This document shows positions 1 to 60,706 of a stretch of 60,706 nucleotides of DNA, in pieces. Made by a program: the position numbers and the translations under genes. The notes under the pieces are model-generated. The model was not told where the DNA came from. It searched no databases and saw only the letters and a program-made list of their open reading frames with translations. Position 1 is the stretch's first letter, and each line of letters begins with the position of its first letter. Source of the stretch: Chloroflexota bacterium (GTDB lineage Bacteria > Chloroflexota > Limnocylindria > Limnocylindrales > Limnocylindraceae); assembly GCA_026389535.1 (NCBI GenBank), contig JAPLHR010000046.1, positions 1-60,706 on the forward strand, in the 5' to 3' direction.

Positions 1-96
1 GGCGGCGTAGGTGGCAAGGGTTCCACCCATGCTGATCGTCTCGTCGTCGGGGTGGGCGTGTACCGCCATGAGAATCAGTCGACCGCTGCTATCCAT
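1..96 (-). CDS. PIG-L/LmbE-family deacetylase, N-terminal 32 codons only (gene runs off the window)
   Basis: Own translation of the minus strand from ATG at 94-96: MDSSGRLILMAVHAHPDDETISMGGTLATYAA. AHPDDE is the PIG-L metal-site signature. Too short for the ORF track. Confidence 0.6.
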   Translation of the reverse strand, partial: MDSSGRLILMAVHAHPDDETISMGGTLATYAA

Positions 97-180
97 GCTC
101 TGATCGTACGCGCACAGGGCGGAGTGGGTCGGCTACCCTGACCCTACGCGGCGCATGGCGCCGCACGAGGGAGGTGCCTG

Positions 181-1008
181 ATGGGAGCAACCGATCCAAA
201 GGTCCAGCGCTGGGCGCTCATTCTGGGCGCCTCCAGCGGCATTGGCGAGGCGACAGCACGCCTGGCGGCCGAGGACGGCTACAACATCTGTGGCGTCTAC
301 CTGGGTCGCTCCCGCGGCGAGAAGCTTGATGCGGCCATTGCCGCAGTAAAGGCGACCGGCGTCGAGGCCCTCTACATCCGCGGCAACGCCGCCGACGACG
401 AGAAGCGCGGTGAGGTCATTGCTCGGCTATCTGAGAAATTCGCTGCTGCCCGCGCGGCTGGCCTCACCCCTCAGCTCGGGATCGTCGTTCACTCGCTCGC
501 ATTCGGCAGCCTGCAGCCCTTCCTCCCCGACGGCGAGACGCCGCTGATTACCCGCAAGCAGATGGATATGACCTCTGACGTCATGGCGCACTCCCTGGTC
601 TATTGGACGCAGGACCTGTACGCCGCAGGTCTGATCGGCAACACGACTCGAATCTTCGCCACCTCATCTGAGGGCGCCTCGAAGGCGGTGCCGATGTACG
701 GCGCCGTCTCCGCAGCGAAAGCCGCAGTTGAGGCGCACTGCCGTCAGCTGGCCCTTGAGCTTGCGCGGCTCGTGCCTGGCGCAACCGTCACGGCGCTGCG
801 TCCAGGCGTCGTCGATACCCCAGCCCTCCGCAAGATTCCAGGAAGCCAAGACTGGATTGACGTAGTGATGAAGAAGCATCCAGGGAAGCGACTCACCACA
901 CCTGATGACGTTGGTCACGCCATTGTTGCCCTCTCGGCACCTGGGATGAGCTGGGTCACGGGAAACACCATCACGATTGACGGCGGCGAGCAGATCGCCG
1001 GAGGCTGA
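181..1008 (+). CDS. Short-chain dehydrogenase/reductase (SDR), enoyl-ACP-reductase-like
   Basis: 275-aa ORF. N-terminal ALILGASSGIGEA Rossmann motif (TGxxxGIG type). GAGGGAGG ribosome-binding site upstream of the ATG. Confidence 0.8.
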   Translation: MGATDPKVQRWALILGASSGIGEATARLAAEDGYNICGVYLGRSRGEKLDAAIAAVKATGVEALYIRGNAADDEKRGEVIARLSEKFAAARAAGLTPQLGIVVHSLAFGSLQPFLPDGETPLITRKQMDMTSDVMAHSLVYWTQDLYAAGLIGNTTRIFATSSEGASKAVPMYGAVSAAKAAVEAHCRQLALELARLVPGATVTALRPGVVDTPALRKIPGSQDWIDVVMKKHPGKRLTTPDDVGHAIVALSAPGMSWVTGNTITIDGGEQIAGG

Positions 1009-1019
1009 GCCCTCTCCGA

Positions 1020-1694
1020 CTACAGTTTCTTGCCAGTCAACCCTGAAAGGTTTGCGCTCGGCTCCGCAATCACTGGCGTATCTTCGTCTGGGTGGAGCGC
1101 GCCATAGTACGTGTTTACCTCAAGCACTCCTGCCCAAATCTTTTCTTGTGCATCGTCTGGATTGTCATCCACGCCCCCATTACGAATCTTTCCCGATGCT
1201 TCGGTGATGTTCATGCCGAGCATGGTGGTGGCTTTTAACTCTTGCTCGGTTGACGCACGCAGCTCTTTCGCACGGCCTGGAATCAACTTGTTGATGAACA
1301 CATCGAGTTGCGCCACCTTCTCGTCGCCGGTGATCTCTTCGCAGATGCCGAACAGCGTGGCTGATCGGTAGTTGAACGAACTGTCAAACCCGCTGCGTGC
1401 GAGCACGATGCCGTCGGTCAGGTGAATAGAGATGCACACCTCAGTGCCGACCACAGACTTAAGGAAGCGGCTCGCCGCCGAACCGTGCCAGTAGAGACGG
1501 TCGCCGTCACGCCAGTGTGCCGTGGCGGTGGCGTGCGGGCGACCATCAAGGAGGTAGGCGACGGTGCAGGTGAGAGCGGCGTCGACAACTGGGTAGATAT
1601 CGGCCCGCTCGTAGTGCCCACGCTCTGGAAGGCGGCGCACGCGCGTTCGCTCGCTGGGCGGGAATCCATCCGATACAGGGATCTCACGAGGCAT
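1020..1694 (-). CDS. Pyridoxamine 5'-phosphate oxidase-family FMN-binding protein
   Basis: Track ORF 1020..1787 trimmed to the internal ATG at 1692-1694, because the upstream 31 codons are a read-through of tRNA-Asp. The sequence resembles the Pyridox_ox_2 family. Confidence 0.7.
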   Translation of the reverse strand: MPREIPVSDGFPPSERTRVRRLPERGHYERADIYPVVDAALTCTVAYLLDGRPHATATAHWRDGDRLYWHGSAASRFLKSVVGTEVCISIHLTDGIVLARSGFDSSFNYRSATLFGICEEITGDEKVAQLDVFINKLIPGRAKELRASTEQELKATTMLGMNITEASGKIRNGGVDDNPDDAQEKIWAGVLEVNTYYGALHPDEDTPVIAEPSANLSGLTGKKL

Positions 1695-1734
1695 GGGGTC
1701 ATCGTAAAGGAGGAGCCCAGGGTGAGAGGTTTCC

Positions 1735-1811
1735 TGGCGGACCCGACCGGATTCGAACCGGCGATCTCCAGCGTGACAGGCTGGCATGTTGGGCCGCTAC
1801 ACCACGGGTCC
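1735..1811 (-). tRNA. tRNA-Asp (anticodon GTC)
   Basis: Hand-folded cloverleaf. Acceptor GGACCCG/CGGGTCC, D stem GTGT/ACAT, anticodon stem CCAGC/GCTGG with loop CTGTCAC (GTC = plus-strand gac at 1775-1777), T arm GCCGG-TTCGAAT-CCGGT, encoded CCA. Confidence 0.9.
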
Positions 1812-1883
1812 GCGACAGGACTGCGAAGCCTACCAGAGGGGGTAGGATCCGACTATGGGATACGGAGCCACCCAACCCCTGAG

Positions 1884-2927
1884 ATGCGCCGCGCCATGGC
1901 GGAGGCTGAGGTCGGCGACGACGTCTTTGAGGACGATCCGACCGTCGCCGCCTTGGAGCAGCGTGCTGCTGACCTATTGGGCAAGGAGGCCGGCCTCTTC
2001 GTCGCCTCGGGCACCATGGGGAACCTCGTCGCTGTCATGGCCCACGTGCCACGCGGCGGCGAGATCATTACCCCCGCCGAAGGGCACATTCCGAACGACG
2101 AGGCGGCCAACTACGCCGTGGTCGCCGGTGCCGGACTTCGCGTTATTCAAGAGAGCCCCAACGGAGAGATGCCGATCGCCGATGTCCTCGAGGCGATCCA
2201 AGACGCATCCGACCCACATAGCGCCATCACCTCGCTCGTTATCGTTGAGAACTGCCACGCCCACACCTTCAGCCGACCGATTACTCCGGCCTACATGCGC
2301 GAGCTTCGCGCGGCGCTGAAGCCGCACGGTATTCCAATTCACGTTGATGGTGCGCGCCTCTTCAATGCCGTTGTCGAGCTTGGTGTCTCTGCACGTGAGC
2401 TCGTTGCCGATGCCGACAGTGTGACCTTCTGCCTAAGTAAGGGTCTCGCTGCGCCGATCGGCAGCGTGGTCGTTGGCAGTAAGGAGTTCATCTGGAAGGC
2501 GCGTCGCGCGCGCAAGCTTCTTGGCGGCGGCATGCGACAGGTTGGCGTTCTTGCCGCTGCCGGACTCGTTGCGCTCTCTGATGGACCAGAGGGCACGGTG
2601 AAGCGACTCGCCGAAGATCACGTCAACGCACGACGTCTCGCTACCGAGATCGCAGTACTTCCTGATGTGATCTCCCCTGGGCATAATGCGCAGCCGGAAG
2701 GTGAGCGCCTTGATCCTGCGCGCGTTGCAACGAACTTTGTGATCTTCAAGGTTACCGGTGGCATCCCGCGCCGTACACGTTTCCTCGATGCGCTGGAGAA
2801 GCGTGGCGTGCTGATGGTTGCGTACACGCACGGACAGATTCGCGCGGTAACGCACTATGGGATTGGTGATGATGAAATCACCAAGACGATCGCGGCGACT
2901 GCTGCAGCACTGACCGAAACCGCGTAG
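1884..2927 (+). CDS. ltaE: Low-specificity L-threonine aldolase (PLP enzyme); 5' end uncertain
   Basis: Strong similarity to LtaE (EVGDDVFEDDPTV, HVDGARLFNA, CLSKGLAAPIGS, GGGMRQ). Similarity continues upstream of the first in-frame ATG (1884) to about 1860, where no canonical in-frame start exists. See finding. Confidence 0.8.
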   Translation: MRRAMAEAEVGDDVFEDDPTVAALEQRAADLLGKEAGLFVASGTMGNLVAVMAHVPRGGEIITPAEGHIPNDEAANYAVVAGAGLRVIQESPNGEMPIADVLEAIQDASDPHSAITSLVIVENCHAHTFSRPITPAYMRELRAALKPHGIPIHVDGARLFNAVVELGVSARELVADADSVTFCLSKGLAAPIGSVVVGSKEFIWKARRARKLLGGGMRQVGVLAAAGLVALSDGPEGTVKRLAEDHVNARRLATEIAVLPDVISPGHNAQPEGERLDPARVATNFVIFKVTGGIPRRTRFLDALEKRGVLMVAYTHGQIRAVTHYGIGDDEITKTIAATAAALTETA

Positions 2928-2940
2928 CGCTGCGCAGCCG

Positions 2941-3654
2941 ATGCGCATCGTTCCATCTATTGATCTTGAGAAGGGTCGCTCTCGCATTGTCTTCTGGCCT
3001 GGCGCCGCAACAGGTGTTGGTGCACCAACAGATCAGCCAGCGCGCATTGCACGGCACTTTGTCGATCGTGGTGCAACGCTGATCCATCTTGTGGACTTTG
3101 ATGGCGCCCGCGCGGCGGCGCCGATCAATATTGAATCAATTGGCGCAGTTGCAAGCCTCGTCGCAACGCCACTACAGGTTGCCGGCGGGCTAGAGTCACC
3201 CGAAGCGATTCGCATTGCATTCGCAGCGGGGGCAACGCGCGCGGTGATCTCCCTTGCGCTCATCGACGAACCGGAGAAGCTGTCGGCCTGCATCGCCGCT
3301 GCAGGCGACTGGCTTGCGGTTGGCTTTGATCCGCGGCCAGACCGAATCGCTTCGTTCAACTGGAAGCGCTCGAGCGCCCCAACAGCGGAGAGCCTCATTG
3401 ATGAGCTCGCTGCGGCAGGGGTGACACGCATCGTGCTGAGTCACGGTGGTAACGCGAGCGAGAGCGCGGCGTTTGCCAGCCTGGCGGCGCGTCAACCAGG
3501 AATGGAACTGAGCGTTGCGGGGGGCGTCAGCGACCTCGATGGTGTGCGACGACTCCGCGATGCTGGGGTCGCCACCCTGATCTTGGGCGAGGCACTCCTC
3601 TCAGGCGCGATTGATTTTGAGGAAGCCTCAAAAGTCTCTGACCCAGCGCAGTAG
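2941..3654 (+). CDS. HisA/HisF-family (beta/alpha)8-barrel protein, divergent paralog
   Basis: MRIVPSIDLEKGRS..., LVDFDGA, LQVAGGLES and VAGGVS...LILGEALL match the HisA layout. The second-half TDIxRDG motif is replaced by LSHGGNAS. Confidence 0.65.
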   Translation: MRIVPSIDLEKGRSRIVFWPGAATGVGAPTDQPARIARHFVDRGATLIHLVDFDGARAAAPINIESIGAVASLVATPLQVAGGLESPEAIRIAFAAGATRAVISLALIDEPEKLSACIAAAGDWLAVGFDPRPDRIASFNWKRSSAPTAESLIDELAAAGVTRIVLSHGGNASESAAFASLAARQPGMELSVAGGVSDLDGVRRLRDAGVATLILGEALLSGAIDFEEASKVSDPAQ

Positions 3655-3691
3655 CGCGCACATGCTGCGCGCCTCGCGTAGACTCCCCCGC

Positions 3692-4663
3692 ATGGCAACT
3701 GCAAAGCGCATCAACGAACCACTCGCGCTGAGCCCCCTCGCGGGGCTCGGTGCCGTCATCCTCACGGGCATCCTCTGGGGCACGATCGGCGTCGTCACTG
3801 GTCAGCTCAAGGCTGCCTTCCCTGGCGCCGATGGGGGTCCAAGCACGCTCAGCTCCCTCGTGCTGGTCGTCGTACGCCTGGGAATTACTGCCCCAGCCGC
3901 TGCCATCACGGCACGCATTCTGCTCGGTCGTGGCGCCTTCCGCCTTCCTGGTCGGGTGCTTGCACTCGGTCTCGGGCTCGGGCTCGTGCAGGCATTTTTC
4001 CAATACGCGTATGTCGAAGCGGTAACGAACGCCGGCGTTGGCATCGCCACAGCCATTGAGCTCTGCCTCGCACCAGTACTCGTCGCCGCGCTGAGTGTGA
4101 TCCTGCTGCGCGAGCGGCCCGACCGCATGATCATTGGGGCCATCATCTTCGCGGCGATTGGCACCATTGTGATTGCCGCAAATGGCGCGGTCCCTGGGAA
4201 GGAAGCCACATTCCAGGTGGGCATCCTCTGGTCGCTCGCCTGCATGGTCGGCTACGCCTCATACATTGTGCTCGTGCGCCGACTCGCTGCGGGCATTCAT
4301 CCACTGGAACTTGTTGCGCTCGCTGCCACTGGTGGATTCGCCGTACTCGCAGTCGTGTCAACTGTTGTTGGAGTGAAGCTTCCTGATCTCGCTGGTAAGG
4401 ATCTGCTTGTTCCAGGGCTTCAGTTCGCCTACCTCGCACTGATTGCAACCTGTCTCGCCTACGCGCTCTTTGTCTCAGGCGTTCGCGCAACAAGCGCCAC
4501 CACCGGTTCGCTCGGCGCACTCGCCATGCCACCAACGGCAACGATTCTTGCAGCGTTGCTCCTCAATCAGATTCCTACGATTGAGATCGTCATCGGGCAG
4601 GTGCTGTTGATGGCAGCGATGGCTGTCACGATTCTTCGAACTGCTCGTCGTTCAAATTCGTAG
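3692..4663 (+). CDS. DMT-superfamily (EamA-like) transporter
   Basis: About ten hydrophobic segments in a two-repeat pattern. Start moved to ATG 3692 so it does not overlap the upstream gene. Confidence 0.75.
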   Translation: MATAKRINEPLALSPLAGLGAVILTGILWGTIGVVTGQLKAAFPGADGGPSTLSSLVLVVVRLGITAPAAAITARILLGRGAFRLPGRVLALGLGLGLVQAFFQYAYVEAVTNAGVGIATAIELCLAPVLVAALSVILLRERPDRMIIGAIIFAAIGTIVIAANGAVPGKEATFQVGILWSLACMVGYASYIVLVRRLAAGIHPLELVALAATGGFAVLAVVSTVVGVKLPDLAGKDLLVPGLQFAYLALIATCLAYALFVSGVRATSATTGSLGALAMPPTATILAALLLNQIPTIEIVIGQVLLMAAMAVTILRTARRSNS

Positions 4664-4667
4664 CAGC

Positions 4668-5300
4668 ATGCGAAGCACCGTTGTAGCGCTCGCTCTTATC
4701 GCAACGCTCACGCTGAGCGCGTGTGGTGCCGACGTATCTCCAAGCGCATCAACGAACGCAAAGGGCTGTCCAACGTCGCAGCCCGAGACGCTCAGTGCTG
4801 ACGCATCGAACGATATTGCGTTTGAAACATCACTCGGCACATTCGTAGTGCGGCTTGCGGTGAAGAACTCGCCCATCGCGGTGAGCAACCTAACCGCACT
4901 TGCGAGCTGCCACTTCTACGACAACGTGATCTTCCACCGCATCGCCTACATGGCGGACGGCACGCCGTTTGTGATTCAGGGTGGCGACCCAACGGGCACT
5001 GGTTCGGGCGGTCCGGGCTACTTCATCAAAGATGAGCCGGTCGTCGGCACGTATCGCCGCGGTGTGATCGCGATGGCACGATCGAGTCAGCCCGACTCAC
5101 AGGGGAGCCAGTTCTTTGTAATCCTTGACGACGCGGCAGCGGTGCCACTTGAGAGCGCTCGCACCTACGCAATCATGGGTGAGGTCATTTCTGGCATGGA
5201 TGTCGTTGACGCCATTGCTGCACTAGAGCGCAATGGGGAAGATCGCCCGATTGATCCCCCGAAGATCATCTCGACGACCGTTACCCCTTCTGCGCCCTAG
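4668..5300 (+). CDS. Cyclophilin-type peptidyl-prolyl isomerase, predicted lipoprotein
   Basis: Signal peptide with lipobox LTLSAC. Cyclophilin motifs FHRI, VIQGGDPTGTGSGGPGY, SQGSQFF. Confidence 0.85.
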   Translation: MRSTVVALALIATLTLSACGADVSPSASTNAKGCPTSQPETLSADASNDIAFETSLGTFVVRLAVKNSPIAVSNLTALASCHFYDNVIFHRIAYMADGTPFVIQGGDPTGTGSGGPGYFIKDEPVVGTYRRGVIAMARSSQPDSQGSQFFVILDDAAAVPLESARTYAIMGEVISGMDVVDAIAALERNGEDRPIDPPKIISTTVTPSAP

Positions 5301-5391
5301 CTCGCCCGCGCAACTGATCGTTCGCGGGTAAACTCTGCACATCGTCGGCACCAGCCGACCACGTGGCCCTGCGCCACAGAGGAGAGATGGA

Positions 5392-5844
5392 ATGGCAACC
5401 GCCAAGATTGAGACGACCGTCGGCGTCATCGAGTTTGAGCTCCTTGACGATGCGGCACCGAAGACCGTTGAGAACTTCGTGACCCTAGCGAAGAAGGGCT
5501 TCTACGACGGGGTGATCTTCCACCGCGTTGTTCCCGGCTTCGTGATCCAGGGCGGCGACCCTGATGGAACCGGCATGGGCGGGCCAGGCTACAAGTTCGA
5601 CGATGAGCCGGTGACGATGGGCTACGCCCGCGGCACGGTGGCGATGGCCAACTCAGGGCCAAACACGAACGGGAGCCAGTTCTTCATCTGCCTCGATGAC
5701 CTTGCCAGCCTGCCGCCGAAGTACACGATCTTCGGCATGGTCACCTCGGGTCTCGCCACGGTCGACGCGATCGCCAAGGGGGCCACGGGCCCAGGCGACC
5801 GCCCACTGGAGCCGGTCAAGATGACCACGGTGACGATCGCCTAG
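5392..5844 (+). CDS. Cyclophilin-type peptidyl-prolyl isomerase, cytoplasmic
   Basis: 150 aa with FHRVVPGFVIQGGDPDGTGMGGPGY and TNGSQFFI. Confidence 0.9.
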   Translation: MATAKIETTVGVIEFELLDDAAPKTVENFVTLAKKGFYDGVIFHRVVPGFVIQGGDPDGTGMGGPGYKFDDEPVTMGYARGTVAMANSGPNTNGSQFFICLDDLASLPPKYTIFGMVTSGLATVDAIAKGATGPGDRPLEPVKMTTVTIA

Positions 5845-6032
5845 CTCTCACACTCGGCACAAGGTGTGCCAGGGGGTTGGAATCCGCGCTTCGAGGGAGT
5901 ATCCTCTTGCTAGCTGTTCTTGTTCAAAGACCATGGGTAGGTGGGTTAGGGTAGTCGCTATAGGCGACGTGATAGATGCTCTTTGAGCGTTGCGGGCGGG
6001 GCTGACTTGTTCGTCCCACAAGCGGATCGGCT

Positions 6033-6072
6033 TGAGGCGACTCCTGTCAAAGGGGGTCGCCTCATTTATTTT
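6033..6072 (+). terminator. Rho-independent terminator candidate
   Basis: Stem GAGGCGAC (6034-6041) pairs with GTCGCCTC (6056-6063), followed by ATTTATTTT. It lies about 190 nt downstream of the cyclophilin stop. Confidence 0.6.
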
Positions 6073-6119
6073 CTCTCGCCTTTTTGGCCCTCACGCCCCT
6101 GATAAACTCGCCACCCCTC

Positions 6120-6196
6120 GCGCTCGTAGCTCAGTGGATTAGAGCGTCTCCCTCCGAAGGAGAAGGTCGCAGGTTCGAATCCTGTCGGGCGCACCA
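6120..6196 (+). tRNA. tRNA-Arg (anticodon CCG)
   Basis: Hand-folded. Acceptor GCGCTCG/CGGGCGC, D arm GCTC-AGTGGATTA-GAGC, anticodon stem TCTCC/GGAGA with loop CTCCGAA, T arm GCAGG-TTCGAAT-CCTGT, encoded CCA. Confidence 0.92.
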
Positions 6197-6216
6197 CACG
6201 GAGTAGACTCCTCCCC

Positions 6217-6660
6217 ATGGCAGACCAAGATCTCGTCGCTGTTCCGCTGCTGCGCCGGCCGCTCTTGCTTGTTGCTGCAGCCGTCAACCTTGGCGCTGTG
6301 GTTGTTGGCCTGAGTGGCACCGACGAGCGCCTCTTCTATGTTCCTGCCGCACTCGGACTTCTCTGGTTGATCGCCTATCGCGCACAACCGCGCGAGGGGG
6401 TGCGCCAGCTGCGTCGCGCGCCACAGGGTTCGATCATCGTGCGCCGACCAGATCGACCCGCGCCACGACAACGCACAGAGATGCCACCAACGCCATCTGG
6501 CTTTGCACCATCTGCGGCGGTTGCTGCAGCACAGGCGCGCGGTGGCCTACGCAAACCGATTAAACCGGTCGAGATTGGAATGCCAAGCAAGGGTGCTGCG
6601 CCTGAGAAGAAGCGTCGTCGCGGGCGTAAGGGTGGAGATGGACCGAACCTCGGCCTCTAG
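6217..6660 (+). CDS. Hypothetical small membrane protein with basic Pro/Arg-rich tail
   Basis: ATG ORF with two hydrophobic segments followed by a KKRRRGRKGG tail. No recognisable family. Confidence 0.4.
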   Translation: MADQDLVAVPLLRRPLLLVAAAVNLGAVVVGLSGTDERLFYVPAALGLLWLIAYRAQPREGVRQLRRAPQGSIIVRRPDRPAPRQRTEMPPTPSGFAPSAAVAAAQARGGLRKPIKPVEIGMPSKGAAPEKKRRRGRKGGDGPNLGL

Positions 6661-7365
6661 CTACGGTGCGATCTTTACTGTAACCATCGGTGGCTTGCCG
6701 AGCGCAAAGCAGCGAGCATCAAGCCAGCCGTCGCGGATTGACTGGCGCTCCTCTGCATCAACAGTGAGCTTCCAACGAATTTTTACGGCGACCCACTCCG
6801 TCAGATAAACGCAGTTTGCCGATTCAAGTGGTGGGAGCCAGTAGGTTGGATCGTCGTCGCTCTTTGACTGATTCACGTTATCGGTCACTGCGCGCAGCGT
6901 CCATGCAACCCCTAAGTCGTTTGCGTAGGCCTGTCGTCGCGAGCTTGACCACTTCCATGCACCGGAACGCCACGCTTCACCGAGTGCAACGACGTGATCA
7001 ATATCAACGTCAGAGGCGCGCGTCCATGTTTCTCCGTCGTAGAGGCTTAGCCACTTTCCTGTGCTGACCGTCTTACCAGTTGAAGAGAAGTGCACAGAGA
7101 TCAGAGATTCAGCGATGAGCACCTCCGCACGGGTGTTCTTGCCGTTGCCATTCGCATCAACCCAATGCTTGAAGAGCTTGCGGTCATATCCGCCAATGTG
7201 CTCATCTACTACTGCGATGCAATCGAGTGCGGTGAGTAGCCCAAGCTTGGTGTTGTTGGTTTTGCACGCTTTGGCGGCACTCGTAGCCGCGCTGACCGGT
7301 GCAGGCACAGCGAGCGTTGCGCTCACGAGCAGCGCGAGGAGTGCGGCGGTAATGCGAGACTTCAT
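6661..7365 (-). CDS. Secreted HNH/DUF1524-family (GmrSD C-terminal-like) nuclease
   Basis: Sec signal (...PAPVSA/AT). DIDHVVALGEAWRSGAW ... NVNQSKSDDDPTYWLPP matches the His-Me finger DUF1524 pattern. G+C is visibly lower than in the neighbours. Confidence 0.75.
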   Translation of the reverse strand: MKSRITAALLALLVSATLAVPAPVSAATSAAKACKTNNTKLGLLTALDCIAVVDEHIGGYDRKLFKHWVDANGNGKNTRAEVLIAESLISVHFSSTGKTVSTGKWLSLYDGETWTRASDVDIDHVVALGEAWRSGAWKWSSSRRQAYANDLGVAWTLRAVTDNVNQSKSDDDPTYWLPPLESANCVYLTEWVAVKIRWKLTVDAEERQSIRDGWLDARCFALGKPPMVTVKIAP

Positions 7366-7374
7366 CAGATTAGA

Positions 7375-8166
7375 CTACGCGACAACGTCGAAGAGTGCGC
7401 GCACGAGCGCAGTGCCCCCTTCATCATTGATATCGACGCGTGCCTCGTTCGCGGTGGCGCGAACGGTGCAGTGCACGGTGGTGCCAGTTGTGAGGCCAAG
7501 GTACTCCAGTCGAATGCGGCGACGTGGTGCGCTCAGTTGTGCCGGTGCAGCTGCGTTGAGCGCCTCTTCGGCAATCTCGAGCCAGGCGGCATTGTTCACA
7601 TGACCGAGTGGGTCGAAGTCAGCGACGCGAAGTGGCACGGTCACGTCGACGCCTGGCGTATCGCCGGATGGTTCTGCGGGGATCTTCTCGGGGGTGAAGG
7701 TGGCGCCAACTTCAGTGACGAAGGGCTCGAACTCGGCTGGGAAGCGGACTGGTCGTCCGCTCCGGTCAGTCATCACCCAGTCGATGGTGGCATCGGCGAT
7801 CACGCGGCCAGCGCCGCCAAAGAGTCGTGTGCGGCGTCGCGCCATCACATGGCGGAAGCCAACCAGGGCAGTGGTGCCGGTCATGGCCTCATTGGAGTGA
7901 GGTGGCTCATCGATGAGTAGGTCGACACTACGAACCACCCAGCCGACGCCGCGGGATTCATACCAGGCGCGGCCGTACTCCAGCGTCTCGCTGTGCTGCC
8001 AGGCGAGGTCCTGAGCGTGGCGGAGCACTGCCGCGGCGCGCATGGTGCCGGCGCGGCTGCACTCATCAAAGCGCACGGAGCGGCCCTCGTCGCGGTAACG
8101 GGCGTGCTCCGGGAGGCGGGCCTCATCCGGGGAGAGGCCAGGAGTGAGTCGCTCGGCGAGGCTCAT
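7375..8166 (-). CDS. Acyl-ACP thioesterase-like (double hot-dog) protein
   Basis: 263 aa. Two-repeat pattern resembling the Acyl-ACP_TE family (GHVNNAAWLE in the second half). ATGA overlap with the upstream gene. Confidence 0.7.
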   Translation of the reverse strand: MSLAERLTPGLSPDEARLPEHARYRDEGRSVRFDECSRAGTMRAAAVLRHAQDLAWQHSETLEYGRAWYESRGVGWVVRSVDLLIDEPPHSNEAMTGTTALVGFRHVMARRRTRLFGGAGRVIADATIDWVMTDRSGRPVRFPAEFEPFVTEVGATFTPEKIPAEPSGDTPGVDVTVPLRVADFDPLGHVNNAAWLEIAEEALNAAAPAQLSAPRRRIRLEYLGLTTGTTVHCTVRATANEARVDINDEGGTALVRALFDVVA

Positions 8167-9200
8167 CCAGCCGCCAGACGTCCGAGGGTTTCGAGGGTGA
8201 TGAATCGCGTCTTCTCGCGTGGAGCACGCACGATGCTAAGGCGTGCGGCCACGATCGCGGCGTTATCAAATGCCACAACACCAATAGCGATGCGCGCGCT
8301 GCTCCCAGCGGCGCGAATGCGCGCTTCTTCAAGCTCGGCGAGCAGGCTCGCATCAATGCCACGGGCCCCCCACTTGCAGTCCCACAGCTCTGGGATAGGG
8401 CCGGCCTCGACGGTGACGTCAAACGGGTGTGGGTCGGCAGAGACGCCGTCAATGGCGAAGCGGCGCTCGCGTCGCACTAGGCGATCAGCATCGTTAGCAA
8501 GCATCGGGCGTCGGCGCAGCATCTCAGCGGTGGTTGCCTCAACGACCGCGCCGCGGTACTGCGCGTTGGAGGCTTGTGCCTTGCCGCCAATTGCTAGTGA
8601 GCCAACGACTAACGGGTCTGTGGTGGTGCGGTGTGATGGGAGTGCGGCGAAGAGCGCCGCTGTCTCTGCAGTCGTCGGTTCAGGATCGTTCATCACCGCT
8701 CGGGCAACGAGTCGCTCAGCGGGCGTGGCGTTCGCAATCGCCACCGCTAGCGGACGCAGTATCGGATCAGCCTGGATCCCTGAGTACACCACGGCGCGGC
8801 CGTCGCGTGGAGCATCGCTGAATGAGATCCCCGCAGGAATCCGCGATGCAACCGTTGCGCCGACACTTTGTGGAACAACATCTTTCGGCAGGCTTGCAGG
8901 GTTCAGCGTGGCTGCCAGGAGTGTCAGCACAAGTCGCGGCTGCATACCAATCCAATCGATGGCGCGGTGTGGATCGTTTGCAGCGATGACGCGCTCAATA
9001 CTTGCGGCGACGGATGCAAGTGCGGCTGTCGCGGCATCGGGAAGTGCGCGATCACCGATGGCACCGATTGCACGATCGAGCTCCTCTTCACCAAGTGTTG
9101 ATACGACGTTCGTGTGATCGAGTGCGTCGATAACCTCTTCGCCGAGCGCAACGATTCGTGCGAGCAGGTCCCGCTGATGCGTGAGAGAGTTGCCACTCAT
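8163..9200 (-). CDS. Hypothetical protein, operonic with holB; possible PD-(D/E)xK-like C-terminal motif
   Basis: 345-aa ORF with ATGA overlaps at both ends. PFD(261)...E(271)LWD(274)CK(276) motif. No family recognised. Confidence 0.6.
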   Translation of the reverse strand: MSGNSLTHQRDLLARIVALGEEVIDALDHTNVVSTLGEEELDRAIGAIGDRALPDAATAALASVAASIERVIAANDPHRAIDWIGMQPRLVLTLLAATLNPASLPKDVVPQSVGATVASRIPAGISFSDAPRDGRAVVYSGIQADPILRPLAVAIANATPAERLVARAVMNDPEPTTAETAALFAALPSHRTTTDPLVVGSLAIGGKAQASNAQYRGAVVEATTAEMLRRRPMLANDADRLVRRERRFAIDGVSADPHPFDVTVEAGPIPELWDCKWGARGIDASLLAELEEARIRAAGSSARIAIGVVAFDNAAIVAARLSIVRAPREKTRFITLETLGRLAAG

Positions 9201-10384
9201 AGCGTTGGCCAGCTGAGCGCCGCTGCATCAAGCAGCAGCTCTGGGTTTCCATTACGACGAAGTGCGCTTAGTGCCCTATCAATAGCGCGTAACGCTTCTC
9301 CCCATGTTGCCGTTGGGAGTCCGTGTGCAACGGCCTCAATCTCTGCGCGGTCTTCAGGGAAGGCAATCTGGTCCACCGCACCGGCGCTCACTAGTGCAAG
9401 ATCACGAGCCACACCACGCCAGAGGCGCAAGAGTGCCGTTGCAGCAGCGCGACGCTCTGCAGGTGTCGGTTTCGCGCTGCGCTTCGCTGGGCTCACCTTC
9501 TTCGGCTCGGCGTCGACATCTGGCGCATCATCGCTGCCATCTTTACTCTCGGTGCCATCAGCCGCGTCGCCGTCGTCAGCGCCAGCAACCAGGAGCGCGC
9601 GCGCATCGGCGACCAGCGCGCCAAGCTGGCCTAGCCGTGCATGCGGTGAGGTTGCGGTGAAGTCGAGAATTTGTCGACGAATCTGCGCGTGTGCGCGTGC
9701 CGCGTCGCCTGTTGCTTCGGCATCAATGAGTGGCCCAGGTCGACCAGACGACATGCGCAAAAGCCGCACCGCTGTTGGCGCGTCAACGCCGAGTCGTTCG
9801 GCGAGCAGCTCACTCGCCTGGTTCGCGTCTGGAAGGCCGATACGGATCACCGCGCAGCGACTGCGAATGGTTGGCATGAGCCGTGAATCTTCAGCGGCCG
9901 CCAAGATCACGTGGGTGCGAGAGGGCGGCTCCTCGAGGGTCTTGAGCAGCGCGTTTTGTGCCGCCTCGTTCATGCGGTCGGCGCGCTCAATCAGCGCGAT
10001 CCGGCGACCCCCCTCAACCGAGAAGAGGGCGAGGCCTGCGGCGAGGGCGCGGATTGGCTCGATACCGATCTCGTCCGAGGCACCAGACGGCGAAATGAGC
10101 ACGAGATCGGTATGGCTTCCTGAGGCGATCAGGCGGCAGGCGCGGCAGGCGCCACAGGGGCCGCCGTCGACCGGCGCGTCGCACATGAGCGTCGCGACGG
10201 CGTCTCGGGCGAGTGTGCCTGCACCTGCGCCACGCGGCCCGACAATCAGCAGGGCGTGCGGTGGTGCGTCGGCGAGGAGTGCGGCGAGGTGCGCGGCGGC
10301 GGCGTCATGACCGCGGGTTGCGAAGCGTGCTGGGCGACGCGCAGGGTGAGCGGCGTCAGACGGCGTTGAGACCGCCCGCGCCAT
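9197..10384 (-). CDS. holB: DNA polymerase III subunit delta'
   Basis: AAA+ clamp-loader motifs: LIVGPRGAGAGTLA, zinc module CGACRACR, NALLKTLEEPP, SRC motif (RSRC). Confidence 0.85.
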   Translation of the reverse strand: MARAVSTPSDAAHPARRPARFATRGHDAAAAHLAALLADAPPHALLIVGPRGAGAGTLARDAVATLMCDAPVDGGPCGACRACRLIASGSHTDLVLISPSGASDEIGIEPIRALAAGLALFSVEGGRRIALIERADRMNEAAQNALLKTLEEPPSRTHVILAAAEDSRLMPTIRSRCAVIRIGLPDANQASELLAERLGVDAPTAVRLLRMSSGRPGPLIDAEATGDAARAHAQIRRQILDFTATSPHARLGQLGALVADARALLVAGADDGDAADGTESKDGSDDAPDVDAEPKKVSPAKRSAKPTPAERRAAATALLRLWRGVARDLALVSAGAVDQIAFPEDRAEIEAVAHGLPTATWGEALRAIDRALSALRRNGNPELLLDAAALSWPTL

Positions 10385-10388
10385 CTCG

Positions 10389-11780
10389 TTAGGCTCCCTT
10401 GCTCCCCTTAGCCTTTGGCCGCGTGGTGCTCTTCTTTACGAGAGCGACCTTTGCGGCGGGCTTGGCGGCAACACGTCCTGCAGGCTTAGCCGCAGCCTTT
10501 GCGGCGGGCTTCGCAGCACTCTTCGGTGCTGGTCGACCGCCACGCGAACGACCCTTGCCGCTCACGGGTGCCTCTTTGCCGTTGAATGCCGCCGACTCGC
10601 TCGCTGATCGACCAGTCGCCTGCAGTTGGGACTGCAAGAGCGCGGCCACATCTGGCGAGACATCGCTGATGCCATCATCGGCGTCGTTGTAGCTCGCACC
10701 TGAACGAATCGTGTCGTCCTTATGCGAACGGGCAACCTCGTCGGCAATGCGTGACGGTCCGGAGCCGAGCTGCTGACGTGCAGCGCGTACCGGTCCGCGA
10801 CCCGTTACGCTGCGTCGCTCGGTGGCGAGATATTCAGGAACGCCGCCTGGCGCACCATCATCGGCGTCGTCGAGCGTCATGGTCTCAATGCCGTCAAGTG
10901 AGTCTCCGCCAACTCCGCCACGACCACGACGTCCGCGACCACCGCGACGACGACGGCGGCGTGGGCCGTCCTCACCGAATGCAGCTGCGCCCTCGTGGTT
11001 CTGTGGTGATGCCTCAGCGCCTGCGGCGAGATCGTCTGGCCCGAGATCATCAAGTGTCAGTGTCTCAATTGAATCAGCATCGACCATCGTGTCGCCAATG
11101 CGGATTGCCGACGAGCGGCGCACCGGTGTGCCAGTGCGTGGTGCTGCGGTGCGTGTAGTGCGTCCGCCGCGAACTCGTTCGCGCTCAGGCGCTGCGCCAA
11201 CGCGACGTGGTCGTGCTGGTGCCTCGGACTGCTTGTCGGGGACCTCTGTCATGGAGAGATCCTCTTCGCCCTCTGCGGCGACGCGGCGACCGCTTCGTGC
11301 GCCCGCTTCCACCTTGGCGATTGTAGTGATCTCAATAAACTGGTCAGCAACCTCAACAAGATCGCTGCTGGTGTTTGCGCGGAAGCTCACCACTTCAACG
11401 CGAACGCCCATGTCTTGCACCGCACGAATTGCTGGTGCGAAGTCGCCGTCGCCAGAGATGACGACTGCGATGTCGAGCTTTGGCGCAAGGCGCACAAGGT
11501 CAACTACGAGTTCGATGTCGAGGTTCGCCTTAAAGCGACCGTCGCCGTACTTGCGAACATCCTTGCTGACAACCTTGTAGTTGTTGCGCGCGAGGAAGTT
11601 GTGAAAGGCCTTCTGGTTCTCGTTGTCTGGATCAAGACCGGTGTAGGCGTAGGCGCGAACAAGATCGCGGTTCGCCGTGAGGGTCTTTAGGAGCGTGACG
11701 TAATCGATGTCAACGCCTGCAGCCTTTGCTGCGTAGAAGACGTTTGCGACGTCTACGAAAATAGCGACATTACGTGCCAT
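10389..11780 (-). CDS. NYN/LabA-like domain protein with long disordered RGG-box and Lys/Ala/Pro-rich tail
   Basis: aa 1-155 match the NYN layout (VAIFVDVANV, GDGDFAPA). The rest is low complexity: RRRRRRGGRGRRGRGG (10905-10964) and AAKPAAKAAAKPAGRVAAKPAAK (10392-10553). Confidence 0.8.
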   Translation of the reverse strand: MARNVAIFVDVANVFYAAKAAGVDIDYVTLLKTLTANRDLVRAYAYTGLDPDNENQKAFHNFLARNNYKVVSKDVRKYGDGRFKANLDIELVVDLVRLAPKLDIAVVISGDGDFAPAIRAVQDMGVRVEVVSFRANTSSDLVEVADQFIEITTIAKVEAGARSGRRVAAEGEEDLSMTEVPDKQSEAPARPRRVGAAPERERVRGGRTTRTAAPRTGTPVRRSSAIRIGDTMVDADSIETLTLDDLGPDDLAAGAEASPQNHEGAAAFGEDGPRRRRRRGGRGRRGRGGVGGDSLDGIETMTLDDADDGAPGGVPEYLATERRSVTGRGPVRAARQQLGSGPSRIADEVARSHKDDTIRSGASYNDADDGISDVSPDVAALLQSQLQATGRSASESAAFNGKEAPVSGKGRSRGGRPAPKSAAKPAAKAAAKPAGRVAAKPAAKVALVKKSTTRPKAKGSKGA

Positions 11781-11939
11781 TACTTTGTACCTCTGGTTTC
11801 TTAGTAGATAACGTGGCGTGAGCTGCTACGACGGGGCTGGGCCGGTATCGGCCGCCTGCCCGCGCGTCGGAGCGCACGGCTGCACCTAGACACCCTAGCA
11901 GGTTGGGGGTGGCGCCCATCTATTGAGCACGAATCGTGC

Positions 11940-12410
11940 TTAGCGGTCGTCCCGCGCGTCAACGATCTGGGCGACGCCCGAGATCCAGACTCCCAGTGCG
12001 ATGAGGGTGATCCAGAGGCCAGGGGCGTGATCGACTCCGAAGACGGAGGAGAGGGGCAGGTCGTACCCAGTCGCAGTGACGGCAGCTCGGATGAGGGTGG
12101 CGATGAAGCCAAGAGTGGCGACGGTTACGAGCCCCACGTGAACGGGCCACCAATCAAACCGGAGCTGCTCACCGAAGGCATCTGGGGCAATCAGTAGGAA
12201 GAGGGTGGCAAGCGCAACGAAGAACCCAGCCGCACCGTAGGTATCAAAGGCGTTCCCCACCGTTGCGGGTATGCCGGGGGCGGCGAGCGTCCACCAGGCG
12301 GGCAGTGCGCCGAGCACCACACCTGCGGCGCCAATGCCGCTCAGGCGGCGGCCGCTGCTGCGTCGAAAGAGGCCCCCGGAGGTCGACTGGATGCGGCCGA
12401 TCGGCTTCAC
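11940..12410 (-). CDS. Hypothetical integral membrane protein
   Basis: GTG-start ORF with four hydrophobic segments, immediately downstream of hpt. Confidence 0.5.
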   Translation of the reverse strand: MKPIGRIQSTSGGLFRRSSGRRLSGIGAAGVVLGALPAWWTLAAPGIPATVGNAFDTYGAAGFFVALATLFLLIAPDAFGEQLRFDWWPVHVGLVTVATLGFIATLIRAAVTATGYDLPLSSVFGVDHAPGLWITLIALGVWISGVAQIVDARDDR

Positions 12411-12414
12411 CCAG

Positions 12415-12996
12415 CTACTCCTCGCCAGGAGTCGAGGTGTACATGGAGGGCTTCAGCACGCCGACGTAGCGCAGGTTGCGGTACTGCTCGCCGAAGTCGA
12501 GCCCGTAACCGACCACGAACTTGTCGGGGATCTCAAAGCCCATCCACTGCACTGGGATATCAACCACTCGCCGCGCGGGCTTACTGAGCAGGGTGACGAT
12601 CTTCACCGAACGCGGGTTCTTCCCCGCGAGGTAGTTCGTGAGGTAGTTCAAGGTGATGCCGGTATCAATGATGTCCTCAACGATCAGCACGTCGCGCCCT
12701 TCAATCGTCCCCGAGAGATCCTTCAGGATGCGCACGGTGCCGCTCGACTCGGTGCTCTTACCGCCGTCGTACGACGAGACCTCCATGAGGTCAATCTGCA
12801 CGTTGCCTGGAATAGCGCGCATAAGGTCGGCAACGAAGACGATGGCGCCCTTCAGCACGCTGACAAGGATCAGTGAATCGTTCCCCGTATACGCCGCGCC
12901 AATCTCTGCGCCGAGCTCGCGCACGCGCGCGTCAATCGCCGCCTCGGTGATGAGTACCGACTCGATGTCGTCGTGCGGGTTCTGGCTCGCCGCCAT
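12415..12996 (-). CDS. hpt: Hypoxanthine-guanine phosphoribosyltransferase
   Basis: PRPP-binding motif VLIVEDIIDTGITL, plus KFVVGYGLD. Start trimmed to ATG 12994-12996, preceded by GGAGGAG. Confidence 0.9.
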   Translation of the reverse strand: MAASQNPHDDIESVLITEAAIDARVRELGAEIGAAYTGNDSLILVSVLKGAIVFVADLMRAIPGNVQIDLMEVSSYDGGKSTESSGTVRILKDLSGTIEGRDVLIVEDIIDTGITLNYLTNYLAGKNPRSVKIVTLLSKPARRVVDIPVQWMGFEIPDKFVVGYGLDFGEQYRNLRYVGVLKPSMYTSTPGEE

Positions 12997-13073
12997 GGTT
13001 GCTCCTCCCCAGTTGACACCCCTGCTTGGGCTTGCCGCTTTGCGTCTGAATCGTAGCACCGCAGCGTGATCAG

Positions 13074-13090
13074 ATACTCTCAGGGGGTAT
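13074..13090. promoter_or_regulatory. Imperfect CsoR-type operator candidate overlapping the csoR start codon
   Basis: ATACTCTCAGGGGGTAT. The right arm GGGGTAT and the left ATAC match the TACCCC..GGGGTA class of CsoR boxes; the left arm is degenerate. Confidence 0.35.
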
Positions 13091-13418
13091 GGCAGAACAT
13101 GTCGGGCACAGCTACACAAAAGACCGCAAGGTCCTCCTTAATCGCCTGCGGCGACTTGAGGGACAGGTGCGCGGCATTGCGCGCATGGTCGACCGCGAGG
13201 AGTACTGCGTCGACATCTTGCAGCAGACGTCGGCGTTGCGCGCAGCCGTCGATGCGCTTGGCCTCCTGATCCTTGAAGACCACATCCGCGGTTGCATGAA
13301 AGATGCCGCCGAGAAGGGCGACGCCGAGAAATCCATTGAAGAGGTGCTCGATGTCGTGCGTCGCTCTATGGGCCGACCGGCGCGCAGCGCCACGCCAAAG
13401 AGCGGAGCGAGCGACTGA
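13089..13418 (+). CDS. csoR: CsoR/RcnR-family metal-sensing transcriptional repressor
   Basis: LNRLRRLEGQVRGI core. Cys (YCVD) plus His-x3-Cys (DHIRGC) gives the Cu(I)-type C-H-C ligand pattern. Confidence 0.85.
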   Translation: MAEHVGHSYTKDRKVLLNRLRRLEGQVRGIARMVDREEYCVDILQQTSALRAAVDALGLLILEDHIRGCMKDAAEKGDAEKSIEEVLDVVRRSMGRPARSATPKSGASD

Positions 13419-14185
13419 ACTCCAACACAACGCCCCCAGAACGCGCACCACTTCCTACTGACCCGAGTGCGCTGCCGCCAACGGAACGCGAAACGCTCGA
13501 CGAGCTTGCGCGCCAACTTTCTGCAGCCTCACTTCCTGAACTCTCTGCTGCCGAGACTGCAATCATCACTGCGCACCTGCGCCTGCTTGATGCGTGGAAC
13601 CCAGCAATCAACCTCACGCGCGTCAGCGATCCACTTGAGCGCGCGACGCGACATCTTCTTGATTCACTCGTAGCTGCGCCACACATTGCGCGACTCCTTC
13701 CGAGCGGCGGCAAGATCGCCGACCTCGGCTCTGGTGGTGGCTTCCCTGGCGTGCCGTTAGCGGCACGGTTGCTCTCGCGTCACGACGGCCTTTCGATGAC
13801 GTTGATTGAATCAATCGGTAAGAAGGTGCGCTTTCTTGAAGCGGTCACCGCAGCGAGCGGGCTCGCACCGCGACTGCGTGTCGCTCATGCGCGCGCTGAA
13901 GATTTGGCGCAGGGGGGCGGCGTTCGGTTTGATCTGATCACTGCGCGAGCGATCGCACCACTGAGCGAGTTGATTCGACTTGCCGCGCCGATTCTCACGC
14001 CAACCGGCTCGTTGCTCGCATGGAAGCGTGCGGGAGAGGGCTGGGATGCAGAGCTGAGCACCGCCTCCTCTTTCATTGGATCCAGTGCAATTGAGGTGAT
14101 TCCGGTGAACGTGGCTGCGCTAGAGGGGGCGCTCCTTGTGCGCGTTACTCCGCACGAATCTGAACGGGTGCGAGCGCGGGTATAG
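13415..14185 (+). CDS. rsmG: 16S rRNA (guanine527-N7)-methyltransferase RsmG/GidB; start probably non-canonical (CTG)
   Basis: The track ORF starts at GTG 13751, but the same frame is open from 13340 and encodes the conserved N-terminal half (LLDAWNPAINLTRV, RHLLDSL, ADLGSGGGFPGVPLA). See finding. Confidence 0.75.
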   Translation: MNSNTTPPERAPLPTDPSALPPTERETLDELARQLSAASLPELSAAETAIITAHLRLLDAWNPAINLTRVSDPLERATRHLLDSLVAAPHIARLLPSGGKIADLGSGGGFPGVPLAARLLSRHDGLSMTLIESIGKKVRFLEAVTAASGLAPRLRVAHARAEDLAQGGGVRFDLITARAIAPLSELIRLAAPILTPTGSLLAWKRAGEGWDAELSTASSFIGSSAIEVIPVNVAALEGALLVRVTPHESERVRARV

Positions 14186-14248
14186 GATTAGGGCAATAGC
14201 AACCGATCAGGAGACCCTGAATCGACGGGAAAGGTGCAGTGAAGCGCG

Positions 14249-16255
14249 ATGAGTCCTGACCAGCAGAAGGGGAAGCCTGACTGGCACGACAACGACAGCG
14301 GTGAGGAGCTCTTTGTTGAGCCTTCGCCGGACCACCTAGTCGCATCCGCGGCGGGTAGCGCCCCAGTCCACGACCTAGGGAAGGCGACGACTGCTGCGAA
14401 GAGGTTCATCTTCGGGCGGCCGATCTCTAATGCTGAAGAGGGTGAGGAACGCCTCAGCAAGACCCTCGCCCTGCCGATTTTCTCCTCTGACGCGATCTCG
14501 TCGAGCGCCTACGCGAGTGAAGAGATCTTGATCGTGCTCGCCTCTGCAGGCGCTTCTTACCTGGCATTTGGCCCGGTCATCGCGCTAGCCGTCGGACTTC
14601 TTCTTGCGGTCGTCGCGTTGAGTTACCGGCAAGTCTGCTTCGGATTCCCAAAGGGCGGCGGCGCATACGCCGTTGCTAAGAGCACGCTCGGCACGGGTCC
14701 GGCACTCGTTGCCGCATCAAGTCTCGTCATTGACTACGTGCTCACAGCGGCGGTCAGCACCGCCGCAGGAGTTGCTGCCATCACCTCCGCTGTTCCTGAG
14801 TTATCGCCGCTCCGTGTCGAGATGGCGCTTGGCGCACTCATCCTGCTTGTCCTTGCCAACCTTCGCGGGCTGCGCGAGTCAGGAAAGCTGTTTGCAATTC
14901 CGACCTACCTGTTCGTAGTCGGTGCGGTTGCCGTTATCGGTGTCGGCCTGCTGCGCATCGCATTAGGTGATCCGGCCGTCAATTGGAGCGAAGGGGTCAC
15001 GATCATTCCTCACAACGAGATGCAGTTGATCTTGCCCTTCTTGTTGCTGAAGGCCTTTGCCTACGGTTCCGTTGCCCTGACGGGGACAGAGGCAATCTCC
15101 GATGGCGTCTCCGCATTTAAAAAGCCAGAGGCAAAGAATGCAGCAGACACCATGAGCATCATGTCGATTCTTCTCGGAATGATCTTCTTCGGCATCTCTC
15201 TGCTTGCGTTTGCGTTCGGTAAAGTTCCGCAAGAGATCGGCGGAGAGACGCTTCTTTCCCAAATTGCACGAACCTCGTTTGGTGATGGCATCTTTTATGT
15301 TGTATTCCAGATTGCAACAACAGGCATCCTGCTCCTCGCAGCCAACACCGGATTTAATGGCGGCCCGCAGCTTGCACGCATCCTGGCTCGTGATGGATTC
15401 CTTCCGCGGCAGGTTGGGCAGCGAAGCGACAGGCTTGCGTACGCTGGTGGAATTCTGACGATTGCTGTGGGTGCTGTGATCTTCCTTCTCGCAACTGGCG
15501 CACTCGTCACCCTCTTGATTCCTGCGTATGCAATCGGCGTCTTCCTTGGATTCACTATCAGCCAGACCGGTATGGTCGTGCACTGGCGAAATGTGCGCGG
15601 GCCTGATTGGCAGAAGAAGGCTGTTCTGAACGGAATCGGGGCGACAGTCACTGGTGTTGTCTTTGTGATCATTTCGCTTGCGAAGTTTGCCGTTGGTGGC
15701 TGGATCATCTTTATCTTGGTTCCACTTGTCGCTATCTTTATGGCGCTTGTGCGCCGCCGCTACAACCTGCACGAGCGCGAGCTGGCTATTAAGCCCGATC
15801 TCGTGTTTGATGCGCCACATCGGCCACGAAGGATCATTGCGCCGTTCGGCGAGATCAATCGCTCTACCGTTCGTGCAATTACGCTCGGTCGAATCCTTGA
15901 AGGCACCACTGGTGAGCTGACCGCCGTGCGCGTCGTGTTTGATGCCGCGGAAGAGGCGGAGATTCGCGAAAAGTTTGAGCGTCTTTTCCCTGGCGTACGC
16001 CTCGTCACGGTTGAGTCTCCATTCCGCGCCATCGTGGAGCCGATCTGCCACTACCTCGATGAGATCGAGGATGAGGATGCAAACCTGCCAGCAGAGCAGC
16101 ACCGCATCAATGTGGTGTTGATTCCGGAGTACGCCGGCCGTCACTGGTGGGATCGCATCCTGCACAATGGCAACGGGAAGCGCCTCCGTGAAACGCTTCT
16201 CGGCCGACGCAACACGGTGATCCTCGACGTTCCGTACCGCCGCGATCTCGAGTAG
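14249..16255 (+). CDS. APC-superfamily permease with C-terminal cytoplasmic domain
   Basis: 668 aa. KTLALPIFSSDAISSSAYASEEIL N-terminal signature, about 12 TM segments, and a C-terminal soluble extension of about 190 aa. Confidence 0.8.
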   Translation: MSPDQQKGKPDWHDNDSGEELFVEPSPDHLVASAAGSAPVHDLGKATTAAKRFIFGRPISNAEEGEERLSKTLALPIFSSDAISSSAYASEEILIVLASAGASYLAFGPVIALAVGLLLAVVALSYRQVCFGFPKGGGAYAVAKSTLGTGPALVAASSLVIDYVLTAAVSTAAGVAAITSAVPELSPLRVEMALGALILLVLANLRGLRESGKLFAIPTYLFVVGAVAVIGVGLLRIALGDPAVNWSEGVTIIPHNEMQLILPFLLLKAFAYGSVALTGTEAISDGVSAFKKPEAKNAADTMSIMSILLGMIFFGISLLAFAFGKVPQEIGGETLLSQIARTSFGDGIFYVVFQIATTGILLLAANTGFNGGPQLARILARDGFLPRQVGQRSDRLAYAGGILTIAVGAVIFLLATGALVTLLIPAYAIGVFLGFTISQTGMVVHWRNVRGPDWQKKAVLNGIGATVTGVVFVIISLAKFAVGGWIIFILVPLVAIFMALVRRRYNLHERELAIKPDLVFDAPHRPRRIIAPFGEINRSTVRAITLGRILEGTTGELTAVRVVFDAAEEAEIREKFERLFPGVRLVTVESPFRAIVEPICHYLDEIEDEDANLPAEQHRINVVLIPEYAGRHWWDRILHNGNGKRLRETLLGRRNTVILDVPYRRDLE

Positions 16256-16339
16256 TCGCCGCTCTCCCCTACGACCCCCGCCGTCTGCCCTGGAGGGGCC
16301 TGCCCTCTTATTCGTGCCTGTCGCTCTGTGGATAACTCT

Positions 16340-16370
16340 CTTGACAATGGTATTGATAAGGTTGTAGCCT
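16340..16370 (+). promoter_or_regulatory. hspR-lon promoter candidate with HAIR-like inverted repeat
   Basis: TTGACA (16341-16346), 18 nt, then TAGCCT (16365-16370). Inverted repeat CTTGACA-N7-TGATAAG (16340-16360) resembles the HspR operator CTTGAGT-N7-ACTCAAG. Confidence 0.4.
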
Positions 16371-16376
16371 ATTCTC

Positions 16377-16733
16377 GTGTTGAAGCGTGGGGGTGCAGGC
16401 GTCGATCCAGCACGGCCGGTCTACGTGATCAGCGTTGCGGCCAACATCGTCTCGGTCCACCCCCGCACCCTGCGCATCTACGAGGAGGAGGGCCTGATCT
16501 GCCCCTCCCGCACCGACTCAAACATCCGCCTCTTCTCTGAAAACGACCTTCGGCGCATCCTCTGGATACGCCACCTGACGCAAGACTTTGGGGTCAATCT
16601 CGCCGGCATCAAGCTCCTCTTCGAACTTGAGGAGCGGCTCGGGGAGCGAATCTTGGAGCGACTGTACGAAGAGGGTCAAGCGAAAGAGGCGAAGCGAGCG
16701 CCGCAGGAAGCGGCAGGAAGGGGACGAGCATGA
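16377..16733 (+). CDS. hspR: MerR-family heat-shock repressor HspR
   Basis: Helix-turn-helix YVISVAANIVSVHPRTLRIYEEEGL, then RLFSENDLRRILWIRHL. GTG start. ATGA overlap with lon. Confidence 0.8.
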   Translation: MLKRGGAGVDPARPVYVISVAANIVSVHPRTLRIYEEEGLICPSRTDSNIRLFSENDLRRILWIRHLTQDFGVNLAGIKLLFELEERLGERILERLYEEGQAKEAKRAPQEAAGRGRA

Positions 16734-19249
16734 GCAAGCGTACCGAACGAGAGATCCAGGCAGACATTGATGACGAGTTGAATGAAGAGGAGCAGCTCGC
16801 CATTGACGAGGTTGTCGCAGCAAGCGATGACGACACCGTCGTGCCACGCGGGCGCGGCTCCTTCCCCCTTGTTCCCCTGCGCGAGATCGTCATCTTCCCC
16901 GAGATGGTTGCGCCACTAAAGGTTGGCCGAGACAAGAGCGTTGCCGCCATTCGTGCCGCGGCTGCTGCTGGTGGCTGGATCGCCCTGGTCACCCAGCGTG
17001 AACCAGAGCAAGAGGAGATCACTTCGGTCGACCAGCTGCATGCGATGGGCACGCTTGCCAAGATCGCGCAGGTCGTGAACCTTCCCGACGGCACGCTTCG
17101 CGCCGTGGTGCAGGGTCAGCGTCGCTTCAAGGTGAAGTCGCTCGACACCACTGGCGCCGCACTGATGCTGAAGGGCACCATTGTCGAAACGCCAGAAGTC
17201 ACCGGTGTTGAGGTTGAAGCGCTGATGCGCAGCGTTCAGGCGCAAGTCGAGACGTACGTCACCTCTGGCGCACCGGTGCCACCTGAGGCAGCTGTCGCTG
17301 CGAAGAACATTAGCGACCCAGGGCTGCTCGCGGACATGACGGCCTACACCCCCGACATGACGACCGATCAGCGCCAGGAGCTGCTCGAGACGATTGATGT
17401 GGTTGCTCGACTCAAGTACGTCGCATCGTTTTTGTCGCGACAGATTGAGATTCTCGAGATCAAGGGGAAGATTCAATCGGATGTGCGCTCCGAGATGGAT
17501 AAGAGTCAGCGTGAATACTTCTTGCGCGAACAGCTCAAGGCGATTCAGCGCGAACTTGGCGAAGAGGATCCGCAGCAGGCGGAGACGAATGAGCTGCGCG
17601 AGAAGGTTGAAGCCTCCGGCATGCCCGAAGACATTAAGGCGCGCGCACTCAAAGAGCTCGACCGCATGAGCCGCATCCCTTCGGCATCACCTGAGGTTGG
17701 TGTGATTCGCACGTACGTTGATTGGTTGATCTCGATGCCGTGGAACATCGCCACCGAGGATCGCATTGAAATCAAGGAGGCGGCCAAGGTGCTCGCCGAC
17801 GATCACTACGGCTTGGAGAAGGTGAAGGAGCGCATCATTGAGTACCTCGCGGTGCGCAAGCTTGCGCCGCAGGTGAAGAGTCCGATCCTCTGTTTCGCTG
17901 GCCCTCCAGGGGTTGGCAAGACGTCGCTCGGCAAGTCGATCGCTCGTGCGATGGGCCGCAAGTTCGTGCGCATGAGCCTCGGTGGCTTGCACGACGAGGC
18001 GGAAATTCGCGGGCACCGCCGTACCTATATCGGCGCACTCCCCGGCCGAATCGTGCAGGGAATCAAGCAGGCCGGCACGAAGAACCCCGTCTTCATGCTT
18101 GATGAGATCGACAAGCTCGGCGCGGACTTCCGTGGCGATCCTTCGTCGGCGCTCCTCGAGGTGCTTGATCCTGAGCAAAACGCAACTTTCCAGGACAACT
18201 ACCTTGAAGTGGAGTTTGATCTCTCGCAGGTGCTCTTCGTGGCCACCGCGAACCAGCTCGACACGATTCCTGCGCCGCTTCGCGACCGCATGGAGATCAT
18301 CCAGATTCCTGGCTACACCGAGGCGGAAAAGGTGCAGATTGCAAAGCGCTACATCCTGCCGAAGCAGCGTGAGAATCACGGGCTGACCGAGGCGCAGGCA
18401 ATCATCCCCGACGAGACGCTGGTGCACTTGATTCGTCACTACACGCGCGAGGCGGGCGTGCGCAATGCGGAGCGTGAGATCGCAACCGTGATGCGCAAGC
18501 TGGCACGCGCCGTTGCCGAGAAGAAGGGGCGCAAGCCAGAGGTCGACGCCAAGCGGCTCGCCACCTGGCTCGGGCCTGAGCGACATGAGTACGGCGAGAT
18601 GGATAACGACGACCAGATCGGTTCAGCGACCGGCCTCGTCGTAACGCCGGTCGGCGGTGACGTTGTCACGGTCGAGGTTGGTGTCATGGAGGGGCGCGAG
18701 GAGCTGATCCTCACCGGCCAACTCGGCGATGTGATGAAGGAGTCGGCGCGAGCCGCCCTCACTTGGATTAAGGCGCACGGCGCAGAGCTCGGCATCGCGC
18801 CGGAGCGATTCGAGAAGTCTGGCCTCCATATTCACGTTCCAGCGGGTGCCATTCCGAAGGATGGCCCTTCGGCGGGCGTGACGATGGCGACGGCGATCGT
18901 GTCGGCGCTCACCGGCATCCCAGTTCGCAAAGAGGTCGCGATGACCGGCGAGATCACGCTGCGAGGCCGCGTGTTGCCGATCGGTGGCCTCAAGAGCAAG
19001 GCGTTGGCGGCACACGCTTCAGGTGCGCGCGTGGTGCTGATTCCGAAGAAGAACGAGAAGGACCTGCCGGAGATCCCTGAGGAGATCCGCAAGTCGCTGA
19101 AGATCATTCCGGTGGAGACGATCGGCCAGGTGCTCGAGCATGCCCTGCGCCGCAAGCCGAAGCCGCTCCCATCCCCTTTCCGCTCCCAGAGGCACTCACC
19201 CCGCTTCGCCTTCCAGGCCTGGAGCCGGTCGACCTCAACCCGCCTGTGA
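16730..19249 (+). CDS. lon: ATP-dependent Lon protease
   Basis: LON N-domain, Walker A GPPGVGKTS, Walker B FMLDEIDK, protease site PKDGPSAGVTM. Confidence 0.95.
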   Translation: MSKRTEREIQADIDDELNEEEQLAIDEVVAASDDDTVVPRGRGSFPLVPLREIVIFPEMVAPLKVGRDKSVAAIRAAAAAGGWIALVTQREPEQEEITSVDQLHAMGTLAKIAQVVNLPDGTLRAVVQGQRRFKVKSLDTTGAALMLKGTIVETPEVTGVEVEALMRSVQAQVETYVTSGAPVPPEAAVAAKNISDPGLLADMTAYTPDMTTDQRQELLETIDVVARLKYVASFLSRQIEILEIKGKIQSDVRSEMDKSQREYFLREQLKAIQRELGEEDPQQAETNELREKVEASGMPEDIKARALKELDRMSRIPSASPEVGVIRTYVDWLISMPWNIATEDRIEIKEAAKVLADDHYGLEKVKERIIEYLAVRKLAPQVKSPILCFAGPPGVGKTSLGKSIARAMGRKFVRMSLGGLHDEAEIRGHRRTYIGALPGRIVQGIKQAGTKNPVFMLDEIDKLGADFRGDPSSALLEVLDPEQNATFQDNYLEVEFDLSQVLFVATANQLDTIPAPLRDRMEIIQIPGYTEAEKVQIAKRYILPKQRENHGLTEAQAIIPDETLVHLIRHYTREAGVRNAEREIATVMRKLARAVAEKKGRKPEVDAKRLATWLGPERHEYGEMDNDDQIGSATGLVVTPVGGDVVTVEVGVMEGREELILTGQLGDVMKESARAALTWIKAHGAELGIAPERFEKSGLHIHVPAGAIPKDGPSAGVTMATAIVSALTGIPVRKEVAMTGEITLRGRVLPIGGLKSKALAAHASGARVVLIPKKNEKDLPEIPEEIRKSLKIIPVETIGQVLEHALRRKPKPLPSPFRSQRHSPRFAFQAWSRSTSTRL

Positions 19250-19818
19250 GCAGCCATCCGCGCATTGCGGTGGTGACCGCGCTCCTTGTGCCTCCGGTTG
19301 CACTGGGGAGCTGCAGCCCGACGGGCGGTGGCGAGAGCGTTGACCCGCACCCGTTCGACTGCCAGGTGCTGCTGATTAAGCGGGCAGAGCACGGCCGTCA
19401 CGGCGGGCAGATCGCCCTCCCAGGGGGCAAGGTAGAAGGAAACGAAACTTCACAAGAGACGGCGATCCGCGAGCTTCATGAGGAGCTCGGCTTTCATGCC
19501 GCAGACCCTGAGCATGAGATTCGCTTCGTTGGTTCGCTTGACGCCGCCTATGTACCAGCCAGCAACTTCCTTGTGCAGGTGCTTGTTGCCGTAGCCCCAC
19601 AGACCCCGCAGATCACCCCTGATCCGCGAGAAGTCGCCGAAACACTCGGCGCTGAGCTCGGCCTCTTTGACCCGCGACATGAGGTGCACGTCATCGATGC
19701 AGAGGAGCAGGGCCAACTTCTGCGATACGGCATTATTCCAGTGCCGGGAGAGCGACGCGTGTGGGGCCTTACTGCGCGTCTCCTCTGCGAGCTCGCCTCG
19801 CGACTCGCGCATGCCTAA
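19246..19818 (+). CDS. NUDIX hydrolase
   Basis: Nudix box GGKVEGNETSQETAIRELHEELG. GTGA overlap with the lon stop. Confidence 0.8.
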   Translation: MSSHPRIAVVTALLVPPVALGSCSPTGGGESVDPHPFDCQVLLIKRAEHGRHGGQIALPGGKVEGNETSQETAIRELHEELGFHAADPEHEIRFVGSLDAAYVPASNFLVQVLVAVAPQTPQITPDPREVAETLGAELGLFDPRHEVHVIDAEEQGQLLRYGIIPVPGERRVWGLTARLLCELASRLAHA

Positions 19819-19829
19819 TGGGCGATGGA

Positions 19830-21014
19830 CTAGGCGCTGCGGCGACGCGGCCCTGGTACCGGAGGAATCGGTGCGCTGAAGCCGCTCGGTAGCGCGCCCT
19901 GATCCGCAAGGCGACGGATCACAAAGCCGTAGTACTCATCAACCGAAGCGCCGACGCGTTCCCAGGTGAAGAGCTCTGAGCGCTCGGTGCCCGCTGCGCT
20001 CAATCGCGCCTTTAGCTCTGGGTCGTGAATGACCCGCGCGAGCGCATCGGCTAACGCATCAGAGTCGGCTGGCGGAACCAAGATGCCGTCACGCTCGCGA
20101 CGAACCACGGCGCGATAGCCATGAATGTCGGAGCAGATCACTGGTGCGCCAGAGGACATCGCCTCAAGGAGCACGATGCCGAATGACTCGCGCCCTGTTG
20201 CTGGCGAGACAAAGACATCGGCCGTCTTGAAGAGCTGCGCCTTCTCGGCATCACTCACGCGCCCGAGGAACTCAACATCGTTGAGCTGCCGCGTAAGAAC
20301 GTAGCGGCGCGCCTCGCGCTCACCTGGCCCGGAACCAACGATGAGAAGGCGGACCTGCTCGCCGTTGACCTGCATCTTGCGAATAGCACGCAAGAGGTGG
20401 ATCAAGCCTTTGCGTGGCTCCATTCTGCCAACGAAGAGCACGTTCGGAACGCCGTCGCGATAGCGGGAGATCGGTACCGCGTTGCGATAGCGACTCGGCT
20501 CGACGCCGTTCGGCACGATCTTGTATTCGCTCGGGAAGTAGCGGCTGATGAAGTGACGCGCCGCGGGGCTCACGGCAATGCGCCCGTGCAGCCGATTCGC
20601 GTAATCGCCCATCACGCGTCGGCCGAACTCGTAACTGAGTGAGAGCCCACCAAATGCGTGGAAGGTGCCGATGTTCACCGATTTGGAAAGCGTCAGCACT
20701 ACGAGGCTGAGAAACGGCACAAACGGTTCATGAAAGTGCAGTACGTCAAACTGCTCGCGCTCGAGGAGCTCTCGCACTTGGCGCAGGTAGGTTGGGCTCA
20801 GCGTGATCGTGCCCATGGATCCGTTGAATGGGACGCTGAATCCCTTGCCGATACGAATCACATCGCCTTCGGATGCCTTCTGCAGGCCGTGGCTACTGGT
20901 GATGATGCGCACATCATGGCCGCGTGCTCGGAGGACGCGGTAGAGGCTGCCAACGTGATCGTTCACGCCGCCTGGCATTGGATAGACGTACGGGGTGACG
21001 AGTCCGATTTTCAC
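19830..21014 (-). CDS. GT4 glycosyltransferase, PimA-like (phosphatidylinositol mannosyltransferase candidate)
   Basis: MKIGLVTPYVYPMPGGVNDHV N-terminus. C-terminal GT-B motif FVSPATGRESFGIVLLEAMSSG. Cluster context with ino1 and a PIP-synthase-like gene. Confidence 0.8.
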   Translation of the reverse strand: MKIGLVTPYVYPMPGGVNDHVGSLYRVLRARGHDVRIITSSHGLQKASEGDVIRIGKGFSVPFNGSMGTITLSPTYLRQVRELLEREQFDVLHFHEPFVPFLSLVVLTLSKSVNIGTFHAFGGLSLSYEFGRRVMGDYANRLHGRIAVSPAARHFISRYFPSEYKIVPNGVEPSRYRNAVPISRYRDGVPNVLFVGRMEPRKGLIHLLRAIRKMQVNGEQVRLLIVGSGPGEREARRYVLTRQLNDVEFLGRVSDAEKAQLFKTADVFVSPATGRESFGIVLLEAMSSGAPVICSDIHGYRAVVRRERDGILVPPADSDALADALARVIHDPELKARLSAAGTERSELFTWERVGASVDEYYGFVIRRLADQGALPSGFSAPIPPVPGPRRRSA

Positions 21015-21838
21015 CTCTGTTTCACCGGTCGCTTGTGGCTCTCTGGGTAGCCGAGGTCGCGCCCATGTCGCTCGCCGCCGAGGGTCCAGATTGGGCGAGT
21101 TACGCCGCGCAAGTCTTGTCCGAGACCGATGAGGTTGCGCAGCATCTGCCGGGCGAAGATCGCCGGGCTCTCCAGCACGGTGTGGTCCTCGCCCGCGCCG
21201 GGCTTCACCGTGCCGGCGAGAATCGCTCGACGCAGCGCAGCGGCCGAGCGACCGGGGAAGGTGGTGTAGACGCGCCCGATCGCCTCGAGCACGTGGGCGT
21301 CAGAGGAGCCGACCCCAGGGAGGCCCAGCTCCTTTGCCAGCCGCTGCACTCGCGCACGCGGGAATGTGCCGAAGATCGTGGGGTTGAAAGTCTCCAGGGC
21401 GTCGGGGCGGCAGGCGGGGTCACGATCGTTCGCTACGGCCCGCAGGGCCCCCGCCTGGGCACAGAGAGGGTGCGGGAAGAGCGGGTGGGCTGGGATGGCG
21501 ATCCCTCCCTGCTCGTGGATCTCGGCGATGGTGCGGCGAAGCGATCGGAGGGGGCGAACCCGCTCCTCGAGGAAGAGCCCAAGCACGTGGCCCTGCAGTG
21601 TGGAGATCTCCTCGCCAATGATGACCTGCACGCGCAACTTGTTTTTGATCGCCATCGCCTGTGCCGCCCGGGCCGCGTCGATACGGTCGTGATCGGTGAT
21701 GGCAATCACATCGAGTCGCGCCTCTTGCGCCCGCGCCAGCACCTGCGCAACGCCGGCGGTGCCGTCGGAGGCCATCGTATGAATATGCAGATCGGCTCTC
21801 CCCTGCACACCAGTCGCTCGTCGCTTTGTTGGGCTCAT
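21011..21838 (-). CDS. PHP-domain metal-dependent phosphoesterase
   Basis: ADLHIHTMASDGT, ITDHD, PAHP and SSDAH histidine motifs of the PHP fold. Start set to ATG 21836-21838 (ATGA overlap with the upstream gene). Confidence 0.8.
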   Translation of the reverse strand: MSPTKRRATGVQGRADLHIHTMASDGTAGVAQVLARAQEARLDVIAITDHDRIDAARAAQAMAIKNKLRVQVIIGEEISTLQGHVLGLFLEERVRPLRSLRRTIAEIHEQGGIAIPAHPLFPHPLCAQAGALRAVANDRDPACRPDALETFNPTIFGTFPRARVQRLAKELGLPGVGSSDAHVLEAIGRVYTTFPGRSAAALRRAILAGTVKPGAGEDHTVLESPAIFARQMLRNLIGLGQDLRGVTRPIWTLGGERHGRDLGYPESHKRPVKQR

Positions 21839-22731
21839 GAAGGTAGATCGTCCCAGATTGGGTAGAAGAGCGTCCACCACTGCTCAGGGGCTTTGCTGAT
21901 CAGCTCTTCAAATGCCGCGGCGACGCCAACGAGCGCCGCGCGCGTTCGCTCCATGCGATCTCCGTCGGTCGGAACCGCTACCTGGCGAATGTAGCCCGTG
22001 TAGAGCCCACGATCTTCGCGAATGACAGCGGCCACGAATAGGCGTGCACCGCTCTCTACGGCAAGCAGACCGGCGCCGATCGGCAGTCGTGCCGGTGCGC
22101 CGAACAGCGAGACGGGGACTCCTCGCCCAGAGATGTTTCGATCACCAACGAGGCCAACGATTCCACCAGCGGCGAGCTCCGCAGACATCACCGCAGCGGC
22201 ACCCTGCGCAGGAATAATGCGGAGGCCGAGGCCCTCGCCCCGCACGCGCAACATCCAGCGTTGCAGCACAGGGTTGCCGAGCTCCTCCATTGGCGCAACG
22301 GGCCTCACGCCACTCCGGTCGGCAAGAATGCTGCCAGGGAGTTCAATCGCACCAAGGTGCGCAGCAAGGAAGATTGCACCACCACTACCGCGCGTAAATG
22401 CGGCGCGAACGGCCTCTTCACTCTCAATGCGTACACGTGTGGCGATGATCTTCCGCGCATGTCGCGGTGCTCGGGCGGTTTCAATGTAGAAGCGCACATG
22501 ATGTTCAAAGAGCAGCTCAATGCCGCGATCAAGTGTGCTGCTCGTTGGCGCGACTCCATCTCGATAGGTATAGACGCGTGCCAAATTCTTTCGTGCCATT
22601 GCGGCGCGTGATCGCATCACGCGTGGGCCAACTCTCCCCCACGCTCGTGCGATTGCGACAAGAAGTGATTCTGGAAGGCGCGAGATGAACGAGAGCGCCC
22701 CAATGATGAGATAGCCAAGTAACGCACTCAT
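21835..22731 (-). CDS. Lysophospholipid/lipid A-type acyltransferase (LPLAT, HtrB/PatA-like)
   Basis: HLGAIE (HX4D/E-type) motif. Size and layout match PIM acyltransferase-like proteins. Confidence 0.7.
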   Translation of the reverse strand: MSALLGYLIIGALSFISRLPESLLVAIARAWGRVGPRVMRSRAAMARKNLARVYTYRDGVAPTSSTLDRGIELLFEHHVRFYIETARAPRHARKIIATRVRIESEEAVRAAFTRGSGGAIFLAAHLGAIELPGSILADRSGVRPVAPMEELGNPVLQRWMLRVRGEGLGLRIIPAQGAAAVMSAELAAGGIVGLVGDRNISGRGVPVSLFGAPARLPIGAGLLAVESGARLFVAAVIREDRGLYTGYIRQVAVPTDGDRMERTRAALVGVAAAFEELISKAPEQWWTLFYPIWDDLPS

Positions 22732-23786
22732 GATGCGCTCTCGCCTCTACGGCGTGTTGTCTCTGTTGACATCTGCGCTGCACTTTTTGCAAGATCCTGT
22801 TGTGTTTCGGCGTTTGGCCACATTGGTTTGAAGCAGTTCCACTGCAGCGGTTCAGTGCGAATGAGCTTCTCCATTGCCGTTGCTGTCTCTTGTGTTGCGC
22901 GTAGAAGCTCTGCTGGTGAACCGTTGCCCGCACTGATTGGCGCGCCATAGAGGATGCGGAACTTTCCAGGAGCCTCGCGGCGAACAAAGAACGGCACGAT
23001 CGGCGCGCTGCCGCGTGCGCTTAGTACCGCCGGACCGCTCGGAAGCGTTGTCCAGCGACCGAAGAGTTGGCAGGGAATGCCGTCGGGCTTGTATCCCCAA
23101 TCGCTAAGCAAAACGATGAATCCACCGCGCTTCAGTGCGCTGAACACCTCACGAATCGCCTTCCAGTCGATCACCTTGATCCCCCATGCTGCGCGAAGGC
23201 GACGAAGGAGCTCGTACATTTCTGGAAAGGCGCTGTCGTCGGCGACGACGTTCACGTCATATTTGTGTTCGCCAAGTGACGCAGCGCCAAGCTCGTTGTT
23301 ACCCGCGTGAAAACCTACGAAGATCGCGGCTTGCCCCCGTGCGCGGAAGTCGTCCATGAATGCGGCCTCGCTCAGATCAACATCAGCGGCGATCTCTTTC
23401 AGTGATCGGCTCGGCAGGCGCAGGAGTTCTGCTGCGAAGCGCCCATAGGTGCGGTAGTTCGCAAGGGAGCGGGCGCGCACCAGTTTCTCGCTCCCAGGGA
23501 GTGGTCGACCATCCGCATCGGCTACGCCGAGTACGACCGCGGCGTTCCCATCGGCGATACGGCGCTTGGCTGGCCAGAGGAGATAGGCGAGGGGCGCGGC
23601 GGCGGAGAAGAGCGCCTCGACGGGGCGTGGAGGGAGGATCCCAACGACCCCCATGAGGAGACGGTAGCCGGCGTAGATGCTGCGCTCCCAGGCGCGCCGG
23701 GCGAGATAGCCAGGGGTGTGCTTTGGCGCCTGGTGGCGGAGCGGCGAGGGGGTGGCTGCCCCCTGGGGCGGCTGTGGTTCGCTCAT
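22728..23786 (-). CDS. Lysophospholipid/lipid A-type acyltransferase (LPLAT, HtrB/PatA-like), second copy
   Basis: FHAGNNELG (HX4E) motif. ATGA overlap with the downstream paralog. Confidence 0.7.
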   Translation of the reverse strand: MSEPQPPQGAATPSPLRHQAPKHTPGYLARRAWERSIYAGYRLLMGVVGILPPRPVEALFSAAAPLAYLLWPAKRRIADGNAAVVLGVADADGRPLPGSEKLVRARSLANYRTYGRFAAELLRLPSRSLKEIAADVDLSEAAFMDDFRARGQAAIFVGFHAGNNELGAASLGEHKYDVNVVADDSAFPEMYELLRRLRAAWGIKVIDWKAIREVFSALKRGGFIVLLSDWGYKPDGIPCQLFGRWTTLPSGPAVLSARGSAPIVPFFVRREAPGKFRILYGAPISAGNGSPAELLRATQETATAMEKLIRTEPLQWNCFKPMWPNAETQQDLAKSAAQMSTETTRRRGESAS

Positions 23787-23886
23787 TCGGGGAGTGTAGG
23801 GGAGAGCCGCCGCCCCCTTGCGGGGTGCGACGGCTCTCTCCAGTGTGAAGGCGGGACTGGCCGAAGCCAGCCTCGCAGCGGAACGC

Positions 23887-25104
23887 TTAGGCGCGGACGG
23901 AGTTCAGTGCCTCAGAGGTGGGGTACCCCTCTTTGGTCACCTGGGTTCCGTCGAGGACGCGATTGTCCTCGCCGCGGATAAAGGCCTCCACTGCGGCATG
24001 GGCGACATCGTCGCGCAGCTGCATTGGTGGGCTCTTCATGAAGTACGACGAAGGCGCAACGAGCGTCCCCGCCAACTTGCGGTCAAGGCCGAGCTTCGCG
24101 CAGCGAATAGCGTCCGTGATGACGCCGGCGCTGTTTGGCGAATCCCACACCTCAAGCTTCAGCTCTGCCGTGAGTGGCACGCCGCCGAAGGTTGTTCCTT
24201 CAAGTCGGATGTTTGCCCACTTGCGGTCAAGAAGCCACGGCACGAAGTCCGATGGCCCAACGTGTACCTGGTTGTCACCAAGCTGCTCGTCGAGGATCGA
24301 GGTGACCGCGTTGGTCTTGCTGATCTTCTTACTCTCAAGTCGATCGCGCTCCAACATGTTCTGGAAGTCGGTGTTGCCACCGAAGTTCAGCTGATAGGTG
24401 CGATCGAGCTGCACGCCACGATCGGCGAAGAGTCGAGCAAGAACGCGATGCGCAATCGTTGCGCCAACCTGGCTCTTGATGTCATCTCCAACGATTGGGA
24501 GGCCGGCTGCGGCGAACTTCTTCTGCCACTCTGGCTCGCGACCAATGAAGACTGGAATTGCGTTCACAAACGCGCATCCCGCCTTGATCGCCTGCTCAGC
24601 GTAGTAGCGAATCCCCTCTTCGCTGCCGACCGGAAGGTAGGCAACGAGCACGTCCACCTTGCGCTCCTTGAGCACAGCGGCAACGTCCACAGGCTTCTCT
24701 GGTGACTCGATCACCACGTCCTTGAGGTACTTGCCAATGCCGTCGAGCGTTGGTCCGCGCTGAACGATCACGCCGGTGGTTGGGATCTCCTGGAAGGTCC
24801 AGGTGTTGTTTGGCTCTGCGCCAAGTGCAACAGAGAGATCCTTGCCAACCTTGTTCACGTTGACGTCAAACGCCGCAACGTAGTCAAGATCGCGCACGTG
24901 ATAGCCGCCAATGTCGACGTGCATCAGCCCTGGGACCTTTGCATCGTTCGCCACGTCGGCGTAGAAGTAGCGACCCTGCACCAAGCTGCTGGCACAGTTA
25001 CCGACGCCCGCGATTGCGACGCGGATCGGGTTCGTTGCCTTGATCGGCGTTGTCGGCGCCGGTCGGGCATTCCATTGGGCGCGAGGCCCGTTCATCTCTA
25101 CCAT
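23887..25104 (-). CDS. ino1: myo-Inositol-1-phosphate synthase
   Basis: [21 protein letters not shown]-binding N-terminus, then [16 protein letters not shown] and SPNSAGV. The start is either ATG 25104 or ATG 25095. Confidence 0.9.
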
Positions 25105-25225
25105 TTTCCCTGTTACCCCTTTCTCTGTCGCCCTTGCGACCTTTCCGCTTTGCGAGCCCACTCTTGTGGGTCCGCCTTCACTAACCGCCCGTTTCACGCC
25201 AGGCGGCGAGTATTTAATTGGCGCG

Positions 25226-25897
25226 CTATGCGCGACGCCCGGTGGTTGCCAACGCGGCGCGAATAAACAAGATTCGCTGCAGCACGGTGACTACTGATAG
25301 CGCGACGATGATGAGGAGTGCGTAGAGCAGGTAGCTTGTCTCTCCGCTGAGACCGGCGGCGAGCAGGCCGAGGATGAGTAGAGCCGCGCGCTCAGCGCGC
25401 TGCGCAATGCCACCGTGTGCGGAGACGCCGAGGCCTTCGCCACGCGCACGCACATAGCTCACCAGTGAGCCGATGCCGAGCGCAAGCGCAGCTGAGGTCC
25501 CGATCTGAATATCACCAAGGACTGCGGCGCTGTAGACGATGCCGGCATAGATCACCGCCTCTGCCGCGCGGTCAAGCGATGAATCAAAGAAGGCGCCGAA
25601 CGCGGTGACGCGATTCGTTTCACGGGCGAGTGTGCCGTCGAGCCCATCAAACAACGTGCCAGCGATAAGGATGCCCGCCGCGATTGCCCAGTTGCCGAGT
25701 GCAACCTGCGCGGTGGCGATCAACACGATGCCAAATCCAACAAGGGTGAGCCCGTCGGGCGAGAAGCCGATCCTTCCCAGCAACAGCGCGATCGGCTCAC
25801 CGATGCGCTTGATTGCGGTGCGCTCGTTGCTGGTGAGTAGGCTCCCCTGTGTGACGCGCTTGCCGCTTGTGCGCTTCGCGATCTTGCGCTTGGCCAC
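25226..25897 (-). CDS. CDP-alcohol phosphatidyltransferase (phosphatidylinositol-phosphate synthase candidate)
   Basis: [30 protein letters not shown] equals the DGx2ARx8Gx3Dx3D signature. Sits next to ino1. Confidence 0.85.
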
Positions 25898-25899
25898 GA

Positions 25900-26328
25900 T
25901 TAGGCCTCCTCGCCGCGAACGGCGTCTACGAGTGGCGTGGCGCTCGGAAGCGCATCGGCTGGGGCGATCCAGGCGGCGGGGTCAGCGATGCCGAGGGCGG
26001 AGAGCATCAGCGCGTGGCCTTCGGCGATGGTGGCGATGCGGAGCGTGCAGATCGACTCGCGACCGGAGCGCTCGGTGGTGACGAGACCGGCGGCGCGGAG
26101 GCGGCGCAGGTGCCACGAGACGAGCGGCTGTGAGAGGCCGGTGAACTCAATCAGCTCAGAGACGGTGGCGGGGCCAGCCGCAAGGCGGCGGACCACCTCA
26201 AGGCGGTTGGTATCGCCGAGGGCACGGTGCACGCGGCGCGCCGCCTCAATGACGTCACGCTCTCCCGCAAGGCGGGAGACGGCGGCGCCCGTGGCGGCGG
26301 GGAGTGCGGATGCGTGCTGTGCGCTCAT
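25900..26328 (-). CDS. ArsR/SmtB-family transcriptional regulator
   Basis: LGDTNRLEVVRRLAAGPATVSELIEFTGLSQPLVSWHLRRLRAAGLV winged-helix core. Ends 2 nt upstream of the CDP-alcohol transferase gene. Confidence 0.8.
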   Translation of the reverse strand: MSAQHASALPAATGAAVSRLAGERDVIEAARRVHRALGDTNRLEVVRRLAAGPATVSELIEFTGLSQPLVSWHLRRLRAAGLVTTERSGRESICTLRIATIAEGHALMLSALGIADPAAWIAPADALPSATPLVDAVRGEEA

Positions 26329-26420
26329 AGAAGCGGAAGTTTATATGAATTCCCGCTGATGCGACGGGGCCGTGGCGTGGCGGGGAGCTGGATTGTTACA
26401 CCCCGCCCTGGGGGCGGCGC

Positions 26421-27860
26421 CTACGTGGCGAGGGCCTGGATAACCGCCTCGATGATCGGGGTGGGGGCGAGTCCGAGGGCCACCGTGCCAATGGCGGCGA
26501 TCAGCAGGCCGGCGCGCAGCATTGGCCCCTCGGCCACCTGAACCGCTGGCTCCGCCGGGTCCCGCATGAAGAGATAGACGATGACGCGCAGGTAGTAGAA
26601 GGCGGCGATGGCGGCGTTGAGCACCGCGATCACGGCGAGGATCGTGGCTGGCCCCCCCGCCTGCACCGCAGCCAGGATGACGTACGTCTTGGCGAAGAAG
26701 CCGGCCGTCGGCGGAATGCCGGTGAGGCTCAGCAGGAAGATTGCCGCGAGGATCGCCATGCGCGGATGCTTGCGGCCGAGCCCAGCGAGATCGGAGAGCT
26801 GCGTCGTGGCGCCAGGTCGATCCTGCAGCGCGGTCAAGAATGCAAACGCACCGAGGTTCATGAACGCGTACGCCGCCGCATAGAAGAGAACTCCAGCGAC
26901 TCCCGCCGCCTCTCCCGCACCAGCCGCGACGATGCCGACCATCAGATAGCCGGTGTGTGCGATCGATGAGTAGGCGAGCATGCGCTTCACGTTGCTCTGG
27001 GTGAGGGCCACCAGGTTGCCGAGCGTCATCGTTGCCGCGGCCAACACCACCATCACCGGGATCCAGAGTGCAGCGAGTGGCGCGAGGGCAATGACGAACA
27101 ACTTGATAAGGAGCACAAAGGCACCAACCTTCGGGCCAACCGAGAGGTATCCAGTAATCGGCGTTGGTGAGCCTTGGTATGCGTCGGGAGTCCAGTAGTG
27201 GAACGGCACCGCTGCGATCTTAAATGCCGAGCCGGTGGTAATCAACGCGAGCGCAACCGCGAGGCCAGCGCTTGCGTTGCCAGATGCCAGCGCCGTTGCG
27301 ATGCCGTTCAGCGAAGCGGTTCCCGCAGCACCCCAGAGCACCACGATACCGAAGAGCAGGATGGCGCTTGAAAAGCTTCCGAGCAGGAAGTATTTCACCG
27401 CACCTTCGGTACTCAGTGGATCGCGCTTTGCGTATCCAGCAAGAACGTAACCTGGGATAACCATTAGCTCAAGGCCAACGAAGAGGGTGACGAGATCGGT
27501 TGCAGCTCCGAGAATAATCGCACCAGCGAGGGCAAAGAGGAGTATTGCTGCGAGTTCGGCGGTTGGATAGTTGCGCGCCGCGAGGTACGCCGGCGCAATC
27601 AGGAGCGTGATCGCCACAATTGAGATTCCAAGGAGGCCAAGGTAGGCGACGAATGGCCCCGCAACATAGCTGCCACCTAGCGCACTGGCACTGCTTCCGC
27701 CCTGGCTGATGAGCAGTGCGGCCGTTGCTCCGAGTGCGGCAAGCGCGACGGCGACCGGCGCGTGATTGCGATTCGGCGTGACCATGTCGCTGATCAATAC
27801 GGCGATTGCGCCGACGATCACCGTGATCAGCGGCGCAAGAGTGAGCAGTTCGTTGCTCAT
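26421..27860 (-). CDS. nuoN: NADH-quinone oxidoreductase subunit N
   Basis: 479-aa antiporter-like subunit, last gene of the nuo operon. 4-nt overlap with nuoM. Confidence 0.9.
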   Translation of the reverse strand: MSNELLTLAPLITVIVGAIAVLISDMVTPNRNHAPVAVALAALGATAALLISQGGSSASALGGSYVAGPFVAYLGLLGISIVAITLLIAPAYLAARNYPTAELAAILLFALAGAIILGAATDLVTLFVGLELMVIPGYVLAGYAKRDPLSTEGAVKYFLLGSFSSAILLFGIVVLWGAAGTASLNGIATALASGNASAGLAVALALITTGSAFKIAAVPFHYWTPDAYQGSPTPITGYLSVGPKVGAFVLLIKLFVIALAPLAALWIPVMVVLAAATMTLGNLVALTQSNVKRMLAYSSIAHTGYLMVGIVAAGAGEAAGVAGVLFYAAAYAFMNLGAFAFLTALQDRPGATTQLSDLAGLGRKHPRMAILAAIFLLSLTGIPPTAGFFAKTYVILAAVQAGGPATILAVIAVLNAAIAAFYYLRVIVYLFMRDPAEPAVQVAEGPMLRAGLLIAAIGTVALGLAPTPIIEAVIQALAT

Positions 27861-29368
27861 TGACCCACCGTACTAATCGCCGACATCAAGAAGGTTTCAA
27901 CGCTCTTGGCAAATGAGCTGGTGAGCAGTGTTGGCATCACACCGAAGATCACGATCAGCGTTGCGAGTGGTGCGAGTGTCAGGATCTCGGTTGGGGTGAC
28001 ATCGGTCAGCTTTGCGCCAAGCCCCTTTAAGAACGGTGAGAGCGGCCCAGTAAAGACGCGCTGGTACATGTAGAGCAGATAGACGGCGGCAAGGATCATG
28101 ACGAGGGTTGATGCGCCGGCAACCATCGGGTTGGCGATGAATGCACCGAGGAGCACCAGGAACTCACCCGCGAATCCCGAGAGACCAGGGAGGCCAACGG
28201 AGGCGAAGAGGAAGAAGCCGAAGAGCGCGGCGTACACGGGAGTACGCACCGCCCAGCCGCCCATCTTGGCGATCTCGCGATCGTGCGTGCGCTCGTAGCC
28301 GATACCAACGAGCAGGAAGAGTCCGCTGGTGATGAGGCCGTGGTTGAGCATCTGCAAGATTGCGCCGTCGACACCCTGCTGATTGAAGGTAAAGATGCCG
28401 AGTGTCACGAAGCCCATGTGGCTGACAGAGCTGTACGCGATCAGTTTCTTCAGGTCGGTCTGCACGATCGCCACGAGCGCGCCGTAGATGATGGCGATCA
28501 CAGAGAGGGCGATCATGAGCGGCGCAAAGAGGTGCGCGCCGTCGGGAAAGAGCGGGATCGCGAAGCGAATAAAGCCGTAGCCGCCGAGCTTCAGCAGCAC
28601 GCCGGCGAGGATGACGGAGCCCGCCGTGGGGGCCTGTACGTGCGCGTCAGGGAGCCAGGTGTGGAAGGGGAACATCGGCACCTTAATGGCGAAGGCGAGC
28701 GCGAACGCTGCGAACCCGAGGATCTGCAGCGTTGGGTCCGTAATCGTGCCCCGCAGCGCCAGCAGGTCGAATGCCCCGGTCCACGAGCCGGTGGCGGCCT
28801 GGTGGCTAAAGGCGGTTGCCAGGATCGCCACAAGCATGAGCAGTGATCCGACGAGCGTGTAGAGCACGAACTTGATCGTGGCGTAGATGCGGTCGGCGCC
28901 GCCCCAGATGCCGATGATCAGGTACATCGGCACGAGCACGATCTCCCAGAAGATGTAGAAGAGGAAGAGGTCGAGTGACAGGAAGACGCCGAGCATTCCA
29001 GTCTCGAGGATGAGGAAGCTGATGAAGTACTCCTTCACGCGTGTCTGAATCGGACCGAAGCTCGCAAGGATGCAGATCCAGCTGAGCAGCGTTGTCAAGA
29101 CGACGAGTGCGCTAGAGAGCCCATCAACGCCGAGGTGGTAGGTGATGCCGAACGATGGAATCCACGAGAGCTGCTCGCTAAAGGCGAACTCGCCGCTCTG
29201 CCCGCGAATGCCCAGCAACATACCGAGGCTTAGCGCGAAGGTGATCAGTGAGATGCCGAGTGCGGCGAAGCGGACCAGGCTCGGTCGCGACGATGGAAGG
29301 AACGCGATGCCGAGCGCCCCGAGGAGTGGCGCGAAGATGATCAGTGACAGGATCGGCATGTCGCTCAT
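27857..29368 (-). CDS. nuoM: NADH-quinone oxidoreductase subunit M
   Basis: 503-aa antiporter-like subunit (WLPDAHVQAPTAGSVILAGVLLKLGGYG). Confidence 0.9.
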   Translation of the reverse strand: MSDMPILSLIIFAPLLGALGIAFLPSSRPSLVRFAALGISLITFALSLGMLLGIRGQSGEFAFSEQLSWIPSFGITYHLGVDGLSSALVVLTTLLSWICILASFGPIQTRVKEYFISFLILETGMLGVFLSLDLFLFYIFWEIVLVPMYLIIGIWGGADRIYATIKFVLYTLVGSLLMLVAILATAFSHQAATGSWTGAFDLLALRGTITDPTLQILGFAAFALAFAIKVPMFPFHTWLPDAHVQAPTAGSVILAGVLLKLGGYGFIRFAIPLFPDGAHLFAPLMIALSVIAIIYGALVAIVQTDLKKLIAYSSVSHMGFVTLGIFTFNQQGVDGAILQMLNHGLITSGLFLLVGIGYERTHDREIAKMGGWAVRTPVYAALFGFFLFASVGLPGLSGFAGEFLVLLGAFIANPMVAGASTLVMILAAVYLLYMYQRVFTGPLSPFLKGLGAKLTDVTPTEILTLAPLATLIVIFGVMPTLLTSSFAKSVETFLMSAISTVGQ

Positions 29369-31314
29369 CCTGCGAGCACCAGGTAGGCGGCGGCAATGGC
29401 AACAAGGCCAAAGGCGATGCTGAGTGCGTAGTTCTGCACGCGGCCGGTTTGAATCTGCCGCAGCCCGCGGCCACCACTCGAGGTGAGGGTTGCAACGCCG
29501 TTCACGGTGCCGTCAACGACGCGGCGATCAAACCACCAGAGTGCGTTGGCAACTTTCCGCCCGAAGCGCACAAAGACGAGGTCATTAAGGTCGTCAAAGT
29601 ACCAGCGGTTGCGGCTGCCGTCGTAGAGCGGCTGCAGCCGCTTCGTTACGCCACTGAGGAACTCGTTGTTATCGCTGCGGAAGAGTCGTACGCCAACGAC
29701 GGTGCCAATTGATGCAACAGTGACGCTTGCGAGCATGAGGAGGCCATCAATACCGAAGAGTGTCCACGCCTCATATTCGTGACCGAGCATCTCGCTTGCC
29801 GGGTGGAAGATCGGCTCAAGTGCGTGCACAAGAACGCCGTCAGCGAATGGGAATCCAAGTGCTGCGCCGATTGCAATTGACGGCACGGCGAGAATGATCA
29901 GCGGCAGCGTCATCGTCCACGGTGATTCGTGCACATGTGACTCGTCGTGCACGCGGCTCTTCCCCCAGAAGGTGAGCCCCATCAGTCGGAACATGTAGAA
30001 GGCGGTCATTGCAGCGACGACCATGCCAACAAGCCAGACCCAGGCGTAGCCAAATTTAAATGCTTCGCCAAGGATTTCGTCTTTTGAGAAGAAGCCGGCG
30101 AGTGGTGGGAGGCCAGCAATTGCAACGGTACCGATCAACATTGTGGCGTACGTAATAGGGATCTTGCGCCAGAGTCCGCCCATCTTCGTCATCTCTTGCT
30201 CACCGTTCACCGCGTGGATCACCGAGCCTGAGCCGAGGAAGAGGAGCCCCTTGAAGAATCCGTGGGTGATGAGATGGAAGATCGCTGGAATCCATGCGCC
30301 AACACCGAGCGCGGCAAACATGTAGCCGAGCTGTGAGAGGGTCGAGAAGGCGAGCACGCGCTTGATATCGGTCTGCGTGAGCGCAATGGAGGCGGCGAAG
30401 ATCGCGGTGAAGATGCCGATGGCGGCAACGATGAGCATTGCGTCGTGGCTCGCGGCGAAGAGCGGGCTCATGCGTGCCACGAGATAGACGCCTGCGTTCA
30501 CCATGGTTGCCGCGTGGATGAGTGCACTAACGGGGGTTGGCCCCTCCATGGCGTCGGGGAGCCAGACGTGCAGTGGGAACTGCGCCGACTTACCAACGGC
30601 GCCGCAGAAGATCAGCAGGGCGATCACGGTGGCGGCGGGGCCAACGAGCGCGCCCGCCTCAACGCCGGCGAGCACCGTGTGGATGTCGAGCGAACCGAAG
30701 ACCACTACGAGGGCCATCAGGCCGAGGGCGAAGCCGACGTCGCCGACGCGGTTCGTGATGAACGCCTTCTTGGCGGCCAGGCCTGGGGCGGTCTTGGTGT
30801 ACCAGAAGCCGATCAGCAGATACGAGGAGAGCCCGACGAGCTCCCAGGCGGCAAAGACGACGAGGAGGTTGTCGGCGAGGACGAGCAGGAGCATCGAGAA
30901 CGTGAAGAGGTTCAGGTAGGCGAAGAAGCGCCAATAGCTGTCGTCGTGGCTCATGTAGCCAACGCTGTAGAGGTGCACCAAGGCGCCAACCGTGGTCACC
31001 ACCAAGAGGAGGGCGCCGGTGAGGGCGTCAACGTGCAGGCCGAGCCCGAAGCTGAGATCGCCCGAAGCGATCCAGGTGAAGAGCGGCATTGAGGCGCCCG
31101 CCTCGCCGAGGCCCCCAGTAAGGGCTGGGATCGCCAGGCTCATGGCCAGCGCCCAGGTGGCCACGATGGCGCCGAGCGGTACCAGGTGGGCCATCTTGCC
31201 GAGTCGTCGCCCGACGGCCGCCGTAAAGGCGAAACCTATGAGGGGGAGGAGAAGGACGAGCGGCGCGTAGCCCGGAAGGGTGCCCACTTCGACCGCGGTC
31301 TCTGCGGTGATCAT
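29365..31314 (-). CDS. nuoL: NADH-quinone oxidoreductase subunit L
   Basis: 649 aa (VWLPDAMEGPTPVSALIHAATMV) with a C-terminal lateral-helix extension. Confidence 0.9.
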   Translation of the reverse strand: MITAETAVEVGTLPGYAPLVLLLPLIGFAFTAAVGRRLGKMAHLVPLGAIVATWALAMSLAIPALTGGLGEAGASMPLFTWIASGDLSFGLGLHVDALTGALLLVVTTVGALVHLYSVGYMSHDDSYWRFFAYLNLFTFSMLLLVLADNLLVVFAAWELVGLSSYLLIGFWYTKTAPGLAAKKAFITNRVGDVGFALGLMALVVVFGSLDIHTVLAGVEAGALVGPAATVIALLIFCGAVGKSAQFPLHVWLPDAMEGPTPVSALIHAATMVNAGVYLVARMSPLFAASHDAMLIVAAIGIFTAIFAASIALTQTDIKRVLAFSTLSQLGYMFAALGVGAWIPAIFHLITHGFFKGLLFLGSGSVIHAVNGEQEMTKMGGLWRKIPITYATMLIGTVAIAGLPPLAGFFSKDEILGEAFKFGYAWVWLVGMVVAAMTAFYMFRLMGLTFWGKSRVHDESHVHESPWTMTLPLIILAVPSIAIGAALGFPFADGVLVHALEPIFHPASEMLGHEYEAWTLFGIDGLLMLASVTVASIGTVVGVRLFRSDNNEFLSGVTKRLQPLYDGSRNRWYFDDLNDLVFVRFGRKVANALWWFDRRVVDGTVNGVATLTSSGGRGLRQIQTGRVQNYALSIAFGLVAIAAAYLVLAG

Positions 31315-31317
31315 CGG

Positions 31318-31638
31318 CTACTGCCTCATCGTGTCGTACTCGTCGACGAGCGGCGTCTTCCGGTTGCGGAAGATGGCGATCACGATCGCCAAGCCAACGG
31401 TGGCCTCTGCCGCCGCCACGGCGATGATCAAGAGGGCAAAGGCTGCCCCCTGCCCCGCAAGCGACGGGATGAATGCACCGAGCGCGAGTGCGGCGAGGTT
31501 CACGGCGTTCAGCATCAGCTCAATGCTCATCAACATGCTGATCGCATTGCGTCGTGCGAGGAAGCCGAATGACCCGATGGCGAAGAGCATCCCCGCAAGG
31601 ACGAGGTACGGCTCCAGGTGCCCAGCAATTTGGCTCAC
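31318..31638 (-). CDS. nuoK: NADH-quinone oxidoreductase subunit K
   Basis: 106 aa, three TM segments, with the conserved ELMLNAVNL and AAAEATVGLAIV. Confidence 0.9.
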   Translation of the reverse strand: MSQIAGHLEPYLVLAGMLFAIGSFGFLARRNAISMLMSIELMLNAVNLAALALGAFIPSLAGQGAAFALLIIAVAAAEATVGLAIVIAIFRNRKTPLVDEYDTMRQ

Positions 31639-32195
31639 AGAAGCTCCTCGCCCACTTCGTCGCCCTTCGGCTCCATCGCGAGGTAGAGGCCCCCGATCAC
31701 CGCGGCAAGGATCAACACGCTGGCGATCTCAAAGGCGAGGAGGTACGGCCCAAAGAGTGCGGCGGCGACGGGCGCGGTGCCGGTTGCGGCCGGAGTGTCG
31801 GTAAAGACGGTTGATCCCCAGTCCGTGCTGCCGAAGGCGAGGCCGAAGAGCAGAGCAAGGAGCACCGCTGCGAGCGCGGCGGGGGCTACCTGTGTTTGGA
31901 ACGCCAGCTTCAGTGGCGCAACCTTTGACTGCGTGAGCATGATCGCAAAGAGGATCAGCACGCTGATCGCGCCGATGTAGACGAGCACCTGCGCGCCGGC
32001 AACGATAGCGGCGCCCAACATCACGTAGATGCCAGCGAGTGCGCCAAGGGTGAGGATCAGGAAGAGGCCGCTCTTAATGATGTCGCGGCCGAAGACCACA
32101 CCGAATGCTGCGGCGAGCACCACGCCGCCAAGAAGCAAGAAGAGAACGTCCGACCACCCGAGTCCGATAAACGGGATGACGTCGGGGAGCGGCAT
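31635..32195 (-). CDS. nuoJ: NADH-quinone oxidoreductase subunit J
   Basis: 186 aa (AQVLVYIGAISVLILFAIML). Confidence 0.9.
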   Translation of the reverse strand: MPLPDVIPFIGLGWSDVLFLLLGGVVLAAAFGVVFGRDIIKSGLFLILTLGALAGIYVMLGAAIVAGAQVLVYIGAISVLILFAIMLTQSKVAPLKLAFQTQVAPAALAAVLLALLFGLAFGSTDWGSTVFTDTPAATGTAPVAAALFGPYLLAFEIASVLILAAVIGGLYLAMEPKGDEVGEELL

Positions 32196-32198
32196 CGG

Positions 32199-34745
32199 TT
32201 ACTTGCGCAGGCTTTGTGGCAACACAGGAAGCTGTCGCGCTGGGTCGTAGCGTCGCCCAGCAACGGTGTTCTCCCAGTTAGCTTCGCCGCGAATGAAGGT
32301 GGCCTCCGACGTGCGCTCGAGCTTCGAGAGGGCGATGAGGTCAATCATCGGCTCGCTGCGATCGGTGTGTGCGAGCTCAAAATCAAATCCGCTGCGAAGC
32401 GCATCGTATGGGCAGGCGTCAACACAGATGCCGCAGAGGATGCAGCGCGACTCGTCAACTTCAAACTTGGCAAGGATTCGTGGCTTCGGCATCAGCGCGC
32501 CAGTTGGGCAGGTCTCTGCACAGCGGCCACACGAGACGCACGGTGACTCATTCAAGCTCATGTCGAGCGGTGTAGTAACGAGCGTGTCAAAGCCGGTGCG
32601 CATGAAGTCGTAGCAGGCGGCACCCACGACTTCGGCGCAGACGCTGGCGCAGCGTCCGCAGTCGATGCAGCGTGATGGCTCACGCAGAATGAATGCGTGT
32701 GAGTCGTCGCGGATGTAGTCGTGGTTTGCGCCTGTCCAGCGGTTTTCGGTAATGGAGCGGAACCCGGCACCACCGTGATGCTCTTTCTCGAGCGTCTTAA
32801 GTGTTGTGCCGTATTCGATACCGAGGCGTCGTAGATCACAGAAGCCGATCGCCTCGCAGGTGCACTGCAGGCAGCGCGTGCTCTCCGCCATCACCTCGGG
32901 CTTGGTATACGGAAGCTCGTACTCGATGTAGTCATTCTTGCGATCTTCAGCTGGGAGTGCCTTCATGCGCAGGCGTGGCTCCTTCACCTCGGCGGTGAAC
33001 GGCACGATGCTCAAGAACTCTGGCTGTGGCTCTGCGAGTGTCTGCCGGTTGCGAATCTCCGAGAGGTCGAGCCCTTGCAGGTATGCATCAACCGCGTAGG
33101 CGCAGCGTCGACCATCGGCGATCGAGGCGACGACGGTTGTTGCGCCGTTGCGCAGGTCGCCGCAACCGAACACGCCGTCGCGGCCAGACTGGAAGGTGAC
33201 AGCGTCCGCCTTCATTCGTCCGTTCTTGGTGGTGGCGACTCCGTCGGCGCCAACGCTCGCCCAGGTCATGTCGGGGCCCTGGCCGATCGCCTTCAGGATG
33301 CGATCGCACTCGATAATGAACTCCGTGCCAGGAGCTGGCTCCGGTCGTCGGCGGCCTGATGCGTCGGGGGCGCCGAGCTGCATGCGGATGAATTCGAGGC
33401 CGATCACCTTGTTGTTCGCATCGGTGACGACGCGGGTTGGACCTGCCTGGAAGATGGCGCGTGCCCCCTCCTCGATCATCTCGTGGACCTCGTCGGCGGC
33501 CGGCATGTCCTTCATGTCGCGGCGGTAGACGAGGGTGACCTCCTTGGCCCCCTGACGAATGCTTGTACGCGAGCAGTCCATCGAGGTGTAGCCGCCGCCG
33601 ACCACAACCACACGCGTCCCCTCGTGCCCTGGGTAGGTGAGGCCGAGAGCAGCGGTGTGTAGGTAGTCGAGGCCGTCGATGACGCCGTCGGCGTCTTCGC
33701 CTGGAATGCCGAGGTCGTTCGTGTCGTAGCAACCGATGGCAACGACGACGCCGTCGTAGCCCTGCGCCTTCAGGTCGGCGACGGTGAAGTCGCGACCGAG
33801 CATCTTGCCGCACTCAAAGCGTCCACCGAGTCGCGTGATCGACTGGTACTCACCATCGAGCACCTCGATCTTCGGCAGGCGGTACTGCGGAATGCCGTAG
33901 CGCAACATGCCGCCTGGCTCAGGGTCTTTCTCGAAGACGGTGACGTCGTGTCCGGCAACGAGCAGGTAGTACGCGGCCGATGCGCCGGCTGGACCCGAAC
34001 CAATGACGGCGACGCGCTTACCAGTCTTCGGCTGCAGCTCAAACGGCACTGGCGGGTCGAGATCTTCGTCCCACATTGCCTTCAACACCTGATCGCCGGC
34101 GTAGCGGTGGCTGTCACGAATTGCGATCGCCTCGTCAACCTCGTCGCGACGGCAGTGATCCTCGCATGGCGCCGGGCAGACGCGCCCGAGGATGCTTGGG
34201 AATGGAATGGTGCGCTTGAAGATGCGTGCCGACTCGCGGAACTGCGACTCTGCGTTCGCCTTCAAGAATCCAGGGATGTCAATGTGGCTCGGGCACTTGT
34301 TCTGGCAGGGTGGCAAGCAGTAGGCGTTGTGGTCGCTAAAGATCAGCTCAAGGTTGGTGCGGCGAATCTCGCGAATGCGATCGGTCTGCGTTGCTACGAC
34401 CTGTGCCGGCTCCGCCTTCGCTGAACAGCTAATAGATGGCTGATCGCACCCTTCGACATCCACCACGCACATGCGGCAGGCGCCGAATCCTGGAAGCTTC
34501 GGGTCATAGCAGAGCGTTGGCACTTCGATGCCGTTCGCGCGGCACACTTCAAGAATGGTCTGCCCCTCAAATGCTTCGAGTTTCTGCCCGTCAATCTCAA
34601 CGTAGAAGGTCGGCGTGCGCTGTGGGCGCTGTGGGCTGCGCGTGGTGAGCAGCTTGTCGACGGCGACCTCTGCCGATGGTGCTGCGGTGATCGCGCGCGA
34701 GACTGGTGTCACTGCGCTTGCCGGTCGATCAATCAGGTCGGCCAT
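32199..34745 (-). CDS. Chimeric Fe-S flavoprotein: NuoG-type [2Fe-2S] domain + GltD-like NAD(P)H/FAD oxidoreductase + [4Fe-4S] domains + NuoI C-terminal-half-like tail
   Basis: aa 46-135: FYVEIDGQ...LCYDPKLPGFGACRMC...SC. aa ~135-560: GltD pattern (CPSHIDIPGF, GRVCPAPCEDHC, VAVIGSGPAGASAA, VVVVGGGYTSMD, GVFGCGD). aa 620-755: CLQCTCEAIGFC, RCIDCGRCASVC, CVSCGRCAETCPTGAL. aa 756-848: KFEVDESRCILCGICVDACPYDAL..DFELA. Confidence 0.85.
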   Translation of the reverse strand: MADLIDRPASAVTPVSRAITAAPSAEVAVDKLLTTRSPQRPQRTPTFYVEIDGQKLEAFEGQTILEVCRANGIEVPTLCYDPKLPGFGACRMCVVDVEGCDQPSISCSAKAEPAQVVATQTDRIREIRRTNLELIFSDHNAYCLPPCQNKCPSHIDIPGFLKANAESQFRESARIFKRTIPFPSILGRVCPAPCEDHCRRDEVDEAIAIRDSHRYAGDQVLKAMWDEDLDPPVPFELQPKTGKRVAVIGSGPAGASAAYYLLVAGHDVTVFEKDPEPGGMLRYGIPQYRLPKIEVLDGEYQSITRLGGRFECGKMLGRDFTVADLKAQGYDGVVVAIGCYDTNDLGIPGEDADGVIDGLDYLHTAALGLTYPGHEGTRVVVVGGGYTSMDCSRTSIRQGAKEVTLVYRRDMKDMPAADEVHEMIEEGARAIFQAGPTRVVTDANNKVIGLEFIRMQLGAPDASGRRRPEPAPGTEFIIECDRILKAIGQGPDMTWASVGADGVATTKNGRMKADAVTFQSGRDGVFGCGDLRNGATTVVASIADGRRCAYAVDAYLQGLDLSEIRNRQTLAEPQPEFLSIVPFTAEVKEPRLRMKALPAEDRKNDYIEYELPYTKPEVMAESTRCLQCTCEAIGFCDLRRLGIEYGTTLKTLEKEHHGGAGFRSITENRWTGANHDYIRDDSHAFILREPSRCIDCGRCASVCAEVVGAACYDFMRTGFDTLVTTPLDMSLNESPCVSCGRCAETCPTGALMPKPRILAKFEVDESRCILCGICVDACPYDALRSGFDFELAHTDRSEPMIDLIALSKLERTSEATFIRGEANWENTVAGRRYDPARQLPVLPQSLRK

Positions 34746-34747
34746 GA

Positions 34748-36007
34748 TCAGCTCCGTCCGCTTGCTGGTGTTGCCGACGTCGCGGCAACGGCAGGTCCAA
34801 ACTCAGAGGCAAAGTATCGCACTCCTGTCAGGAGAGGGCTCGGCGCCAGCGCCTCATGTGCGCAGAGGGCGCTGTCAGTAACATCGGCGGCGAGCTTCTG
34901 CAGGCGCTCTGCATCTGCAGGGCCAGCGAGCCCATCAACAAATCGCTGGCCGATCTCGGCGAGTCGGCGTGTGCCGATGCGGCATGGAATCGTCTTGCCG
35001 CACGCCTCGTCGGCGCACCAGCGTGTGAGCATGGTGGCGAGCTCTGGGATCGCGACAGAGTCGTCGAGTGCCAGGAGTGCGCCCGAGCCGATGTGTGCGC
35101 CAACGCCCTTGAGCCCTGCGCCGCTATATGGGGTGCCGCCGAAGAGGTTTGCGGGAATGAATCCGCCAGTCGGCCCGCCAGCGAGCAGCGCCTTGATCGA
35201 CGCGCCGCTTGCGGTGCCGCCCGCCGCCGCAATGATCTCGTTGAGCGGCGTACCGGTCGGCACCTCGAGCACGCCAGGGTTCGTGACCGATCCGCTGATC
35301 TGCACGAGCACCGTCCCCGGCTGTGTCGTGTCACCAATCTGGGCAAAGGCTTCTGCGCCGTTGTTCAGGATCCATGGCACCGCGGCGAGTGTGGCGACGT
35401 TGTTCACGGCGGTTGGCTTGCCGAGATACCCGACCTCAGATGGATATGGCGGGGTCTGCTCTGGCTGGCCGCGCTTGCCGGCGAGCGCCTTCATCAACAC
35501 GGTCTCTTCGCCGATCATGCTGGAACCCTGTAGCGGGCGCACGGTGATGATCAGCTCGCGACCGGTGCCGAGAAGTGTTGACCCGAGGATTCCCTCACGT
35601 TCGGCGTTGGCAATCACCGCTTCGAGTCGCTTGATCGCCTCGGTGTATTCGGCGCGCACGGCGATGAACGCCTCGCTGGCACCCACGGTAAGGGCGGCGA
35701 TGGCGAGCCCCTCAACGATCCCCTGCGGGTTCTCCTCCACAAGGAGGCGGTTGGTGAAGACGGCCGGGTCGGATTCGTAGCCGTTCGCTACGGCGTAGTG
35801 CTGGCTGGCTGGCTCGGCGGCGGTCGCCTGCCACTTCGCTCCCGTAAGGAAGCCGCCACCCCCGCGACCACGCAGGCCGGCGGCGATCAGGGTCGCGGTC
35901 GTGCCAGCGGCCCCGGCGGCTGCGGCGGCGCGGAGTGCCGCCCACGGCTCGGTCGGCGCCACGAAGAGCAGCTGACTCCAACCCTTGGGGGCGTTCAGGC
36001 GCTTCAT
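34748..36007 (-). CDS. NuoF-like NADH/FMN-binding subunit, divergent
   Basis: GLRGRGGGGFLTGAKW, IGEETVLMKALAG, PPYPSEVGYLGKPTAVNNVAT, EACGKTIPCRIG (canonical ESCGKCTPCREG). ATGA overlap with the upstream gene. Confidence 0.85.
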   Translation of the reverse strand: MKRLNAPKGWSQLLFVAPTEPWAALRAAAAAGAAGTTATLIAAGLRGRGGGGFLTGAKWQATAAEPASQHYAVANGYESDPAVFTNRLLVEENPQGIVEGLAIAALTVGASEAFIAVRAEYTEAIKRLEAVIANAEREGILGSTLLGTGRELIITVRPLQGSSMIGEETVLMKALAGKRGQPEQTPPYPSEVGYLGKPTAVNNVATLAAVPWILNNGAEAFAQIGDTTQPGTVLVQISGSVTNPGVLEVPTGTPLNEIIAAAGGTASGASIKALLAGGPTGGFIPANLFGGTPYSGAGLKGVGAHIGSGALLALDDSVAIPELATMLTRWCADEACGKTIPCRIGTRRLAEIGQRFVDGLAGPADAERLQKLAADVTDSALCAHEALAPSPLLTGVRYFASEFGPAVAATSATPASGRS

Positions 36008-36825
36008 GCGGCGTACCTGCCGGCGAGGGCGGCGGCCCAGCTGGCGGCATTCTTGGCGCTCAGGTCGCGCTGCGGCTCACCATCAATGACCACCAGCGGC
36101 GACGGGGCGCCGAGCAGGTGGTTTGGGAGCGACTCGAGGCGCAGGTTGCTCCATGGGATCGCTCGGCCGAACTCGGTGCCGAACTCGTAGCTGAGGGTGC
36201 CCATCACCGAACCCGCCCCCGAGACGAGGCAGTTGGCACAGCGGCAGACGGCGATCGAGCGGGTCACCCCTGGCTCAAAGGCGAGGTGCTTATAGAAGGT
36301 GGCGGTGCCGTAGACCATGGCGTACCAGGCACCGGTCGCGCCGCTGACGCGCTTCAGCGCGTCGACGGGGAGGTAGCCGTATGCCCCCTGAATCGCTTCA
36401 AGGATCGCGAGCATGTGGTGCGGGTCGTAGTCGTGCGCTTCGAGGATCTCGTCGACCTTCGCGATGTTGATGGTTGCCCCTGTTGCCGCTGCAGCGTCGG
36501 AGACGGCGCGACCGGAGCGGCGCATCGCCGACTCTTCGCGACGCTCGGCGTACTGCTCGGCGGGGCCCCAATGCACCGCGAAGCGCCCCTTCGTGTCGGT
36601 GCCGCCCATATCAATGCACTCGATCGGACAGGCCTGCGCGCACTGGAAACAGGTCTCGCACTTCAACGTTCCGTGTTCATCGGTGACGAGTTCAAGTCGG
36701 CCGCGATTGCGCGGAGCGATGTCGGGCTTCACCTCTGGATACAGCACGGTGCGCTTCGGCTGGAAGAAGCGCGTCAGCGTGAGGCGCATTCCCGAAACGA
36801 GGCCGGCGCCAGGAATTCGTGGCAT
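36004..36825 (-). CDS. Fusion protein: NuoI N-terminal half (one 4Fe-4S motif) + NuoE-like thioredoxin-fold domain
   Basis: Track ORF 36004..37101 trimmed to ATG 36823-36825, just after the nuoH stop. aa 1-75: LTLTRFFQPKRTVLYPE...CETCFQCAQACP. aa ~118-273: NuoE-like (MLAILEAIQGAYGYLP, GTATFYKHL, AVCRCANCLVSG). There is no second CxxCxxCxxxCP motif. Confidence 0.85.
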   Translation of the reverse strand: MPRIPGAGLVSGMRLTLTRFFQPKRTVLYPEVKPDIAPRNRGRLELVTDEHGTLKCETCFQCAQACPIECIDMGGTDTKGRFAVHWGPAEQYAERREESAMRRSGRAVSDAAAATGATINIAKVDEILEAHDYDPHHMLAILEAIQGAYGYLPVDALKRVSGATGAWYAMVYGTATFYKHLAFEPGVTRSIAVCRCANCLVSGAGSVMGTLSYEFGTEFGRAIPWSNLRLESLPNHLLGAPSPLVVIDGEPQRDLSAKNAASWAAALAGRYAA

Positions 36826-36827
36826 GG

Positions 36828-38168
36828 CTACCTCCCCGCAATCAGCACGGCGAACGCCGTAGCAAAAATGTTGAGTAGCGATGCTGGCAAGAGCCACTTC
36901 CAGGCGAAGCCCATCAGCTGGTCGATGCGAGCGCGCGGCAGTGTTCCGCGCATCCAGACGAAGGTGAAGACGAGCGCGAATGTTTTCATCAAGAACCAGA
37001 TGAGGCTTGCGACGGGCGGCAGCATCACAAAGGCCCACAGGCCAATCGCCGCCGTTGATACGCCACCGAAGATCAAGAACCCGCCGATTAGCGCCTGCCA
37101 TCCTTTAACGCGTGTGCTGGCAAACCAGAGGGGCGCCGCAAACAGTAGCGTGCCGAGCACGGGCGCAATGCCGGCGATGAGCGGCAGACCAATGCCGAGC
37201 GCGCTCAGGTCAATCAAGATCTGTGGATGTAGATCAACATGAATTGGCGGATTAGATCCACCGAGGAAAACGGCGCTAAACAGTGCCGAGACGACGAAGA
37301 CGTTCACATATTCTGCGAAGAAGAAGAATCCGAAGCGCATGCCGGAATACTCGGTGGCGAATCCGGCGACGATCTCTTGGTCGGCCTCGGCGTTGTCAAA
37401 TGGGGTGCGGTTTGCTTCAGCGGTGATTGCGATAAAGAAGATGATCGCCGCAAGTGGCTGGCGGAAGATGAACCAATCGAGGAACGAGCCGTCTTGCGCG
37501 GCAACGATCTTTGGCAGCGAAAGTGTGCCGGTCAGGATCACGATACCCACGACGGAGAGTGTCAGCGGAATCTCGTAGCTGATCGCTTGTGCTGCGGCAC
37601 GAATGCCGCCGAGCAGTGAGTACTTATTGAACGACGACCAGCCGGCCATCATGAGGCCAACGACGCTGAGTCCGCCGATCGCAAAAAAGTAGAGGAGTCC
37701 GAGCTCAAAGCCCATGCTCGTGAGCTCTGGCGCAAACGGAATCACGAGTAGCGTCATGAAGCTTGCCAGATAGACAACCACTGGTGCCAGCGTGAAGACT
37801 GGAACGTCAACGCTCGGTGGCGTGTAGTCCTCCTTCATCAGCACCTTGAGACCGTGCACCACGCTCATCACCGCGCCAGCTGGGCCGATGCGATCAGGTC
37901 CGATGCGCAAGTTCATGAGCGCAATGATCTTCATCTCCATATAGATCAAGAGGAATGCGACTGGAACCGAAATCAAGAAGGTGACAACCGCAGCGACCAG
38001 GAAGCGCACGATCGGCAGGTTCGCGCCGATCGTTGCGGCGATGGCGCCGCCAAATGTGGCGAGTAGTACGGTCGTCAGCCCGCCACCAATTGCGAGCACG
38101 GGGAGCAGCACCGCGAGTGCGCGGCCGGCTGGCGTCAGGCGGTTCCAGGCCATCGATGCGCCGCTCAC
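36828..38168 (-). CDS. nuoH: NADH-quinone oxidoreductase subunit H (extended)
   Basis: MEMKIIALMNLRIGPDRIGPAG, GFATEYSGMRFGFFFFAEY. 446 aa, with an extra N-terminal TM segment and an internal hydrophobic insertion. Confidence 0.9.
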   Translation of the reverse strand: MSGASMAWNRLTPAGRALAVLLPVLAIGGGLTTVLLATFGGAIAATIGANLPIVRFLVAAVVTFLISVPVAFLLIYMEMKIIALMNLRIGPDRIGPAGAVMSVVHGLKVLMKEDYTPPSVDVPVFTLAPVVVYLASFMTLLVIPFAPELTSMGFELGLLYFFAIGGLSVVGLMMAGWSSFNKYSLLGGIRAAAQAISYEIPLTLSVVGIVILTGTLSLPKIVAAQDGSFLDWFIFRQPLAAIIFFIAITAEANRTPFDNAEADQEIVAGFATEYSGMRFGFFFFAEYVNVFVVSALFSAVFLGGSNPPIHVDLHPQILIDLSALGIGLPLIAGIAPVLGTLLFAAPLWFASTRVKGWQALIGGFLIFGGVSTAAIGLWAFVMLPPVASLIWFLMKTFALVFTFVWMRGTLPRARIDQLMGFAWKWLLPASLLNIFATAFAVLIAGR

Positions 38169-39376
38169 TTGTCGACTCCGCCCATGACTGGGTCGAGGCT
38201 TGCCATCACGGCCATCGTGTCGGCGATGAGATTTCCCTTGGTGAGTGGCCCAACAAGTTGCAGGTGCACAAATGACGGGTCGTGAATGCGCATGCGGAAT
38301 GGCTGATCGGTGCCGTCGCTAATTGCGTAGGTGCCGTACACGCCGCGTGGACCTTCAACAGCGCCAAACGCGCGACCCGGTCGCGGGCGAAGCAGGCGCG
38401 GCAGCTTCGCCATCACTGGACCATCGGGCATCTCGTGAAGGACCTGGTCAATGATGCGGATCGACTGCTTGATCTCATCCATGCGCACCAGGTAACGGGC
38501 AAGCGAATCGCCCTCGTCGCGGGTCGGCACGTCGAACTCGAGCTCTGGGTAAACGAGATATGGGCGGTCGCGGCGCAGGTCGTAGGGGACGCCGCTCGCG
38601 CGCAGGTTTGGACCAGTGACGCCCATCTTGAGGGCTGTCTTTGCATCGAGAACCCCGAGGCCGCGCGTGCGGCGCACGAAGATCTCGTTCTCGTTGATCA
38701 GGGCCAGGTTGGAGTCGATCTGGGCGGCGGCGCGGCTCATCCAGGTGCCGAGGCGGCTCATGAACTCGTGGTTCAAGTCGCCGTTCACGCCACCGATTCG
38801 GTAGTAGTTGTAGAGGAGCTTCTGGCCGGTGAGAGCGGCGAGCATGTCGACGATCTCGTCGCGTTCGATGAACGCCCAGAGGATCGGGGTGATGCCGCCG
38901 AGGTCGAGTGCCATCCAGCCCTGGAAGAGGGTGTGGCTCGCGATGCGGTTGAGCTCCATCGTCAGCACGCGGATGTATTGTGCGCGGCGCGGAACATCAA
39001 CATCCATCAGCTTCTCAAACGCAGCGACCGGTGCCGCTTCGCAGAAGAGTGATGCGACGTATTCGAGTGGGTCGGTGTAGCAGATTGCCTGGTGGTAGTC
39101 GGCGTTCTCGCAGAGCTTCTCTACGCCGCGGTGCAAATAGCCGAGCACTGGATCGAGGTCGACGACCTTCTCGCCGTTCACCTTGATGATCACGCGCAGC
39201 ACGCCGTGTGTTGATGGGTGCTGTGGCCCCATGTTCACGAACATCTCGCCTTCGCGCAACGTAAGGAACTCCGCCTGTCGTTCGGTCTGCGGAATTGGTG
39301 CCGGCTCGTACCAGGTCGAATCCGCAGGAATCGCGACGCGTGGATCGTCGAGCGATGGGCGCATCTGCTGTGTCAT
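38165..39376 (-). CDS. nuoD: NADH-quinone oxidoreductase subunit D
   Basis: NMGPQHPSTHGVLR, HRGVEKL, C-terminal DPVMGGVDK. Confidence 0.92.
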   Translation of the reverse strand: MTQQMRPSLDDPRVAIPADSTWYEPAPIPQTERQAEFLTLREGEMFVNMGPQHPSTHGVLRVIIKVNGEKVVDLDPVLGYLHRGVEKLCENADYHQAICYTDPLEYVASLFCEAAPVAAFEKLMDVDVPRRAQYIRVLTMELNRIASHTLFQGWMALDLGGITPILWAFIERDEIVDMLAALTGQKLLYNYYRIGGVNGDLNHEFMSRLGTWMSRAAAQIDSNLALINENEIFVRRTRGLGVLDAKTALKMGVTGPNLRASGVPYDLRRDRPYLVYPELEFDVPTRDEGDSLARYLVRMDEIKQSIRIIDQVLHEMPDGPVMAKLPRLLRPRPGRAFGAVEGPRGVYGTYAISDGTDQPFRMRIHDPSFVHLQLVGPLTKGNLIADTMAVMASLDPVMGGVDK

Positions 39377-39378
39377 CG

Positions 39379-39930
39379 CTATACGCCTGGGCTCTTGCGC
39401 AGCACGGTTGCTGCCGTTGCGTCGGCTGGGGTTCCGGCGCGCTCCATGTTGCGCACGCCAGCGGCGGGTGAACGCGATGCGTCATCGGCGAGATAGAAAT
39501 CTTTGCGTAGCGGGAAGCTGCGGTAATCATCTGGCATGTAGATGCGACGTAGATCGCGATTCCCTTCGAAGATGATGCCGAACATGTCGTAGGCTTCGCG
39601 CTCCATCCACTCAGCACCTGGCCACATGAACGTTGCCGATGCGATGCGTGGCGCGGTGCGATCAAGTCCGGGAACGATCACGCGCAGCCAATCGCCGCTT
39701 GTTGACGAGGAGAGGTGATAGACAACCTGCATCTCTTCGCCGGTATCGACGCCGCACAGATCAATCAACATTTCAAATCGCAGCGCAGGGTCATCGTGCA
39801 GTGTACGCAGCGTGTCGGTTGCATTGGCGAGTGCAACGCGAATCTCGCTCTCGTCGTATCGCTGACGCACTGGCGTAAGCAGCCGCTCGCCGAATTTTTC
39901 GGTGAGCAGTGCAGCGAGACGGCGATCCAC
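39379..39930 (-). CDS. nuoC: NADH-quinone oxidoreductase subunit C
   Basis: 183 aa (WPGAEWMEREAYDMFGIIFEG). Confidence 0.9.
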   Translation of the reverse strand: MDRRLAALLTEKFGERLLTPVRQRYDESEIRVALANATDTLRTLHDDPALRFEMLIDLCGVDTGEEMQVVYHLSSSTSGDWLRVIVPGLDRTAPRIASATFMWPGAEWMEREAYDMFGIIFEGNRDLRRIYMPDDYRSFPLRKDFYLADDASRSPAAGVRNMERAGTPADATAATVLRKSPGV

Positions 39931-40638
39931 CTAGATCCCCTTCGGAACAGTTGGGCCAATCGCGCGCTCTGGCCAGTGGCCGCGTCGGTCTTTGATCAAC
40001 TGCTGCAACTTCATCATTCCGTAGATCAGCCCCTCTGGTCGCGGTGGGCAACCAGGGATGTACACATCGACGGGCATGACGCGATCGATTCCTTGCACTA
40101 CGGAGTAGCTGCGCTTGTAGCGTCCGCCAGAGCAGGTGCAGTCGCCCATCGCAACAACCCACTTCGGTTCAGGCATCTGCTCCCACAAACGAATCAGTGG
40201 TTCGGCCATCTTGGTGGTAAGCGTTCCGGCAACGATCAACACGTCAGCCTGACGTGGGCTCGCGCGGAACGGGAACATGCCCCAGCGATCAATGTCGTTC
40301 TTCGGTGTTGCAGTTGACATCATCTCAATAGCGCAGCATGCGAGACCGGAGAGTAGCGGCCACAAGCTGTTTGCGCGAATCAGGTCGAGCACAACGTCGG
40401 CCTTCGTTGGAATGGCGGAGAGCGCACCGCCCCATCGCGCATCATCAACACGACCGTCACCGGTTGCGTCGTAGCGCGCGAGCTCAAGGTTCGGGTGTGC
40501 CTCGAGCGGTAGTCCGCCGTACGCGCGCGGGTCGTCGGTGCTCCACAACGTATTGCCAACGGTTGCTGGCGACTGAACGCTGCCGTCTGGCTGCACTTCA
40601 GGAAGGTTGCTGAACTTCGGGTCGCGCGTTATCGCCAT
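39931..40638 (-). CDS. nuoB: NADH-quinone oxidoreductase subunit B with ~85-aa N-terminal extension
   Basis: [34 protein letters not shown] (N2 cluster ligands). Start set to ATG 40636-40638, preceded by AAGGGGG; GTG at 40659 is an alternative. Confidence 0.9.
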
Positions 40639-40985
40639 GAGAGGACCCCCTTGCGCCACGCGTAGGCGAGGCCAACGAGCAACACGCCGATGAAGATCGC
40701 CATGGAGATCAGGCCGTCCATCAAGAGCACCTTGAAGTTCAGTGCCCAGATGTAGATGAAGACGATCTCAACATCGAAGGCGACGAAGAGGAGTGCGTAG
40801 AGATAGAAGGAGAGGCCGAAGCGTCCGTGGGTGTCGCCGTACGTGTCGATGCCGGACTCGTAGGGAACCTGCTTGCCGCGGCTGCCGCGTGTGCGGTGAG
40901 AGATGAGCCAGGCAAGGCCGATGGTAAGGAACACGAAGGAGGCGCCTGCGACTGCGAAACCGAGGACGTACCAGAGTCCTGTCAT
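40629..40985 (-). CDS. nuoA: NADH-quinone oxidoreductase subunit A
   Basis: 118 aa, three TM segments ([17 protein letters not shown]). Confidence 0.9.
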
Positions 40986-41057
40986 GAAACTCCCCCGTTC
41001 GATCCATCAACCCGGCGCGTACCCCGTAGCGGGGGCTCGGGTGATTACGCTCAGATT

Positions 41058-42236
41058 CTAGACGAGGGGGCGATTCGGAGCCGCCGTTCCGGGGAGTGGC
41101 GATGCGGGGTCGGCGAGCGCATTTGCCCCTGGAGAACTCCCCGCCACAAACACCTCCACGGCAAATCCGCCCATGCGGCGCGGATCCATCAGTTGGGCGA
41201 GTGCGGAGCGCAGGGCGATCGCCCCTTCGAGGGTTGCGGCTGGTCCAGTGCGCGTTCGGGCAACCTCGCCGTCGACCCCCGCCGTTGCGAGGAACTTGGC
41301 CTGGTTCGTGCTCGTCAGGTGGCGGAGCCCACCGGCCACCGCCGCCGCCCGCAGCAGGGTGAGGTCCACATGGGCGGTCAGGTCGCGGCTCCCTGGCTCA
41401 CTGAGGAGGTCCGCGGTGGCTCGGTGCCCCTGGTAGGCGAGGGCGGTGCCGGCCATGCGGCTGGTGGCGTCGCGCAGGATGGCCCCTTCGCGGCCGTAAT
41501 CGAGCACGATAACGACCCCTTCGGTGAGTTCGCCGCTCAGCCCGTGGGCCCAGTCGGCCGTTGCTGGCGAGAGCTCGGCGAGCTGCCCTTCGGCGAGTGG
41601 CGGCCAGCTCGCCATGAGTGGGGCGAGCCGTTCGGCGACCCCTGGATCGGGCGCCCCCTCAGCCCAGGTGAGGACATTTGTTACAGGGTCAATCGACACG
41701 CGGCGCTCGGCGAAACCGCCTGGAGCGGCGCGGCCGACCACTATGTGGAAGGGGAGGGCGTCGGCAAACTCATTGGCAACCACGATCCCCGCGGCTGGGG
41801 GGCTCCCCGCCGCAACGAGGGGTGGCCCCCCGCCAGGGAGCGCCGCCAGTGCGGCCGTCAAATCGGCGAGGCGGTATGGGTTCGCCTCGCTCACCGAGAC
41901 CTCCAGCGCGTCGAGAAGGGGGTGCCCCTCTCGGGCGAGGTGGTCGAGTGCCGCCAGCAGGAGGGTCCCCTCGCCAGCGCCGTACTCACGCCAGCGGAAG
42001 GTGGCTGGGCGGCCGAGGCGCTCCCAGGTTGCGGCGGCAAGTTGCGCGATGGCGGCACCGAGGATGGGGTGCAACTCTGGCGCCGTCATGAAGTCACCGC
42101 TGCGACCAGCCCGACGCTGGGCGGTTGCGTAGTAGCCGAGCCCAGGCTCAAGAAGGGCGCGCCCCATAAACCGCGCGAAGCTGATCGAGCCCTCGCGTTG
42201 GACCTCTTCGCGAATGAGACGCTCTACCTCTTCCAT
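41058..42236 (-). CDS. DUF185/NDUFAF7(MidA)-family SAM-dependent methyltransferase
   Basis: ISFARFMGRALLEPGLGYY, GDFMTAPELHPILG, WREYGAGEGTL. Start trimmed to ATG 42234-42236. Ends 72 nt upstream of nuoA on the same strand. Confidence 0.8.
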   Translation of the reverse strand: MEEVERLIREEVQREGSISFARFMGRALLEPGLGYYATAQRRAGRSGDFMTAPELHPILGAAIAQLAAATWERLGRPATFRWREYGAGEGTLLLAALDHLAREGHPLLDALEVSVSEANPYRLADLTAALAALPGGGPPLVAAGSPPAAGIVVANEFADALPFHIVVGRAAPGGFAERRVSIDPVTNVLTWAEGAPDPGVAERLAPLMASWPPLAEGQLAELSPATADWAHGLSGELTEGVVIVLDYGREGAILRDATSRMAGTALAYQGHRATADLLSEPGSRDLTAHVDLTLLRAAAVAGGLRHLTSTNQAKFLATAGVDGEVARTRTGPAATLEGAIALRSALAQLMDPRRMGGFAVEVFVAGSSPGANALADPASPLPGTAAPNRPLV

Positions 42237-42270
42237 GCAGTAGATCCTACGCGGCGCTACCGTCGGGCAC

Positions 42271-42861
42271 ATGCGTGAACTCGTTCTACACCTAGGGATC
42301 GGGGCCAACCTCGACGACCCTGTCGCCACGCTCGCTGAAGCGGTCGTCGCACTCGCGCACATTCCTGGCTGGAGCCTTGAGCAGGTCTCGCCGCTCTACC
42401 GCACCACTCCGGTCGGCCTCGTTGATCAACCAGAGTTCTTCAACGCCGCGCTCCGAATGCGCGCGACGCTTCCTGAAGAGCCGGCGGCGGCGGCAGTTGA
42501 GGTGCTTATGCGCGTCAAGGAGCTAGAGCGACTCTTCGGCCGCGTACCAACGGTGCGGTTCGGCCCGCGCCGTCTCGACATTGACATCATCGCGATGGAG
42601 AACATCGCAGTAGTGCATCCGCGACCGCACGGCACGGAGTCCGACGGTGCTGATGCTGATCGGCCGCTGGTCGTTCCGCATCCAGCCGCTGCCGAACGCC
42701 TCTTCGTCTTGGCACCACTCGCCGACATCTCTCCAACGCTAAAGGCGCCGGGGTGGCAAGGAACTGCACGCGAGCTGCGAGATGTGCAGCGACGCCTTGA
42801 AGGCGGGGCTGCTGCGCTCTGCGTCGGCGCGTGGGATCCGGCGGCGCTGCGCTGGGTGTAG
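42271..42861 (+). CDS. folK: 2-amino-4-hydroxy-6-hydroxymethyldihydropteridine diphosphokinase (HPPK)
   Basis: LGANLDDP, SPLYRTTPVG, FGPRRLDIDII, PHPAAAERLFVLAPL. Confidence 0.85.
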   Translation: MRELVLHLGIGANLDDPVATLAEAVVALAHIPGWSLEQVSPLYRTTPVGLVDQPEFFNAALRMRATLPEEPAAAAVEVLMRVKELERLFGRVPTVRFGPRRLDIDIIAMENIAVVHPRPHGTESDGADADRPLVVPHPAAAERLFVLAPLADISPTLKAPGWQGTARELRDVQRRLEGGAAALCVGAWDPAALRWV

Positions 42862-42865
42862 TGCC

Positions 42866-44248
42866 TTAGCGACGGTAGTGTCGCCGCCCGGTGAAGACCA
42901 TCGCAATGCCGTGACGATCGGCGATCTCGATTGCCGCTGCATCGCGACGTGAGCCGCCCGGCTGAACAATTGCGGTAACGCCCGCTGCTGCTGCGGCAGC
43001 GATCCCCTCTGCAAATGGGAAGTACGCATCACTGGCCATCACTGCACCACGTGCGCGCTCTCCCGCTTGGTTGAGCGCAATGTCAACGGCAACACGACGA
43101 TTCACTTGAGCGGCTCCAATACCGAGTGTTGCAGCACCGCGCGCTACTACGATGGCGTTCGACCGAATGTGTCGAACGATGCGCCACGAGAAGAGTAGGT
43201 CGGTGAGCTCGTCAAGTGTTGGGCGGCGTTCGGTGACAACACGAAGTTGCGAACGCTCAATGTTTCCGGTGTCGGCTGTTTGTAAGAGTACCGCGCCGCT
43301 GACGCCAATCATGTCAAACTCTGTTGCGCGATGAGAGGGGTCAATGACGACGCTCAGTTCTGGTCGCGTGCGCAGCGCCTCCGCAGCGCCATCATCTGCA
43401 AGTGCTGGCGCGAGCACCGATTCAAATGTTCCCGATGCGATCACCGCGGCAACGGCACGATCAATTGGAACGTTGAGGACAACGATTGAGCCGGAGCTTG
43501 CCGCTGCATCTGTCTCAATCGCGCGCGTGAGTGCACCGAGCGCCGTCTCGGCGGTTGCGACGCCGATCGGATCTGTGTGTCGAATGAGCGCGACGCTCGG
43601 CGTTGGTAGGTCGGCAACAAGTCGCGAACCAGCGTCGAGGTCGAGTAGGTCGTTGAGGCTGGGCTCTTGCCCCTGCAGCACTCGAGCGCCCATGATCCCC
43701 GCATCTGCGGTGTGTACGCGCCGGTACGCCGCGGCGGCCTGGTGCTGATTCTCGCCGTGGCCAAATGTACGAATGCGCTCAAGCACAATTACGTCACGAG
43801 CTGGCATGGCGCTCTCGCTGTCGCGAACCAGCGGCGCAACATGGGCCGCAATGACGAGGGCCGCCGAACGCCGGAGTTCGCTCCGCAGTGCGGTCAAGTT
43901 GCCAGTGGATCCCATGTCGGAGAGGAGGTCGCCGATCGCAGTTGGGTCAACAACGATGATCGGCCCCTCCTCGGCGGCGAGGAGTGCTCGTGTAATGGCG
44001 ACGATTGCGGCGGGTGGGGCCTCGGCCCCTGCTGGGGCGATCAGGAGGTCGGCGCTGGTAAGGCTCGCCGCCGCCTGATCGAGGGTCGCGGCATCGGCAT
44101 GTTCGGTCACCTGGATCTCATCCGCTCGAAGGTGTGTGGCGGCGGGACCGGCTTCCACCGTGGCCCCACGGGCGATAAGGGTCGCGAGGATGGGCGTCAG
44201 CCCTGCGAGGGCGGGGCTCTCGGGGGAGATCAGCAGAAGGACGCGCAT
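42866..44248 (-). CDS. purH: PurH-like protein (AICAR transformylase domain intact-looking, IMP cyclohydrolase/MGS-like domain degenerate)
   Basis: GENQHQAAAAY, RHTDPIGVA, SNAIVVARGAATLGIGAAQVNR, ASDAYFPF, IVQPGGSRRD, VFTGRRHYRR. The N-domain lacks a GRVKTLHP-type motif. Start trimmed to ATG 44246-44248. Confidence 0.75.
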   Translation of the reverse strand: MRVLLLISPESPALAGLTPILATLIARGATVEAGPAATHLRADEIQVTEHADAATLDQAAASLTSADLLIAPAGAEAPPAAIVAITRALLAAEEGPIIVVDPTAIGDLLSDMGSTGNLTALRSELRRSAALVIAAHVAPLVRDSESAMPARDVIVLERIRTFGHGENQHQAAAAYRRVHTADAGIMGARVLQGQEPSLNDLLDLDAGSRLVADLPTPSVALIRHTDPIGVATAETALGALTRAIETDAAASSGSIVVLNVPIDRAVAAVIASGTFESVLAPALADDGAAEALRTRPELSVVIDPSHRATEFDMIGVSGAVLLQTADTGNIERSQLRVVTERRPTLDELTDLLFSWRIVRHIRSNAIVVARGAATLGIGAAQVNRRVAVDIALNQAGERARGAVMASDAYFPFAEGIAAAAAAGVTAIVQPGGSRRDAAAIEIADRHGIAMVFTGRRHYRR

Positions 44249-44330
44249 GCTGCTGATGGTGGCATACTCGCTCACACAAACCCGCACGCTGTTGTGCTGG
44301 GTGAACCGAAACCTAGCGAGTGAGGACAAG

Positions 44331-44696
44331 ATGTTTCGGTTCTACACGCCGTTCTGGATTGCAAACCTGGTGCTCTTCCTCGCAACGATCCTGGTCTACT
44401 CCTTCGCGACCCGCGGCGCTCGTGGGCGAGGGGTGGTCGGCGACGAGTGGGAGTACATCCTCTGGATCAGCCTCGGCACCTTCGGCATGAATCTGGTCTA
44501 CGCCGCATTCCAGTGGTACGGCATTTTCCCCATTGCCACCACGCTTGTTGGGCTCCTCGCCCTGCGCGACACCGTCACGAAGCGCTTCCCGCCACTCCTC
44601 GCTGCTGAAGCGCAGCATGCCGCACTCTTGCGCACGCGACGCCAGGTTGCCGACGGCGTTGAGGCAACCATTCGCCCAGCGAATCGTCGCGGATAA
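44331..44696 (+). CDS. Hypothetical small membrane protein
   Basis: ATG at 44331 after GAGGAC. Three hydrophobic segments. The upstream part of track ORF 44136.. overlaps purH antisense and was discarded. Confidence 0.5.
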   Translation: MFRFYTPFWIANLVLFLATILVYSFATRGARGRGVVGDEWEYILWISLGTFGMNLVYAAFQWYGIFPIATTLVGLLALRDTVTKRFPPLLAAEAQHAALLRTRRQVADGVEATIRPANRRG

Positions 44697-44732
44697 CCCT
44701 TTGGTGTGCGCGGCTGCGCACTGCGGGAGAGC

Positions 44733-45113
44733 ATGAACATTCGCCAGTTCGGTCCCGGTCATCGACGTGCCGACCGCGCTGCAGGATCCAACGGTGTTCT
44801 CAGTAGCGCCATCTTCTCAAACGACATCGCACAGATCACCGAGTTCACAGTGACACCTGGCGGCACCTACGGCCCACTACGCAGCGCTGGTGATGTTGTG
44901 CTCGTGGTGATTGAGGGTGGCGGATGGGTCACCGTACTTGAAACGCTCGTACAGCTTGCCGCTGGTGAGTCGCTGCATCTTGAGCGGCTAACGCCCTACA
45001 GCATCGCTGCACGAGAGTTGCCGCTACGCGCGATCCTCGTCGAGCTTTCTGCGAGCAGCGTGACTGAGTCGGCTCGCACCATAGGCACCAGCGGCGGCGG
45101 CGCAGAGGAGTAG
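44733..45113 (+). CDS. Cupin-domain protein
   Basis: Small beta-barrel pattern (VVLVVIEGGGWVTV ... AGESLHL). ATG 44733 after GGGAGA. The 3' end overlaps the convergent GT-C gene by 90 nt. Confidence 0.5.
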   Translation: MNIRQFGPGHRRADRAAGSNGVLSSAIFSNDIAQITEFTVTPGGTYGPLRSAGDVVLVVIEGGGWVTVLETLVQLAAGESLHLERLTPYSIAARELPLRAILVELSASSVTESARTIGTSGGGAEE

Positions 45114-48100
45114 CACGCCAACGACGAGCGTCGCGCTACTGACAAGCGCGGCCTCGGCGGAACTTTCAAGGGTAACGCCGAATTGGAACGGCCAGGCCCA
45201 TGTTGGCAGTACGCCCTGGTACCAGTTATGAACGCCGGTTGGGAGTGGCAGCGCTGACCAGTTCGGATACCAGAGAAGTGCAACTGCAGCGATGCTGCTG
45301 ATGGTGATCGTAAAGATGCGACGCAAATCATTCGCCCCGAGAATTGACCATGCGGCCACCGTTGCAGGAACAAGCGCGATCGCACCAACGAGTGGTCCCG
45401 GTGTACCGAACCCACCCGAGAGGCAGACCTGGCTTTCTGGGTAGACGCTTGTCACTCCTGCGAGCGCGCAGAGCGCGCCGGTAGCCATCCAAAGCACTGG
45501 CGCAGCGAGCACCGCGCATGCGCCACCGATGCGCACGATCTGCGCAGCACGCTGTGATCCGGCGCGAAGATCAGCTAAGAGAAGTGCGAGGCCGATCAGG
45601 GCGATCTGTGAAGTTGGGTAGTAGTGATATTGGAATGCGACGCGATCGATGCGCGCCCACGGTAGCCAGAGCGCAAGGCCGAGAACGAGTACCGATGCGA
45701 GGCCCCAGCTTCGTCGGCGCCACGCCTCTGCTAGAAGCCAGAGCGCACCGCCGACGCTGAGGGCGCGAGAGAGCACGTTGCCGCCGTCGTACACCGCGGC
45801 GGTCCATGAGCTGCCGCCCGCGGTGAAGCTCGACTGGAAGAGCCAGACAGGCTTCAAGTCGAGCGGCCACGCCCACCATGGTGAGCTCGCGGCATGCGCG
45901 GCGCGCAGCGTGTCGTGATAGCGATACATCGACGCCGTGAGATCGGTCAGCGTCTGTCCGCTGTTGCCGATCGGCCAACCGGTAATCAACTGATTGCCGA
46001 GCGCCGCCCACGGCAAGTAGCTCGCGATGTAGACGCCGAGCGGGAGTGCGGCAAGCGTAAAGAGGACGAGTGTCGCTTCACCTGGGAGCGAGAGGAGTCC
46101 GAGAAGTGAGCGTGGGGTTGCTTCGCGCCGCGAGATGCCACCGGCGCGATGGATGGCCACGCCTGTCGCCGCAAGGAGTAGTACCAGCACGGCGGCAAAT
46201 GGCAGATTTGGGGTGCGGGTGGAGCCGTCGGCGACCGCGAGCGCTGGCGGGAGAAGCACGGCGCCGAGTAGGGCGAGCCCGCCCGCGACCAGTAGGCGCC
46301 CTGGCGCTGTTCGCGCGAGCCAGATGATGCCGAGACCGAAGATGCCGTAGAGGGCGACCCATTTGCTTGCGAGCGCTCCGCCGAGCAGAAGTCCGGCCAC
46401 GACGAGGAGGAGCCCCCCAGAGAGGGCGCCTCGCGCGCGACCCTGCAGCCATGCCACGAAGGCGACCGCGCCGCCAAGCAGGAGGGCCATGAGGTAGACG
46501 TCATTCATGCCGATGCGGCTCTGCACGAACCCGGCCCCGTCGAGCAGGGCGAGTACGCCGACGAGGGCGGCGACGTCGCGGCGCTCCGTCAGGAGCCGCG
46601 CCAAGAGAACTAGGAGGGCTGCGGCGAGTGCGCCGGCAATCACCCCGGGCCAGCGCCAGCCAGCGGCGAGGTCGCCCACGCTCACCTGTGTCATGGCACC
46701 AGATGGCGCCGCAATAAGTAGCTCGCCGTTGCCGCCATCGGCGCGCTCGTCTGAGGCATCAAGGGCTGCGCCGCTCACGCCAAGCGTGAGTGCATCAGCG
46801 CCCACGGCAACGTCGGCAAATCGGGCGTTGCCATTCGGCTCAACCGTCCACAGCGATGCGCCGGCGCCATCGGGCCCAGGTGCCACCACGTGCACCATGC
46901 GGCTTGCATCATTGGGCACGATCGCCGTGGCGCCTGGGATCGTGATCTGCGAGATGAGCGTCGTGCTCTCGCTCTTTGCGCTGTACACCCGTACGCCATC
47001 GCGACCCGCTACGTAGAGTCGCAGCGAGTCAAACCAGTCAACGGCTGCAACGGCAACTGCGCCACCCTCAATGGGTGAGGATCGCATGTTCGACAGGTCA
47101 CGTGCCGCGTAGCTCGTCAGCCCGCTAGCGCTCGTCACAAAGATTCGCTCCTCATCATCTACCGTGAGCGCGAGTACCGACGTCCCGCGCACAAGTGGTG
47201 CGCTTGCCACGACAACTCCATCGCGCATGATCAGCACCTGATCGCGTTGCACAAGGGCAACACCGCCATCAGTAAGTGGCGCAATGCCCAGGATGGCACC
47301 GCCAGTTGATGCCCACGTGCGCAGGCCGCTTGCGCCGCCCTGATCGGCGGTGGCGCGGTCGACCGAAAAGATTGTGCCGGTTTCGGTAGCGCCCCAGAGG
47401 GAGCCGTCATGGGCGGCGAGCAGTTGCGAAACGCTGCGTAGTGGAAGTGCGCCAAGGACTGCGCGCGTTGATGCATCAATCACGCTGATCTCTTCTGGCC
47501 CTGCGATCCAAATTCTGCCGGGGCTTAGTGCATCCTCTGGCCGAACGGCAATTGTGCCGATCCTTGTTGGGTATGTTGTTTGCGCATCGACACGAGGTGC
47601 GCCAAACGTTTCGAGACCGAGTGCAATGAGGTACTTGGCGAGATGCGGGTGTGTGTACTCATAGATCGCATGCGGCTCGCCGTACTTCCAGTCTTGCATG
47701 AACTCTGTCGCGGTTCGCACGTGATAGACCTCATCAAATTGGAAGTGTGTCGGCTCGCCAACGCGCCAGCCTCTCAGAGACAGGGTGCTCACTGTCACCA
47801 GGATCAAGAGCCAGAGGTCAATCCGTGTCAGGATTCGGCGGGGCTCCGGCTTTGCGATCACCGCCCGTCGTGGTACAGCGTCAACCTGTTTCCGTTGCGT
47901 GGCTGCTAGCCGCGCACCCGTTGTGCGTCTTTCGGTGCTCCACGCTAACCAGATGGCTGCGAACAGCGTTGCGGTGATTGCGATCGCGGTAGCCGTCACC
48001 GCAATCGGTGTGTGGAGTGCATCGGTGAAAACGCCAAGGTTTGGTAAGCCTGGGTTCTGGAAGTACGAGATGGTGAGCACGCCCCAGCTGTTCATAAAGA

Positions 48101-49208
48101 AGGCGACGGAGGTTGCGACAGCAATCCAGCGCCAGGCGGGCCGTGCTGCGGCGAGTGCAATCGTGAGCGGAATCGCCGGGAAGAGGTAGCGCTCGTGCAC
48201 GCGCGTTGGCAGAACGAAGAAGGCGATAGCGAGGATGGCGACAGCGGTAACGGTACGGATCGCCGTATCGCGTCGCACGTAGCGCATCGCAACGAGTACG
48301 GCGGCGGCGATCGCCGCACTGCCGATTGCGACTCCCGGAATGCCGATCAGGGGGAGTGGGTCGATGTCGGACGCCCACCCGCTCGCATCAACGACCGCTC
48401 GCCCACCGACCGTGATGAGCGCCCAAGGGTTCCAGGCATTTACCGAGAGGTGCGGGTAGGTGCCCGCCGCCTCTGCGATCTTGGCCAGCACGTCAGGAAG
48501 CGTGAGCCCGAACGGCAGGGCGGCGAGGGCAATGGTGGCGGCGCCAGCGAGGCCCGCTACGACGAAGGCCCATGGGTCACGCGCCGAGCGCGCTCGCACA
48601 AAGGCGAGGACGCCAACGATGGGGATCAGGATGCCGAACTGCGGCTTGAGCACCGCGGCGAGCGCGGCGAGGATCGCGCCGCGAACGGTCTTGCCGCGGA
48701 TCAGCGCGGAGAGTGAATAGAGGAGGGCGGCGGTTCCAATGGAGTCAACCTGTCCCCACACGGCTGAATCGAGCCAGATCATTGGGCCAACGGCCATGGC
48801 GATAGCGGCGGCAAGCTGGCCGCGTCGTGGTGCACCGAGGTCGGCGGCGAGCCGCACTGTTGCGAGTACCAGCAGGCCGTCGGCGAGGATCGCAGGGAGC
48901 TTTACGAGCGCCCCCGGGTCGGTGCTGCCAGTGATGAGTGCGCTAACCGAGCCGAGCGCCCAGAGGACCCACATGTAGCCGGGGAGGTAGTCGACAAAGA
49001 TTCCGCGTGCATAGAAACCCCACGGTCCACGGGTCCCCAGCTCAGACGCCCACGCTCGGAATGCGTTGAGATCAGAAGCAAAGCCTGCGTCTGGAGGGAG
49101 TGCCACGTATGCGATGATCACCCGCAAGAGAATCCCGAGCGCAGCGATTAGCGCAATTGTGCGGAGGCTGACCTGCTCGGTTGGTCGACGGGCCGTCTGA
49201 GAAATCAT
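45024..49208 (-). CDS. Giant (1394-aa) polytopic membrane protein: two GT-C-type glycosyltransferase modules, the second PMT/GT39-like with a large soluble insertion
   Basis: Continuous ORF. N-module: SDLNAFRAWASEL, VDYLPGYMWVLW. Second module: FQFDEVYHVRTATEF, THPHLAKYLIALG, MNDVYLMALLLGG, SPWWAWPLDLKPVW. Start trimmed to ATG 49206-49208. Confidence 0.8.
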   Translation of the reverse strand: MISQTARRPTEQVSLRTIALIAALGILLRVIIAYVALPPDAGFASDLNAFRAWASELGTRGPWGFYARGIFVDYLPGYMWVLWALGSVSALITGSTDPGALVKLPAILADGLLVLATVRLAADLGAPRRGQLAAAIAMAVGPMIWLDSAVWGQVDSIGTAALLYSLSALIRGKTVRGAILAALAAVLKPQFGILIPIVGVLAFVRARSARDPWAFVVAGLAGAATIALAALPFGLTLPDVLAKIAEAAGTYPHLSVNAWNPWALITVGGRAVVDASGWASDIDPLPLIGIPGVAIGSAAIAAAVLVAMRYVRRDTAIRTVTAVAILAIAFFVLPTRVHERYLFPAIPLTIALAAARPAWRWIAVATSVAFFMNSWGVLTISYFQNPGLPNLGVFTDALHTPIAVTATAIAITATLFAAIWLAWSTERRTTGARLAATQRKQVDAVPRRAVIAKPEPRRILTRIDLWLLILVTVSTLSLRGWRVGEPTHFQFDEVYHVRTATEFMQDWKYGEPHAIYEYTHPHLAKYLIALGLETFGAPRVDAQTTYPTRIGTIAVRPEDALSPGRIWIAGPEEISVIDASTRAVLGALPLRSVSQLLAAHDGSLWGATETGTIFSVDRATADQGGASGLRTWASTGGAILGIAPLTDGGVALVQRDQVLIMRDGVVVASAPLVRGTSVLALTVDDEERIFVTSASGLTSYAARDLSNMRSSPIEGGAVAVAAVDWFDSLRLYVAGRDGVRVYSAKSESTTLISQITIPGATAIVPNDASRMVHVVAPGPDGAGASLWTVEPNGNARFADVAVGADALTLGVSGAALDASDERADGGNGELLIAAPSGAMTQVSVGDLAAGWRWPGVIAGALAAALLVLLARLLTERRDVAALVGVLALLDGAGFVQSRIGMNDVYLMALLLGGAVAFVAWLQGRARGALSGGLLLVVAGLLLGGALASKWVALYGIFGLGIIWLARTAPGRLLVAGGLALLGAVLLPPALAVADGSTRTPNLPFAAVLVLLLAATGVAIHRAGGISRREATPRSLLGLLSLPGEATLVLFTLAALPLGVYIASYLPWAALGNQLITGWPIGNSGQTLTDLTASMYRYHDTLRAAHAASSPWWAWPLDLKPVWLFQSSFTAGGSSWTAAVYDGGNVLSRALSVGGALWLLAEAWRRRSWGLASVLVLGLALWLPWARIDRVAFQYHYYPTSQIALIGLALLLADLRAGSQRAAQIVRIGGACAVLAAPVLWMATGALCALAGVTSVYPESQVCLSGGFGTPGPLVGAIALVPATVAAWSILGANDLRRIFTITISSIAAVALLWYPNWSALPLPTGVHNWYQGVLPTWAWPFQFGVTLESSAEAALVSSATLVVGVLLLCAAAAGAYGASRLSHAARRKLDEDRA

Positions 49209-49233
49209 CTGCCGAGTGTAGCCGTGAAGGGGG

Positions 49234-49998
49234 TTGTGGAAGGTGCCACTGCAAGAGCTCTCGCTCTTCTTCCCCTGCCACAACGAGGCTGAGAACCTTG
49301 AGGCGCTCGTCGCCGATGCGCTCGCAGCGCTCCCCACCCTCGCCACGACCTATGAGGTCATTCTCGTTGACGACGGTTCGCGTGATGACACTGCCGGCGT
49401 GGCCGAGCGCCTAGTGCAGCGGCACGGCGGAGCCGTTCGCCTGGTGCGCCACGAGGTAAACCGCGGGTACGGCGGCGCGCTTCGTTCGGGTTTTGCGGCG
49501 GCACGGTATGAGCACCTTGCCTACACCGACGGCGACCGCCAGTTCCGTGTCGCTGACCTTGCGCGCCTTGTCGAGTGTGCCGAGGCGACACGCTCGCCGG
49601 TTGTCATTGGGTATCGCGTGCAGCGTGCTGATCCGCCACTGCGTCTCATCTACGCCACCCTGTATCGCATTGCCAATCGCATCTGGTTCGGACTTCGTGT
49701 CCGCGACGTTGACTGCGCTGCAAAACTATTCCATCGCGATGCACTGCGTGGAATCATCGTGCACTCTGACGGCGCCTTCTTCTCTGCAGAGCTACTGATT
49801 CGTTTGCGACTCGCTGGCGTGAACATCCTTGAGGTCGGCGTGCCGCACTATCCGCGTACCGCTGGCTCACCTACGGGGGCGCGCCTCTCGGTTATTACGC
49901 GAGCTGTGCGCGACTTCTGGTCGCTACGCATTGGGCTCTGGGTGAGCCGCGCTCGAACGCTCTCGCGAGGTCGCGCGCTGTTGAACGATGAGCGCTAG
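49234..49998 (+). CDS. GT2 polyprenyl-phosphate sugar synthase-like glycosyltransferase
   Basis: FPCHNEAENL, VILVDDGSRDDT, NRGYGGALRSG, YTDGDRQF. The start is TTG 49234 or GTG 49243. Confidence 0.8.
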   Translation: MWKVPLQELSLFFPCHNEAENLEALVADALAALPTLATTYEVILVDDGSRDDTAGVAERLVQRHGGAVRLVRHEVNRGYGGALRSGFAAARYEHLAYTDGDRQFRVADLARLVECAEATRSPVVIGYRVQRADPPLRLIYATLYRIANRIWFGLRVRDVDCAAKLFHRDALRGIIVHSDGAFFSAELLIRLRLAGVNILEVGVPHYPRTAGSPTGARLSVITRAVRDFWSLRIGLWVSRARTLSRGRALLNDER

Positions 49999-50483
49999 CG
50001 CGCTGCCGGTGGCTCCTCGCCGTCGAGCGAGTTAACGAAGTCACGGAAGAGCGAGAGTCGCTCCTCTTCAGCGGCCTCCGGAACGATCCCTTCCGCTGAA
50101 AGCAATTCTGCTGAGATAAAGATTGGAGCCTCGGCACGTAGCGCGAGTGCGACTGCATCACTCGGCCGTGCATCGAGCTCAGCCTCTTCGCCGCTTGGGG
50201 CAACCATCACCATCCGCGCGCGGAACGTCTCTTCACGGACTTCAATGATGCGCACCTCGCGCAGTGTCGCCCCTAGGGCGCGAATGGCGCGTAGGGCTGT
50301 GTCATGCGTGAGAGGTCGTTCTGGTGTGATCCCCTGAAGGTGATAGGCGATGGCGCTGGCCTCGTTGGGCCCAATCGGAATCGGCAGGTAGCGCGCCTCT
50401 TCGGCGTCGCGTAGGAGTAGCACGTGCGTCCCAGAGATCATCTGGATGCGCACCCCCTCAACCACCGCGCGTCGTAGTTCCAT
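49995..50483 (-). CDS. Bifunctional nuclease (BFN/DUF151) family protein
   Basis: VLLLRDAEEARYLPIPIGPNEASAI, RPLTHD, DARPSDAVALALR. Confidence 0.8.
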   Translation of the reverse strand: MELRRAVVEGVRIQMISGTHVLLLRDAEEARYLPIPIGPNEASAIAYHLQGITPERPLTHDTALRAIRALGATLREVRIIEVREETFRARMVMVAPSGEEAELDARPSDAVALALRAEAPIFISAELLSAEGIVPEAAEEERLSLFRDFVNSLDGEEPPAAR

Positions 50484-50501
50484 CGCTCTATGATCGCACG
50501 C

Positions 50502-52988
50502 TTACGGCGTAGGAATCGGGGTCTCGATAACAGGATCAGGAGTTGGGCCAACGCTCGCCCCTGGCTCTTGTTCAATCGGTTTCCCAAGGACGGCGCTACG
50601 AACGCGTCCCGCCTCAGCCCAGACAAACGTTGGTGCCCCGCCATCAGATGCGGGGAGGATGTATCCGCCGAGAATCTCACCGATTTGGTCGGCTTGATCA
50701 CTAATGACGTACTGCGCGAGCATGGCGCCGGACGACGCCTTGCTGTACGCGATCACTCGGCGTGCGCTGCTATCCCAGACGTAGATGATCCCTGTTCTGC
50801 TCGCCCCCGCGGACATCACGACCGTTGGGGTAAGCAGGGGCCGCAGTAGCTCGTCGCCAATCTCTGCTGGGGTCCACTCGTCTGGCGCACCGCCTGAGTA
50901 GCGGCGCAGCGCACCGCCGCTCGTCATATAGACATCACCGTCGATCGCGATGCCCGTCATGGTGCCCAGCGACATCGGGTTGATCAGATACGCCGTTGGG
51001 GCGGCGGGGTAGCCCGTGCCGTCGGGGGCTGGCTGGTACCGCAAGATCTGACGCGCTGAGGGGTCAACGACATAGAGGCGGTAGAGCCCAGTCCCTGGGT
51101 CGGCTGCGAATCCGACAATCGCCTTGACGTCGCTCCCCCACAGCTCGCCGTCGCGGACGCGAAGCTTGACCAGCGTCCCCTTGCCGGCTCCGTCGGAGGG
51201 GCGCCAGCGCCAGAGGTTGGAGGAGGCATCAAACACCACGAGGTCGGGCCCAGAAGCGGTGATGAGTAGTGCGCGCCCCGTGCGCGTGCCGTAGAGGTCA
51301 AACCCTGGCTGGTACACAACGGTTGCACGGCCGCGCTCGGCATCAATTCGGTATACCGCGCCCGTCACCTTGTCGATGACATACGGCAGACCGTCTGGCC
51401 CCTGGACGATCGCCTGGATCTCAACTGTTGCGCCCGCCGCCTCAAAGTCGAAGAGCTCGATCGGGGCCGTGTTGTTCACCAGGAAAATCTTATTGAGCGT
51501 CTCTGTCGCCTCTGTTCGTAGCGTCGTGATTCGGGCGAGCGGGCCGCCTCCAGTCTCTGCAAGATTCAGGTTGGCAACGGCGGTGAGCAGGAGGCTCTTC
51601 GCGCGCGCTGGGTCGTTCACAAGAAGGTTGGTCTGGGGATCAAGCGCTTCACCGATACCGATCTCCGCACTTCGTAGGGCCTCGCGGGCCTTCGCCGCAG
51701 CGTCCAGCTCCGGAGTTGATCCGTTTAGCACGAGTGCAGTTGCGCCGCCGACCCCGGCGACCAACACCGCGGCGAGAAGGATTGCGGCTGAGCGGCGTCG
51801 ACGTGTGCGCTGAACTTCGTGCTCTGCCTGCTCGTCGCTCCCCGTCGCTGCGCGGAGCGTTGGCTCAGCTGGGGTGACTGTTAGCCATGGTGCTCGGCGC
51901 TCAATCTCGTTTGCGATGCGCGCAGCGGCGCGCTGCCAGAACGACGTTGACGTTGCGGCGCGCTCTCGCCACGATCGCTCAACTCGTGGCTCTGCTGCGC
52001 TGCGATGCTCTGCGCGCAGTCGCGCCTCCGCGCGCGCAGTCTCTTGCGCCGCTCGCACTGCATCGCTTGTGCGCTGGTCGCGCGCCGGTGGCGGTTGAGC
52101 CTTCCCTCGCGCACGTGCCTCCGTCCCGCTTCGTGTGCTTGGGCGTCGCGCATCAAACACCGCCTGTGCTGCGGTGTCAATTGGTTCATACGGCCGTGTC
52201 TGCGCGTCTGGCCGATTCGGATCGGCCTTTGGCGCCACTGGTTTTGCAGCGGCGATGCGCGCCTCGCGCTCAAGGTTTCCCTCCTCCCAGCGTGTGCGCG
52301 CGTTGATCTTTGCGACTGCTACTGGATCGGTCGGAACGTTGATCAGCGTGTCGGAGTCTGGCGCCGCCCACTGAACAGCCTTTCGCACCGGTAGCAGCAC
52401 CTCAAGAAGCACCGCTGGGTAGGCGAGTGGTGCAAGTACGCCGCTCACAGGTGTGTGTGCTTTGACTGCGCGTTTCGCATCCTCCGACGTGATCGCCAGC
52501 GCGACGCGATCTTTTGGGGACATCGAGAGCCGTGTCGCTGAGATCCCGCCGCGCTCGAGCGTGCGTGACGATGCACCAGGCGCCTCGTCGGGCAACATGA
52601 TTGTTGACATGCGACCCTCTGTAGTTCGGCGTGCGGCAATCGCCACGCCGCTGGTGCGTGCTACAAGGACCTCTTCGCGCGATAGCGCAACGAGCCCAAC
52701 TGCAACGCTCTCGCCGAGTCGCTTCTGTGCAGCGGTGAGCGCACGACGCGCTCGCTCCGCGGGACTGGCCGACGCGTCTCTGTCAAAGAGGTCAAGTGTT
52801 TCGTTGGCGGCTTTTTGGAGCTGCGCCGTTGTCGCACCGACGAGCGAGATGAGTACGGCGCGTGTGCCGAGTACGCGCTCCTCAGACGGCCCCTTCGGCG
52901 TACGTGCGAGCAGGAGCCAGCCTGGACCAAACGCTGGCTCGGCAGCGGTTAGCACTGCGGGGTGAATGGTCTGTTCGGTCTGGTCCAT
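50502..52988 (-). CDS. Hypothetical 828-aa single-pass membrane protein: cytoplasmic N-domain, Arg-rich linker, TM, extracytoplasmic beta-propeller-like repeats
   Basis: TM segment SAAILLAAVLVAGVGGATALVL. C-terminal repeats of the type YVIDKVTGAVYRID / LYVVDPSARQILRY / IYVWDSSARRVIAY. Confidence 0.65.
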   Translation of the reverse strand: MDQTEQTIHPAVLTAAEPAFGPGWLLLARTPKGPSEERVLGTRAVLISLVGATTAQLQKAANETLDLFDRDASASPAERARRALTAAQKRLGESVAVGLVALSREEVLVARTSGVAIAARRTTEGRMSTIMLPDEAPGASSRTLERGGISATRLSMSPKDRVALAITSEDAKRAVKAHTPVSGVLAPLAYPAVLLEVLLPVRKAVQWAAPDSDTLINVPTDPVAVAKINARTRWEEGNLEREARIAAAKPVAPKADPNRPDAQTRPYEPIDTAAQAVFDARRPSTRSGTEARARGKAQPPPARDQRTSDAVRAAQETARAEARLRAEHRSAAEPRVERSWRERAATSTSFWQRAAARIANEIERRAPWLTVTPAEPTLRAATGSDEQAEHEVQRTRRRRSAAILLAAVLVAGVGGATALVLNGSTPELDAAAKAREALRSAEIGIGEALDPQTNLLVNDPARAKSLLLTAVANLNLAETGGGPLARITTLRTEATETLNKIFLVNNTAPIELFDFEAAGATVEIQAIVQGPDGLPYVIDKVTGAVYRIDAERGRATVVYQPGFDLYGTRTGRALLITASGPDLVVFDASSNLWRWRPSDGAGKGTLVKLRVRDGELWGSDVKAIVGFAADPGTGLYRLYVVDPSARQILRYQPAPDGTGYPAAPTAYLINPMSLGTMTGIAIDGDVYMTSGGALRRYSGGAPDEWTPAEIGDELLRPLLTPTVVMSAGASRTGIIYVWDSSARRVIAYSKASSGAMLAQYVISDQADQIGEILGGYILPASDGGAPTFVWAEAGRVRSAVLGKPIEQEPGASVGPTPDPVIETPIPTP

Positions 52989-53003
52989 GTGTTGAGAATA
53001 CGC

Positions 53004-53345
53004 TCAGTCTTGCTCGCTGCCTGAGATCGCGATCCGTACCGTTAGGCCAATCGAGCGTTCGCCGCCGGGTCGCTCGCTAAAGGCGCGGGCGAGCTCTGCG
53101 CCGCGAAGGTGTAGCTCCTGCGCCGCCACGGGGTTCCGTGCTTCAACAATGAGTCGGCCGCGCTCGATAGCAACAAGGTGGCTGACGGGGGCGAGGTGTG
53201 GCGCCACTTCGCGCAGGAGATCACCGAAGACGCCCATCGTTCGCGCGAACCGAAGCTCCTCTTCAAAGCCGAGGGCGCGCGCCGCTTCAGGGAGCAGCCC
53301 GGCGAGCCCCTCTGGCCGCCCCTTTCGCGTGCGTTTCGTGCTCAC
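53004..53345 (-). CDS. dciA: DUF721/DciA-family protein (replicative helicase operator candidate)
   Basis: 113 aa. GTGA overlap with the recF stop. Position and size are typical of DUF721. LIVEARNPVAAQELHL pattern. Confidence 0.7.
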   Translation of the reverse strand: MSTKRTRKGRPEGLAGLLPEAARALGFEEELRFARTMGVFGDLLREVAPHLAPVSHLVAIERGRLIVEARNPVAAQELHLRGAELARAFSERPGGERSIGLTVRIAISGSEQD

Positions 53346-54496
53346 GCTGTCACGCTGCTGCCCTGTGGGCCCCGCTGGATCTCGCGCGAGGTCGCCTGCG
53401 CCACGAGGCTGGGGGCTAAGTCTTCGAGTGCGGTCGCCGTAATGATGCTCTGCGGTAGCGCGGCGATGCGCGCCACCAGGTGTTCGCGGCGTTGCGGGTC
53501 AAGTTCGGAGAACGCGTCGTCGAGTAAGAGGACCGGCGGGTGGCCGTGCTCGTCGGTGAGCAGCTTGATCTCAGCGAAGAGGAGCGCGAGAAGGAGGCTG
53601 CGCTGCTGCCCGCGTGACGCTGTTGGGGCGATGTCGCTCCCGCCAACGTGGAAGGCCATGTCGTCGCGGTGTGGGCCGACCAGTGTGTATCCCTGATAGC
53701 CCTCTGTCTCGGCGGTCTGGTCAAACGTCTCCGCAAGGCGCGTCGCGCATTCGCTCGCGGATTCGTCGGGGCGGTACCCCTCGCGCGAAAGGTAGTGCGT
53801 TTCAAGTTCGGCTTCGCTTGGCGCAACCTCACGGTGCGTTGCCGAGAGAACTGGGGTGAGCGCTGCAAGGAGGGCGAGGCGGCCGGCCACCACCTCTGAC
53901 CCGGTAGTGATCAGCATCTCGGTCCATGGGCGCATCTCGCTCGCGATGGCGCGGCGTGCGGCGCCGTCGGCCTCAAGCGCATCTTTGAGCAGGCGGTTGC
54001 GCTGGTGGAGCGCACGTTCGTAGCGTGTCAGGGTTGCCTCGTATCCGCGCTGCCACTGCGACGCGACGCGGTCGAGTAGTCCGCGGCGCACGGCTGGCGC
54101 GCCAACAACCAGGCCGGTCTCTTCAGGAACAAATGCCGCAACGCGCAGCCGCTCCCTTAGGGCCGCTGTGGTGCGCGGGATTCCGTTCAGTAGGTGTTTC
54201 GCTCGCCCCGCGCGCGAGATCTCCACGCCGAGCGTTGATTGCGCAAGTGTGTCGGTGGGGTTGGCGCCTTCATCGCGCACCGTGACTGTGATGGCCGCCT
54301 GGTCACCGTCGCCGGCGATCACTTCGCGCAGCGCACCTGCGCGGTGCGAGCGCCCGGTCGCGGCAATGATGCACGCCTCAAGGATGGTGGTCTTCCCTGC
54401 GCCGTTCTCACCCCAAAAGATGTGTGTCCCCGGCGTTAGCGCAACGCTGCCGTCGGCCCAGCTTCGCACCTGGTGAAGTCGCACGCTCTCAATCAT
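53342..54496 (-). CDS. recF: DNA replication and repair protein RecF
   Basis: Walker A GENGAGKTTILEA, signature SRGQQRSL, Walker B VLLLDDAFSELD. Confidence 0.92.
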   Translation of the reverse strand: MIESVRLHQVRSWADGSVALTPGTHIFWGENGAGKTTILEACIIAATGRSHRAGALREVIAGDGDQAAITVTVRDEGANPTDTLAQSTLGVEISRAGRAKHLLNGIPRTTAALRERLRVAAFVPEETGLVVGAPAVRRGLLDRVASQWQRGYEATLTRYERALHQRNRLLKDALEADGAARRAIASEMRPWTEMLITTGSEVVAGRLALLAALTPVLSATHREVAPSEAELETHYLSREGYRPDESASECATRLAETFDQTAETEGYQGYTLVGPHRDDMAFHVGGSDIAPTASRGQQRSLLLALLFAEIKLLTDEHGHPPVLLLDDAFSELDPQRREHLVARIAALPQSIITATALEDLAPSLVAQATSREIQRGPQGSSVTA

Positions 54497-54527
54497 TGCT
54501 GCGCCGCGCCTTTGCGAGCGGTGCGGG

Positions 54528-55643
54528 TCAGGAGGGCGTGCGCACCGGCATCACAACGTGCAGGTAGTCGCGACCGTCAAGCGGGCGAAGCAACCCAGGT
54601 GCGACAGGGCCGGTGAGCTCGAGTGAGAATTGATCGGCCTCAACGCGTGAGAGCACATCAACAAGATACTTCGCGTTGAATGCGATCGTTGTCCCCTCGC
54701 CCTCAACCTTCGCCTCGATGTGTGCCGCGTGGTCACCAACATCCGCCGCTGCGGTGATGTCGATAGCGCCGCCACCGGTGGTGGAGATTGCAAAGCGCAC
54801 GATGTGCGCTGATGCGTCGGCAACAACCTGCGCCAGTTTTACCGCTGAGAGGAAGCTGTCTCGGTCAAGCGTCACCTTAGTGGTGTGGCTTGTTGGAACA
54901 ACCTGCTGGAAGTTTGGGAACTGCCCCTCGATCAGACGGCTCACCAACATGGTGTCGCCGAGCTTGAATTGCAGCTGGTTCTTCGTTGGGGTGAATGTGA
55001 TCTCAACAAGATCTTCAACATCGGAGAGGAGGCGCAACAGCTCTGCATATGACCGAGCGGGCACGATCAGGCTTGTCTCTGAGGCCGCCTCTGCGAGCGG
55101 TGCACCAGCAACGGCGATGCGATAGTTGTCGGCGGCAGCGAATGTCGCCTTCTCGCCGGTGAACTTTGTCAGCACGCCGGTGAGGATCGGTCGCGCCTCG
55201 TCACCAGCGGCGGCGAAGACGGTCGACTCAAGTGCGGCCTTCAGCGCCTTCTGGGTGATGCGCGCTGTTGGTCGCTCGCTGGCGGCGCCCACCGGTGGGT
55301 AGTCGTCGGCGGGTGTGGCGCGAAGGTGTGAGGCGTTCCGGCCGCACTTGATCTGCGCGCGCCCGTCAGCAAGGAGTGAGAGGTCGATCTTCTCGTTCGG
55401 TAGGCCGTTCACCACATCGGCGAGCAGCCGGGCCGGGATGGTGGTGGAGCCCTTCTCTTCAACCTTCGCTGGAACCCAGTGGGTGATCGCAATGTCGAGG
55501 TTTGTGGCGACAAGGCGAAGCCCGCCATCCTCGGTGCCGAGGTAGACGTTCGACAGGATTGGCAGGGTGTTGCGGGTCGCCACGGCATGACCAACGATGG
55601 CGAGTCCGCGGGCTAGGTGCTCCTGGATTGCTGAGAGCTTCAT
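54528..55643 (-). CDS. dnaN: DNA polymerase III beta sliding clamp
   Basis: LPILSNVYL...LRLVATNLDIAI. Start set to ATG 55641-55643, preceded by GGAGGAA; GTG at 55655 is an alternative. Confidence 0.92.
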   Translation of the reverse strand: MKLSAIQEHLARGLAIVGHAVATRNTLPILSNVYLGTEDGGLRLVATNLDIAITHWVPAKVEEKGSTTIPARLLADVVNGLPNEKIDLSLLADGRAQIKCGRNASHLRATPADDYPPVGAASERPTARITQKALKAALESTVFAAAGDEARPILTGVLTKFTGEKATFAAADNYRIAVAGAPLAEAASETSLIVPARSYAELLRLLSDVEDLVEITFTPTKNQLQFKLGDTMLVSRLIEGQFPNFQQVVPTSHTTKVTLDRDSFLSAVKLAQVVADASAHIVRFAISTTGGGAIDITAAADVGDHAAHIEAKVEGEGTTIAFNAKYLVDVLSRVEADQFSLELTGPVAPGLLRPLDGRDYLHVVMPVRTPS

Positions 55644-55954
55644 CGGTTCCTCCACATATAGGTTCCCTCTCTAGGGTAATAGTGTCTTAGTTGTTTTAAC
55701 TCGTCATCACCGTATTAGTACTGTGGGCGGCGTGGAGAGCCGTGCTCACCTTCGCACAAACGGGCCGTGGGAAGGGCCCTTCTCCGCGTGGAGAACCCTC
55801 ACCCGGCCCCCTGAGGCACCCCTTAGGCTGGGGAGACCTTGCGGAGAACCACACCGGGTTACCCACACCTCTCTTCACACCCTCCCAGAAAAACCCCCAC
55901 AAAACCACACCTAGAGGGGCTTTATCCACGAGATTTCCACACCTGTGGTGGGGG
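55644..55954. other. oriC candidate (DnaA-box cluster plus AT-rich unwinding tract)
   Basis: TTATCCACG 55922-55930, ATTTCCACA 55933-55941, TTACCCACA 55859-55867, AGAACCACA 55845-55853, AAAACCACA 55901-55909. Opposite orientation: CGTGGAGAA 55787-55795, CGTGGAGAG 55731-55739, TGTGGTGGG 55944-55952. AT-rich tract at about 55656-55725. Confidence 0.7.
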
Positions 55955-57382
55955 CTACGGGCGGGCGGCAACCCCTTGGCCGAGGCGAAGAAGGGCTTCG
56001 CGTAGCAAGGCAACCTCTCGGCGCAGCTCGCCGTCGTAGCCCATCTCCCGTTCGATCTTGGTGCAGGCGTGAATGATGGTCGAGTGGTCGCGACCGCCCA
56101 AGGCGGCCCCAATGCGAACGAGCGAGGCGTCGGTCTCCTCGCGGGAGAGGTACGCCGCGATCTGCCGTGGGGTCACAATCTCCCGGTCACGCTTCGGTCC
56201 ACGGAGCTGCTCAACCGTCAGGCTGAAGTGCTCGGCAACGGTGGCGACCACCTGCTCTGGCTCAAGGATGCGCTTCGGGTTTGGATAGACAGCCTCGTTC
56301 AGTACGCGCGCTGCGAGCTCCATCGTGACCGGCATGCCGCTGAGTCGGCCAACAGCGACAAGTCGCGTCAGTGCGCCTTCAAGCTCGCGCACGTTGCTCT
56401 GCACGCGGCGCGCAACCTGTTCAACAACATCGTTTGCAACGATGACGCCACTCTCTTCCGCCTTGGCGCGCAAGATTGCAATGCGCGTCTCAAGATCTGG
56501 CGACGAGATGTCGGCGATGAGACCCCACTCAAATCGCGAGCGAAGGCGCTCCTCGAGCAACGAGATCTCTTTCGGTGTGCGATCCGACGTCAACACAATC
56601 TGCTTCCCGGCGGAGTGCAGCGCGTTGAAGGTGTGGAAGAACTCTTCCTGCGTGCGCTCCTTATCGGCGAGGAATTGAATGTCATCAATGAGCAGCACAT
56701 CGATCTTGCGGAAGCGCGAACGGAATGCCTCTGCGCCACCCTGCTGAATGCTGGTGATGAACTCATTCGTGAACGCTTCGCCTGTGATGTAGAGCACCTG
56801 GCGCTTCGGTGAGCGCTCAGCAACAGCGTTGCCAATGGCGTGCAACAGGTGTGTCTTGCCGAGGCCGGTGCCGCCGTACAAGAAGAGCGGATTGTATGCA
56901 CCACCAGGTCGTTCGGATACAGAGAGCGATGCTGCGTGTGCGAGACGGTTTGCTGCGCCAACAACATACGCCGCGAATGTGTAGCGAGGATTCAAGTTCG
57001 TTGCACGCGTTGGCACATCACGATCGATGATGCGCACACTCTCTTGTGGTGCGGTGACACGCGGTGCCGTGTCGGCAGAGGCGACCCCCTTCCCCTTCGC
57101 GGCGAGTGCGCCGTGCGCGTCGAGCTCAGCGTCGCTCACCACCTCTACTGAAAGCGTCACGCTGTAGCCAACAACCTTCGCCAACGTTTGTGCGATCAGG
57201 GAGCGATAGCGCTCATCAACCCAATCTTTTGCGAATCCGGACTGAACGCCGACAGCAAAGGTGGCAGTTGACTCGTCGACACGAAGGAGTGCTGTGCGAC
57301 GGAACCAGGTCTCGAAGGTGGCCGTCGAGAGGCTGATCTCCAGCTCTCCGAGGACCGCGCGCCAGACCTGTCGTTGATCCAT
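55955..57382 (-). CDS. dnaA: Chromosomal replication initiator DnaA
   Basis: Walker A GGTGLGKTHL, Walker B LLIDDIQF, domain IV HSTIIHA. Start trimmed to ATG 57380-57382 (MDQRQVWRAVLGEL). Confidence 0.93.
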   Translation of the reverse strand: MDQRQVWRAVLGELEISLSTATFETWFRRTALLRVDESTATFAVGVQSGFAKDWVDERYRSLIAQTLAKVVGYSVTLSVEVVSDAELDAHGALAAKGKGVASADTAPRVTAPQESVRIIDRDVPTRATNLNPRYTFAAYVVGAANRLAHAASLSVSERPGGAYNPLFLYGGTGLGKTHLLHAIGNAVAERSPKRQVLYITGEAFTNEFITSIQQGGAEAFRSRFRKIDVLLIDDIQFLADKERTQEEFFHTFNALHSAGKQIVLTSDRTPKEISLLEERLRSRFEWGLIADISSPDLETRIAILRAKAEESGVIVANDVVEQVARRVQSNVRELEGALTRLVAVGRLSGMPVTMELAARVLNEAVYPNPKRILEPEQVVATVAEHFSLTVEQLRGPKRDREIVTPRQIAAYLSREETDASLVRIGAALGGRDHSTIIHACTKIEREMGYDGELRREVALLREALLRLGQGVAARP

Positions 57383-57628
57383 TCCGCAGCGCCCCCTTTG
57401 TCCCGCTGGTGTACGCCACCAGCATCGCGGCAGAAGGGCGAGTCGCCGAGGAGTCGGCGGTACCACCCTGGTGCAAGATTGAGTCTGTGCTGACCGGCTT
57501 ACGCCAGCCCCTCCCACAGCCCCGCGAGAGAGACCAACCGACGGTGTGATGTCGATCAGGCCCTTTGTGGGGAGGCGGAGAATAGCACCCACGGCGCTTC
57601 CTGCAACCCCAGGCGCACCCCGATTTTG

Positions 57629-57647
57629 GATACCCCCTAGGGGTATC
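57629..57647. promoter_or_regulatory. Perfect 8-3-8 inverted repeat of the CsoR-operator type
   Basis: GATACCCC-CTA-GGGGTATC in the dnaA/rpmH divergent intergenic region. Confidence 0.4.
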
Positions 57648-57676
57648 TGGCGAAATCCCCGTTACAGGGGCAGCAA

Positions 57677-57706
57677 TTGACACCGCCGCCTGCGAGGAAC
57701 GATACT
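57677..57706 (+). promoter_or_regulatory. rpmH promoter candidate
   Basis: TTGACA (57677-57682), 18 nt, then GATACT (57701-57706), about 118 nt upstream of rpmH. Confidence 0.35.
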
Positions 57707-57823
57707 TCCCCTCTCAGAACCGCCCTCCTCGCGGCCTGAGTGAAAACTAGGAAGAACCCCTTGGGGGCCACCGCCGACGAAGGCAACCGTGGCACTTGAG
57801 ACCACTGGATCGGAGCGATACCA

Positions 57824-57958
57824 ATGAAGCGAACGTATCAGCCGAAGAAGCGCCAGCGGTTCCGCGAGCACGGATTCCGTAAGCGCATGTCGACAACGTC
57901 CGGCCGCCGGGTTCTTGCCCGACGCCGCGCACGTGGTCGCAAGCGCCTCACCGTCTGA
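57824..57958 (+). CDS. rpmH: 50S ribosomal protein L34
   Basis: Own translation (below the track length cut-off): [44 protein letters not shown]. Confidence 0.93.
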
Positions 57959-57993
57959 TCAAGGCGGCGCGTACGCGCCCCAGGCGCATCGAC

Positions 57994-58332
57994 ATGTTGC
58001 GCACACCCTCTGACTTCGCCGCGCTAAGCGCCGCACCCGGCGTTACCACGCCGCTGCTCGGCGTTCGCCATCGCACCGTCGCCGTCACAGAGGGCACCGC
58101 GTCACTCCGACTCGGCATCGCAACGAGCCGCAAGGTAGGGAACGCCGTGGTGCGCAATCGCATCCGCCGTCGACTGAAGAGCATCGCGCGCGAGCTTGCA
58201 CCACAAATGCGCCCTGGCGCAGAGATCCTGATCGGCGTTCGCACTGCAGCCAGCACCGCGACCAGCGCAGAGCTGCGCGCCGCGCTCACCGAGTGCCTGC
58301 GCCGCGCCCGACTCGTTGAGGTCTCTGCATGA
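57994..58332 (+). CDS. rnpA: Ribonuclease P protein component
   Basis: Position after rpm[22 protein letters not shown] motif. Confidence 0.88.
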
Positions 58333-58565
58333 CCGCGCTGCGGCGTGTTGCCAATCTTCCAGCGATCGCTGGAACGCTGTTGATCAAGGGATACCGCGTG
58401 TTGTTCTTTTGGCTCCCGTCGAGCTGCCGCTTCGAGCCGAGCTGCTCGCGCTATACAGAGGAGGCGATCTTGAAGTACGGACTACTTAAAGGTTCATGGA
58501 TGGGGGCCAGGCGCATCGCGCGCTGCTCGCCACTCAGCGCTGGCGGATTGGATCCGGTCCGATGA
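58329..58565 (+). CDS. yidD: Membrane protein insertion efficiency factor YidD
   Basis: [19 protein letters not shown]...RIARCSP. Confidence 0.88.
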
Positions 58566-59698
58566 GCCGCCACACGTTGAAGATCTTCGCACTGCTCGGC
58601 TTCGCACTGCTCCTGGTTGCCGCATGCGGCGGCGCTGGAGCAACGGCGAGCGTGAGCCCAACACCACACCCGCCGCTCGTTCCTGCTGCACCAGGTGCGG
58701 ATCCGTTTAGCCTCCTCGCCTGGCTCTTCACGCCAGTCTTCCAGGCGCTCTTCGTAGGACTCGTGCTGCTCGATCGCCTCACTGGCGACATTGGCATCTC
58801 AATCCTAATCTTGACGCTCGTTATTCGCGTCATCTTGATTTCGCCGTACCGCAAGCAGCTGGTCTCACAGAAGCGAACCCAACTTCTTGCGCCAGAGGTG
58901 GCGGAGATTCAGCGACGCTACAAGGGCGACAAGGTCAAGATTCAACAGGCGCAGATGGAGCTCTATAAGTCGCGTGGCGTCAGCCCGTTCGGCGGCTGCC
59001 TCCCAACACTGTTGCAGTTCATCGTGCTGATTCCGATGTACACCGTGATCTCCAACGGCCTTACGAACCCAGACCCTACGGCCATGCTGAGCGTGTTCGG
59101 ATTCAACGTTGGTGACGCAGTTGGCCTGGTGTGCGCAAACGGTCTCGGCACGCCGACGTACAACAACATGAAGCCATGTATTGAAGCAACGGTGCCGTGG
59201 CTCGGTGGGCTCAATGCCTCGCTGCCGTCAGTCATTGACGTCGCCGGATTCGGCGTCTCGATTCTTGCAATCATTAGCGCACTTCTTCAGGTCATTCAGA
59301 CGCGCATGGTAATCAATCCGAATGCGTCAAAGAACGATCCAATGTCAGGCGCCCAGGGTCAGACCATGGTGCTCCTGCCTCTTATTTCGGTACTGTACGG
59401 CGGGATTCTTCCCGCCGGCCTGTTCATTTACTGGATCTCGTCCACGCTGTTCTCGATCGGGCAGCAGTACTTGATCCTCGGCTACGGTGGGCTCTTCCCG
59501 CTCTTCGGCTGGACGCCCGCCTTTGCCGTTAACCATGCCCCGCGTTTCCCAGTGGCGATGCCGGAATTGATTCCGGATGCCCCTGGGGAAGTTGTGGCAC
59601 CACACGAGCGAACGGAGCTTGACCGCGCCGCATCAGCGGCCGCCACGATTCGTTCGGCGAAGAAGCGCGACCGACATGGTCGACGAGGGAGTAAGTAA
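58562..59698 (+). CDS. yidC: Membrane insertase YidC/Oxa1 family, lipoprotein type
   Basis: Start set to ATG 58562 (ATGA overlap with yidD). Lipobox LLVAAC. Motifs [28 protein letters not shown] and [17 protein letters not shown]. Confidence 0.9.
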
Positions 59699-60606
59699 TG
59701 GCAAACGAGAGCGCATATCAGGAGTTCACCGGGAAGAGCGTTGAAGAGGCACTGAAGGGCGCCTGCGAGGCGTTCAAGGTTGGCATCGGCGATCTCGACT
59801 TCGAGATCATTGCCCCAGGGTCGCGCGGCGTGCTCGGCATGGGCGCTGAGCCTGCCCGCATCGTCGCTGCGCCAATCAGCGCACTCGGCGGCGCCGCTCC
59901 GAAGCGTGCCGGCGAGTCAAGCCGCCCAGCACCAGCACCAGCACCGGTTCGCGAAGAGCGTGCGCCGCGCCCAGCACCACGCAGTGATGCACCCGTAGAG
60001 CGAGCCGCTGCACCGCGAGCCGCAGCACGCCCAGCGCCACGCGGCGACCGTGCCCCACGACCAGAGCGTGCGCCGCGCCCCGAGCGCGCGCCACGTGAGG
60101 ATCGCGAGCCACGAGAGCGACGCGAGCGCAGCGAAACGACGCCAGAGATGATCAGCGGCGGCAAGGAGATCCTTGAGACGCTGGTGAAGCACCTTGGCTT
60201 CGAGGCCGAAGTGCGCACCACTGGAACTGGTGCTGACACCGTGTTGAACGTTGCCGGCACCTCACCAGAGGCGGTCGATGAGTTGAACAACTTGATTGGC
60301 GGCCGCGGTGAGCGACTGCAGGCGATCCAGCACCTGGTCAACCTGATGCTCAGCCGCAAGATGGGTGAGTGGGCGCGTGTCACCGTAGACATCGAAGAGT
60401 ATCGAGGTCGACGTGAGGCACAGCTCCGCGCACTTGCGCGCAAGGCGGCAGACCGCGTCAAGGAGACCGGCCGCGCCGTGCAGCTTGAGCCAATGACGGC
60501 GCTGGAGCGCCGCTGGATTCACGTTGAGCTTCAGGAAATGGACAACATTGCGACCGAGTCGGCGGGCGAAGAGCCAGAGCGCCGCGTCGTCGTGATTCCA
60601 GCCTAA
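59698..60606 (+). CDS. jag: Jag/KhpB-family RNA-binding protein (Jag_N, KH, R3H) with Pro/Arg/Glu-rich linker
   Basis: Jag_N (FTGKSVEEALKGACEAF). C-terminal R3H (LEPMTALERRWIHVEL). Linker RAPRPERAPRPERAPREDREPRERRERSE. Confidence 0.85.
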   Translation: MANESAYQEFTGKSVEEALKGACEAFKVGIGDLDFEIIAPGSRGVLGMGAEPARIVAAPISALGGAAPKRAGESSRPAPAPAPVREERAPRPAPRSDAPVERAAAPRAAARPAPRGDRAPRPERAPRPERAPREDREPRERRERSETTPEMISGGKEILETLVKHLGFEAEVRTTGTGADTVLNVAGTSPEAVDELNNLIGGRGERLQAIQHLVNLMLSRKMGEWARVTVDIEEYRGRREAQLRALARKAADRVKETGRAVQLEPMTALERRWIHVELQEMDNIATESAGEEPERRVVVIPA

Positions 60607-60622
60607 TAACCCGCTCGGCCAA

Positions 60623-60706
60623 CATGCCGACAAAGGATCCACGACGGGAGGCGCACTTCCCTGCAATTGAGAAGCGCTACGGCGAACCGATGAAGCACTG
60701 GTTTGC
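60623..60706 (+). CDS. Hypothetical protein, N-terminal 28 codons only (runs off the window)
   Basis: Own translation from ATG 60623: MPTKDPRREAHFPAIEKRYGEPMKHWF... The family is not confidently recognised. Confidence 0.35.

Follow-up and report, generated by a model that had tools for sequence, protein, structure and literature searches.

An Nfn/Stn-type module within a split nuoI as the putative input arm of a variant complex I in Candidatus Limnocylindrus

The nuo operon and its fused subunit X3

The window, which is the whole stretch of 60,706 nucleotides analysed here, carries a nuo operon with the gene order A-B-C-D-H-[I(N)::E]-F-[G'::GltD::FeS::I(C)]-J-K-L-M-N and with tight or overlapping gene junctions. 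Outside the three genes placed between nuoH and nuoJ, the operon comprises:

nuoA, 40629..40985, minus strand, PF00507
nuoB, 39931..40659, minus strand, PF01058; start codon uncertain; N2 ligand motifs CC...C...C-P present
nuoC, 39379..39930, minus strand, PF00329
nuoD, 38165..39376, minus strand, PF00346; quinone-site motifs GPQHPSTHG and ADY
nuoH, 36828..38168, minus strand, PF00146 (E 4e-100)
nuoJ, 31635..32195, minus strand, PF00499
nuoK, 31318..31638, minus strand, PF00420
nuoL, 29365..31314, minus strand, PF00361 and PF00662
nuoM, 27857..29368, minus strand, PF00361 and PF01059
nuoN, 26421..27860, minus strand, PF00361

All seven subunits of the complex I membrane arm (A, H, J, K, L, M and N) are represented by Pfam matches. 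The quinone module is likewise complete, with the N2 ligands of NuoB, NuoC, and the His/Tyr quinone site of NuoD; inspection of the NuoD sequence revealed no NiFe Cys motifs. The gene directly upstream of nuoJ encodes the fused subunit X3, which begins with an ATG at 34745 and ends with a stop codon at 32199-32201 on the minus strand. Its features are:

X3 fused subunit, 32199..34745, minus strand, 848 aa; open reading frame with Pfam and NCBIfam domains
[2Fe-2S] domain at the N1b / A1 position (X3 residues 49-121), 34383..34601, minus strand, PF13510 Fer2_4 (E 6e-17)
GltD/NfnB-like insert (X3 residues 139-560), 33066..34331, minus strand, PF14691 and PF07992; alignment to Csac NfnA and StnC
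Three [4Fe-4S] sites (X3 residues 625-747), 32505..32873, minus strand; alignment to 9bov_A and 8oh5_C
C-terminal half of NuoI with tail (X3 residues 754-848), 32202..32486, minus strand; second CxxCxxCxxxCP motif, C768-C778

The protein runs from a NuoG/HydA-type [2Fe-2S] domain through a GltD/NfnB-type module and three [4Fe-4S] sites to the C-terminal half of NuoI. An earlier note had parsed X3 as a NuoG-type Fe-S protein interrupted by a GltD-like flavoprotein segment, and this parse agrees with HMM searches, with sequence matches to solved structures and with the confident part of an AF2 model. The range given there for the insert, nt 33066-34343, is correct on the minus strand, and every motif quoted is present in the translation (C79/C90/C93/C107, CPSHIDIPGF...GRVCPAPCEDHC, VAVIGSGPAGASAA, VVVVGGGYTSMD, GVFGCGD, CLQCTCEAIGFC, RCIDCGRCASVC and CVSCGRCAETCPTGAL). 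Of the Pfam families that had been named as a check, PF13510, PF14691 and PF07992 were all detected; PF10588 matched residues 128-144 only, the start of an N5-type domain. The proposed absence of the molybdopterin-like domain of NuoG was borne out by a Pfam search of X3, which returned no molybdopterin-domain match. Indeed, the NuoG profile TIGR01973 reaches 81 bits against a cut-off of 470 and covers residues 49-183 alone, so that profile searching does not identify X3 as an ordinary NuoG with N1b, N4, N5 and a molybdopterin-like C-terminal domain. The best solved relatives of X3 are 9bov_A (E 7e-164), 8oh5_C and 9n5u_A.

The insert displays all the hallmarks of a GltD/NfnB/DPD-N module, namely a Fer4_20 two-cluster domain, an FAD-binding GxGxxG motif and GGGxTAMD...YRR. 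PF14691 (Fer4_20) was detected at residues 143-222 (E 4e-18; 65.7 bits, cut-off 25.8) and PF07992 (Pyr_redox_2) at residues 244-545 (E 3e-28; 99.6 bits, cut-off 26.1), within the region of aa ~135-560 where failure to find a GltD/Pyr_redox_2 domain had been named as grounds for abandoning the proposal. Two [4Fe-4S] sites are formed by H139/C143/C147/C198 and C151/C190/C194/H213. The FAD motif reads G249-x-G251-x-x-G254 and is accompanied by GVFGCGD; the NADPH-type motif is GGGYTSMD...VYRR (residues 383-409; pattern GGGxTxMD...YRR). Its YRR is common to the NADPH-dependent NfnA, NfnB and GltD and is kept in every Limnocylindria sequence, and the motif suggests that the insert is specific for NADPH. 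Across 51 homologues the [2Fe-2S] ligands C79, C90, C93 and C107, the Fe-S ligands of the insert and the FAD-motif glycines are all invariant; the disruption of essential Gly residues that had also been named as a refutation was thus not observed. In the NADPH motif of the same homologues, G383 and G385 are invariant and G384 is replaced by Asp only in a six-member Thermoleophilia sub-branch, which also lacks YRR.

The AF2 model is confident over most of the FAD/NADPH part (pLDDT ~80-95 over X3 ~210-560) and weaker over the Fer4_20 part (pLDDT ~40-83 over residues 139-210, falling below 50 at 133-150 and 197-204). The modeled insert fold superimposes on NfnI-L 5jca_L, and likewise on 5jfc_L and 6s6s_E, with a TM of 0.79 and an rmsd of 2.5-2.8 A.

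Downstream of the insert, CLQCTCEAIGFC lies at the A3 / N5-like position, while CIDCGRCASVC and CVSCGRCAETCP constitute a HydA-type dicluster at the A2/A4 positions (cluster names taken from PMC11829005). All 12 Cys of these three later sites are invariant in the 51 homologues. Beyond the motifs listed in the earlier note, X3 contains a fourth ferredoxin motif, CILCGICVDACP (C768-C778), and 21 residues separate the last Cys of the A4 motif from the first Cys of the NuoI half. This adjacency may provide a link from A4 to N6a. Over residues 628-848, AF2 gave no usable model (pLDDT <50).

A NuoI divided between two proteins, and reduced NuoE and NuoF partners

The two genes upstream of X3 encode the following:

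I(N)::E fusion protein, 36004..36825, minus strand, 273 aa; NCBIfam matches to NuoI and NuoE/HoxE
N-terminal half of NuoI (fusion residues 1-88), 36562..36825, minus strand; first CxxCxxCxxxCP motif, CETCFQCAQACP; matched by PDB NuoI chains
NuoE/BfuC-like domain (fusion residues 116-261), 36043..36480, minus strand, PF01257 (E 2e-17); HoxE/NuoE models
NuoF/BfuB-core-like FMN subunit (F), 34748..36007, minus strand, 419 aa; Pfam

Judged by its sequence, nuoI is split: in one fusion protein NuoE is preceded by the N-terminal half, and X3 terminates in the C-terminal half. The residues of I(N)::E are counted from the ATG at 36825, 2 nt past the nuoH stop, on the evidence of the junctions and of the Shine-Dalgarno sequence. 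Two NuoI profiles are shared out between the proteins: positions 1-64 of TIGR01971 (121 positions) match I(N)::E (E 6e-11) and positions 71-117 match X3 (E 2.6e-15), while positions 24-99 of NF004537 (204 positions) in I(N)::E abut positions 100-145 in X3. The rejoined halves give a single alignment with E. coli NuoI 24-129 and with T. thermophilus Nqo9 6-128, at a score of 73.8 bits that approximates the sum of the separate halves (38.5 + 35.8). The CETCFQCAQACP motif is near-invariant across 80 loci. Scanning of the window found no other ferredoxin-type motif, and hence there is no separate nuoI in it; rather than a single 2x[4Fe-4S] polypeptide, the window contains a complete NuoI sequence divided between two proteins. 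Neither this split nor the degenerate signs of NuoE and NuoF had been noticed in the earlier note.

The NuoE-like domain (E), for which HydC, 9bov_C and NfnC are the best solved matches, is missing the second Cys pair of its [2Fe-2S] site. The full ligand set is absent from every one of the 76 loci read, and the thioredoxin-like half is gone in ~48 of them. Neither of the two BfuB accessory domains, thioredoxin-like at the N-terminus and 2x[4Fe-4S] at the C-terminus, is present in F, which covers StnB residues 147-511 with no extra domains. F scores ~300 bits with HydB, NfnB and StnB against 180-243 bits with complex I NuoF, and 318 bits with TIGR01959 (cut-off 559). Its N3 motif is altered to C331/C336/C342...C382 with loss of the middle Cys; most members retain four Cys for N3, and some have Ser in place of C331. 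The canonical NADH-site motif of NuoF is NADE(G/S)EPG, which in F is changed to NGY(G/E)(A/S)DP and in Thermoleophilia F to NGDEGDPG. Of the 76 loci readable at the FMN loop, 74 retain GLRGRGG(A/G)G..KW, and 76 of 78 retain GEET..GKRGQPEQ.PP. The F gene is retained in every locus; in the metagenome-assembled genomes (MAGs) L004 and L005 its FMN loop is degenerate although X3 remains 92-93% identical.

Distribution and relationship to known systems

All 80 Limnocylindria loci share one gene order, and the same order with the same nuoI split recurs in Thermoleophilia MAGs. There, F is a full BfuB with both accessory domains, NuoE has a complete [2Fe-2S] site, and one relative (L081) has the domains and cluster sites of a bifurcating BfuBC core. 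Neighbor-joining analysis united the complex-I-linked forms of Limnocylindria and Thermoleophilia in one clade against 45 long soluble-type representatives (100 of 100 bootstraps). Of all parts of the operon, the GltD segment shows the highest conservation within Limnocylindria (77.9%, compared with 75.5% for NuoD), and F shows the lowest of any protein (52.5%); E reaches 61% identity, but with only 67% of its length aligned. The searchable literature yielded no account of such an arrangement.

The earlier suggestion of a kinship with StnABC proved stronger than had been guessed. X3, F and E match the A, B and C chains of the solved S. ovata StnABC (8OH5), C. saccharolyticus NfnABC (9BOV) and T. 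sibiricus NfnABC (9N5U), and each is closer to these soluble Nfn/Stn transhydrogenase chains than to complex I subunits. As in the Nfn-Bfu/StnABC enzymes, there is a three-protein set in which A unites a [2Fe-2S] domain, an inserted GltD/NfnB-like domain and [4Fe-4S] sites, B carries FMN and C is NuoE-like; X3 residues 49-779 align with E 7e-164 to 3e-136, the attributes of an Nfn-type BfuA are present (clusters A2-A4, A6 and A7 included), and the NADPH motif is conserved together with R282, the equivalent of StnC R239. In contrast to StnABC, X3 has neither the Fdh-like C-terminal domain nor the A5 cluster and finishes at residue 848 with half of NuoI instead, B (F) is devoid of the N- and C-terminal cluster or Zn domains, and C (E) lacks [2Fe-2S] ligands and carries the other NuoI half. 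X3 also has no K170-type Lys: the FAD-proximal cluster ligand reported as strictly conserved in StnC is replaced by His213, which is invariant in the 51 homologues. Given that X3, F and E are encoded within a nuo operon, quinone is presumably their acceptor, in place of the ferredoxin plus NAD+ of StnABC.

With NfnB of NfnSL, GltD and the N-terminal part of dihydropyrimidine dehydrogenase, X3 shares a Fer4_20 domain with two [4Fe-4S] clusters, FAD and NADPH Rossmann domains and YRR, although here the module is internal to a NuoG/HydA-type protein. As its non-Cys ligand, the FAD-proximal cluster has His in X3, Glu in NfnB and Lys in StnC. We counted the replacement of the StnC Lys by His213 at this FAD-adjacent cluster against the electron path proposed below.

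The 14-subunit complex I of T. thermophilus and E. coli resembles the present system in possessing A, B, C, D, H and J-N with N2 and quinone-site motifs. Also common to both are a NuoI sequence, an N1b-type [2Fe-2S] domain, and subunits of the FMN and NuoE-like kinds. The canonical complex differs in that here E, F and G' lie between H and J, inside nuoI; NuoI occupies two polypeptides; the molybdopterin-like domain of NuoG is absent and an FAD/NAD(P)H module is added; and F and E are closer to HydB and HydC than to NuoF and NuoE, with the N1a ligands lost. Schut et al. (2022; PMC9304861) predicted confurcating 'Nuo-Bfu' complexes in Geobacter, Deferribacteres, Planctomycetes and Nitrospirae, in which, as proposed here, electrons enter a complex I-like proton pump through a BfuABC-type module and not through NuoEFG; that study reports neither a GltD insert nor a split NuoI, does not mention Actinobacteria, and refers to Chloroflexi only under other Bfu types. 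In the Mbx-like operons of Thermotoga and proteobacteria described by Degli Esposti (2015; PMC4758237), a gltD-related, NAD(P)-binding flavoprotein is likewise attached where NuoI would be in a complex I-like membrane enzyme. According to that description, however, Mbx-type enzymes are ferredoxin- or hydrogenase-related and thought to reduce NAD(P)+, they are without NuoE/F-like partners or a NuoG-type domain, and NuoI is substituted and not split.

Proposed origin, electron path and alternative readings

On balance, we lean towards the view that X3 truly belongs to a variant respiratory complex I in Candidatus Limnocylindrus, a freshwater member of the Chloroflexota, and that the input arm of this enzyme derives from an Nfn/Stn-type BfuABC and is not the canonical NuoEFG. 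Such a module, a soluble NADPH:NAD+/ferredoxin transhydrogenase, would have been inserted once, as three genes, into the mid hairpin loop of nuoI. The N-terminal half of NuoI would thereby have become the N-terminus of the NuoE-like protein, and the BfuA-like protein would have lost its formate-dehydrogenase-like C-terminal domain to end in the C-terminal half. These halves would have to reassemble into the two-cluster fold (N6a/N6b), which would tether the input module to the quinone module. Most likely, the enzyme would couple NAD(P)H:quinone oxidoreduction to proton pumping and accept NADPH at its FAD: with a module related to soluble NADPH transhydrogenases inside a split nuoI, the pump can probably use NADPH besides or instead of NADH. 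NADPH use, dual use of NADH and NADPH, and transhydrogenation are all predictions from sequence.

In soluble enzymes the path is FAD-A7-A6-A3-A2-A1-FMN, with a dead-end A4/A5 (C1/C2) branch (PMC11829005, PMC10482914). By homology to these solved enzymes, a hydride would pass from NADPH to the FAD of the insert and electrons onward through A7 (here with its His ligand), A6, A3 and A2, leave via A4 into N6a/N6b of the reassembled NuoI, and reach quinone through N2 in NuoB, with protons pumped by NuoH/A/J/K/L/M/N. The FMN site of F probably still oxidises NADH, its electrons joining via N3 and the [2Fe-2S] cluster at A2; as the least constrained in the operon, this site may be secondary. Such dual input is not certain, given the altered NADH-site motif, the loss of the middle N3 Cys and the degenerate FMN loop of two MAGs.

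The same observations, together with the low conservation of F and E and the incomplete E ligand set of all 76 loci read, would suit a complex I that uses NADPH only, in which the GltD-type FAD is the sole physiological entry and the NuoE- and NuoF-like proteins, now vestigial, serve as scaffolds for tethering and stabilising X3. We consider this somewhat unlikely, since the F gene is present at every locus, its FMN loop and GEET motif are nearly always kept, and most members still have four Cys for N3. An enzyme working in reverse, with the proton-motive force driving quinol electrons to NADP+ to provide NADPH for biosynthesis, is improbable. Complex I is reversible, and an NADPH-type site would offer a direct route to NADPH, but the window holds no sign of a lithotrophic lifestyle that needs reverse electron flow, and Limnocylindria have been described as aerobic heterotrophs of freshwater and soil.

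The earlier note also raised bifurcation. A coupling of NADPH and NAD(H) with ferredoxin or quinone by bifurcation or confurcation, such as quinone reduction by NADPH plus a second donor, would accord with descent from bifurcating Bfu enzymes, with the full BfuB (N-terminal thioredoxin-like, C-terminal dicluster) and complete NuoE [2Fe-2S] site of the Thermoleophilia relatives, and with the confurcation predicted for 'Nuo-Bfu' (PMC9304861). However, the B2-B5 sites needed for bifurcation, which are absent from non-bifurcating homologues (PMC11829005), are missing from F, and E is without C1, part of the B1-FMN-C1 bifurcation site. The bifurcating BfuBC core defined by these sites (PMC9304861, PMC11829005) was therefore not found in the F and E of the window, and as F has no BfuB accessory domains and E no [2Fe-2S] ligands, ferredoxin-dependent bifurcation is unlikely in this organism; we give the wider reading very little credence.

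Very little credence, too, attaches to the insert being an inactive remnant within an ordinary NADH:quinone oxidoreductase. The family has an accepted inactive remnant in the Fdh-like domain of StnC, and YRR has been lost in one Thermoleophilia sub-branch, but no other segment of the operon is as well conserved as the insert, whose cofactor ligands and nucleotide motifs are, in Limnocylindria, all intact or invariant. We find it hardest of all to credit a soluble Stn/Nfn-type transhydrogenase of X3, F and E that is merely encoded in the nuo operon and stays outside complex I. Their closest solved relatives are indeed soluble transhydrogenases; nevertheless, the halves of the essential NuoI occur in the window only as fusions to E and X3, F has no ferredoxin-side domains, synteny is invariant in two phyla, and X3 is without the Fdh-like domain, which StnC needs for assembly and tetramer formation.

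Returning to X3 as a complex I subunit, it is tempting to speculate, and we do so tentatively, that these operons represent an unrecognised class of complex I, widespread in Limnocylindria and Thermoleophilia, whose input arm arose independently of NuoEFG by entry of an Nfn/Stn-type operon into nuoI, so that the essential two-cluster NuoI fold would be assembled from halves on two subunits. The Limnocylindria enzyme might then be mainly or only a proton-pumping NADPH:menaquinone oxidoreductase, and the 'dead-end' branch of the soluble enzymes may be the counterpart of its functional exit wire.

An Nfn-type input module within a split nuoI

The X3 open reading frame placed at 32199-34745 by the earlier note is real and encodes 848 amino acids, although it runs along the minus strand, from an ATG at 34745 to a stop at 32199-32201. 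It belongs to a nuo operon whose genes are separated by 2-3 nt gaps or overlap (ATGA), with Shine-Dalgarno sequences at some of the junctions.

Genes of the nuo operon in the window
40985-40629, minus: nuoA
40659-39931, minus: nuoB
39930-39379, minus: nuoC
39376-38165, minus: nuoD
38168-36828, minus: nuoH
36825-36004, minus: 'E' gene (I(N)::E), N-terminal NuoI half fused to a NuoE-like domain
36007-34748, minus: F-like gene, NuoF/BfuB-core-like FMN subunit
34745-32199, minus: X3, fused subunit
32195-31635, minus: nuoJ
31638-31318, minus: nuoK
31314-29365, minus: nuoL
29368-27857, minus: nuoM
27860-26421, minus: nuoN

The operon reads H-[I(N)::E]-F-[G'::GltD::FeS::I(C)]-J, with three input-module genes placed inside nuoI. 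Neither a canonical nuoG nor a separate nuoI was found in the 60.7-kb window; across its full length the CxxCxxCxxxC motif occurs only four times, three times in X3 and once in the 'E' protein. The ligand pattern for cluster N2 is retained in NuoB, as are the quinone-site His and Tyr motifs in NuoD. The enzyme comprises the Nuo membrane and quinone modules, an Nfn-type BfuA core and a GltD-type module, and lacks a single-polypeptide NuoI, a full NuoG and a bifurcating BfuBC.

Every motif previously quoted for X3 is found in its translation, and the range 33066-34343 given for the GltD-like insert is correct on the minus strand. Pfam searches recovered the [2Fe-2S] start of NuoG/HydA type (Fer2_4 at residues 49-121), the proposed GltD-like domain (Fer4_20 at 143-222 and Pyr_redox_2 at 244-545) and ferredoxin-type dicluster domains at about 686-784; the NuoG N5-domain model matched over its first 17 positions only (residues 128-144), and the molybdopterin-like domain, said to be missing, returned no match in X3. 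The top NCBIfam model was PRK12814, of [2Fe-2S]+GltD architecture (residues 49-705), and a weak NuoI match was found at 756-802. An AF2 model built from a 51-sequence alignment was mostly confident over the [2Fe-2S] domain and the FAD/NADPH part of the insert, patchier over the Fer4_20 part, and of pLDDT <50 over residues 628-848, so that the geometry from A4 (a cluster of the Bfu-type soluble enzymes) to NuoI is not derivable from it. The modelled GltD insert superposes on NfnI-L with a TM of 0.79, and Foldseek returned the same relatives as the sequence searches and nothing further.

The 'E' protein, most plausibly starting at the ATG at 36825, 2 nt past the nuoH stop, has 273 aa and begins GLVSGMRLTLTRFFQPKRTVLYPEVKPDIAPRNRGRLEL...CETCFQCAQACPIECIDMGGTDTKGRFAVHW; NuoE/HoxE models match its residues 116-261. 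NuoI profiles are shared out between this protein and X3: positions 1-64 of the 121 in TIGR01971 match residues 12-76 of the 'E' protein (E 6e-11) and positions 71-117 match residues 756-802 of X3 (E 2.6e-15), and in NF004537 (204 positions) the two proteins occupy positions 24-99 and 100-145, respectively. Joined in silico and searched against solved structures, the halves gave one continuous alignment to E. coli NuoI (residues 24-129, 73.8 bits, E 1.4e-19) and likewise to T. thermophilus Nqo9 (residues 6-128); searched singly, they scored 38.5 and 35.8 bits. The break lies in the hairpin that connects the first ferredoxin motif to the second: its strand GRFAVHW closes the half on the 'E' protein and its strand ILAKFEVDESRC opens the half on X3. 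Motifs 2 and 3 of X3 might be taken to constitute NuoI by themselves; this was ruled out, as the 'E' protein clearly carries the first NuoI motif together with the NuoI N-terminal region and the two proteins cover complementary parts of the profiles. An assembly or frameshift artefact was likewise rejected, since 80 independent loci, as well as a second phylum, show the same split.

Kinship with soluble transhydrogenases and distribution

The three input-module proteins find their best matches among chains of Nfn/Stn-type enzymes, bearing out the kinship with StnABC suspected in the earlier note; F and E also match HydB/HydC. X3 aligned over residues 49-779 with chain A of C. saccharolyticus NfnABC (9bov_A, E 7e-164), and also matched S. 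ovata StnC (8oh5_C, E 3e-140) and T. sibiricus NfnA (9n5u_A, E 3e-136), with NfnB, GltD and any NuoG scoring far lower. F reached about 300 bits against HydB, NfnB (9n5u_B), StnB (8oh5_B) and 9bov_B, compared with 180-243 bits against complex I NuoF chains, and the NuoE part of the 'E' protein best matched HydC, 9bov_C and NfnC. These matches point to common descent, X3, F and the NuoE part all deriving, by their sequence kinship, from a Bfu-type Nfn/Stn module.

The GltD-in-NuoG, Nuo-Bfu and gltD-at-NuoI ideas are already known. StnC and NfnA share the first of these with X3, although the Fdh-like domain present in the soluble enzymes is absent from X3; in NfnA, the A5 motif stands exactly where the NuoI half of X3 begins, 21 residues past the A4 motif. 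A Bfu module on complex I has been predicted as 'Nuo-Bfu', which as described has neither a GltD insert nor a split NuoI, in a paper that does not discuss Actinobacteria (Schut et al. 2022, PMC9304861), and a gltD-like flavoprotein at the NuoI position was reported earlier in Mbx-like operons (PMC4758237). Many Chloroflexi have been described as possessing 13/14 Nuo subunits, 'lacking NuoG' (Spero et al. 2015). Of an Nfn-type module inside a split nuoI, targeted searches of open-access papers and bioRxiv found no description.

The reference set contains at least 563 species-level genomes with a close X3 relative, and the X3 of Candidatus Limnocylindrus and Aquidulcis MAGs is 97-98% identical to that of the window. 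All 80 loci fetched share the order A-B-C-D-H-E-F-X3-J-K-L-M-N as far as their contigs allow. Across 59 loci with about 75% X3 identity, median identities to the window were 77.9% for the GltD segment of X3, 77.3% for its C-terminal part, 75.5% for NuoD, 74% for NuoB, 61% for E (67% coverage) and 52.5% for F. Ranked by these medians, the GltD insert appears the most strongly constrained and F the least. This is the opposite of what would be expected from canonical complex I, in which NuoF should be among the best-conserved subunits.

Both the gene order and the NuoI split recur in a second lineage of Thermoleophilia and Actinobacteria MAGs (representative P0140, 42% identical). There, F (8088-10004 in the Thermoleophilia locus L081) is a full 638-aa BfuB with the N-terminal thioredoxin-like domain and C-terminal dicluster, and the NuoE [2Fe-2S] site is intact in the same locus; the Thermoleophilia operon (L081/L082) may encode a membrane-bound complex I capable of bifurcation or confurcation. 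In a neighbour-joining tree of 63 sequences and 672 columns, the two complex-I-linked lineages formed one clade against 45 long soluble-type representatives, with 100/100 bootstraps, which fits one insertion event and later reduction of E and F in Limnocylindria.

Cofactor sites and the proposed electron path

X3 was aligned with homologues from Limnocylindria (22) and Thermoleophilia (28). All of its predicted Fe-S ligands and the FAD GxGxxG motif are invariant; the possible disruption of Gly residues raised in the earlier note is not seen in this FAD motif. At the FAD-proximal cluster, X3 has His213 where StnC/NfnA have Lys170 and NfnB has Glu; StnC Lys170 has been reported as strictly conserved (PMC10482914). 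The GGGxT(S/A)MD...(V/L)YRR..MPA nucleotide motif is present in all Limnocylindria sequences, and the same GGGxT(S/A)MD...YRR motif is common to NADPH-dependent T. sibiricus and C. saccharolyticus NfnA, T. maritima NfnB and A. brasilense GltD. YRR is lost in one Thermoleophilia sub-branch (P0140, P0271, P0273, P0275, P0276 and P0278).

F is a bare core without the N-terminal thioredoxin-like and C-terminal dicluster domains of BfuB, which are needed for bifurcation (PMC11829005). The N3 motif of F (34748-36007, minus; residues 331-342) reads C-ADEA-C-GKTIP-C (WCADEACGKTIPC) in place of the usual CGKCxPC, the middle Cys being absent; the upstream C331, which is Ser in some relatives, may stand in for the lost ligand. 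At the position of the NADE(G/S)EPG motif stands NGY(G/E)(A/S)DP. The FMN loop could be read in 76 loci, of which 74 retain it, and the GEET...GKRGQPEQ.PP stretch is retained in 76 of 78. Two Limnocylindrus MAGs (L004 and L005) have a degenerate loop (QLHCHRDGGASVASSWR), with GEST for GEET, beside an X3 still 92-93% identical to that of the window, which suggests that the FMN site of F is dispensable in at least one species. The NuoE part (36004-36825, minus) is missing the second Cys pair of the [2Fe-2S] (N1a/C1) site, and the full ligand set occurs in none of the 76 Limnocylindria loci read: the first Cys pair alone is left in about 28, and the thioredoxin-like half is gone in about 48 of 76, a few of these 48 being frame artefacts. 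Ferredoxin-linked bifurcation is unlikely in this organism and possible in the Thermoleophilia form.

In the soluble enzymes, electrons follow the path FAD-A7-A6-A3-A2-A1-[B1-FMN-C1], and the branch A4/A5 (C1/C2 in Stn), located in the Fdh-like domain, has been called a dead end or a 'non-functional remnant' (PMC11829005, PMC10482914). Alongside the observed domain content, kinships, nuoI split, synteny and constraint pattern, we infer a mechanism in which NADPH would reduce the FAD of the GltD insert and electrons would pass from A7 through A6 and A3 to A2, then by way of A4 to the clusters of the reassembled NuoI and on to N2 and quinone, thereby driving the antiporter-like subunits. NADH at the FMN of F may enter via N3 and a [2Fe-2S] cluster. 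The two NuoI halves are probably covalent tethers, which would take over the anchoring role of the absent NuoG C-terminal domain. The enzyme would be dual-input if F is still catalytically relevant, and NADPH-only if it is not.

The 1049-aa protein P0239 joins a StnC-like N-terminal part to a ferredoxin motif resembling the NuoI half and to an OFOR-beta-like TPP domain. It was not counted as a third lineage with a NuoI half, its similar motif being fused to the TPP domain, and seems to represent another wiring of the same 'exit' branch to a partner.

Implications and neighbouring genes

Bacterial complex I is normally taken as strictly NADH-linked. Known variants have the input module swapped for F420H2 or ferredoxin. 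If the proposed mechanism holds, a built-in NADPH-oxidising flavoprotein would couple proton pumping directly to the anabolic nucleotide pool, with about 60-100 mV of extra driving force with low-potential menaquinone, in lineages that are abundant in lakes and soils. The arrangement also presents a clean case of modular evolution, in which a three-gene soluble module was inserted at a loop-coding site of nuoI and the split iron-sulfur protein may double as the anchor of the new module. It further suggests what the dead-end cluster branch of StnABC and NfnABC, so far unexplained, may correspond to in functional terms. Genes of this type are presently labelled 'FAD-dependent oxidoreductase' or 'formate dehydrogenase major subunit'; surveys requiring NuoG and NuoI would therefore score such genomes as complex-I-less.

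The NuoH of the window (36828-38168, minus) has 446 aa, about 100 aa beyond the span of the 298-position Pfam model, with an N-terminal extension and internal insertions. Directly upstream of nuoA, a 434-aa protein (41058-42362, minus) matches PF02636 (Methyltransf_28, E 8e-35), the family to which the complex I assembly factor NDUFAF7/MidA belongs. This factor methylates an Arg in the NuoD homologue, and the position of the gene adjoining an unusual nuo operon may be meaningful. Elsewhere in the window, an 828-aa ORF (50502-52988, minus) has zero Pfam matches and a 1440-aa ORF (45024-49346, minus) has PMT-type glycosyltransferase domains in its C-terminal third only, and the presence of dnaA (55955-57592, minus; DnaA_N, Bac_DnaA and Bac_DnaA_C domains) places the window near the chromosomal replication origin.
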